A stretch of 52,087 bases of DNA, filler included, from Sphacelaria rigidula (taxonomy: Eukaryota): assembly GCA_964200075.2 (NCBI GenBank). It is 4 parts of 4 records of this genome, joined end to end, with 100 filler letters (N's around TTAATTAATTAA, not from the genome) between each part and the next. Parts side by side here need not be neighbours in the genome. Positions count along the whole stretch, not along the records: positions 39,143 to 52,087 come from CAXNAA020003279.1; 3 more parts are not named here. One strand, written 5' to 3'. This document shows positions 1-52,087 of this stretch, in pieces; position 1 is the stretch's first letter, and each line of letters starts with the position of its first letter. A program made the translations under genes and the position numbers. The notes beneath the pieces were generated by a model, which saw only the letters and a list, made by a program, of their open reading frames with translations, was not told the DNA's origin and ran no database searches.

Positions 1-1
1 G

Positions 2-51
2 GTATCGCCACTTCCAGAGACAGCCATAGCTTATACACTGCCTCATGGGTG
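2..51. repeat. 50-bp repeat at the start of contig 1; inverted copy at 52038-52087
   Basis: gtatcgccacttccagagacagccatagcttatacactgcctcatgggtg matches the reverse complement of 52038-52087 at 46/50 positions. Confidence 0.9.
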
Positions 52-1129
52 CCTCACCATTTAAACACTACGTGGAACGATCATTCCCATTGTGCGGAGT
101 TGAGGTTGGGGGGGGAGGGGGGGGTGTACTCATGATCATGGGGGGAGATGAAATACTACAAACATGCTAACGTTTCGACAGACTTTCTCGTTGACAGCAA
201 CGCAGAATCCAGTGCGGTTTGCCTTGCTGTGGGCGCTTAAACCCCCTGTGTTCCAGTCCAAAGCCGATTTGGTTAAAATGGCAAGAGCAAGCTGGTTCAG
301 AGGGACACGATGTACGTGATATCCATTTGAACAATCCAAAATCAACGCTCACCGTGCAATTCAGGATACCTGTATGGACGTGCTCGTACACCTCGCACAC
401 TACCCGTATATCCTCCTGTGTAGAGTATTTCAATCCAAATGTTTCTCGAAGGTTCAACACTAGACGCAAGTGCGTACTCACAGTTCGGTCACGACGTGAA
501 ACAGAAATTAGGGCTTTGGCAGAGATCGCTGCGACACTTTTCGGCTACCAATCGGCGATGTCCGCTCCGCGAACTCTGTGTAGATGAGCGATGAGTAGCG
601 CTAGAGCTCATGACTGTGCGCAGCCGGTGTCTACGTGGGCCCCGTCGGGCTCGATGTGCAGGTGATGTATTCCGTTGTCGTCTCTTGAGTTACCAGCCGA
701 GCGGTGGGTCCAACTTTATGCCGGGTAATGAGAGCCGAAAATCTCCGGCATAAATCCTCATTGAATTCTGAACAGGTTTGACTAACACTCAGCACAACCT
801 GCTCAGCTGATCAGCAGCTACGGTTCGAGCTGTATGCTGTATGCTTTATGCTATATGCTGCTGGTTCACCTGGGAACTGCGGCTTTCAGGTCCATGCGAG
901 GTTATGTTTGGTTGTGTGCCACGCCTTTGCATGTGTCCCTCTGGGTGTTACATTTGTTTTCCCGTTCGAATAAACTGAATGTCGGTTCGTGCGGAACAAA
1001 TATTGAATACCCCGAAGGTAGTTTTCACGATCACTTTGCGCAAACAGATTTATCGCCAGTCTTCTTGGGAGGGGTGTCGCACTGACCAATCACACGTCAT
1101 AAATAGCAGAGAGATCTTGGTAGATTTTT

Positions 1130-1410
1130 CCAAGGCTGTGCTCTGTAGGGTACGGGTATGTTCTGCAGGGTATGAGATTTCTTGCAGAATTTACAGAACC
1201 TGTCGGGTACGGTATGGAAATTGTACAGAAACTCTTACCCGCAATGGGTTATATTTACAAGGGGATACCCGTGCCCCGTGTAAGGGTCGACACTTTGTAC
1301 AAATCGTACAGAAATGTCCGGTACGGGTATGGTGGGCTTACAAAACTTACCGAACTGTCGCGCGTATGAGAAGGTTACAGAACTTACAGAAGTGTCGAGT
1401 ACGGGTAATT
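1130..1410. mobile_element. Partial MITE, same family as 2149-2439
   Basis: Begins ccaaggctgtgctctgtagggta and carries repeated gtcgggtacggtatg / acagaa subterminal motifs shared with 2149-2439. Confidence 0.6.
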
Positions 1411-2148
1411 GTTATAGACCACGGCGTAATGGAGGAGGGTCAGTAGGAGGGTGGGCTAGTTATTCGACCAGCGAACCCGGAGGGCTGGTTGATGGCTGCC
1501 GGCGATTTCGCCCGATCAGGGGTTGAGGATGCTTGTATACATTCACGACGAGCAAAGACATACCTCCTTACACTCAGCTTGATTCAATTCCCGTTCGGAA
1601 CAGACTCAAGTTGATGACAAACCCAGATGTGTCACAATCTCGAAGGAATCGATGAAACCTCGTGAAGTTCGTTTGATTTCTCAACACCATCAATGAAAGA
1701 AAAAAAAATGACGCCTGTGCTGGAGACAGCATGCTGTCCGCTTGGATCGATTGACCGGTTTTGCTGAATACCGCGATTGGATGATGCTTGTCCCTGTCGC
1801 TGCACACCGGTGAGATCTTACCTGATAAACCGTGACCACTTCGAGATATTTTGTAGTTCTTAGATTCAAACGAACTAGTACACAGGCCATTGCTTGTTTG
1901 CATAAAGTCACGCTACATGCTGCTCATTTCTCCTCCGCTCGAAGTCGCGTTTCCACAGCGTTTGTGCAGTCATCGTGCTAACGTGACATCTGCCCGTAAC
2001 ATAATACCCCGGCAAACATCCCGGGTATAGAAAAAATTGTACCATGCTTCGATACATTGTGCTTTTTGTACATGGTTGCGTTTGAGGTTCGTCATGGTCT
2101 TTGTTCCCCCCTGGGATACCCTGCGGACGCTTGAAGAGGGGAAAATAT

Positions 2149-2439
2149 CGAAAGCTGTGCTTTGTGGGGTACGGTATTCTCTGTATAGGGTACAAAATGT
2201 TTTACAGAACAAACAGATCCTGTCGGGTACGGTATGGAGGGCGTACAGAAACCCTTACCCTCAACCGGGTATTCCTACACGGGAATTCCCGTGCTCCGGA
2301 CTAGAATAAAAAAAACTTCAAATCTTACAGAACTATCGGGTGCCGGTTTACAAAACGCACAGAACTGTCGGGTACGGATAACACCCGAGTAATCACCGCG
2401 GGTATACAAAACATTTTACCCTACAGAACACAACTTTGG
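2149..2439. mobile_element. MITE with ~22-bp imperfect TIRs
   Basis: Ends aaagctgtgctttgtggggta ... taccctacagaacacaacttt are inverted; non-coding interior with repeated gggtacgg motifs. Confidence 0.65.
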
Positions 2440-3490
2440 GTGTGTCCGTCTTGGTAAGACAGGCCCTCAGATAGGCCCCGAGTGACGAAAAATGGTATGC
2501 GTGTGTGAATGAACTCGGTGATGACTACAGCTTCAACAATAGCACCCTGCAGGGGACACAAGTCCCAAGGGGTACATTTTTCGGGCCGCCGTCGTTTTGA
2601 ATCCCCCGACATATGTAAACAGGCATACCACATATTGAGGCTGAAATCGGCATTCGTGAATTCGGAAGGCCCTGGACAAGAGCTACAATGCAGCTTTCGA
2701 CCCCAGAGGCAACACCACGCTAAGATCGCTCTGCCACTGTGTATACGATCCTACTGTGTTGAGTGTGAGGTGGTTGGTGTAGCGTAGTATATCCTACGCG
2801 TGCAGTCTAGTGTAAACGATCTTTTTGTCAGGCTGAGTGTCTAGCAATTGATTGAGTGTGGGCTCAAATAGGAAGATGTTGCTTTTATGACTTCCACTAG
2901 TGGATGGAACAAAAACATCTATGAATGTCACGAGTTGTTGGCTATATGGGCATTAGCGGGGAGCGATGCTTTTTGTTGAACGAAAATTCAATTAAGGGGA
3001 AAGGCGATGTCAACCATCGAAACGTTCCTCTCATTAATACGCCGCTGTACGTTGACCTGCTTGCGATTATATGTTGCACATAATGGCACGTATTCTTCCG
3101 ATGAATACATTCAATGCAAGTGGAGAATATAAACCCGCCGCAATTTTAAACAATGGTATGTTGGTGTCAGTTTGCTTTCGGATTATATTTTGTATGACTG
3201 ACTCTTCGGAACCCCTTGACCGCCAGGCTTCACGATCTGCGTCACGTAGTAACGTTTCGAGTGAAAATGAACGATACCGATTCCACATATGGACACCTGC
3301 GGCGCTAGATGTCCGTGTGTGGAATCGGCATCATTTTCACTTATTTTTCGCCTGAAAATGGACTATCACACCCGATCAAATGCTAGACACTTAATCTGGC
3401 CAAAGGAGTATGTCTAGTGCCGTGTTGGGTCAAGTAGTGTTGCAGTGCAGTGTGACGTAGCGCGGTGTAATAATGTGTTGTGCAGGGTAC

Positions 3491-6400
3491 TGTGCACTTG
3501 TGAGGTCTTTGGTGTGGCCGTGGCGCGCTTCCTCGCAGTGCACCGTTTTACAGCGGAGCAAGGCAGTTGTCAATTGTCACGAGACATCTTGATGGGTTGG
3601 GCAGACGTTTGGATGTCACCCGCTTGTGTACAGCTCTATCTGAATCTTTTCTCTCTGGACCTCAGCCCTAAGCCCAAACTATAGAGCGTACAATATACTG
3701 TAGAGCCGCGGAGCCGTTCTGGCTCGACTGAACACTGGCTACAGTACTGGTTCCTGGACCACTCCTGTCGGTAGTTTGCACTAAACCGTACTGGCTCCTA
3801 CCAGGCTGGCTGACTACACGCCCGTGAATCTACGTATGAGATCTATCTCCAGTACATAATCTACACACTCCCCCATGATCATACAGCGGTATCACCAGAG
3901 AGCTGATACGATCACACCCAAAGTGCTAGGTACGAGACAAATGAATATTTCCATCAAATGCCATTAAAGTCACGTGGTGGACCTGGACCCTCCGAACTCG
4001 TCCCGACTTCCGCCCCCCTTTGCGTTTTGACATCCTTAGTTGAAAGCGACGACTTGGACATTTGTTGGCTTTGTGCGAGGGTGTCTTTTAGTGGCGTGCA
4101 CCTCGTACATTTCTGTCGTCCCTCCACCGCCTTTGTCGCTTCCTTTGCCGCGGGCTGTTCCTTTTCTTCTTGGTCAAGGCTAAAATCGTCCGCGCTCGGC
4201 ACGCATTTATTCTCTAGCTTCGCCCCTTCGCTATCACCCTGCGTCTCCGTTGGTTTGGTGACTCGGCCCTGTTCACGGCCATCTCCGCTGAAGAATGTGC
4301 GATCCTCTTGTCAGATCTGCTGCCCCTTTCTTGTTCGCGGTGCCTCCGTCTTTGGGTCGTCGGAGCGCTCGTCCGCGCTTGGAGTCGCACAAGTTACAGG
4401 CGCCGCCGGTGGCATCCGTGATCCTAGCGGTTCACCGGCCTCTCGGTTTTGAGGCTTGTTGTCCCCCCGTTGGATTTCCTCTTCCGTGGCCTTTCATCTG
4501 TCAGCGTCGGGCTGCCAAGGCTTCTGTCGTGGTCGAGGGTTCTTCTGGTCCAGTGGCAATTTCCCCTACCACTCCGAGCATGCAGAACGCGTCTTTGTCT
4601 TGATTTTGTAGAAGGGCGGCGAGATAATTCCCGTCGTCGGAACTGCTGTCGCCAGAACTCCTCAAACGTTGCTGTGTGTTGTCCCCCCGATGCCGTTGCG
4701 CTAGTCGACTGGACCTGCGCAGTCCACTATCGGGAGAAAAGCGCTTCGATGATGGCGGGTCCTGTGGTGGCTGTACACCCAGACCATCATCGCCGGCGAT
4801 TGATGTTGCTTTCTTCTCTTCCGATGGTTCATCCTCGTCATCACTGAGTTCGACCGCCTTCAGCTGCCCCACGATGTCTAGGATATTGGCTTCTGACTCA
4901 AACGTGATGTGTGAAGGCTTAACGAGCTTCGATTCCTGTATCAGTCATACATACCGGCAGAGAGAGTGCCGATCGTGCCCCACCAAGATGCCCCGCTTCG
5001 CATATGGGTGGAACTTTGAAGCGGCGCCGCGTTGCTGTTTTTGCTAATGCACGAAATATTCGGATTCCCAAGTACAAAGCCGGTCGTAGTTGAAAGGCTT
5101 CCTTGTCAACCTCTCACATGGGGCCTCGCCCCCGGGATCCCTGCGGTCTTGAATGCCGCGTCCGCCACAGCGAAGAACCAATAGTCCTCTCCGCGTCCCG
5201 CTCTCGCAACTGGCTACGTGCTATCCTCATCAGTTGTTGTATTGCACGTTCAGCAATTCCATTACTTTGCGATGTCCTCGGCGGTGAACAGCGCCACTTG
5301 ATGCCACGATTGGTCAGCATGCGTTTGGAACTTGACTGACCGTCCAAGTTCCCCAGCGCCGTCTCCGCTGATGCATTTGAAGACCACTCCCTCACGGGTC
5401 ATTGCGTCGATGTAGGCTCCCGCGGCGTTAGTAGCAGCATCCCGTGTCTTGAGTCCAACAACGTGCTTGTTTCGACTGGCCTCGTCCACTAAAAAACTGA
5501 AAGTATTCCATGTCCGTGACACCGGTGTGGAAAGGCCCTTCAAGGTCAGTCTGCACAACTTCACCTGGTGCTTTGGGACTCCTGCCGCCGCGGCCGTAGC
5601 TGAGCGCCTCGGGCTTGCATTCCTTGCAGACGCTGCAGCGCATCTCGTACGCCACCGTGGTATCAGTGACATCGATCAGCCCACGCTCCTCAAGGTGTTT
5701 GATGGCAGCAGGATCGATGTGTCCTAACGTGTCGTGCCACTGCTTCAGTGTGAGGCATTGCTTTTCGTTTGCGAACGAAGCGTGCGCCGACGCCGCATGT
5801 TCGTCATCCCCCTACAGTGATGCCGACAGGCAGGGTAAGGCACCCTCTACTCTCGTCTCGGGGGATCTTCGGCGCATCCTTTCTGAACCGAAGGCAGCTC
5901 TCCTTCCTGCTGGAATCCACGAATTCTCCTCCGTCACGGCGAATCGTTCCGGTACTCAGCAGCCAGCAAGGTGGTCCAGGGACCCAAAGTACGTCGTTCA
6001 GTGAAACCTTTGCCGGAGCCTCCTTTCCCCGAGCGCTCACGTGCAATGGGATCTCTCCCATCGCCAGCGCCTGCAGCTGCCCCTTGTTCCCAAATGTACA
6101 GCTTCGATTGAACGTACTCGTGTTTCTGAGATCTTTTTTCCAGGGAGTCATGTGGAGGTTCACTCCCGGGTCGCAGAGAATCGATACCTCTGTGTCATGG
6201 TTGGTCGACGTGCATATGGATACTACTCGCTCATCTTCGACTACCATGTTCATCATCATAAATGACCCCGGTCTGTCCCTTCTCCCATCACTTCTGCTGT
6301 TTTGTGGAGGAGATGAGAACGTTCGTGCGGAGCTCACCCCTGGCGGTCGTTCAGCCGGAGGTTTGCCGTTGAGGAATGAGCGACACTCCCGCCACCTATA

Positions 6401-7811
6401 ATATCGCTTTAACCAACGCATTGATTACTATCAAGCCCCGAGTCGGTTTTGTTGCCGCCGGTTCTCGGTTGGAACGCTTGTAATGCGTGAGAGGACCGCG
6501 TGCTTGGAGGACCGCATCGGAATGCGGATATCCCTATGGTCAGGGTTAGTGCTAGGGTTAGTGCTAGGGTTAGTGTTAGGGTTATGGTCAGGGCCGTGGT
6601 ACCTCTAGGGACTGACCCGATTGGTTTTGAAAAACGTCGATCCTGAGGTGTTTTGAACTACGGCGCGGTCCTTCAAGTACGCGGTCCTCTAACGCATTAC
6701 ACGCTACCGCCTCATCGCGGCGTTCCGTGCCAGACGTTAGGTATGCTGATGATGCTACGACTGCCCGTTTTAGCTCATCGTACGTCATACCTGGCTGGGT
6801 TGTTAGCTGGGTGAGTACTTGAGGAAGCGCCTCCTTGATCCCGAGTTAAAGGGCTTCCCTCTTAGTCTCCTCGGTTTGGCGTTTCCAAGCGCTTTAAATT
6901 CCCCCCAGATGGTGTCCAGCTTCACCATATAATCTGCTGATTCTTCTGCAGAGTTGCATTAGAGATCCCGCAGTCTTTCTTCCAATGCAAGTAGTTGCAC
7001 AGGCCGCTCGTCCTGTGCACGTCCTCCGTAGATCCGTTCCATCTCCAGCCAGGCTTCCCTGCCGTCGGGATTACCGCCATGCTCGCATCGTGTGACGATG
7101 GCTGCGGCTGACCCTTTCGTAGCCTGTGCCAAGAGGAACCACAAGGACTGCGGTTGCGTTGGTGCGTTTCGTACACCCTACGCTGGTCGAGTGTTGTGGT
7201 CGCTGTCGGAACGGCCAGTGTGGTGTCGTCCGGTCGCAGCAGGGGTTATAGTCATTCCCCCCCTGCGTATCCAACGATGGAAAGTCTACACGCGTCCCAT
7301 GTTTCTCACGAGTGCCCACGAGCACCCGTCCAGACTGGCAATTTGCGAGAGTCCACCTTCATACTCCTCGAGGCTCACGAGCCTGTGCACTTGTGACGTG
7401 TTTGGTGTGGCCGTGGCCGTAGCGCGCTTCCTCGCAGTGCACCGTTTCATAGCGGAGCAAGGCAATTATCACCTGTCACGAGAGATCTTGATGGGTTTGG
7501 CAGACGACGGACCCGAGCGGGGCGCTGCACCCCCGTGCTTTTCGTGAATCATGCACATGTCACCCGCTTGTGTACAGTTCCATCTAAATCTCTTCTCTCT
7601 GGACCTCAGCCCTAAGCCCAAACTATAGAGCTTACAATATACCATAGAACCGCGGAGCAGTTCTGGCTCGACTGAACACTGGCTATACTACTAGTTCCTG
7701 GACCGCTCCTGTTGGTACTTAGTATTGAACCGTACTGGCTCCTACCAGGCTGGTTGACTACACGCCCGTGAATCTACGTATGAGATCTATCTCCAAAACA
7801 TGATATGCGCA
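3491..7811 (-). mobile_element. Ty1/copia LTR retrotransposon, decayed, RT/RNase H largely deleted
   Basis: Direct LTRs at 3491-3867 and 7384-7811 with TG...CA ends, 5-bp TSD GGTAC (3486-3490, 7812-7816) and PPT at 3868-3874. Minus strand: gag remnant, protease (CDPGVNLHMT), pre-integrase (WHDTLGH), integrase (VQTDLEGPF, GDGAGE, SNGIAERAI). No RT motifs; only an RNase H-like tail near 3955-4000. Confidence 0.9.
6479..6701. mobile_element. TGT...ACA MITE with internal telomere-like repeats, nested in copia gag
   Basis: ~35-bp TIR tgtaatgcgtgagaggaccgcgtgctt..gaggaccgc; internal ttaggg-like units; flanking duplication cgct. Confidence 0.85.
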
Positions 7812-7816
7812 GGTAC

Positions 7817-8110
7817 TACTGTATTGTTAGCTTTCGCGGTGATACATACTTTTCCCTTTGATTTCTTGCTTCCGTCTCACTCATATCCCCGCCGGAAAAC
7901 TCGAGTTGTCTTCGCACTTTCGCGCCATCGCATCAAATGCATGGGAAATTTCACCGTGTGTCATGCACCCTCTCCATCACCCCTTCGGGAAGAAGCCTAC
8001 TGTACTGTACCAATGTATATTGTACTTCATCAGGACCTGGCTCCTCTGTACGCGACAAAACGCGACAAAGAGTTCCACACTAAACAAGAGGAATATTCAT
8101 CATAATATTG
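7817..8110 (-). pseudogene. L relic A, upstream piece (region V), separated from 140-3485 by the copia insertion
   Basis: LSRTEE at 8041-8058 resembles the GSxT(E) motif. Removing the copia and one TSD gives in-frame QYSSTLHNTLLHR. Confidence 0.45.
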
Positions 8111-8116
8111 AGTCAT

Positions 8117-8500
8117 GTGTGGGGATCACCAGGCAGAAAGGACGAATTCCGACAAGTGTCTGTCGAGGAATCACCTTTTCACACTGGTGACACCATGAGA
8201 TAGCTCGTATGCTTCACGAACAGAAGGATCCGGGTTCAAATATACCCTGGATTCCACCAAAATGGCGGGAGCAAAAAAAATGATGGATTTTCTCTGACGC
8301 AGAGTTCAAAACTCACGAAAAATCTCCTGCGACGATTCTTGGTTGCACTACCCAACACACGTAGAAGATATGTGAAGTAAAAGGTAAGATTCTAATCGCT
8401 AGTTGGCGTAGAAGGTTACTCCTACCCAACGTCCCCTAGTGAATCATGAAAGCGGGGGGTGATGTGGAAACCACATAGCAGGGATAAATTCCTACAACAA
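8117..8500 (+). mobile_element. TRIM-like mini LTR element, copy 1
   Basis: ~70-bp terminal repeat ending aatcaccttttcaca, then tggtgacacc (PBS-like); G-run PPT and truncated second repeat; similar to 11969-12427 and 37443-37835. Confidence 0.7.
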
Positions 8501-8580
8501 CTATCTGACAATGTACCACTTATTACACATGTTCATTTTGATACGGGATTTGAGCGTCACCGCTTGACACGGAAAAACAG

Positions 8581-8851
8581 GGGTGTTCAAATTCCGATGC
8601 GGTCCTCTAAGCACGCGGTCCTCTCACGCATTACACAACCTCCTCGAAGTACTTTCTCACAACACGATACCAACCAAAAATGTCGACCACGGTGTGTGTA
8701 TCTAGGGTTAGGGTTAGGGTTAGTGTTGGGGTTAGGGTCAGGAGCGTGGTACCTGCAGGGACGGACCCGATTGGTTTTGAAAAACGTCGATCCTGAGGTA
8801 TTGTGAACTACGGCGCGGTCCTCTAAGCACGCGGTCCTCTCAGGCATTACA
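8581..8851. mobile_element. Two rearranged halves of the TTAGGG-containing MITE
   Basis: Two ...gcggtcctctcacgcattaca-type ends (8635 and 8851) and a (TTAGGG)n tract at ~8703-8738. Confidence 0.75.
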
Positions 8852-10384
8852 GGTTGGGTCAGTGACAGCGAAATGTAGAAATACTTCGCCATAGAGCGTT
8901 ATAGTAGTAGCAAGGAACCGAGACATTGAGTGAGACTTATGCACACACTCTCTCTGTCGAAGTCACCCCTGGAGCCTGAATCGTTTACTGTTGGCCGATC
9001 ATTGTATGTGGAGATTATAGCCCATATCTTCGTATTTTCATTTCAGCATTTATTTGTTGACATCTTCACATTCCCTGGGCACCCTCCGTTGGATTGTATC
9101 TTGGCCCACCTGCTGGGATCCTGCATCTCTGGCAGCGCTTCCCGACACTAGTACAGACTTCAGCCTCACCACTCCCTCCATAGGCGAGCCAGTCGTGGTG
9201 CAAGATCCACCGGGCTAATCGTGCTGCAGCAGAGCTGGTATATTGGGCGACAGGGGCAGTCTGGCAGTCTGACTGGGGGACAATTCGCCGCATCGAACTG
9301 TCCCCAATCCCCTTGTTGAAGTATTCGGCGTTTTTCGACCAGATCTCAAGGCACATGTACGTTCACTATTACTCTCGGTGCCATGTGGTTGCCCGTCACA
9401 GTAGTGTTTACTTCGTTAAAAACGGCACGTCATTCATCCGCTGGGGCATCCAACCAAACGAATCGCCGCAACATGATGGCATTATGCAAAGTGCTACACA
9501 CACATATACATATATATATATATATATATGCCGAAAGATGTAGACCGGCGTCCAGAATACATGGGACGACAACACACACATTCACTGACTCAACCATGAA
9601 CATCTTCGCTTACTCAAATCCATTTACAACACTGAAAACATGCGCATGATGCAGATGCTCCAAAGCCATTCGATGAAACGTACTGTACGGCGATGTGTGT
9701 CTGCGGTGTGAGTTCAGTGAATCGCCAGTTGCCGGTGAGCCCTTGTTGGTTCTGCGGTGATTGCTGACCACACGCCCAGTGTCCGGAGGCTACGTTGTAT
9801 CATGACAATCACAAGTAGCGGCCTCGATGCAAACCCCTCTCAGTAGTTTTTCGTGGCAGCGATTACTAAGTAGTAGACTTTATGAGCACCTTCGCTTGCT
9901 GAAAACCACACGAATTGGCTACGGGAGGTGGTAATAGTACATGTACTGCCTGCGGTAGATCACCACAGGGAATGTGGTGGGTTTTGTACCTCGAGGAGAG
10001 TGAAAGAAAAAACGAAAAAACTAAACACTTCAGGACGATAAATATGCCATACTCCACAAGACAAGACAGGAAGGACCTCACATGTTCAGCCCTTGGATGC
10101 CCAACAGGCAAGCCTATATACAATACGTGAACCCGCATCATAGCGGCTGGTCACAGCGGGGGTAGTTGAAGGAATTCGGCAGAGAAAAGGTGCGACTGTC
10201 AAGTTGTCCGTGCTAGAGGCACCGAAGTACTTAATACTGAACTGACCGAAAGGTACGAGGGGGCATAGATACGTAGTTCGGCGAACTTACGTTGACGGAG
10301 GGGACAGTATACAGCAGCTGCACCTCGACCGCACATGTACCAAAGGTATCTGGAAGTTCGATTGTTCTTCGCGAGGACTGTAGG

Positions 10385-10455
10385 TGTAATGCGTGAGAGG
10401 ACCGCGTGCTTAGAGGATCGCATCGGAATTTGAACACCCCTATGGTTAGGGTTAG
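10385..10455. mobile_element. Truncated TTAGGG-containing MITE
   Basis: One TIR followed by ggttagggttag. Confidence 0.7.
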
Positions 10456-10535
10456 TATGACAGTACGGGGTCTTTCATGGTGCGAGAAATCTGAATCTGT
10501 GTCCATTTCTGAGTTGTGAGAAGGCTTGTCGCTAA

Positions 10536-10746
10536 TGTAATGCGTGAGAGGACCGCGTGCTTAAAGGACCACGCCGTAGTTCAAAATACCTCAAGATCGA
10601 TGTTTTTCAAAAGCAATCGGGCCAGTCCCTGCAGGTACCACTCCCCTGACCCTAACCCCAACACTAACACTAACCCTGACCCTAACCATGAGGATGGTCA
10701 AATTCCGATGCGGTCCTCTAAGCACGCGGTCCTCTCACGCATTACA
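10536..10746. mobile_element. Complete TTAGGG-containing MITE
   Basis: TGT...ACA ends with TIRs, 5-bp TSD GCTAA on both sides, internal (CCCTAA)-like tract. Confidence 0.9.
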
Positions 10747-11055
10747 GCTAAGACTGTACTGAGGACTTGATTTGCGAATTATGGGAGCATCTCGGCAATG
10801 CCCTTGACTGCAAACCGTAGGACACGCTCGTCCTTAGTGTTTTGGATGTTTGGAATAAAAATGGATGGTCTGCAGAGGTTCTTCTGCTGCTTCATCAAAA
10901 TTCGGTGCTTGGTCATGATGGCTGACTGGATGTGAACAGTGGAAATTTTTGTATTTTTTTTATTATTCTGTTCTATTTTTGCTGCTCCTGACCGCGAGCT
11001 GGATTGTTGCAATCAGCTAATGATGTGAGATAATCAATCAATCAATCAATCAATC

Positions 11056-11257
11056 AATGCGTGAGAGGACCGCGTGCTTAGAGGACCGCATCGGAATTTA
11101 AACACCCCTGTGGTTAGGGTTAGGGTTAGGGTTAGGGTCAGGGTCAGGGGCGTGGTACCTGTAGGGACTGGCCCGATTGCTTTTGAAAAACATCGATCCT
11201 GCGGTGTTTTGAACTACGGCGCGGTCCTCTAAGCACGCTGTCCTCTCACGCATTACA
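11056..11257. mobile_element. TTAGGG-containing MITE next to an (AATC)n microsatellite
   Basis: Same TIRs and interior as 6479-6701. Confidence 0.85.
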
Positions 11258-11968
11258 AGCCTCTCCACCCTTACAAGGTGCAAAAGAGGTGCGCCCCTTT
11301 TTCACCGCTTTGGTAGATGTTTCCCCGGAAGAAGAGGATATGACTCTCGTCAGACCCCACTAGGCACACTAGTCAAAAAAGTTCTAGCATGTCCTCACCG
11401 CATAGGGATCGGTTGAGACTCAGCAAGGGTGAATCAAGGGAGTCTGTCATCCTGGTACCGGAATAATAGTGGATATTTTCATTTTCTTGCTGGTTATACT
11501 TGTACCTGCATCACTGCAACTAGCGGTTCTCGTTTGCGTGGCGCTTCGTATGAGAGCGCCAAACTCTACACGCACGTATTACCGCCTGCGAGCTAATGGC
11601 ATTGATCGCGCCTCGTTCCAACCAGTCCCTTCGTTTATTACCAGAAACTTGCCCGAGACCGCTGCTGACAACAAATTCGAGATAGAAGAGTCATTCTCAG
11701 AGGCTTGCACTGAATATGGAAAAGGAGGAGCGAAATAGTCGCAAAATCACCCCCGACAGGTATGTGGGAGAGGAGAGGCAGGAAGCAAATACTAGGTGGT
11801 TGGTTGGTTGATGTTGGGGAGTGCCGACATCGGTCGTGAATGCAGCGATTTCAGAGCAAGACAAGATACTCTTCCGATGTGAATTGTGGTGTGTATATGG
11901 CGGCAACGGTTGTTTCGCTACATAGGTGGCCGCTGGCACAACACGTTATCCGCATTATTGAGTCCCTC

Positions 11969-12427
11969 TGTGGAAAACACCACATCGAAGAGAAAAAATC
12001 CCACACAAGTGTCCGTCGAGAAATCACATTTTCACATTGGCGACACCATGGGATAAGTCGCACGCTTCATGAACAAAAGGTCCTGGGTTTAAACCCCGGC
12101 TCACCCAATAAGCGACTAAAAGTTGAGTGGGGACAAAGTATATCGTAAACATGGTGGGGGACTACACAACGGGTGGATATATTCGAAGCAGAGTTCAGGA
12201 CTCACGGGAAATCTTCTGTGGAGATTGTTGGTTTGGGGACCCAACACACGCAGATGTGAAAAAGGGTGTACATCCTCACCGCTAGCCGGCGAAAAAGTTT
12301 ACTCCTACAAGCCTCTTCTCGTTCAAAGAACGAAAGAAGGCGCTCATAAAAGGGGGGGTGGTGGGAAAATCACCACATGGAAGAGGAAACATCCGACAAG
12401 TGTCTGTTGAGGAATCACCTTTTCATA
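11969..12427 (+). mobile_element. TRIM-like mini LTR element, copy 2
   Basis: Direct repeats at 11969-12036 and ~12360-12427, PBS-like tggcgacacc, PPT aaaagggggggg. Confidence 0.75.
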
Positions 12428-12948
12428 TTTCTTAGGTTATTGCACGTTATGTATGACTTTAATAACGTACGTACAGCATGAATTTGGTTGTGATCGCACG
12501 CGTTGTCGCGTCGTGTAACCGCTGTAAACTCGCCTATATCCTGGGGCGTGTATTTTGTAACCCGGTTTACGCTATGCGCATGCTGTTGAACTTGCTGATA
12601 ACCTGGGGATGCTCCGAAATGCGGGTAACATTTACCAGCGACCACCCCTGTACCGTAGGGACGAGAGTATTTTATAGGTCAATGGCCTAGAAAATGTATA
12701 CTTTCTCGTTTTTTGCCTTGGAAAGGTACGAAAAATGGCTAGAAACGCGAAAACAGCCAAACACGCCATTTTGACCGTTTTCGCTCCGGTTTTTTCACGC
12801 ACATCGTTCGCGGGGGCCATCGGCACCCGGGACTCGAAAAAGACGGATAAAAAACACGTTACTCGAGAGATATGGACGTGCGAAACGGACATTTCGCCTC
12901 CAGAAACCGCTTACCTTTTGTAGGCCACATTTCGCCGAGGTATACCTG

Positions 12949-13048
12949 NNNNNNNNNNNNNNNNNNNNNNNNNNNNNNNNNNNNNNNNNNNNTTAATTAA
13001 TTAANNNNNNNNNNNNNNNNNNNNNNNNNNNNNNNNNNNNNNNNNNNN
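12949..13048. other. Artificial contig linker
   Basis: N44-TTAATTAATTAA-N44 (stops in all six frames); identical to the other two gaps. Confidence 0.97.
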
Positions 13049-14385
13049 CCCCCACAACATGTCCCCCCATCATGGTTGCCGCAACAAAAACACAAGCACG
13101 AAAAAACGGGAACCTGGGTATCTGGCCCACACGGTGAGAGACAGGCCTTACAGCGTCGTTGCCAACCGACGCTAACACTCAAAGAAGGCGGGGGGGCGTA
13201 CTCATTTTTCTCTCGCCTTGGTCGATTGACCATTGACCACGCATCCCTTTTGAGACAGAGCGCGCATCGGGGGAGGGGGGGGAGGAGGAGGAATCAGACA
13301 AAAATGTGCTCGTTGGTTTGTTTTCACGCGATACCCTGCTCACGTCTCCCATGACCTCGTTTGGTCGACTTGTCGATGGGAATGCGAGATGGCTTCCCGT
13401 TCCATACGTGTTGATGTTGGCTGAGAGCTGACCTGTGGCCGTTGTCCCATAGCACGTGAGGCTTACACACCCTGTATATTTTTCAAGAATAGTACAGCAC
13501 ATGCACGATCCACGTCTAAAAGGTTTGGCGTCGTTGCTGCCTTCTGCGTTTTGTTGAGCTTGGGATTCATCGGCTGTACGACAAACCTCGAACCATTCTC
13601 CGCGCTGTTCTTCATCATGGGTCGAATCTCAGCCTAGCTGGTGAGCAATCCAAGGACGTTTCAAGTTCGAGCGAAATATGCTGCTGATGACATCAGTAGA
13701 TTTATGCCCTTCACCTTGTCCGTGGTGCAATGACAAAGGCACGGTTGTTCAGGCCCCCCTCTTTTCACAGTTCCGCACGCTCACGTGAGATAACACCCCC
13801 TTGCATAATCGTTTTGGTTCATTGAATTCATTGCTGGCTGTTGACTGTAGAGACCAAACCAAACGTGAAAATGTTTATTTTCTGCAAGCGGTTCTGGCGA
13901 AAAGCCGTGCTCGACTTCCTGTATGATCTATTTCCTTTCCTTGCTTCCGATTTTTTGTAATCGAACCATTGGGGGAGGGAGGACGCTAATCATTTTCCGT
14001 TGTTCCGTGGTTTTCCAGCACTCTAGACACCCCGCGTGCTTCCTGAAGCATATACCTTTTGAATCAACTCTTCACCCTGGCCATCGACAAGAAACAATAT
14101 TTCAAAGAGCGAGCACGGTGACTATAGTAGCCTCGAGGAAAATGATAGCTCCCAAGGCTAAGCTCAACCCTCGCCCCCTGAGAAATTAGGCCGTGAACCT
14201 ACAGGCTCGGTGGGTTTCTGCTGCCCAAGTGCCGAGATACCTCTTCGCGCGTGGCTGCACACATAGTACGGGTTGTGAAATCATGCACCCAAATTATTCA
14301 ATAAGGAACAGGCTGGGACGAATCTGAACACCAGTGTACAATGTACCTTTTCGAAAACAAACGAAAGTGATGTTTGTGTCAGCTA

Positions 14386-15482
14386 CAGGCTGGTTCAGAT
14401 TGAATACCCAAACTTTATTCCCCCGCTGATGAACGCGATACGCAGCCAGTATGCAAAAATGTGGTATCATACTGACCGCAATGAACAGACAGAAATGGTG
14501 ACATAGCCAATTTTTTGTTCAAGGCTATAGCGGTGGCGCTATGGACAAAAGTATGTCTCGACCAATCGGCGCCCTTCAAATTGTTCCGAAATTGAAAACA
14601 CGAATTCCAAGCCCAATTTCCACCGAACCCCCACCAGGTTCAAATCGTGGTAACCGTCATCAGCCTGGGAATCTAACGGGAGAAACAGAGTTGAAAACGG
14701 TTCCAACGAGGTCGAATTTTGCCCGAAACCGTAATGTTTCGGTGATGTGAAGCTTTGGCGTCGTCTAATTTCCACTCGTACGAAAGACCCAGGGAGCCTC
14801 GTGACGATTTCCCCTTTATCTGTTGCAGAAATGCTCAGATCACCCTGAAAGTTGGCAGTTCCGTAGGTATTGATGTTCCTCATGGAAAAATTGCCTTTTT
14901 GGCAAGATTTCAAAGTTACTCCGTTTGTTACCGGCTTCCGGGGATCCCAGCATGAAGGCCCCCGAAAACTGGTACAGAATGCCTCAACACCAACATTTTG
15001 ACACCATAGGGCAAGTGGTATCCCAAGGAACATGTGTATCAATTCTCGTAGCTCAACTCGAAAAACTGAGTCGGCTGGGTCTTTTACCGTAAAAACAACC
15101 CTCAGAAAGGGCGATTCTATACTTCATTCAAGTTATTAGGGGGCGACGCAGACTTCAGCGCACGTTTTGGCATGTTCTCACGCCGTTTTTTCGACTTAGA
15201 CCACGAAACTTCGCACACATGTTCTGGAGGGCACTATCTAAAACTCGAAGACCGGGGTTTAAAAAAGAAAAAATGTTGGTGGCTTTTTACCCAAGGTCGC
15301 GTTTGACCTACTTGACCGGGGGAGGGGTCAGATCCCGACTACCTCGACACAAAAAAAAACGGTTTTCGACTTTAGATGGTGCCCTCAAAAACACGTGTGC
15401 AAAGTTTCGTGGTGTAACTCGAAAAAACGGCGTGAGGAAACCCCGGGGAATGAAGTTTGGGTGTTCAATCTGAACCAGCACG
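14386..15482. mobile_element. Non-autonomous DNA transposon with ~38-bp TIRs and TA duplication (Tc1/mariner-like)
   Basis: gctggttcagattgaatacccaaactttattcccc versus ggggaatgaagtttgggtgttcaatctgaaccagc; TA on both sides. Confidence 0.85.
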
Positions 15483-16092
15483 TAGAGCTGCTGCAAGGTT
15501 CGTAGATTCGGCGGTTGTTGCAGTTGTCGTTGGTAGTCCAATGTTTTAACTCACTTGAAAGTTACGTGAAGCAAATTATTCGTCCGCCATATTATCAGGC
15601 AGGTTCGGACATGTCTTTGTCCCTCTAGTGGTCGTTGGTCCAACATGTTGGCGTCGGCTTAAGGATGATGTGATGAGGAAACACAACAGGCACGTCCCTA
15701 CCAACCCCCAAACAAGTACTCAGTGGCACTCGCCAAATACGTACAGCAGTCAGCTGCATTGGACTTACAAATGCAGTACGTGACCTCCTCACTTCAAATC
15801 AAACTGGAGCAAACTTGGAGCATCATACGTGTTCCGACTCCTTACTTGTGAGCAAGCTGCGGCGAAGATTTTCTTCACCGGATCTGCAGACGGGTTGAAC
15901 GTTGTCGTGGTTTATGCAGTGGCCATTGATATTCCGGCGGGTATCCTCCTCAGTTGAAGCCCGGTGATGGTGATCACGTTTTTTTCTCGCCAGATCTGCA
16001 AAGAGGTTCGAGGATGTATTGCTAGGTGCATCACACCTCCATAATGCACTTCTTGGAGCATCCTCGACATATGTTGGTCCCTACACTTTAAC

Positions 16093-16511
16093 AGCCTGGA
16101 TTAGTTATTGAGGTTCAACATTTTAATGAGTTTCAACTCGAAAACAGTGCTTTCCCTGACCTGAAGTCGTGACCTATGAATTTCACATGGACGACCTCAT
16201 GCCCCCCGACCTCCTCAAAACTATTCCTGGGGGTTGCCCGTATCCCGTGCCCCTAAAGCGTATGTGCGAAAGCACCTTTTTAGCCTCAATATCGGGGCGG
16301 AAAAGGGGACGTTTTTAGCCCGAATTTGGTGCTTTCGCACATACGCTTTGGGGGCACGGAAGACGGGCAACCCACGAAAATAGTTTCGAGAAGGTCGGGG
16401 GGCATGAGGTCGTCTATATGAAATTCATAGGTCATGACTTCAGATCAGGGAAAGCTCTGTTTTCGAGTTGAAACTCATTAAAATGTTGAACCTCAATAAC
16501 GAATCCAGGCT
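16093..16511. mobile_element. Foldback MITE, near-complete hairpin
   Basis: ~190-bp inverted arms (agcctggattagttattgagg... / ...cctcaataacgaatccaggct) around a short loop; no clean TSD. Confidence 0.9.
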
Positions 16512-19500
16512 CTTCCATGTAGACGGCCCGCGGTGTACACAAATATATCTACCATGATACCAATGCCTCTCGCATAGTTCGTGTTCGGCTTTAAATGTCT
16601 CAACAACCGCTCGTATTTTATTCATAGGATATGTGGCTAGCTACACGTCGATATATCCATCGCCACACATGATGAAATATGATCGGGGAGCGACCTCGTG
16701 TCGTGCACATGTCGGCATGAACCCACTCGACCTCAATGATGTGGACATATACTGCGGCTACCATGCTCCCAACTGCAGCACATACCAACATGTGTTTTGG
16801 AGACCCGGAATGTGCTGTCTTCAATGTCAACTTCAGGTATCTAGTGGAAATTCACAGACGCATCTAGAGCGTGAAGCGTTTCGGTTCCTATGGAATCAAA
16901 CACCTCGGTAATCTACCGCCGAGAACCGCCGTTGTCGACATTCCCACCGTGCAACAGTACTGTGCTCTACCGTATGGATATTGGTTTTCATTTGAAATGA
17001 GAGATTTCTGTAGTTTTCCCGTAGTCGGCGAATTTTGATATTTTTTTCGCCTGCCTCTGCTTATCCCAGCAAGCGGTTGTTCCCAACTTTTGAGAGTCGA
17101 GAGATACTACTAGGCATCCGTTCCACATTACGAAACGAAATCGTCATTGTGCTCACATTGAACGACTTCCGAACTGAGCCGACAGGAGATGTTGTTCAAC
17201 ATTCTTGGTCCGGAACACATTTTGTTTGGGCTCTTGCGCAATGGACAGGTAAGAGAGAAGTATATATATCCGTAAAATCATTTTCATGAGAGTGATGGGA
17301 TTTGGTTCACCCCCACCTGTGCTATCCAGAGCTCGGTTGGGCAATTTTCGATTTTGGGTACTTCACGAATTTTCTCGTCTGGTATCCGTTCTTGACGCTT
17401 TAACCTCCTGGAGTCGATATATATCCGGAAGAGGAGCAGGTCGTGCTCAGAGCACAACCCTCAATTGTTATTCTGGGGAAGATATCGAATGAGGTCCTTA
17501 TTCATCAGGGAATGTTATCGACTGTTTCTGATCCACAAAACCGTTCTTCGGCTCTAGAACAATTATTAGGTGAAGAAATTCGAAGAATCAATCGCTGTCA
17601 TTCACCTGTGGGACGGATTGCATTTGCTTCAACCGAGCAAAAATGCGCCAGGATCAGAACCTGGGACTGGGTGAACTCGGGATCCCCTAAAACCGGTCAG
17701 CCCGTGAGGCCTTAGATACTGGGCGCGAATGTGATCTTTGTGTGGATGGTATCTCCCGATCACCGAAGTTTGCCATCAATCGTTTACTGGGATGAGCGGT
17801 GGTACGCCAAAACACTTTCCGATATCTCCGACCACGAAAAAACTACGAAAATCTCTTATTTCAGATGCCAACTTCAGTACCGTAATCATGTACGCGTGGA
17901 AATGAGGTGAGTGAATCTCGACACCGACAGCCGTCATGTGTGCGGATTCCCAAGTGTAGCACTGAAGGCAAAACCAAGAGATTAGAAACGATACGTTTAC
18001 CAGAGCATCAATGTACCGAGGAAGGAATGGACACAACACCAACCAAAACCGAAAAGAGCGAAAGCCATTTGCAAATTATCGACGTTGCCTGACTCACCGC
18101 ACCACGCCCAAGTACTCTTGTTCCACCACCAAATGTTACCACTTCCTGTAGTATCGTACGGTCACTGCACTGAGCCGAAAATCGTAGAAACGGGAACAAG
18201 CCACTTTCCTCAAAAGCGGACAAATACTAATGTTCTCAACCAGGTGCTCCACCACGTCACGAGCAACTTCACCTTGCACGTCAACGGTTTTCTTTGAGCA
18301 TTTGGTTTCGTTTTCACTCGATACTTCGATATTCTTTGCTGAGACCTCTGGTCAGATGCGAGGACATAACACGCGCGCACACAGTTACTGAACAGTCACG
18401 TCCAAACCCGCTTCTTCTTATCTGAACACTTACCTGAAGACGTGTTACCGGTGATGCATCCAGATGTTGCTCGAACCTTCCTATGGGAACTTGCAGAGAG
18501 AGAGAGAACTTCTCCGAATGGGGATTGCCCCTGAAAGGCGCTTTTCGCCTCCATCTTGTTGAGACAAACGACCTGTTATCGGAGAAATCGAAGTTTGTCG
18601 ACACAGGGGACCACCATAACGCCTCCGTAAAGAATGGTGCGGTCAGCTGTGCAGACGGAGAACGTACATGAGGATACAGCTGCACACATCGAGTACAGAC
18701 AACACAGGGCACGATGGAGAAAGACTACATTGCAGCCAGTGCCGCTGTGTAACTGTATATCCAGTACCCACAGGTGTAGCACATAGTCGTTCAGTACGTG
18801 CATGCAGCACAACGGCAGCAGCATACTGTAGGGTGCGTGCAGTGCAGCAGTGCAGATGGGGCAGTATAGTACAGAAATACGGACAACGGACGGTACAGCG
18901 GCCGCCGTTTCGCACACCAGGTAAGCCATTTCAAGTATCACGGTGAGCGGGCGTACGCGCTATTTGTTTCCGGAAATGTATGAAACAGTTCCGAAAACTG
19001 CTGTTCCTGGAAGATTGTCACTGGCCGACGTTTTGCTTAGTCGTCGAATCATAGGAAGCGACCTCAACAACAAGGGCATTGAAAAAAACATGTATGATTG
19101 TTCCGATAAATCGAAGCACAGTTTGAGGTGTGATTGCACCTCGGGCCCCACATGGTACAATTGCCGCGGGTTTCTATGGCGAGTTCGTTGTGGGGCACGG
19201 TTTTTTTGGAGGTATCTACACTGTATGGTATGTGTTATCCACGGCCCGGCATTACGTGGTACACATATTCTGTTTCACGATACGGCACGACACGGTGACA
19301 GAGATTCACGACACGGTTTCATTGTGAACGGGGCGTACGAATATTCGTTTCCATAATATGGTAGATTCGCATATGTGTGCGTAAACCAGGAAAACGTTCA
19401 TTATACTGCGGAACACATTCAGGGCAAAGAAAATTTGCTTGGTTCGTATTATCTTGCTGAAACTTCCGCTACAAGGCTCACTTCAGCCGGCGACCAAATA

Positions 19501-19914
19501 CGTGTAGCACATCTATTTTTAGGCGGTGAAATCTGTTATGCCGTTTCGTGCTGTGTGTGTCATTACTTTCGTATTTGCGTATTTCTACAGCTGCTTCTGA
19601 AGGTCCGCCTTTACGCGTGAGTTTGTTCCCCACCTGTTGTTCACGTATGTCCCCCTTTTCTCAAGGTAGCAGCTTCCGTGCGCGTGTCCCCAAATATAGC
19701 TCAATCATGATTTTCTCATGTCGATTCCTGTTCGTGAATTGATTCGATGATCGCTTCGTTCTCGATTTTGGGAAACACACCTTCTTCAGCACGCCATCCC
19801 GTTTTACTCTACGAGCTGGGCCAGCCTAAAAGCTGCTGAAACTTTCTCACATCACAGCTTCCACACTTTCCCGGATACCCGATGTAAGCATATCACTGTG
19901 AAGTGTGGGCCAAC

Positions 19915-20035
19915 CTGGTAACACACGGTACCGCCGCTGAGTGAATTAAAAAAAAAAAAAATGTACTGCATACTGTAAGGCGTGAACGACGGACGAATAA
20001 AAAAGGGATCTGTCGGGATTCGAACTCATGACCCC
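19915..20035 (-). mobile_element. tRNA-derived SINE-like fragment
   Basis: Minus strand ggggtcatgagttcgaatcccgacagatccc contains a B box, followed by T-rich tracts. Confidence 0.4.
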
Positions 20036-20399
20036 CATAATTGGAGTCTCTCATCACTTGATTTGTAGAGGTGCAGCAGCATCACGGAAAAAGTTGAACG
20101 CATGGCCCAATTCGACGAATCATGGAGCTAAAATTTCAGGAAGACCTTCTGCAACCGAGGAGCAGATACTTCACGTATCCAGCTACAGATTCTCCTTTTC
20201 CCGGACTTGTTGCATTATTTTGATTTTGCTGAAATTTCAAATGCCCATAACTTCTTCTTCCTTATTATTTTATTTGCTGATTCCGTGGTCTTCTGCATGT
20301 CGATTATGAAAAGCTTCCGTCGAAATTTCGGCGTCCAACTCCTAATATCGCGCCGTGCGTCGCCTGAGCGAGATTCACCCCCTACCTTTGGCTGGCCCA

Positions 20400-21600
20400 G
20401 CTCGTGCAGGAGTCTCGAGGAGAAATAGTGTTGAATTTATCTTTTTTTTTGTAACGAATACCATCCACCACGTCGTGTTGCTGCCCTGACAACTCGGTGT
20501 ACTCATCTTCAAGACACGTGTCATTGCCCTCAACGCCATTCCTGCTGTACCCCTAATATGGGAGGCGCCGATTGCTTTCATTTCCAGTATGTGTGTTACG
20601 TGCGAAACTCTGCCTCTAAATAGTATGGCACGCTATGGTGTTGTCATCCGAAGCGGCGAAGAAACGAGCATGTCGTTCGTTCCTTACGTATCCACAAAAG
20701 AAAATTGTTCACCCAGAGCAGAGTCAGTGTCAATTACTCCAAGCCCTGTGCTTCTATGCTGCATCATGTGGGAACTGGACGCACGGACCACAGCTGTTCG
20801 AGCCCTTGGGGATCAACACCTCCGCACGTTCACCGCATGGCCCGTCGATAACCCCTGTCTCGTGCCATGCCAATAGCTTGTGCCGCAGGGTGCCGGTCGG
20901 AGAGAATATGTGCAAGAGTTGTTGCTGAGTCGAGGCGACGCATCAGAGTATTTCCGAACCCAACACTCGGCGAGCTTCTTTGAGTTCATCCCGTCCATCG
21001 AATGCGTGTCAGGTATAAGTGCTTAAACGCTTCAGGCAAGGAGGACATCAACGAAGTGATACCATTCTTCGAGAGGGGTACATTTCCACAGCCCTCCCTA
21101 GTTCAAAGGTCTGTCTTGTTTCAGCAGGTGGTGACAGGGGCGACTGATGTAGGCACAGCTGGCTGTCATCATGCCGCCTGGCTAGTGTTGTATGGTGGGT
21201 GCAGTTGTATGCACAACCACCCTGCCAGTGACCACCGCTAAAATACCTAGCGTAGAGCATCCTTTGCGCACCCACACAGGATAAGGTGATATATTCCAAC
21301 AGCGCATGCAGTACGCTGGGAACGTCATAAATCGGGGTGTACTGCCCAGCTTCACATCACCATCTGCCTGGTGTAGAATTTCGTCATCAATCGTTCATAT
21401 GCTGAGGAGTATCACTCACATAAGCCGGTGGTCCATCCAGCCTGTGACACCGATGCGAAGTGCACAGAAAAGAATGATCGCATGCGCGTCGTGTGTCACG
21501 TAAATCGGATGGGTGAACAAACCATACTAGTATTCTCAATACTGTAGACTTCTGTGCATCTTCAGACTTCGACACGCCTTTCTTTGCTGCAGCCGTGCCC
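20400..21600 (-). pseudogene. Possible mononegaviral nucleoprotein-like relic upstream of L relic C
   Basis: Degraded frames include LGILAVVTGRVVVHTTAP and KAIGASHIRGTAGM, loosely like the paramyxo-type N motifs (KAVTAP; SYAMGV). Position and orientation fit an N...L order. Confidence 0.3.
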
Positions 21601-21651
21601 CCCGCGCTGCAAAAAAACGTATCAAGACTGCGCTTCTCATTGAAAGGGCCG

Positions 21652-21690
<39 letters not shown>

Positions 21691-21852
21691 CCCCCCCCCC
21701 CCCCCCCCCCTGCACCCCTCCCCCCACCACACCCCCCCCTCCTACACCNNNNNNNNNNCCCCGCCCCCCCCCCCCCCCAACAAAAAAAAAAAAACGCGCC
21801 CCCCCCCCCACCACACCGCCCCCCCCCCCCCCCCCCCCCCCCCGCCTCCCCC
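21652..21852. repeat. Poly-C low-complexity tract with Ns
   Basis: Long C runs and a 10-N gap; low-quality sequence. Confidence 0.9.
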
Positions 21853-22143
21853 GTAACGACACTGCTGCAGTGGTTATCTCTGTCGCCTGCTAACTCAACG
21901 ATTGATGTGTCAGTTTACTCTAGCGCACGTGCCCATATGCGACCGAGATACTATGACGACAGGTTTCCTATCTTTCACATGAGCACGACCTAAGATTATC
22001 TTCGCTGGTTGATTGGTGCAGGGTGCTCCTGAACTGGTCAGGGGTTCTCGTAAACGAGTTTGTGACAGTGCGGATCGTAGCAGCAGCAGCAATAGCAGGG
22101 ACTACCGTGACCTTGTCTCTTCTCTGGCGCGATTGTGCAGGGG

Positions 22144-24327
22144 ATGCCTGGAATGTGCATCCACACGAGTTGCACCACGAGAGCATCGTGGGGCAGAGCG
22201 GGTAGCGGGATGGCGGAGTTCTGCGCGACACACGCCCGAGCGGGCATGATCGATGTGAAGAAGAAGCAGTGCGGCAAGGAGGGCTGCTCCACTCAACCGT
22301 CGTTCGGTGCAGCCAGCAGCAGGGAAGGGGAGTTCTGCGCCGCACACGCCCGAGCGGGCACGGTCCATGTGAAAAACAAGCGGTGCGGCAAGACGGGCTG
22401 CTCCACCCAACCGTCGTTCGGTGCAGCCGGCAGCAGGAAAGCGAAGTTCTGCGCGCAACACGCCCGAGCGGGCATGGTCACTGTGAGGAAGAAGCAGTGC
22501 GGCAAGGAGGGCTGCTTGAAACACCGGTCGTTCGGTGCAGCCATTGGCAGGAAGGCGGAGTTCTGCGCCGCACACGCCCGAGCGGGCATGGTCAATGTGA
22601 ACAGCGGGCGATGCGGCAAGGAGGGCTGCTTGGAACAACCGTCGTTTGGTGCAGCCGGTAGCAGGAAGGCGGAGTTCTGCGCGACACACGCCCGAGCGGG
22701 CATGGTCAATGTGAAGAAGAAGCAGTGCGGCAAGCAGGGCTGCTTGAAACACCCGTCGTTCGGTGCAGCCATTGGCAGGAAGGCGGAGGTCTGCGCGACA
22801 CACGCCCGAGCGGGCATGGTCAATGTGATAACCAGGCGATGTGGCAAGGAGGGCTGCTTGAAACACCCGTCGTTCGGTGCAGCCATTGGCAGGAAGGCGG
22901 AGTTCTGCGCGACACACGCCCGAGCGGGCATGGTCCATGTGAATAGCAGGCGATGTGGCAAGGAGGGCTGCTTGAAACACCCGTCGTTCGGTGCAGCCGG
23001 TAGCAGGAAGGTGGAGTTCTGCGCGACACACGCCCGAGCGGGCATGGTCAATGTGAAGAACAAACAGTGCGGCAAGGAGGGCTGCTCCACTCGACCATCG
23101 TTCGGTGCAGGCGGTAGCAGGAAAGCGGAGTTCTGCGCGACACACGCCCAAGCGGGCATGGTCACTGTGAAGAGCAGGCGGTGCGGCAAGGAGGGCTGCT
23201 CCGCTCAACCGTCGTTCGGTGCAGGCGGTAGCAGGAAGGCAGAGTTCTGCGCCGCACACGCCCGAGTGGGCATGATCGACGTGAAGAGCAAGGGATGCGG
23301 CAGTAATCGCTGCTCCACGATATCATCGTTCCGTGCCGGCGGCAGCAGGAAGGCGGAGTTCTGCGCGACACACGCCCGAGCGGGCATGGTTAATGTGAAG
23401 AGCAAGCGGGGTAAGGACGGCTGCTCCACAATACCGTCGTTCGGTGCAAACGGTAGCAGGAAGGCGGAGTTCTGTGCCACACACACGGGTGCAGGCATGG
23501 TCGATGTGATACGACGGCGGTGCGGCAGGGAGGGTCGCTCCTCACGGCCACCATCCGATGCAGTCGGTGGTAGCAAGGCGGAGTTGTGCGCCGCAGACGC
23601 CCGCGCTGGGACGATCCTCATGGACGGCGATGAATGCGCCTCGCAGCATCATTCTAACCTGGGTCAGGAGCACGGGAACACCTACCGTGGTGCTGCGCAT
23701 GACTTTATCGTATGGTCTGATCTCATGGGACATATCCGAGAAAAAAACCCAGCGAGTGATGACTTCGTCACGGGAGAGACTGTCGCCAGTATGGATGATG
23801 GATGTGAAAAATCCGATCATCCACCGAATGCCGGTCCCAACACGAACGATGATGGTCGTAACGCTGATTCTCGTTGCAACCCACGTGTCATCCGCGACAG
23901 GCGACGGGGTGCAAATTCCACGACCATGTCGCCTGCCCCTTTGAGACATCCCCCCGGCCCGGCGGCAGCAGATAGGGTTACTATAGGTGGGGCAGAGATG
24001 CGCATGAAAATCAAAATGGAAGAGACTGTTGCGCCTGCGCGAGATTTCGAGGGGATACGAAGGAGCAAACGAGTTATGGCGGGATCCAGCAGTTACGACA
24101 ACATGGGCCTGGGCGGCTCAAGCAGGACTACTAGAAGCCGAAGTGGTGCTAATAGCATCAACAATGGGAGAAACACGAAGCGGCTTCGCCGGACGGCCCA
24201 GGTGCAGCCGGTACTTAACGTGGCAGTCGGGGATGATGTAATGTCTGAAGATGACGGAACCGACGTGAAGTTAGAACTGAACGTCTCCGCAGCTTCATCC
24301 CGCCTGCGGAAGAGGCAAATTGAATAG
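22144..24327 (+). CDS. EsV-1-7 domain protein (12 plus 1 degenerate 38-aa C-x4-C-x16-C-x2-H repeats, low-complexity basic C-terminus)
   Basis: Intact ORF with repeat consensus CGKEGCxxxPSFGAAGSRKAEFCATHARAGMVNVKxxR, typical of the EsV-1-7 family expanded in brown algae. A pyrimidine tract plus tgcag acceptor at 22140 just before the ATG suggests an upstream intron. Confidence 0.9.
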   Translation: MPGMCIHTSCTTRASWGRAGSGMAEFCATHARAGMIDVKKKQCGKEGCSTQPSFGAASSREGEFCAAHARAGTVHVKNKRCGKTGCSTQPSFGAAGSRKAKFCAQHARAGMVTVRKKQCGKEGCLKHRSFGAAIGRKAEFCAAHARAGMVNVNSGRCGKEGCLEQPSFGAAGSRKAEFCATHARAGMVNVKKKQCGKQGCLKHPSFGAAIGRKAEVCATHARAGMVNVITRRCGKEGCLKHPSFGAAIGRKAEFCATHARAGMVHVNSRRCGKEGCLKHPSFGAAGSRKVEFCATHARAGMVNVKNKQCGKEGCSTRPSFGAGGSRKAEFCATHAQAGMVTVKSRRCGKEGCSAQPSFGAGGSRKAEFCAAHARVGMIDVKSKGCGSNRCSTISSFRAGGSRKAEFCATHARAGMVNVKSKRGKDGCSTIPSFGANGSRKAEFCATHTGAGMVDVIRRRCGREGRSSRPPSDAVGGSKAELCAADARAGTILMDGDECASQHHSNLGQEHGNTYRGAAHDFIVWSDLMGHIREKNPASDDFVTGETVASMDDGCEKSDHPPNAGPNTNDDGRNADSRCNPRVIRDRRRGANSTTMSPAPLRHPPGPAAADRVTIGGAEMRMKIKMEETVAPARDFEGIRRSKRVMAGSSSYDNMGLGGSSRTTRSRSGANSINNGRNTKRLRRTAQVQPVLNVAVGDDVMSEDDGTDVKLELNVSAASSRLRKRQIE

Positions 24328-24399
24328 AGGACGCGTGCACGCCTTTTCCCCTGCTGATGTTGAACAAAGCGTTGTTTCACCGTATCTGTGGTGCGCAGG

Positions 24400-25760
24400 T
24401 CATGATTTTGTTTTGACCTCCGCAATGTTCGTAAGTGTTTTCGTTTTGAGGTCAAAGAGGTCAGCTGTTTTCGGGTGGTAGCTGGGGACGCGGAGGCCGC
24501 TCAACTATTCTTCTGGATCTATGTGTGGTGGCAGATCGTCTCCAGCAATGGTTTCGGAAGCATCGTGAATTTGCTAGCTCCACCGTTTGATGGTTATGTC
24601 ACTGCTTTTGGCAGGTCACCACGCAGAAAGGTGCATTTGTGGCCATGTGCCATACAGCGGCGTCCCAGTGATGCAACTGGTGGATGCAAAATCGTTCAGG
24701 GCGAGAGGTTTCGGCGTAGGATCCCGGTGGTCAATTTTCCTCTCACGTATCTTACTTCTCTCTTCAAACGCGTGAGGGCATTAGTATCCGGGAATATCTG
24801 ACAACAGTCGACAAGATGCGGGGGGGTGCTGACCCATCGCTGGTACCAAAATGTTCGGCATGCACCAGGGTAAAATGGGGAAATCCCTCGAGATTGCGAA
24901 CTCGTCTCGAGGAACCGGATATGATGGGAGTGGGATAAAGAGAAGAACAGTCAATTCTTCTCTGCTCGTCCCATCATTGTTTGTCTCCCGATTTATAGGA
25001 TAGGATATATGCTCGTACCTAGCGGGAAGAGTGCGCAGCCAAAAGGCACATCTCCAGTAGATAGCACGAGGCTTCCAACTGCTTGGTAATACTAACATGA
25101 GGTGGCCACGTACAGCGTAGTAGCACGACGCACGTGCACCCCGTTGAACGACTTCGCGCAACCCATGAACGAGTGAGGATGTGCGACATCCGTGCCCGCC
25201 CGTACGCCTCGTGCCTGTAGGAATATCGAATATGTGGGTGCCGTGAGGTTGAGGATCACCCACACTGGAACCGAGTTCTAGAGTGCAATGTGAGAGCTGA
25301 AACAAGATAGCTCGAGAGAACGTCAACGCGTGAACATCGAGGTTTTGGCAGCCAACACTGGGATCAAATAGTTTGAGCAGGGTTGGTACAAACCGAAGCC
25401 AAGAGCATTTGCCACTCTGAAGAGCTCTAGTGACTGATACGTGCTTTGTGCAATAACACGGGATCTTACAAATTGGGGATGAGAAACCCGTAGAAATAAA
25501 ATCTTCGTATCCGCACTAAATCTTCGAAATATGGTTCCATTTCTGCACCTACTGATAGCTTTTGACCACAACTACACGTCATACAAGTTCGGAGATTGAT
25601 AACCGAACTGTTGGGGTCCTAGGTGGAAAACCAATTACAACAGCGTTTCGTGAGATTAAGAGTGGCTCTGATAGTTCGCTATAACTTGGCCAATATTTCA
25701 TTTCGTGGGTGCTTTTTTTTGTCTCCCATTGCCGGCAACAATGTTTTCGTGAGATTGAGA
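24400..25760 (-). pseudogene. Endogenous L relic D (N-terminal, region I)
   Basis: Frameshifted AEHFG/YQRW/GQHP/HLVD (~24808-24860, like ExFG..RHWGHP.VD), then YGTWPQM (~24636-24656) and ADLFDLKTK. Confidence 0.45.
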
Positions 25761-25794
25761 GTTGAAAATACGATTGAGAGTAGGATTTGAATTC

Positions 25795-25920
25795 GATACC
25801 AGAAAATAAAGCATCTCATTGTAGGCTGTCATCCAAATGCAAGATGAACAGTGAAGGCGATACCAGAGAATAAAGAAATTCATTGTAGGCTGTCATCTAC
25901 ATGCAAGATAAACAGTAGGC
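25795..25920. repeat. Tandem duplication of a ~64-bp unit
   Basis: gataccag...cattgtaggctgtcatc...atgcaagat.aacagt occurs twice in tandem. Confidence 0.8.
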
Positions 25921-25995
25921 TTCGGACTGAACAAGCTTAGCAGGATGCAGCGCACCCTTCATGCGACTCGCCGAGCACACCACGGCGCTTCGCGC

Positions 25996-26095
25996 NNNNN
26001 NNNNNNNNNNNNNNNNNNNNNNNNNNNNNNNNNNNNNNNTTAATTAATTAANNNNNNNNNNNNNNNNNNNNNNNNNNNNNNNNNNNNNNNNNNNN
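25996..26095. other. Artificial contig linker
   Basis: N44-TTAATTAATTAA-N44. Confidence 0.97.
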
Positions 26096-28689
26096 GGTCT
26101 GATGACTATGGCATGCGAGATCATGAGTACACCCCATGGTGCTGTTCACTTTTATACACCCTCGCGAGTGAGCACTGCTGCTTGTTTTATGCAGTTTGGG
26201 GCACACACAGTCTCACTACCCCACACACTTGCACTGTATGTAGGTGTGGTTTTGCTGTTCTTCGAGGTAATCATGATGTTGGGGCGCCGCCGTGGTTGAC
26301 ATAACACGGTGTGATGGGGTGCGGAATGTTGACATGGGCCCCACACCGTTTAGCATGAAGCTGTCGCTTTTTCCATCTTTACGGGTGGAAACTGGATGAA
26401 GGGGATGGAAAGTTATCAAAAGTACACCTATCGTTTAAAACGGCTTTAATAAAATATTTGGCAGCTGAGAAAATATCAAGATATTCAGCATCATCCCAAT
26501 TTCACGTGTTTTAGTGCTGAGGGTCTTCTGCACATCTGCTGTTGGCAGATGATCGTCTGGACCGGGGTGAGAGATTCACACTTTCGATTGGGCTTATCCA
26601 GTATCCAGCCCCCCCCATCGTCAACAGTTCCGAGAAACGAAGCATGAACGGTAGGTGACGCAGCTGGGGTTTGCACACCAACGGTGCTCAGGCGCATGCA
26701 GCATATGCTACAACGTGTGCTGCACTGTGCTGTGTTATGCTTGTGCGAGGGCATATCACCCGAGACTACCCGTACGAGCTGATTCACGCTTGTCACCAAA
26801 AATTGTGTCATCAGCGAATGACTTCCGCAATACCGACCCAAGAGTCGCATACATGGTACACGATGACCTGAAGCAAAACAAAATATGTACGCGCGTCCTG
26901 GCCTAGTCCATGAAAAGGTTGTACAGAGTTTCGTTGCGGATCTCGACAACCCGATGCGGTTTTTCTCGCTTTGAAGTTCAAATACGTCTCAAAACAAAAA
27001 TCAAGTACTTGGGAATTTGTACGGTTAGAGCTCTTTCAGCGCACAAAAGCGCAAATGTCAACGTCAATTCTTGGAGTCAGACTCTGAAACATTGCACACA
27101 TACGCTACGGGACGTCACGAAAAGATTTAAATGCCGGCTTCCGATTTTAGATATTTTGCTATTTTGCGACTTATCGGGCGTGCCAGACGGGCATGTGATC
27201 CCCAGAAATCCCACCAACACCCTGGAACACCCGATAGCTGCGGAACCCCCCCCCCCCACCCGAAAGACCCATATTCCATACTATATGTGTACAAGGTTCC
27301 AAAGTCTCAGACCAACTCTTGTAGGAGCCGTTCACACATATATTTTTGAAGAATTTGAGTGGTTGGTACAAAACCATTCCTACGAAACAAGTTCGTGACG
27401 ATTTCGAACACAATTGATCCCAAAAAATTGAACGTTCCCTTGATCTTGGCCAAGCGCTCAGAATCGGGTGAAAATTTGAACACCCGGTCAAAATTGAAAA
27501 CCCGTTCGAAGTTAGGCGAAGAACTAAAATGGAGGAAATGTCATGTTTCACCGTGCTGCAGCACAAACATGCTCACTGCCCTCTCTCACATGCTGCAGCT
27601 ATCCTGTACTGTGTTGTGTTTAGATCTCGGTAAGCAGTTTGGTCTTCACTGGGATTGCCTGGGCTGCTGTACCGTTATTGTGCTCTCCTCAGTGTGAAAC
27701 ATTTGCAGTTGGCACGCGGTGCTGTCTTGTCAACTTTGAAAATGCCATGATGTCTTTGTTGAATATTGTTGTGTCTTTCGCGACGAACAAGGCGCTTCGT
27801 GCCGGAACCATCACTCCTGTACCGTAGCTGACACTGTAGTGTTGTGCGTTAGAACCCTGCGGAGACAGTTTGATCTTCGCTGGGGACTGCATGAACTGCT
27901 GTACTGTTGCTGTGTCCCGCTCGGTGCAAAGGTTGAAGTCGGCATATTGTGCTGTCTACACACCGTTGAAAACGTCATCATGGTGTGTTGGCTGTTGCGT
28001 CGTCTGTACAACGTACAAAGCGCGTCGTACCCAGATCCACCATTTCTATGCTGTAGTTTACGTTGCACTGCGGTGCGTATGAACGCTACGAGCATGTTCT
28101 GATCTACGCTCGACATCGCCTGAGCTGCTATACAGTAGTGGGCGGTCTAACTATTCATTTTGAGGCATTTTGTGGTTTCTTCGTAAGTGGCGATTGTACT
28201 ACCGCTGTTTTCCGGTCTGTACAGAATTAAGGTGGGTACGAAGTGCTGCCTACACGAAGTCGGAAAAGTCACGTAATGGCTGTGCAGCCGTTGCGTCTTC
28301 TTTGGGTGCAGTTGTAAAGGTGCACAACTCCTAGGTGACGCCAACCTCATGTATGTGCAACTCCAACTTGTTCGACGGGAGTTATTTCTGTCTCCGTTCA
28401 GAATCGCGGAATGCAAAAAACGGCGTTGAATTTTCAGATATAATGTTTTGAACGACTCTCACCAGAGTTGGTCTTACTCCAAGAATCGTGGCAAACATTT
28501 GCGGATGAACGATTTCCGGGTGACGAGCGTAAACCAGCTCGCCCCCATCAGCCTGGTCGTACGAATATTTACAGAACGGCAACGTGCATACTGGGACGAA
28601 ATGTAACCCCCCCCCCCCCCGGGGGTGACGCCCCTCTGGCGATACTTCCTTCAACCTTCTCGACATCAAAGTCTGGGTGCCACGCCAAA

Positions 28690-29830
28690 TGTATGTGATA
28701 GGGAAATATCTTACTTATCATTAATATCGTCTGATGGACCGACAGTGTCTCTCCAGCAAACCAAAATGGAGACAAGAAAATAAAAACCAGGTGTGACTGG
28801 AAGAGGTTTTACTCCGTGATGGCGATGCTTACGTAGGTACGGGTTGAGTTGAATGGTGCCGACACTAATCTAAAGCAATTTGATTTAATTTTCGACCAGT
28901 CCCTCTGAGTTATGTCAGCTATTATATCAGCCAAGCGTGATTTTAGCATAGGCTTTGTCCCATGTGTTCTTGCCAGCCTTCTGGGAAACGCAGCGGGAGT
29001 ACAGTCCCGTGCGGCGGAGAGATGATATCCAAGACAACAACGGCCTCACAAGCGGTGCTTCATCTTTTCGTACACGGGGTGGTGTACCCAACGTTCGCTT
29101 TGAGCGTCGCCGTGCTCGCAGCACGGTTTTGGTGGCCGTGTTGGCATTGCGATTTCCATTTGCGCTTAGCTCACTCCTGCGTTTTGCACGGCTTTAGGTA
29201 CGGGGCACAATATACGATAGTGCTATCGTCATTGTGTGTTATTTAATTCTTCCTGGATGGAACAACCCCGAGAAATAACTACATCGGCATCAGTGCTGCT
29301 GGCTCCCTATTGTTGGCCGTCGTACTTTGTCCTGGATGGCTTGTGTTGATCGATGACGTACAGACAGTACCGACGCGATGCTCACCGGCTGGCCAGGGTT
29401 AGCACATCTTGCGGTAAAGGTACAGTCGGTACCGCGACAGAATGCTGTTGAGAGGTACAATGGATAAGACAACCAAGCACTCTATACACGGGACATCAGA
29501 GAGCAACCGTAAACATGTATATATCTTGCGTGTGCGACCCCAAGTGCTAAAACGCCGCCTCCTTTCGAAGGTATACCGCACGCATGCTTCATGACTTCTT
29601 CGTGCTTGTGAAAATATCATAAATTATCGATGCTGACTGCAGATCTCTCCTCTAGCTCGTCTGCTGCCAATGCCCTGGGTTGTAGCAAGCTAATGGAGGG
29701 AAATGAAGCCAAGACCGGGCTTGGACAGCAAATATCCAACCAACTCAACCTTGTTAGCCTCTCTGTGCCATACAGGGCTTGAGTAGAGCACGTGTATCTA
29801 CGAACACAAGAATCCCTAACAAATGCCGTT
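28690..29830 (-). pseudogene. Endogenous L relic E (N-terminal, region I)
   Basis: HVLYSSPV (~29770-29795), ERWVHHPV (~29070-29097, RHWGHP-like), ARTHGTKPML (HGxWP-like) and ITQRDWSKIKSNCF appear in expected order. Confidence 0.5.
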
Positions 29831-31088
29831 CAAGAATCATGGAAAACAGCAATAAATGGGCTGATTTCAATCAAATTGTTATATGATGACATTTGATCTC
29901 TGTGCCTTCGTGATGCCTGGTCTACGATATACGCTGTTGCGCCGAAGAAAAAAAGAGTAAAACGCGCGCCGATATTCGCATACAAGAGTCATAGTATGAG
30001 TTATCAGCTGGGATCATCCGCAAGTAGGTGTAGTCCACACGAGGTGCCCCAGAGGGAGGACCTACGGCCCAACACGTGGCATATCTGAAAAGCTATGTTC
30101 AAGGCTGGATCGTCGGCACAAGTGGCAGGCTGAGAACGTGATTATGTCCCGCGTTCGGTGGTGTGCATGGTGTTACTCGGTACGCGTGCCTTGCGGACCC
30201 CATGGTACGACGATAGGTGGCAACCACGCTTCGCGTTCCAGCGCATTACCACGCCTAGGGCGTAGTATATGGAGTGTGTAATCCGCCGGAAAAAGAAGCA
30301 TCTTTATTCCTCTCGAAGAAAACCAGAACGGCACGATCGTTTGCATCATGTCTGGCGGCGCAGCTGATGGCATTGAAATTTAAAAACTCCGTCATGACCA
30401 ATATAAAGTGCAGTATAACACGCTGATACAATGTACAGTCTGCAGACAGTACCTGTACCGTAATACTGCGTAACCGCATCTGATATGCGGCGTAAACAAG
30501 GCTAACCGTATCTGATGTTTATTTAGATACTTTCCTACCAATATCAAGTGCAACTTTGCTTGTGAATTTCTCGCCTACGACTGCGTGTTTCATCATGAAA
30601 CTTTGCACACTAGTCGGAGACATCACAGGCAGCATATGGGCGAAGCACCAGCACGATTGGGCCCCAGAATTTGCTAAAAGATGGCCACAAGCGATTTCGG
30701 GGAATGCCGTCCATGCGCCCTAAAATCGGCTATACAGCAGTCCAGACTTCGCGCACTACAGGTGATTGGATACATGCACGCCCAGATGCACAAACTTAGA
30801 CATGTTGAGCGGCTGGGCGGCCGATGTGGTAGCAAACTGACACCGGTCTGTACAGCGACCCTTTCTGGATCATGACCATCTGTAGTGTACCAATCGACTA
30901 CAGTCTGTAGAGCTGCGCAGTTCATGACGCACGACCCTATGCGCGCTGTAGCCGCTGCGAGGCGATGAAATTTCGCTCATATGCTGTGCGAACCACAGTC
31001 AACAGTTCCACCTCGCTATATCTGATGCTGTGCGCTGGAGCAGTGCGCACGCACTGGAGAGAAAAGCGGTCAAATTCTGTTCCGAAAA

Positions 31089-31089
<1 letters not shown>

Positions 31090-31126
<37 letters not shown>
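31090..31126. repeat. (TG)n microsatellite
   Basis: Direct observation. Confidence 0.95.
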
Positions 31127-31127
<1 letters not shown>

Positions 31128-31179
31128 CTTTTGGCGCAGCACTGTCTGTACAGCGTTCCGAAACGGCAGCCACGACATG

Positions 31180-31800
31180 ACCAGTTCAATTCTACTGATT
31201 GTGTCCTACCGACCACCCTTTGATGGCCCCGTCACGACGACGTTCAGTCACCGATGTCTCCATGGCCACCCCTCGTGTCCCTATAGCAAGCTGTAGGTAA
31301 CTCTCCAGGTGTATGCAACCTCTCTTGCAGGCAGCGAGCGTCCCCAGGGAGCAGAGGCCAGGCGTCGGTGCTGCCACAAGGGTCGGAAAGCGAAGTAGCA
31401 GCCGAACAGAGCCTCGAGCTTTCTAAACTCTCAAAAGCGATGTACGTGTAGGTTACTCAGCTCAGCCGTGTGTCGTATCTACAGGAAGCAGGACGAATTG
31501 TCATGTACTTCCCCCGGGCAATGGCTGTCAGCTGTTTCCTAATACGCTGGCAAATCTCGCCGCATGAATCCCGCCGCACATAATTGTCCGCTGCCATCCT
31601 GATCCACGGCCCGGCCAACACAGCACCTGTCGCTACCGCATCTTCCATCCACAAAACTTCTGGCTACCTTCGTCTTTTCAACATTTGTATCATCTGGTGT
31701 CTTATCAACAATTGCATGGTACGCATGTGTGCTTTGCTGGATTAGCAGGGTTTCATGATTCACAGTCGGGGCAAACTTAGCATATTTCAAGCAAGCAGCC
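31180..31800 (-). pseudogene. Possible nucleoprotein-like relic upstream of L relic E
   Basis: HLESYLQLAIGTRGVAMETSV (~31250-31312) resembles the N motif F..GSYPLLWSYAMGVA; same orientation and N...L order. Confidence 0.3.
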
Positions 31801-31894
31801 CAAACGTGACGTCAAACGCGGTAACGCGTGGATAGCCGGTACGTTGGCATCACCAACAAGCAGACAGCAAGGTATCCCATCATATCATCTGATC

Positions 31895-32385
31895 ATGGGA
31901 GTAGGTGCCTCTGTTCCGGCAGCGGGTTCTACTGTCATTACTGGGCCCGATCAAGAGCACCGGCGACCTTCTTCCACGGATTCATCTTCCTCTTCCAAAA
32001 ACAACAGGTGTAACGAATGCGAAGCCGCAATGACAACATCAACGAGAGATGAAGGTGTTGAGGCAAACATGGGTAGCGACAACTCGGATCTGTCACCCCC
32101 AGTCAGCAGCAGCAACAGCTCTGACGCCGGTACTAGCGACAGGGGTAGCAAAAACAAACGCGGGACCTCCTTCACTGAGCATGTTCTGTCGAGTGACGGT
32201 GGTGGGTCTAGATCTAGGGCTAGTTCATTATCGCCTACTGATGAAGTCACGGCGGAAAGTAGAGTAGACTACGACCCATCAGAGGAACGACAGCCGCAGC
32301 AACAACAGGGACAATCACTCTCCATGTCGATTCCGTTCGACGCCATATCTGGCGTTTGTCACTTGGCTGATGGTGGCTGTTCTAG
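31895..32385 (+). CDS. Protein kinase (TKL-like) gene, exon 1
   Basis: Starts MGVGAS (N-myristoylation consensus), Ser-rich region, ends IPFDAISGVCHLADGGCS at an AG|GTGAG phase-2 donor. Confidence 0.75.
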
Positions 32386-34239
32386 GTGAGACGAAGCACA
32401 AGTTCCATACACTGCAGTTCCACTCCAGGAATGTGCTACGGCAGAGAAGATATGTGCTACAGTACCTTGCAAAGGTTAGGAGTGCCCACTGCTGGATCGA
32501 TCATCTGCTTGATTTGTGACGTACACGGCAGAAGAGATGATCGCTGCGCCAGGAATCGGTGCTCCTTGCTATTAGAGGGCGCATATCCGCGATCGTCACG
32601 GCCACGTTTTTTAGAGTTTCGAGTCCAATATACAAGAAAATCCATCGAGAGTACAAACAATAGTAGAGAGTAACATTGGTCAACATGCATTTGGGCCGGG
32701 GGTGCGTAGTGGGTGGCTCAGGGGACGAGAAAGTAGCAGTCCCCGGGGGTGGTTTCTACCGTGAATCTGGGTGGTATCCGCCGCTTTGGCCTATAGCGTG
32801 CGGATAGCAAGATTTAATGATAATATAAGTTCAGGTTAAAGCATTTGAAATGCTAGCAAAACGAAAAAGCATGGCGATGTACCTAAACACACGGATGCAT
32901 CGACATAAAGTTCAAGACAACAGAAATTCTTTTCCAATCCATCGTTTCTCCCCACCCGGGGATGAAATTGTGCTATTCCCTTCCCGAACATAATAGAGAT
33001 GTTATTTACCGTTCTGGCAAGTTACGGAGTTATTCACATACAAATATGGCCCTGAATACGCAGGAGGTACAGTTAGAACGCGTTCACCCTATCCTATATA
33101 CTCCTTCATGACTCGCCAGAGTGTGCTGCTTTCGTGTGTACCGTCTACTCAGCATACCGAAACGCACACCCACGTTGCTTGGCCAGGAAAGACAGGTGGG
33201 GGTCCTCATGTATTTACTTCCATACAATCGACACCCACGTGTTCAGATATATAGGACTTGAAAAACCACAGATCAAAAGCCAGATGTGACCGTGGGCGAT
33301 AGTGGGCGATCTGGAAGGCTTTGGAGGTCAAAGGGTTAACCCTTTGACCGCGAGGTGGGTGTTCTGAGCTTTACATCTATATTCCAATTGAAAATTATGC
33401 CAATTCAACAGGCCTACCCCCAGCGGCAATGGTAGCCTGGTTCCTGTCCTCCTGTATTGCTGTGCCATGTGACCCTTCCAAATTTGCAAGCCTCGCGTAG
33501 AGCCAGTTGCCCATGTTGTAGATGACTTTGTTTTGAACAGAGATGAAAAGGAGATACATTGCCACAGTGTACAACGCTTGAAACAAATGCACGTCAGCTA
33601 CTCGTACAAGCTCTACCATGCCGTTGCTCATGGGCCGAAATTCACCGTGATTTCGGAGAAATTTCAAGCGAAGTGGCGTATTCATCTGGACTCCAGCCGG
33701 CTCAACTCACCAGCCGAGAGGAACCGGTAGCGCAACTCCGCCGCGTTCTGTTACTACGCAACGCTGCCGGCGGCTATACCACCTATTATCAAGTTTTGCA
33801 TTATGTCTGTAATTGGTTGAACTTTGTGTGCCTGCCAGCTGGATGTTTTTTCGAACCAGTTTCACAACACTGTACACAACACTGCACACAATGCTGCACA
33901 CAACGCCTCGAAAGCTTGGCTTGTTGGCACAGAATTTCGATAGTAATCGCAAGGCACCTCAAGACTTCTGTGTCGAGCAAAGAGTATCGAGGGGCGCTCA
34001 CTCTGGCGTTCCGTTAAACGCGCGAATTGGGAGCAAGCGCATCCCTGATTTCTAAAAGTGACACTGGATTATTATGTTTATTTATGATTTTTGTGCACTT
34101 GTCGCCCTTTAAACCCCTCCCTTTCCTTGAGACGAGTCCGTCGTCTCAAGGAATCAACCCATCTCTCTCCAGTAGACACCTTGCATTTTGGCCTCGCGGA
34201 TTGGGTCAGCACTCCCGCACCGCGTCAACTTTCGTCGAA

Positions 34240-34388
34240 TAGACTCAGTAGAATACGTTCTGTTTACTCACGCACTAACGCGTCCGACGGTGGAAATCAG
34301 ACACTTCGAAGAAAAAACCCAACGCATCAGGATTCGAACCCTCGTTCTCTCCACCCTAATGGGGACAGTCGAACCGTTACACCACCGA
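34240..34388 (-). mobile_element. tRNA-derived SINE-like element
   Basis: Minus strand shows an A box (ggtggtgtaacgg) and a B box (ggttcgaatcc) followed by a T-run; 3' boundary uncertain. Confidence 0.5.
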
Positions 34389-34389
34389 A

Positions 34390-36203
34390 AAATTGAGTAT
34401 TTGAGGTCATACTCAGTCTACCCAAAATTTGAGCAGAGTATTTGACGCGTTACTCAATATACTCGTTATTTGAGTAGAATATTCGATGTCATACTCAATC
34501 TACTCAAAAATTGAGTAGAGTATTTGATGTCATACTCAATCTACCCAAAACTTGAGTAGAGTATGTGAGGTCATGCCCAACCTACCCGAAGGTTGGGTAG
34601 AGTATGTTAGGCGGGACCCGATGTACTAAAACCTTGGGTTTAACTTCAACTTTAGTATTCAAGTTCGTACGCAAGATACTCAAACTTGGGTAGAGTAAAT
34701 ACCGACGTATTCCCAGAGTTGCCCACCTATGATTAGTGCTGATTCCCGATCAAACTTCAGCAAACATTCGGATACAGTATATTCGAGAAAGCAGTTGGAT
34801 CAAAACCAAATTTGCCGCCCATGCAACGCGGATCGCCGGAGACACTTTCTACGATAGCCCCCCGACAAAACCAGCTGAAAGTGGCACAAAAAAAAATGAC
34901 ATAGAACGCCTGATGTTCGGGTTCAGACTGCATGAAGCGCCTCATATTGGCGACATTGGCTAGAACGAACCCAAGCGTGGGAATACCCAGCTTCTCGTTT
35001 TGCTCGGCCTTTCCCATTTCGATTTACTTCAAGATTTTGCCTCCCAAAACCATGCAATTTCGGGGGGGGGGGGCTATCGTAGAAAGTGTCCGGAGCCTCT
35101 TTTGGTTCCAGGTCTATCACTCCTGACTCCGTCGCGCCTTTTTCTGTTCATTCCTCTGGCGACTGTTTCGATGTTTCTGCATCTTGCGCTGTTTCCACCG
35201 CTGACTTTCCCATGGAGAAATGACACGTGCGACCAGTAGAGTCGCTCATTCTGATAATACCTACCCGACTACCCGTCTACTCGCTTACCCAATGATTATT
35301 TACGAGTGGCGGTATTTCATCGTCGGCAAAGCCTCCCGAGTAGCGCTCTGTACTGAAACTGATATCGAAGGGGTTGCGAGGTACCAAGTTTGTACTGCCA
35401 TGGGTGGGGGCAGGTGAGCTTGGGCAGGTAGATCCATTCACCTGCACGCTTTTCTTGTTTCTTTATTACCATCATTCACTCATACTCACTGTAGACCGTG
35501 ACGCAACGCCACTCATGTCATTGATGGCCATCGTTCGCCCATGCATTCGACATATTCTGTGAAGTGACGTCACGAAGTCGCTGACGGTCACGGTTACTCA
35601 TCATAGCCAAGTGACCCTTTATCCTTAAGTATTACCGAGAGTGCCTACTCAATATTTGAGTATAGTATTTGAGGCTGTACTCGATCTACTCATAAGTTGA
35701 GTAGAGTATTTAAGGTCGTACGCAATCTACCCCAAATCTGAGTAGAGTATTGAAGTCATACTCAAGTGATACTCTATACTCAAGTGTTACTGAAAGTGCT
35801 TATTCCATATTTGAGTACAGTATTTGAGGTCGTACTCGATCCACCCAAAATTTGAGTAGAGTGTTCGAGGCCGTACTCAATCTACCCAATATTTGAGTCT
35901 AGTATTTGAGGCCATACTCAATCTACCCAAATTTGAGTAGAGTATGGAGGCTATACCCAAGTGATACTCTATACTCAAGTATTACTGGGAGTGCTTACTC
36001 AATATTTGAGTAGAGTATTGGAGGTCGGTCGTACTCGATCTACTCGAAATTTGAGTAGGGTATTTCAGGCCGTACTCAATCTACCTAAAATTTGAGTAGA
36101 GTATTTGAGGTCATACTCGCCCTGCTCAAAATTTGAGTAGAGTCAATACTCGGGTATTTTACTCGAGTACTCAAAAGTACATACTCTACTCGACCTGCCC
36201 TTG
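34390..36203. repeat. Two arrays (34390-34700, 35630-36190) of ~39-bp palindromic units, probably DNA-transposon subterminal repeats; nested MITE at ~34800-35110
   Basis: Unit approximately gtcatactcaatctacccaaaatttgagtagagtatttgag. Inverted gacactttctacgatagcccccc / ggggggctatcgtagaaagtgtc pair, the latter also seen at 39185-39210. Confidence 0.75.
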
Positions 36204-37154
36204 GACCGTTTCCACCGAAGCGTGTGACAGAGGCCGACCATTTCTAGTTTTGTTTTTCCTATTTTGGTTTTCCTGTTTTTTTTTCTTTTCTTTTCTTTTC
36301 GTAGTCTATCATGTCTATCCTGCCTTTTCTGTTTGTTTTCTTCACTTTTTCGTCAGCGAGTGTTTCAGTCTTGATTCGTCTTGGGTGCGTCTGTCATGTT
36401 GGACGATGACCCCGGCTGGATCATGGCTCCTGGGGGATCACGTGAAGGGCGACTATCGATCGATCAATCAATCAGCAATGTGGACTGAAGTCTGCACTTT
36501 GCATGTGGACTGGTGGGTGATACCGTGCAATGTAACTACAGATGACTAGCTTCGTTTTCATGAACCCCACCACTAGCTGCCTCGAATTTAACAACGGGGG
36601 CCGTGCCGCGCAAGGATGCGGTATTGCCACTGCCAATCACTCGCATATACTGTAGTGTGGGTCAGTTGTGGGCAGTCGGAATCCCATGCTTGGCACCCAG
36701 ATGGGTGCATAACATCACAGGAGTGGCGGCTGAGTTTGTCTTACCCCTTTTATTTTCTTTTTTTCAGTGTAGGGATCCATACGAATATGCATACGGGTAG
36801 CATTGAAACGATCGTTATGTTGTTGGCGACCCACTCGTACAGCACGTTGGCCAGCGCCGCCAGTTTACCATATACTACTGTGTTTTCATAGTACATGCTA
36901 CAATCATAGTTTGGCACAGTCAGTAGAGCACAGAACAATTTAGCTGATTGATCGGTCGGTTGGAAGATGATCGTACATGAAGGTCGAGCGAGCCGCTACG
37001 AATCCAGCCATGGTCACGAGATCGACGGACCTATCCGACGTGAACAAACGGACCCTCTTTTGAAGCAGAACTCAAGATACTACGCTACAACACGAAACAT
37101 CCCGACAGGAATAACCCACAGCAGGTCCCCTGCCACGGCTTCAGGTGGGAGACC

Positions 37155-37383
37155 ATACGTACGCACGTACGTACCTACATTCATACATACGTACGCACGT
37201 ACGTACGTACATTCATACATACATACATACATACATACATACATACATACATACATACATACATACATACGTACATACATACATACGTACATACATACAT
37301 ACATACATTCACACATACATTCACACATTCACACATACAGACATACATACATGAATACATACATACGTACATGAATGCATACA

Positions 37384-37419
<36 letters not shown>

Positions 37420-37442
37420 TATACGTATGTACTTCATACATA
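37155..37442. repeat. (TACA)n microsatellite, continuing at 37836-37862
   Basis: Direct observation. Confidence 0.95.
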
Positions 37443-37835
37443 TGTGAAAAGGTGATTCCTTGAGAAGACACTTGTGGGAATTTGTCCCCTCTATGTAGTC
37501 ATCCCTCTCCTTCATCCTATTGGAGTTTTTTTTTGTAGGAGTAACCTTTTACGCCCGCTAGCGGTTGGAATCTTGCCTTTTTCATTCGCGTATCTTTTAC
37601 GTGTGTTACGTCAGCCAAGCAACGATCGCCGCAGGATATTTTCCGTGATATTTGAATTGTGCTTCAGAATCCACAAATGTTTTGGTTCCCACTGTGTTGG
37701 TGGGATCTGGGATTTGACCCTGAGACCTTCTGTTCGCGAAGCGTATGAGCTATCTCATGGTGTCGCCAATATAAAAAGGTGATTACTTGGCAGACACTTG
37801 TGGGAATTTGCCCCTTCTATGTGGCGGTTTCCACA
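37443..37835 (-). mobile_element. TRIM-like mini LTR element, copy 3, inserted in the microsatellite
   Basis: Reverse complement of the 11969-12427 family: aaaaggtgatt...gacacttgtgggaatttg occurs twice; ggtgtcgccaa is the PBS-like site. Confidence 0.75.
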
Positions 37836-38703
37836 CATACATACATACATACATACATACACACAGTACGAGAAGCAAGGGCGTGGGAGCAGCCTTTGAC
37901 TCAATCAGTCATCTGGAACCCGCAGTAAAATATTAGTCAGGAACGCTTGACCACCGACCGTGAAGGAAAGAGACAATGCATACAGTACAGTGCGGTACAA
38001 ATAGCAGCGTTTTATGGCCGAAGAGCATGAGAGTAGCGCGGCGCATGTACTGCGCCAAGTATTTGTGGGTCGGGTCTCCATACCTGCCTTGAGCAAAGCT
38101 TGCCAACGATCGAGGCGCCTCCACCACGTGACTGCCCCGAGGCAGTCCAGCCGAGCCTCAGGGTGATTGGCACACGAACCCGCTTGCGGGGTAAGTGTTG
38201 AGTGAGGTTACCTCCTTCCGTCAAGGAAAAAATATATAAACAGCAGCGTTGGTGAGCAGTGAGGGGCAGTCGGCACTGTTATAGTACGGTAAGCGACACA
38301 TACACATTTACGGTGCTGTATGTAATTTGACGAATGATAATTGTTGACCCCTGAGAGTCTATATACATGTCCGCAGCGCCGCGTGTACGTACGTGAAGAA
38401 AACCGATTCGGGATGGCATATACTGTTGGGCCACTTGTCCCTGCGCACAGAATCATGCATCTTACCTCGCATTTTAAGTGTGTACTCCCTTCGTACTACA
38501 CACACACATATATTTATTTTTATAGATGTTGGTGCCCAAATGTTTGAGCTTTGTCGTGGCTATCTGAGTTGGGGCGAGCGATCTCCCCCCCCTCCTCCCA
38601 CCACGTCGCCCATCCCCACGTAAATAGAGGGACCCCAACATATTTATTGTGTCCTTCTCCGCCCCCCCCACGTGAAACAAATTATCATATATGTATCATC
38701 AAG

Positions 38704-38866
38704 CTGTTTTCGGGGCAAGTTGGGCTGCAAGGATGTGGTACTCAAAACCCTCAAGACAGACTCGACTGCTAAGGATGGCGAAGACCTGGACAGGGAATTG
38801 ATTATCATGCAGCTGCTGCTGCACAGACATATAGTCGCGTTGCTCGGAGCCGGTGTCATGCCGCAG
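38704..38866 (+). CDS. Protein kinase gene, exon 2 (subdomains I-IV)
   Basis: AAG| acceptor and CAG|GTAC donor. Splices in frame to exon 1, giving LADGGCSSCFRGKLGCKDVVLK...DLDRELIIMQLLLHRHIVALLGAG. The contig ends in intron 2. Confidence 0.85.
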
Positions 38867-39042
38867 GTACGGAATACCGATTGTTTGTAGGTGCGGTATT
38901 TGCTTGCTTCTTTGCTCGAAATACCCGTGAATAAATCGCTTCTGAACCCCCCCTCCCCCCCCCCCTTGAGGGCTAAAATGAATAGGCGGGGTAGGAAGAT
39001 GTACAAATGAAGAACCGATGAACTAGATATGGAAGAGAAACG

Positions 39043-39142
39043 NNNNNNNNNNNNNNNNNNNNNNNNNNNNNNNNNNNNNNNNNNNNTTAATTAATTAANN
39101 NNNNNNNNNNNNNNNNNNNNNNNNNNNNNNNNNNNNNNNNNN
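39043..39142. other. Artificial contig linker
   Basis: N44-TTAATTAATTAA-N44. Confidence 0.97.
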
Positions 39143-39215
39143 CGCTGTATGGCCCTTTTTTTCGTGACACTTTTAGCTGGTTTTGGGGGGGGGGCTATCG
39201 TAGAAAGTGTCCCAA

Positions 39216-42200
39216 GCGTCCGGAGCCGTGGCGAAAGCTGTCGCAATGAATTCTCGGGGGGAAACGATGCTAGAGCGGATGGAGCCCACCCTGTCCAATT
39301 TGGAGAAGTACTTCACAGAAAATCCGAACGTGGAACTAATATATCGTTCTCCCGATGGTGAGTTCATTCCCGGCCCGGCTGCAGAAATCACTAAGGCTTT
39401 GGTGGAGGGGTTGGCACCGGAAAAATTCAAGCAAGCCGTGCTTCTTAAGCTGCAGCACCAAACAGACTGGAAGGCCGACCCGTACCTGATGATGAGCACC
39501 GTCGTGGCCGAGGCCAAGGAGTGGCGGAAAATAGAGGTGTTCGGCCAGTCGTCCACCCCTTCGCCGAAATCTTTGGTCTATCATGGCTCGAAATCGGTCG
39601 GTCGCGCCGCGAGTATTACTTGTCACCGCTGTGGCCCGGTCGACCAATACGCGCGCGATTGCCTAACGTCTTCCGGTGAAGAGTCTGGGCAGTCTAGTGC
39701 CGCGCGCCATCAGCATCGTCAGCACAAGGGAAAAATACGAGGTAATCGCGGTGGCGGCGGCAGATCCTCCAGCGATGGAAGGTCGCAGGCGAGCCCTCAG
39801 TAGCAGCCGCAGCAGCAGCAGCAGCAGCAGGGGCACCGGCGTCAGCATGAGCCTGACTCTGGATCCGGCGCCGCCGTGGGTGCTGCTGCTCCGCAACGGA
39901 CGGTGCAGGTGGGCCCGAAATCTACAGCGTCAAACACTGCGCCGGCGCCACCAGCAGCAGCACCAGGCGCGACACCTGTTGACGCGCTGGTCGGAGGGTC
40001 GCCAAATTCTTGGTTTGCTGGCTGGGGGGCGTACCCGCCGGCGGTGCCGTTTGAACCTGCCGGGGCGTCTTCGCCGGCACAGCTTGCGCAGCCGTGGCGT
40101 CAAGTGGGATTAGCGGCGCATAGGTCAGCGGAAGAAGTTCCCGTGGTACTTGCCGACAAAAACATTCCGGCGGAGTTATGTCTTCCTAATCAACGGCAGC
40201 GGGGAGCCATTGTGGTTCGGTCTGTATTGGATTCTGGCGCCCATTTCACTAGTCTGCCGGTGCAGCTGGTTGAGATGCTGGAGCGTCAACTCCCGGGTGT
40301 GCCGCTGCGCATTCCATTTTCGCTCGGGGCGTGGCAGGCAGTCACCGCGTCGGGTCAGCATGTTTCAGTCACGGAGCGTGCTGTTCCATTGCAGCTAGTC
40401 TTCAAGACTGCTTGGGGGCTGGCGACGTTGCCTCTGATCTCGTTTGCGATTATGCCAGGGTCGGATGGCGTTGTTCTTCTGGGGCTGCCGACGCTACAGG
40501 AACTAGGAGTCGACCCGTATGAGCGGTTGAAGGATTCCATCAAGACGCGGTTGTCTCCGCCGGGTCCGCACGTGGAGACGGCCGCCTTTTTGGGCAGTAG
40601 TCGCATGAGCTTGCCGGTGCATGTTTTTCAGGAAGCTGGGAGGCAGGTGACCGAGGAGCGGAATGCGGCGATGGAACGCTTAGTGGAGCGCGGCCCGAAT
40701 ATGTTCATGGACCCGGCGGAAGAGGAGTCCGCTCGGAAGGTCGCGCTGGAGGAGAGCGTGACGGATGCTGTGACGAAAGGCCTCAGCGTCTCCAAAGCGG
40801 AACGCCTGCGCGGCATCTTGCATCGCTGCGTCAACGCGTTTCGTCGTGCGCTGCGGGGTGATCCCCCTGCGCGCGTAGAGCCCATGCGTGTTCAGCTGAA
40901 ACCTAGGGCATCCGCGGTGAAGGCGAAGCCGCGGCGGTGCGACCCTGTGAAGTCGAGCTGGTTGGCGTCGTGCATGGCGCCTCGTTTGGCGCTTGGGTTG
41001 GTAGTGCGGAACCTGCAGGCGGTATGTTCCAGTCCGGCGATAACGATTCCCAAGAAAGACTCGTTTCGCCTGGTAAGCGACTACAAAGCCGTAAATGATC
41101 AGGTTGAGAAGTCGCCGGGTGTGGTGCCTAATCAAGTGTCGGACATGCGTGATCTCTCGAGTGCTCATTTTTTGGCAAGTTGGACGTCCTCCAAGGTTAT
41201 TGGCAGATGCCGTTGGCGGAGGAGGCGCGGGAGATTTTCACAATGACGCCCTCGTTAGGCTTGTTTACCCCGAAACGAGTACCGCAAGGCGTGTTGAATG
41301 CAAAGCCATATTTCAAGGTATCATGACAGAATTGCTTGTCGGCTTAAATGCAAGGTATGGGTGGATGATATGTGTTTTTTCGCGGATATGGAAGACGAGC
41401 TTTTAGAAACGCGTGATGCTATCTCGGCCCGTTGAGAGAATGTTGGTTTGTTTGCGGCGGCGCACAAATGCACTTTCTTCGCTAGTGAACTCGTATGTTC
41501 TGGGAAAGTGTACTCACATGGACGCGTATCTCATGACCCTGTCAGATTGCAAGGCTTGTCTGACATGCGGCGCCCGGAGACGGCCGCAGAACTCATGCAA
41601 TTCCTGCAGGCCGTGAATTGGCTGCGTACCTCGTTGCCGCGTATGGCAGAAATCGTAGCTCCCTTGCGTTTTTTCCTCGGAGAACTCATGGCGGGTGCTG
41701 CGAGGCGGACGAAGCGTGTTGCAAAAAACTGCGCTATTCCACCTGCATCGTGGACGGAGGGTAGGTTGCAGGCGTGGGCGGCAGCGAAGGGCCTGGTGGC
41801 TCACGCCGTGACGCTGTTCCATCCTTGTTTTGATCGTCAGGTGCTAATGTTTCCGGACGCATCTGAGTGTCATTGGGGTAGTTTCGTTACGCAGGTGCCT
41901 AAAGCAGAAATGCAAAGACGCCTACCAGTTGAGGACATGACGCATGAACCGCTGGCTTTCCTCAGTGGTAATTTTACGGATTCGCAGTTGCGTTGGGCCA
42001 CAATTGATAAGGAAGGTTTTGCTATCGCAAGCATTTTTCGTCGTTTGGAGCATTTTTTGTGGGATGGCGTGCACATTTTCACGGATAACCGGAATCTCGT
42101 GTATATTTTCAACCCGGAAGTGTGCGTTACGTCTGTGTCGAAAGCATTGGCACAACGTTTGGAGAGTTGGAAAGCTGTTCTTGGCCAGTACAGTTACTCG

Positions 42201-44110
42201 ATTTGCCATATTTCGGGTGACCGTAACGCGTGGGGTGACTTGCTTTCGCGTTGGGTGAATATTCCGGCTTTGCCTGTGCGCGCTGTGGCTGTGTATGGTT
42301 CATGTGAACCTGATGACTCAATACCATCCAAATTTGTCGTCCACCAAGCGCAACGAAAAGACCTTGGGGCCGAGAATGCGGATGTGCAATCCTTCGAGTC
42401 GGACGTCGGTACTACTATCTCGAAGAATGAAGGTCTCTTTCGTGTGCATGTGCGTGGCCGAAACGTTTTGTGGATTCCGAGTTCTGACAAGCAGTTGTAG
42501 GTACGTCTGATGGTTTGCGCGGACATACGCGACGCCGGACATTGTGGTGTGGCTGCAACGCTCGTGCACTTGCAAGACTTTTGTGTCTGGCAGGGGATAG
42601 AAACCCATGTGTGCGAATTTGTTCGCCAGTGTCTTCACTGTGCTGACTCGAGGGCGGGCGATGTTGTTCCCCGCCCGCTCGGCGAAGCGGTTCATGGGAC
42701 CACGCTGAATGAAGTCGCTCATTTTGAATTCTTGTACGTGGGCGAGAGTGGCCCGCTAGCTTCCCAAGGGTTGTCGGAGGATGCTGGGTTTCAATACATT
42801 TTGGTAATCATGGATGACTTGAGCAACTTAGTGGCGCTGGAACCAGTAGTAGTGTGTACTACTGAAGCGACTGCTGCATCTTTGCTGAATTGGTGCAAAC
42901 CTTTGGGGGTGCCGCGTGTGTGGGTGAGTGATATCGCCAAGCATTTCAAGAATGCGATCTTGGCCCCATTGCAAGAGGATTTACACCTTGATCACCAGTT
43001 TGCGGTGGCGTATTCTCGGTGATCTAACGGTACGTGCCAACGCATGGTCAAGGAAGTAGTTCGTGCTCTTCGCTCTATTCTTCTCGAGCAGCGTAGAGTA
43101 GTTCCCGAGTGTGTGGACGTGTTGCCGGCGGTGCAATGGGCGCTTAATACAGCGTATCGTCGTCGGTACGAGAGTACGCCGTACCACGTGATGTTTGGTC
43201 GTGCCCCTTGGACGTCTTTCTCGGTGCTGGCATCTTCGTCGGCGGGGGAAGGGAAGTGTGATGTTTTGGACGATGTTCAAATCAAGCGTGCATTGTAAGG
43301 AGTCTTGGACATGCACGAATATTTCCACGTTCAAGTGCAGGAACGTGTTGCAGCTGAACGTGCGCGTAGACGTGAGGGGTTCTCGTCGGGGCTGCAACTG
43401 CCGAATTTTGAGGTATGCGACTATGTCTTGTATGCACGCGTGTGTCGTCCTGGCGTTACGCCCAAGTTGATGGCGACTTGGACTGGTCCATGGAGAGTGG
43501 TTGGTGCTCACCACTCGCACGTGTTTGAGACTCAAAACATTGTTTCGGGCCGTGTGCAGACCGCCTATGTAGCTCGTTTGCGTTTTTATGCAGACTTACA
43601 GCTTAACGTTACGGCTGACGTTAAGGACGTGTTCCAGCATGCTTTCAATCAGGGGCACTTTCAGATGGCTGGTATTGTCCGAGTTGCAGAAGCAGACGAT
43701 CGTTCGTTGATCGTGTTGGTCGACTGGGTTGGTTTCGAAGCTGAGGAGCGTGTGTGGGGGCCTTTCAACGATACTTTTGAGGCCGCTCTGGAATTTTTCA
43801 CGAAGGAGTTGCGTGAATTGCGCGTGACTCGTGCCGTTGCTGCTCATATTTTGAATGAGTTTGGTATTCAGTTGTGACTTACTCATCGTTTGAGCGTTTT
43901 CTGTGTGCCAAGCTTCTTGATCGATTTTCGTCCAACGCGCCTTGGGGGTGCTGTGACGAATTAACGCCGTTACGTAGAGTTGGTAGTGATGATCTGGATA
44001 ATGACCATTGGTAGTGATAATCTGGATAATGACTGGGGACACTAGATTGTTACCCTGGCGTGTCTAGGAGGCTGTGCCTACGAGGGCACTCTTGAATAAT
44101 GAGAATGCTG
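39216..44110 (+). mobile_element. Ty3/gypsy retrotransposon with chromodomain, 5'-truncated and frameshifted
   Basis: Gag knuckle CHRCGPVDQYARDC, protease VLDSGA, RT (FRLVSDYKAVN, WVDD), RNase H (FPDASECHWG), integrase (GHCG..CLHC), chromo-like VLVDWVGF, G-rich PPT then LTR starting tgtgacg at 43952. Confidence 0.92.
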
Positions 44111-44119
44111 TAAAGGATG

Positions 44120-47100
44120 ATAACTGAAACTGAGGCCAGTAAGATGGGGGAGTCCCTCAACAGCAGTGATCCAGAAGTTCTTCCACTGGCTGGCGTCACA
44201 AGACACGTCCGTTCTCGTACTTTATGCCCCTGCATGCTGACCTTAAGGCTGAGACCCGGTATCACCACTTGCTGCACCGTCCACGATCCAGTCCACAAAT
44301 CGTGTACTAGTTTGGCCAGCACATCTTCGTTGGAAGGGAGCTGTCCGACTCTTTGACTAGCATCAGGTCCCCTACCTGAGCTCGCGATCCTGCCGACTGG
44401 CGAGTCATCTCGGCATTTCTAGCTGATCTTACCTCTTCCCTTCGTTTATGGCGTTGCATTAATAACTCGTGAGCCTCCTTCAGATTCTGTCGCTGTTGTT
44501 CCACCGTGCTATTCAACGGTGGAGACCCCGCTTCAGGCGACACAGCGTCGATTTGAGTGCGCGGCTCGCGCCCCAAAAAGCAGATTTAATGGCGTCGGGT
44601 TGTTAGACAATGACGGGTCTGGAGTAACAAGGTGAATCCATACAGCGGAATCTACGTTCTCATCCTACCTTTCCGGCCACTGCTTACATAATTCGGCTAA
44701 AACGTCGTGCAACCACCCTCCGTACCTTTCCACCCCGCCCGGACCGCGAGGGTGCTCTGCTGAACCATAATCCAGCTTGACCATAATCCACAGGCATACA
44801 TGGTTTACTACTTCCGGAGTGAAGTCCCCCCCAGCGTCACTTCCAAGCAAATAGGGCATTCCGAACGTCAAGAAGAGCTTCAGCAGACATTTAGCTACGG
44901 ATTCAGTGACCTTGGCGGCCAGTGGGAAGGCAAAGAGAAACTCGGTTGCTCGATCCACAACGACCAGCAACTACCTATTACCCGAGGTAGAAACCTGCTT
45001 CATTTCCGATACGCCCATCTCTAGTACCTCCCATGGCCACAAGAATCGGGCGGGTCGCATCGATATGGTGTGAATCTTAGTACGCTTGCGTCGGCGACAT
45101 CCACAAGGCAACGCGTATCTGCGAGTATCGGCGGAAAGGCCGAGCCATTCATAACGTGCGTTGACCACTGCAGTCGTCCTCATTACTCCGGCGTTCCCCT
45201 GCGTAGTGTGCATCAACGCCAGCAGGCCTGGCACTAGACTGCGTGGAACAGCACTTAGCTGGCGCGCTAGGTGAGGTATGCCATACAAGATTATCCTCAT
45301 CTAGGACGTACGCATCCTGCCCCTTATCAGCTCCTTCATCCTTATGCTGAGCAATGCTATGGTAGGGGTGCACCTTTTTCGCGAAATATTGTCTAGTTCA
45401 GGGGCTCCTAACGATTCTAGATGCACAAGAATATGGGTCAGGGCATCCCCGTTCGCAAATTCATTCGGGATATCCCCGGCACATTGGAGTAGTAATCCTG
45501 GCGTACTCCCACATATTTTCATGAGTAGTGTTTTGCCTGAAATCAAGGACTTCTCACAATTTATACCTCAGAAAATATTTTGTGTACCCCTACTGTAGCA
45601 TCACTCTGCTCTTCTTCTCACCTATCCTTGATGGGTCCAAGCCGGGAGTCCCGCTTGCAGTAATACGAGTCGCGGTCTATCCATCAAGATCGCTCTCGCC
45701 TGCTCGAGAACGGCCCTAGCGTTACATTTACCTGGTATCTGTGGCTCCTTAGTTGAAGTCTCTCCCGTACGAGAGTATTGGTTTGACTCACGCCCTGCCT
45801 CGGGAACAGTCGAGCGAGTTACGGCGGCTCCCCAAGCTTCTGATAACTCTGCTTCCTCACGCGGCCATATCGCGGCGAGCGCGTCGAGACCCACATCCTC
45901 ACTCTGAATCTGAGTCAGGCTCAACAAACCTTCCGCCTCCAAGCTTGATAGAACCGCCTTCATCATCCACGGATGAACGAAACTAGCCACAATGTCTGGC
46001 ATGGTGTCGTTGTTCACCGTGGGCGGGGTCTCGCAACGGTCGAGGGTGGTCGCGACTCTCACGAGATCGACTCTTTCCAGCTCGACCGCTTCCTCACACC
46101 CCCCTGCGTCCGCCCCGTGGGGTTTGACTTCCTCGCGCCTGGCCTTTCGTTAGCCGGGATTGAGATAACCTGGGCATCGTATCCTCGAAGTCGTGAATAG
46201 CCTTGCCTTGTCCCGTCGACTCCAGAAAATAGGTGCCGGTCCGCCCCAATAGCTGATCCAACGTGGGGCAGGCAACGGCGTACGCTTTCACTCGCTGCTT
46301 CCACGCTCTCAGTGGCCCTTCCCTCCGGCGATCAACTTTCAAAGCGACCACATAGGTCCGTCTCTTCCGATACAGGGCGCCCACCTGCACGACGGGGACT
46401 GAAGCTTGCTGGGTGAGGCAACCGGCTCCGCTCAAAAACGGAGCCACGCGCCCCTTCCAACCCGGAGAGTTCACCATTACAGCAGTACTCTCCAAGATCA
46501 GAGTTGTCACCGAGGCTGAGGAGAGAAACGACTCGACCAGGTCTTGGACAACGTTGATGGATTCCGATTTCGCCGCACCCCTCTCAATGGAGGCAACCCT
46601 ACTCGTATCTCCTACCAACACTTCTGGTTGCACCTCCTCCACAAGGTTGTAGAAAGAACGGCGCCCCGGAGTCGTACATCCCGGCTGACTCCCCTTCCAG
46701 TTTGGTTTACTGAAACACAATCCAACGTTTTCCAATCTGCATCGGTGGCTGCGACCACCTCCAAGAACTACTCCGCAGCCAGAATACTCCCTCCGCCTCC
46801 ACAACGGACAATCAAAGCGAGGGGCCGTTGCTTAACCGGTCCTGGCATGGAGTACTTGAAGTCAACGGTAACCACGGCCCCCGTTTCCGGTAGATACAAC
46901 GCGCTGAATTCCTCCAACGCCAAGGCCATGACGTCCGCGGTTTCTTCCGGATATTCAGCCTCCAGTTCCTCAAGTAGCATTCCATCCAGTTTGGGTCCTT
47001 GCGGTCCTCCCTCTCCGCCTGGTCCGGCTTCAGAGTCATCGTCAGGGAATGGCACATCAATATCGCTTCCCCTGTCTTGGCTTCCTTGCAGTCAAACAAG

Positions 47101-49300
47101 GCGTCCGTCAGCTGGTCTTCTTGTCGAGCTCTCCACTTGAGAACCATGTCATACTCCATCGACCTCAGCGGCCACCGATGGAACTTAGGCGACAGGTTAT
47201 GACCGCGAAACAGCCGTGTCAACGCACTGAAATCCGTAACTAGCGTAAACTCTCGCTCCCATAGATACGATCTAAACAGCTCTACCGATCACAAAAGAGC
47301 GACTACCTCTTGCTCTGATGCCGACCCCGCTTCATCCGCTCGAGACCATCTATGACTAGCGTACTCGATGATCCATTCCCTCTCGTCCGCCTCCTCGGCC
47401 AGGGCGGCCTCTGCCGCGTACTCTGAGGCGTCTGAGTATAGCACGAATCGCATTCCAATCCGGGTACACCAAGATCGGATACGATATCAGAGCTCACTTC
47501 AAGTCCACAAATGCTTGTCGCTGCTGGGATCCCCACGGAATCGTCATCCTCCGCGCCCGCTTGGTGGCGAATCGCTTGACTCTCAGCGAGTCCATGAGCA
47601 GCGCTGCCATGCTACTGTGCCCATCTTGGCCTCCTCGGCTACCAACTTCCGGAGCCATTCCAAGGCGGTGACATCCCCAAACGGTACACGCATCACGTCG
47701 CCTGCTAGGCTGGGCACCTCGATGGTAGTTCTCCTCCAATCCGTCATTTCAGTATAGATGGCTGAGATGAATAGCACTACGCCTGTCTGTGTGTTGATCC
47801 GCTTGTGGTTTCAGCGGCTTGGTAGTCATGTGAGCGTCTGTAGGTACCTTTCAATTTTCCCCTTCATACGCCGCTAGCGTGGTACGGAAACGCTTCAAGG
47901 ACAAGGCCGCGGAGTACGGTAGGTCAGATCTCCAGCTCAATTTACGGACCGTCGCTTATACACTTTAGTGTCCGCATCCTTAGATCCCAAGAACTTGGCC
48001 AAGGTGGAAGCCCAGCGTGCCACCAATTCCTGGTGTCTCAGTATTGCAGACCAATTACGGTCGAACGGCTGGGCAGGAGGTGCAGGAATGCGGGGATACG
48101 TGGCTCCGTACGGTGTCACCCCATCCAACTTGGATTGGACCGCTGGGGTTGCACCGAAGACTAACCGGGTCGGGCGCAACCATATACCTGGAGTGACGCT
48201 GCGGGGGCAACGGCGGCGGAGGCGGCAGCTGGGAATCAGTGAAATTCCCGGCAGCCGGCGTTTGCAGGGCCCACTGAGGCGCATAGACTAGCATTGCCTG
48301 CTGATGAGGCGGAGGAGTAGACGGCGGGACGTTTTGGTGCCTGGGGACAAGGTGCCCCCGCTGTTGCTGCTGAAGAATCTGCCACTGCGGCGGCGGCGCG
48401 GCAGCAGCCTGCTGCTGCAGGAGAGGTGCAACGACCTGCTGCTGAGGGGGCGCGGCAACCTGCTGCTGCTCGAAAGGTGCGACGGCCCGCTGCTGCTGAG
48501 GAACTTGCACAGGAGGCTGTTGGGCTGACCCCGGCGGGTAGAAGGGTTGAACTTACGGGTTCAAGGGATTCCCACTCATCTTTCGCCGAGTTTGAGTTGG
48601 CTATGTGATACTTGGAACCTTAAACCTGCACGCACGTACCACATGGATATGACAACGATTGATCGCACCCCGTATTATTTATAACAGTGTCTTACGTCCT
48701 CTGTAAGCTCAGAGGCTGGGATGTGGTTGAAAGACATTCCCAGATCATCAACGGCGTGAGGAATCATGAAACAAGTAACATGAACGGCAGCGCTCCTCCA
48801 GCAAAAAATGAAAGCGGACACCAGAAAGGGGGAGGAGAACGGACGGAACAGCAATCTCACCGGACAAAACAGGTTCATGCGTATGCATTTGGCCAACGTT
48901 TTCCTTGTCGGGGACAACCAAGGATAATTCCCTGGACCTCGACCCCTGCCAACCTGTTCGGGCACGCATGGGAACTATGGCTCCCATCAACGTGTTCGGA
49001 CAAGCACGGTCTTGACATCTTGGGCCTTCCTCCTCGTCCATTTTCCTGTATGCGGTGATTTCCTGCCGGCTTGCTGTACGTCGCAAGCATACTCCTGGTC
49101 CATACAACTTTTTACTTTATCCACCCAATGTCTGGCTGACATGCCAGTAACGTGCCTAGTATCCATGATAATTACACTCATCGTTCAGTACCAGCCAACA
49201 ACTCTCGTCGGTAGCTTTCCGGTATACTCTCGGCAAAGGAATGTGTGGAACCCGTGAACCCTCGAGACTAGAAGAATGTAGCCCTGTCCCGGTGACGGTC
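44120..49300 (-). mobile_element. Second Ty3/gypsy retrotransposon, decayed, with an extra domain between RNase H and integrase
   Basis: Integrase (LVVVDRATEFLFAFPL, GSDAGGDFT, GGVER) at 44300-45300; RT-end/RNase H remnants (QRQAFVDLK) at 47050-47750; Q/P-rich gag-like at 47900-48600; PBS-like tggtac at ~48640; probable LTR beyond it (right boundary uncertain). Confidence 0.75.
46100..46830 (-). pseudogene. Cytosine-C5 DNA methyltransferase-like domain within gypsy pol
   Basis: LIVRCGGGGSILAAE*FLEVVAATDADWKTLDCVSVN (motifs I-II), EVLVGDTS (motif IV position, no Pro-Cys), LILEST (motif VI ENV position), VGALYRKRRTYVVA (motif VIII, GVPQxRxR-like). Confidence 0.6.
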
Positions 49301-49349
49301 ATAGCATGCACGGATAGACAATCAACTTCGGATTTATTATCGGGGCGCA

Positions 49350-52030
49350 CAGTAGGCAGTCAACGGGAGCTGACGGAGCATCCGTCTGGCAGCCACGTGC
49401 AGACCTCTTGGCTCGCAGTTTCCTTCGTAGCTGCCCAATCGGTGTGGAGTTGAGTTGATTATCGCATTTATGGGTGGCTGCATGGGAGATTGGTCGACGG
49501 TCCCTTTTAAATTTATCAACGGTTGATGCGGGCTGCATGAGCCCAGTGGTCGTTGATCCACCATTGCGGTTCAGAGTAATTGTGAGTATGATACATTGAG
49601 CAGTGTACCTGGAAATGACACCCGTGTATTGATAGTTTTAAAAGTCTACGAGTACATGGTTGAGTTGATGTGTTTACCATCGGAGCAAGGGCACATAGCC
49701 CCCGAGCTTTTCGAGCATGCATGGCTCGTCCGTATCTTTGTTGTCATCCATCCCGGGCGTGAACGATCAAACGGGAGGGGCGCCACCTGGGTCTGCACCC
49801 ATTTTTAATGGTGATGAAACACACTACGCATCGATGATTTGTTTCCCCCCTGACCGGGGTAGAGTAACTACCTCACACGCGTTCATTCAAGCCTCGTAAT
49901 TTCCGTTCACGACAAATCGGCTCACATGGTCGCCTGCCACAACAGCTTCGCGTATTAACGCTGAGCGGACAGCCGATTATCTCAGGTTGACGTAGTTATT
50001 ACTTCTCGGCGGCATGTACGGTCATGCACGAGATGAGGTAGTAATTGGCTCCCATTGCCAAACACATGCGCTCTCCATTCAGCAATTAATTTAGCGAACA
50101 ACATCTCGGAAGCTTCCCGTCTTACCTCTCTTCTTCATGAGATATCACTTTATTGGCATTCAGTCTGTCTTGTCGATACAGCGGCCAAACTTTTCTCTCC
50201 GGTAATGCGATTATCACTACAACATGTGTCCTCGTAGTACATATTCTCGAACTAACAGCGCACGGCCGAGGTGATCTCAGAATATTCCGTATGCATAATC
50301 CCTGTGATGCTTGTTCTATTCGAGTGTTACTGCAACTTCACGTGTGGCCTACAGTAACCGTAACTTGATGGATGAAGAAAGCATAGCGTTGCTCCTTTCA
50401 ACCGCATCACGCGGCAGTAACCGGGTTTACAGCAGCTGTTGCATGGAGGGATACATCAAAGCGGTATAGGCGATAAGGATTTCCTAATATCAAACATTTG
50501 CTCATGTTGAGTCAACCCAGCTGACAGATCCGACTCTTGCAGTGACAGTAAACGTATGAAGTTGGATTGCACTGTGACGTGAAGTACGGTCGGCGTCGCT
50601 TCTTCCCGCAGGAACAGTAGGTGCAGCCTCAACTGAAGCTTCGTGCCTAACGCACCACAACGATACCTCATCCCACCATGACAGATTCATAGCTTACAGC
50701 AGCAGTTACGTGAGTTGTGAACATGTCCCAGGTTGCCTCAACCGACGCCTCTGTACCCATATTGCACGTTCTAGCCATCGTATGTTGACTCGATTTTTCA
50801 CCTCACAGATGCCTGGATCACCCTAGGCTAGTGCGGAACAATTCACGGTTAGGCCGAATCATCACGACTACGAATCACCAAATCCACGATTTCCTCGGTC
50901 TGATTGTCCAAGAGGGAGAAAAACGTTGACTGCTGGTCCAAGGGGTATCCACGCAACGTTTTCGCCATTTCACGTGTCGGGGCTGCGTGTACCTGGGTTG
51001 CAACTCTGAAAACAAAGCCCAGGGATTGATTCGTACGAGTCGAATCAATTATACTAAAACCAAGTGACTTCCAGACGAATCACTGTTTGTCCGACCCTTG
51101 GAACAGTTGACCCGCACAACAAGTATCGGTACAACTCGTGTGTAGTATGAATTAAATAACGGCACGGAGAAGCGGTACAGTGCAACACAGTACAGTGAGT
51201 CGCTTGATTATCGTGTCGCAACTCGGTGTCGCCCTACATAGGTACAGACAGTACAACACTGTACAGCCTTTCTTTTTTCAAGACTCACGAGTCAACTTTG
51301 CTTCGCGACGCGAAAGAAATTAGCTGACTGTTTCATGTTGTAGTATTGATATGTACAGGATGTGAGGGGATAGCTGGTGGCGTGAAATAGCACCGGCACG
51401 TTGCATCAGGTTACACGAAGATGGGTATCAGCTTGTATTGTAACACGGGATGCAACATGCTAGCTAGCCTAGCTTCACGCAACCAGTCCAACAGCCTTAC
51501 ACAGACAGTGTATCTATACAATCAAGGATGGCAGAATATCCTCGAGTCGGTCCCATCCATCTGAATCCATGTTCTCATTTCTGAGATGAGAATGTACTCC
51601 GTCGCTATCGGTGCCCACAATGAACGCAAGTCATTCGCACTATGCCTGAATACACGAGAACGATTACGCCTCGGCGACCCTTTCGACAGCGGTTGTAAAG
51701 GTTCATCGCTGCATCGCTGCAGCGTTCTCGTTGTTGTGTGCGAAAGACCTCCGGTCACGGTGTACGAGGCAAGGGTAGCCTTGTCTCTCGTTAAGGCGTC
51801 ATCATCGTGCACGGTAACCACCGACATAGTGATCCAGTCTGGCCGAACAAGCAATGAACAATGCCTGGTGACAGTTTTTATGATGGGGGATGAACGGCAA
51901 CGACATGGAAATGTGCTATACCCCGCTGTTATACTGTTAACTGTATGGGACAAGTGTGTGCACAGTAAAAACGTGGAGTTGTCCACACGACGCCTGGCCG
52001 ACACTTGAGTTGGGTTTTCCCCTCCCAGCT
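49350..52030 (-). pseudogene. Endogenous L relic G (regions IV-V)
   Basis: TGGLSHTTTRTLQRCSDEPL (~51697-51760), WDRLEDILPSL (~51523-51556), HELYRYLLCG...TVIRL, RHVKW..TLRGYP, GGMRYRC (HR position), LHVTVQSNF, all colinear. The lower boundary is uncertain. Confidence 0.5.
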
Positions 52031-52037
52031 TCTCACA

Positions 52038-52087
52038 CACCCATGAGGCAGTGTATAAGCCGTGACTGTCTCAGGAAGTGGCGATAC
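52038..52087. repeat. 50-bp repeat at the end of contig 4; inverted copy of 2-51
   Basis: 46/50 identity to the reverse complement of 2-51. Confidence 0.9.

What the first reader, a model, noticed from the sequence alone, without database searches (positions are those of the whole stretch)
46100..46830. Ty3/gypsy element carrying a cytosine DNA methyltransferase-like domain between RNase H and integrase
Seen: C5-MTase motifs I, II, IV-position, VI-position and VIII in order inside pol; the catalytic Pro-Cys is absent (VLVGDTS), with one stop and one frameshift. Known: retrotransposon-borne cytosine methyltransferases are described in dinoflagellates and charophytes, while the model brown alga Ectocarpus lacks canonical DNMT1/3 and has little or no 5mC. 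Inference: either a TE-encoded methylase in a methylation-poor lineage or a catalytically dead fold kept for another role.
Basis: partly seen in the sequence, partly recalled or inferred. Interest (0 to 1): 0.7.

Follow-up and report, generated by a model that had tools for sequence, protein, structure and literature searches.

The report
Seaweed retrotransposon carrying dead DNA methyltransferase
A family of jumping genes in what is almost certainly a brown seaweed carries, inside its replication protein, a complete but catalytically crippled bacterial-type DNA cytosine methyltransferase that is still kept by selection, although brown algae have lost DNA methylation.

Summary
Real. The decayed Ty3/gypsy copy on the minus strand carries a whole C5-cytosine methyltransferase fold (45922-46830, motifs I-X) between RNase H and integrase. 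It is a family trait: 41 matches in the genome, and two sisters read RNase H-domain-integrase in one natural frame. Pfam misses it, but a sister's model (pLDDT 91) matches only C5-methyltransferases at the top (Z 22.6). Nearest intact relatives are bacterial-type (HindV/BsaHI-like), not DNMT3. Catalysis looks dead: no Pro-Cys in 0 of 30 own copies or 66 distant homologue rows; this family has no Cys there (0 of 31), though 29 of 67 distant rows keep it. Copies show no CpG hypermutation. Shared changes are under purifying selection (dN/dS 0.22, private changes about 1), weaker than in integrase (0.08). Relatives occur in Cladosiphon and Nemacystus; three sister Tudor-bearing families in this genome lack the domain. 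Best reading: a captured bacterial methyltransferase turned dispensable, non-catalytic Pol accessory; a merely foldable vestige is the main rival. Not found in print; this scan noted other DNMT-bearing gypsy elements (moss, Euglena) on other DNA, not this family.

The parts
47623..48570 (-). 5' gag-like region (Gln/Pro-rich start), decayed; no Pfam match
   Evidence: aligns to the 5' part of sisters L038, L039, L040 at 69-75%; no family found
47615..47625 (.). junction of an internal deletion that removed the protease region and the reverse-transcriptase core of this copy
   Evidence: blastn to sisters jumps by more than 3 kb here (L037-L040); sisters carry RVT_1
47097..47622 (-). RT connection and RNase H, broken by stops and frameshifts
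   Evidence: PF17919/PF17917; tblastn to sister frames 68-80%
46831..47096 (-). linker 1 (acidic, Gly/Pro-rich); its first half is shared with sister families that lack the methyltransferase-like domain
45922..46830 (-). C5-cytosine methyltransferase-like domain, about 304 aa, motifs I-X in canonical order, catalytic motifs degenerate; one stop and two frameshifts in this copy
46789..46809 (-). motif I-like glycine-rich loop; the Phe of FxGxG is absent
   Evidence: His in 24 of 25 own copies; Phe in none of the listed residues of 37 homologue rows
46768..46770 (-). in-frame stop of this copy
46601..46621 (-). motif IV position (VLVGDTS): no Pro-Cys
46484..46501 (-). motif VI position (LILEST): Glu kept, Asn-Val lost
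46352..46387 (-). motif VIII (basic; second Arg kept, Gln lost, first Arg is Lys)
46090..46250 (-). short target-recognition region homologous to that of the bacterial HindV/BsaHI-like family; second frameshift near 46140
45922..46083 (-). motif IX and X positions (ELERVD 46083-46066; FVHPW 45981-45967)
45600..45921 (-). linker 2 and start of the integrase N-terminal region
45349..45599 (.). unrelated very-high-copy repeat inserted into this copy
   Evidence: gap in all sister alignments; summed contig depth 100-fold or more above the flanks
44206..45348 (-). integrase zinc finger, core and C-terminal part; the copy is cut near 44175-44200, before the Tudor domain that sisters carry
   Evidence: PF17921, PF00665; PF21743 in sisters

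Best explanation
An ancestor of a Tudor-domain-bearing Ty3/gypsy lineage of brown algae captured a compact bacterial- or phage-type C5-cytosine methyltransferase and fused it in frame into Pol between RNase H and integrase (shown: fold, frame, position, nearest relatives; donor route inferred). The enzyme probably first marked new cDNA copies at CG-containing sites in a methylated host (inferred). The catalytic machinery then eroded across the whole lineage, and in this family the nucleophilic Cys is gone, so it no longer writes 5mC (shown by sequence; no assay). The domain is still made as part of Pol, still folds, and is held by purifying selection. Most likely it now acts as a non-catalytic, sequence-nonspecific nucleic-acid-binding accessory that travels in the particle with RT or integrase and helps hold cDNA or target DNA through its basic motif VIII face and vestigial cytosine pocket (inferred). 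It is helpful but dispensable, since sister families have lost it.
For: Natural open frames RNase H-domain-integrase in L022 (952 aa) and linker-domain-integrase in L017 (781 aa). Model of the L022 domain from an alignment holding no canonical enzyme: pLDDT 91, pTM 0.88; the top 19 of 50 listed VIA rows are all C5-methyltransferases (Z 22.6-13.0 over the whole domain; first other methyltransferase Z 11.9, residues 1-166 only); Foldseek PDB best E 3.6e-11; best viral match a siphovirus C5-methyltransferase, E 2.9e-16, TM 0.78; Atlas 30 of 30 hits PF00145, score 0.95. End-to-end alignment to intact enzyme P0095, 23% over 304 columns; profile ranks P0095 (83 bits) then the bacterial family (up to 56 bits), one member of which is 58% identical to a protein annotated 'modification methylase HindV'. 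Dead site: Pro-Cys in 0 of 66 homologue rows, Cys in 0 of 31 own copies; motif I Phe, motif VI Asn, motif VIII Gln lost. No CpG excess among private transitions (11.8-19.9 per 1000 at CG against 11.4-16.7 at other C). Selection: shared changes dN/dS 0.22 (95% 0.14-0.34) against private changes 0.76-1.26, 19 of 35 copies. Kept across lineages: Glu of motif VI 55 of 66, second Arg of motif VIII 44 of 64 (Lys 11), motif II Asp/Glu 52 of 59, TRD His 55 of 61; the domain stays 27-36% identical in 13 distant homologues whose following linker does not align.
Against: No binding or activity was measured. dN/dS in the domain (0.22) equals that of the flanking linker 2 (0.20) and is three times that of RNase H and integrase (0.07, 0.08). 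27 loci of three sister families, 22 with a Tudor match, have no such domain and a short RNase H-integrase spacer (761-1078 nt against 1606-1636 nt), so it is not needed for transposition. In this family the two target-recognition residues that bacterial relatives use on DNA are also lost (Arg position is Pro in 29 of 33 copies, Thr position is Arg in 27 of 32). Homologues were found by the domain itself, which biases that comparison. Pfam and PDB sequence searches give no direct hit.
Confidence: 0.5

Rival explanations
1. Passive vestige: the domain has no function of its own any more. Selection only keeps it foldable and in frame, because a misfolded or frameshifted insert would ruin the integrase downstream; clean deletions are tolerated and have happened.
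For: dN/dS equal to linker 2; absent from three thriving sister families; stepwise loss of catalytic, cofactor and recognition residues, furthest in this family.
Against: If deletion is free, 900 nt of dead weight should not persist through lineages that are only 25-35% identical; active-site polar residues (Glu, Arg, motif II Asp) and several residues not shared with the canonical enzymes (Trp32, Arg51, Pro130, Trp176 of the L022 domain) are conserved in 50-60 of 58-69 rows.
Confidence: 0.3
2. Still an enzyme in the Cys-keeping lineages (GNAC/GDAC with Glu and Arg), working by a non-canonical version of C5 chemistry on cDNA or RNA, or by another SAM-dependent reaction; only some families, including this one, are dead.
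For: Cys at the catalytic column in 29 of 67 homologue rows, Glu 55 of 66, Arg/Lys 55 of 64; Gly-rich loop and motif II acid kept, compatible with a cofactor pocket; Cys-type rows occur in most branches of the domain tree and Ser types form separate groups; one homologue (P0026) passes the PF00145 cut-off; Saccharina has low 5mC with no known writer but DNMT2 (PMC6916402, passages).
Against: Pro never precedes the Cys (0 of 66), the loop is one residue short, and motif I Phe, motif VI Asn, motif VIII Gln and the motif X Asn are mostly or wholly gone in all lineages; Ectocarpus has under 0.035% 5mC (as cited in PMC6916402); the tree's deep nodes are weakly supported.
Confidence: 0.15
3. This family itself encodes an active 5mC writer that marks its own copies, as proposed for SymbioDIRS-Dnmt3.
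For: Whole fold intact in the model; purifying selection; position inside Pol.
Against: No Cys at the nucleophile position in 0 of 31 copies; no CpG or other C-context hypermutation and CpG observed/expected 0.83-1.03; C5 methylation needs the Cys (established knowledge, recalled).
Confidence: 0.03

Closest known systems
KnitGypsy-Dnmt3 of Klebsormidium nitens and SymbioDIRS-Dnmt3 / SymbioLINE-Dnmt (de Mendoza et al. 2018, PMC5890265; parts 1-4 of 7 read)
   Same: A cytosine methyltransferase domain inside the Pol polyprotein of a retrotransposon, under purifying selection; the Klebsormidium case is also a Gypsy element.
   Different: Those domains are Dnmt3-derived or Symbiodinium-specific, keep their key catalytic residues and sit in methylated hosts; here the nearest relatives are bacterial-type, the catalytic motifs are degenerate lineage-wide, and the host group lacks DNA methyltransferases other than DNMT2.
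EpiLTRs of Euglena gracilis and Cymbomonas tetramitiformis (bioRxiv 10.64898/2026.05.21.726589; part 1 of 5 and passages)
   Same: Ty3-type LTR elements with a DNMT and a chromatin-reader domain; one DAM-LTR clade has its adenine methylase between RT and integrase.
Gypsy-10_Ec32, the Tudor-bearing Gypsy lineage of Ectocarpus with a homologue in Tribonema minus (PMC12477816; passages and supplements 1, 4, word search of 5 files)
   Same: Brown-algal Gypsy element with a C-terminal Tudor domain on Pol (PF21743 in sisters L033, L035 and in Cladosiphon P0003).
   Different: No methyltransferase-like domain is reported for it; its sequence file could not be read, so whether it is of the domain-bearing or domain-lacking kind, and whether it is the same lineage, was not tested.
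Bacterial GRCGYC-specific C5-methyltransferases M.BsaHI, M.HgiDI, M.HgiGI, M.HindV (PMC2413257, passages)
   Same: Compact size, motif order I-X, homologous target-recognition region with the TL motif and downstream His.
   Different: They are stand-alone restriction-modification enzymes with intact FxG, PC, ENV, QxRxR; the element's domain is fused into Pol and has lost these.
Catalytically inactive N6-adenine methylase of ALOG-bearing DIRS1 retroposons, including Ectocarpus (PMC3537659, passages)
   Same: A dead DNA methylase domain kept after RT-RNase H in a brown-algal retroelement: a precedent for the idea.
   Different: Adenine methylase, tyrosine-recombinase element; unrelated enzyme class and element class.

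Membership tests
C5-cytosine DNA methyltransferase fold (PF00145 superfamily) | Whole two-domain fold with motifs I-X in order | tested here: met
   Model of sister domain L022, pLDDT 91; VIA Z 22.6, rmsd 2.8, 257 aligned to 3lx6; Foldseek E 3.6e-11
C5-cytosine DNA methyltransferase fold (PF00145 superfamily) | Pfam PF00145 match above cut-off | tested here: not met
   None in 14 window pieces or 7 sister frames; among 36 homologues scanned, P0026 (23.2 bits) and the intact P0095 pass, three more score below the cut-off
Active C5-cytosine methyltransferase | Catalytic Pro-Cys of motif IV | tested here: not met
   0 of 30 loci; Cys 0 of 31 copies; Pro-Cys 0 of 66 homologue rows, Cys alone 29 of 67
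Active C5-cytosine methyltransferase | ENV of motif VI | tested here: not met
   Glu kept (27 of 33 copies; 55 of 66 rows) but Asn replaced by Ser or Cys
Active C5-cytosine methyltransferase | FxGxG of motif I and acid of motif II (SAM pocket) | tested here: inconclusive
   Glycines and motif II Asp kept (31 of 31 copies), Phe lost; binding not testable
Active C5-cytosine methyltransferase | QxRxR of motif VIII | tested here: not met
   Gln is Tyr in 34 of 34 copies, first Arg is Lys in 30 of 34, second Arg kept in 31 of 34
Active C5-cytosine methyltransferase | Methylation of DNA (activity or its mutational footprint) | tested here: inconclusive
   No CpG transition excess; direct 5mC calls and assays not available
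Ty3/gypsy (Metaviridae) LTR retrotransposon | Pol order RT-RNase H-integrase | tested here: met
   RVT_1, RT_RNaseH, Integrase_H2C2, rve in this order across sisters; RT deleted in the window copy
Ty3/gypsy (Metaviridae) LTR retrotransposon | Paired LTRs and target-site duplication | tested here: inconclusive
   No LTR pair in the window or in 11 sister stretches under 10 kb; contigs are shorter than or close to a full element
Gypsy-DNMT3 (KnitGypsy-Dnmt3 type) | DNMT domain of the Dnmt3 clade | tested here: inconclusive
   No Dnmt3 sequence was on hand for a tree; the only intact enzyme among 143 phmmer hits is bacterial-type P0095, DNMT3A/B score lower in structure (Z 17.0-18.3 against 22.6)
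Gypsy-DNMT3 (KnitGypsy-Dnmt3 type) | Conserved catalytic residues | tested here: not met
Tudor-bearing brown-algal Gypsy lineage (Gypsy-10_Ec32 type) | C-terminal Tudor domain on Pol | tested here: met
   PF21743 E 2.4e-07 to 1.6e-05 in L033 and L035; missing from the truncated window copy
Tudor-bearing brown-algal Gypsy lineage (Gypsy-10_Ec32 type) | RT phylogeny grouping with Gypsy-10_Ec32 | not testable with these tools
   The paper's FASTA supplements cannot be read
HindV/BsaHI/HgiDI-like GRCGYC methyltransferases | TL motif with N-terminal Arg in the target-recognition domain | tested here: not met
   Arg kept in 47 of 60 distant rows but Pro in 29 of 33 own copies; TL Thr is Arg in 27 of 32 own copies: descent from, not membership of, the family

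The most novel reading that the evidence does not exclude
Brown algae, reported to have no DNA methyltransferase but DNMT2, harbour in their retrotransposons an overlooked, ancient clade of bacterial-derived C5-methyltransferase domains that has been rewired: Cys-keeping members still do chemistry on cytosine (and could account for the unexplained low 5mC of kelps), while Ser-type members such as this one are base-flipping or cofactor-sensing readers that, with the Tudor domain, steer integration.
Probability: 0.15. Interest if true: 0.85.

Novelty: new variant of a known kind. Interest (0 to 1): 0.6.

Why it matters
It adds an independent capture of a cytosine methyltransferase by a retrotransposon, with three features the published cases lack: a bacterial-type donor, lineage-wide loss of the catalytic signature, and a host group that lost DNA methylation. 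It is invisible to Pfam and PDB sequence search, which would explain why surveys of brown-algal methyltransferases and transposons did not report it. Because families with and without the domain, and with Cys or Ser at the active site, coexist, the system is a natural experiment on what transposon-borne methyltransferases are for and what becomes of them when the host stops methylating; outgroups that still methylate (Schizocladia) make the timing directly testable.

Tried and rejected
Pfam on window pieces and sister frames: no PF00145. PDB by sequence, single protein and profile: 0 hits at E 10. Word-index protein searches added little: 6 hits with the alignment, none among long proteins; these are insensitive, not evidence of absence. 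No context for the nearest intact enzyme P0095: no relative confirmed in viral contigs, phage hits 28-35% only, single-sequence model poor (pLDDT 43, not used). No confirmed relative of P0003 in metagenome contigs. Expression: no RNA holder listed; contigs of two runs guessed to be RNA cover parts of the family at low depth, which shows nothing about transcription. Rejected: unrelated insertion or chance (41 matches, open frames); decay of an intact enzyme in this copy only (same motif in sisters); capture of host DNMT2 although Dnmt2 tops the Foldseek list (its Z is tied with bacterial Dcm and prophage enzymes; sequence affinity and target-recognition region are bacterial-type; the two PF00145 matches in the genome look like DNMT2 exons by recalled motifs); self-methylation footprint. 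Searches with Cys-type homologues P0007 and P0020 returned as best hits the same Ser-type family; only the top loci were inspected, so a Cys-type family in this genome is not excluded. Earlier notes of the scan by sequence, place and words found nothing on this family.
Full report
Observation. On the minus strand the window holds a decayed Ty3/gypsy copy from about 48570 to 44175. RNase H (PF17919, PF17917) and integrase (PF17921, PF00665) are confirmed on either side of the segment. This copy has a stop at 46768-46770 and two frameshifts, near 46690 and 46140, seen against 8 and 10 of 12 sisters. It also lacks the protease and RT core (junction near 47620), carries an unrelated insertion at 45349-45599 and is cut before its 3' end.

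A family trait. A DNA search of the genome gave 41 matches from 40 scored of 113 candidates, 76-87% identical apart from the window's own copy. Sister L022 reads RNase H, the domain and the start of integrase in one natural 952-aa frame, and L017 reads linker, domain and integrase in 781 aa. Sisters end in a Tudor domain (PF21743). The host is very probably a brown alga: the window has a gene with 12 EsV-1-7 repeats (family expanded in brown algae, with tens of members in close relatives, bioRxiv 10.1101/2024.02.19.579948, passages), 3 of 20 domain homologues looked up are named and come from Cladosiphon okamuranus and Nemacystus decipiens (one of the other looked-up proteins was the intact enzyme P0095), and PF00145 finds only two short matches in the genome (2 of 2 candidates), which look like DNMT2 exons by recalled motifs.

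What the domain is. Sequence libraries miss it: no PF00145 hit on 14 window pieces or 7 sister frames and no PDB hit by sequence or profile. Structure finds it at once. The L022 domain (64-75% identical in protein to the window pieces), folded with 66 other rows none of which is a canonical enzyme, gives pLDDT 91 and pTM 0.88. The first 19 VIA rows are all C5-methyltransferases aligned over residues 1-304 (best Z 22.6, rmsd 2.8, 257 residues); the first other methyltransferase has Z 11.9 over residues 1-166. Foldseek agrees; the best viral model is a siphovirus C5-methyltransferase (E 2.9e-16, TM 0.78). The Atlas returns PF00145 clusters for 30 of 30 hits, for this domain and for the Cladosiphon one. 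A full phmmer scan gave 143 homologues, mostly 25-35% identical fragments; several carry RT or RNase H upstream in the same arrangement (P0003, P0020, P0068, P0081, P0138). One, P0095, is an intact 296-aa enzyme that aligns end to end at 23%. A profile of the element domain scores P0095 at 83 bits and then a bacterial family at 26-56 bits, including the target-recognition region. A member of that family is 58% identical to a plasmid protein annotated 'modification methylase HindV' (1 of 20 listed rows); HindV groups with BsaHI, HgiDI and HgiGI, which recognise GRCGYC, and M.BsaHI methylates the central C (PMC2413257, passages). The origin and specificity of P0095 itself are unknown. No DNMT1/3/5 sequences were on hand for a tree, so 'not DNMT3' rests on these rankings.

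Catalytic state. None of 30 loci shows Pro-Cys at motif IV (one misaligned row was left out of the tally and shows none either). Among 35 distinct contigs, 31 have an aligned codon at the Cys column: Ser 25, Thr 3, Arg 2, Asn 1. In 147 rows from 144 distant homologues, Pro-Cys occurs in 0 of 66 rows covering the motif; the column holds Cys in 29 and Ser in 18 of 67. Motif VI keeps Glu (55 of 66) but not Asn; motif VIII keeps its second Arg (44 of 64, Lys 11) but not Gln; motif I keeps its glycines but not Phe; motif II keeps its acid (52 of 59). That the Cys is the nucleophile and that Glu and the second Arg hold the flipped cytosine is recalled from M.HhaI work, not taken from a call. In a tree of 65 rows, Cys-type sequences occur in most branches and Ser types form separate groups, but deep nodes are weak. 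Private C-to-T changes are no more frequent at CpG (11.8-19.9 per 1000) than at other cytosines (11.4-16.7) in three overlapping reference regions, and CpG observed/expected is 0.83-1.03: no footprint of methylation.

Selection and dispensability. In the 19 of 35 copies that cover all regions, changes shared by three or more copies give dN/dS 0.22 in both halves of the domain (95% 0.14-0.34), against 0.07 for RNase H, 0.08 for integrase, 0.13 for linker 1 and 0.20 for linker 2; private changes give 0.76-1.26, the neutral control (with all copies is alike). So the domain was constrained while the family was active, but less than the core enzymes and no more than linker 2 (whose estimate is pulled down by an identity filter). 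Across lineages the domain stays alignable where linker 2 does not (no linker alignment in 16 of 19 homologues), though these were found by the domain and some tails may be out of frame. Against an essential role: of 36 loci from related Ty3 families in the genome none matches the domain; 27 of them, in three families and 22 with a Tudor match, have a measurable RNase H-integrase distance of 761-1078 nt against 1606-1636 nt in 6 of 8 domain-bearing loci; 8 loci could not be measured and one was an outgroup. On an RT/RNase H tree the domain-bearing Cladosiphon and Nemacystus elements branch outside a group (support 1.0) made of this family and the three domain-lacking ones, which suggests one old gain and later losses; the protein rows were partial, P0068 was left out as too short, the outgroup is distant, and the node joining this family to one domain-lacking family has only 0.79.

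Mechanism. Shown: in-frame position in Pol, C5 fold, bacterial-type affinity, loss of the catalytic signature, purifying selection, absence from sisters, no mutational trace of 5mC. Inferred: capture from a bacterial or viral gene; an original role in marking cDNA at CG-containing sites in a methylated ancestor (Schizocladia has about 80% mCG while brown algae lack DNMTs other than DNMT2: PMC13076208, passages; DNMT1 lost after the Discosporangiales in the Denoeud preprint); and a present role as a non-catalytic nucleic-acid-binding accessory (0.5). A foldable vestige is the main rival (0.3); non-canonical activity in the Cys-keeping lineages is possible (0.15); activity of this family as a 5mC writer is very unlikely (0.03). 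This family has also lost two target-recognition residues kept by most homologues, so any binding is probably not sequence-specific.

Known and new. DNMT-bearing retrotransposons are known from Symbiodinium and Klebsormidium with intact catalytic residues (PMC5890265, parts 1-4 of 7 read) and as EpiLTRs in Euglena and Cymbomonas (bioRxiv 10.64898/2026.05.21.726589, part 1 and passages). A Tudor-bearing Gypsy lineage is described in Ectocarpus without such a domain (PMC12477816, passages; no 'methyltransferase', 'methylase' or 'DNMT' in its 5 readable supplements). A dead adenine methylase in Ectocarpus DIRS1 retroposons is a precedent for a retained inactive methylase (PMC3537659, passages). 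Eight searches and passages of PMC12344493, PMC9998398, PMC6916402 and bioRxiv 10.64898/2025.12.07.692804 showed no report of a cytosine methyltransferase domain in brown-algal Gypsy elements. Limits: the library lacks most subscription papers; the FASTA supplements of PMC12477816 and all bioRxiv supplements could not be seen; one earlier study that de Mendoza et al. cite for DNMTs linked to reverse transcriptases was not read; Repbase was not available. Earlier notes of this scan describe DNMT3-like moss and Euglena elements on other DNA; they were not checked and concern other families.

Verdict. A real, apparently undescribed variant of a known kind: a bacterial-type cytosine methyltransferase turned pseudo-enzyme inside Pol of brown-algal Ty3/gypsy elements. 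Interest 0.6.

Noticed in passing
window 22111-24327 (+): Intronless 738-aa frame with 12 EsV-1-7 cysteine-rich repeats (PF19114, E 1e-164; 114-nt period).
   Followed up: partly
window 39204-43880 (+): A second, unrelated decayed Ty3/gypsy element facing the first; RNase H confirmed, no methyltransferase-like insert; its C-terminus looks chromodomain-like by eye (not tested).
   Followed up: partly
window 45349-45599: Short insertion belonging to an extremely high-copy repeat, also seen in L042; class not determined.
   Followed up: partly
L023, L025-L029 and about ten further matches: A group of copies that all begin at the same point inside the domain (query position 100, past motif I) and have no frame of 200 aa: possibly an amplified deletion derivative.
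   Followed up: no
domain positions 76 and 114 of L022:1523-2434 (-): The motif IV and motif VI columns tend to change together: Cys/Cys 18, Ser/Ser 8, Cys/Ser 3, Ser/Cys 0 of 52 rows; rows are related, so not independent. Could mark a Cys pair in the old active site.
   Followed up: partly
P0095, P0147, P0148: Small clade of intact, compact C5-methyltransferases on 1-2 kb contigs with a diverged target-recognition region; P0095 is the closest intact relative of the element domain; source unknown.
   Followed up: partly
L108-L123, L128-L143: Three Tudor-lineage Ty3 families without the domain, each with its own spacer that carries a basic RRS-R motif; several have long open frames.
   Followed up: partly
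window 6467-11269: Dispersed direct and inverted copies of a 50-150-nt repeat flanked by TTAGGG-like arrays.
   Followed up: no
window 5804-6424 (-): Fragment of a Copia-type Pol (PF22936).
   Followed up: no
window 16090-16514 and 15177-15436: Long inverted repeats (187-nt arms 91%; 66-nt arms 89%), MITE-like.
   Followed up: no
window 2-51 and 52038-52087: The two window ends share a 50-nt inverted repeat, also present at L035 17-66.
   Followed up: no
window 12948-13049, 25995-26096, 39042-39143: N runs around a TTAATTAATTAA spacer: artificial joins between contigs; the finding lies within one contig (G000:C3279).
   Followed up: yes
L007, L011, L014, L017, L018, L022, L024 opposite strand: Recurrent 280-450-aa stop-free frames antisense to the linker and domain; probably a by-product of codon use.
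   Followed up: no
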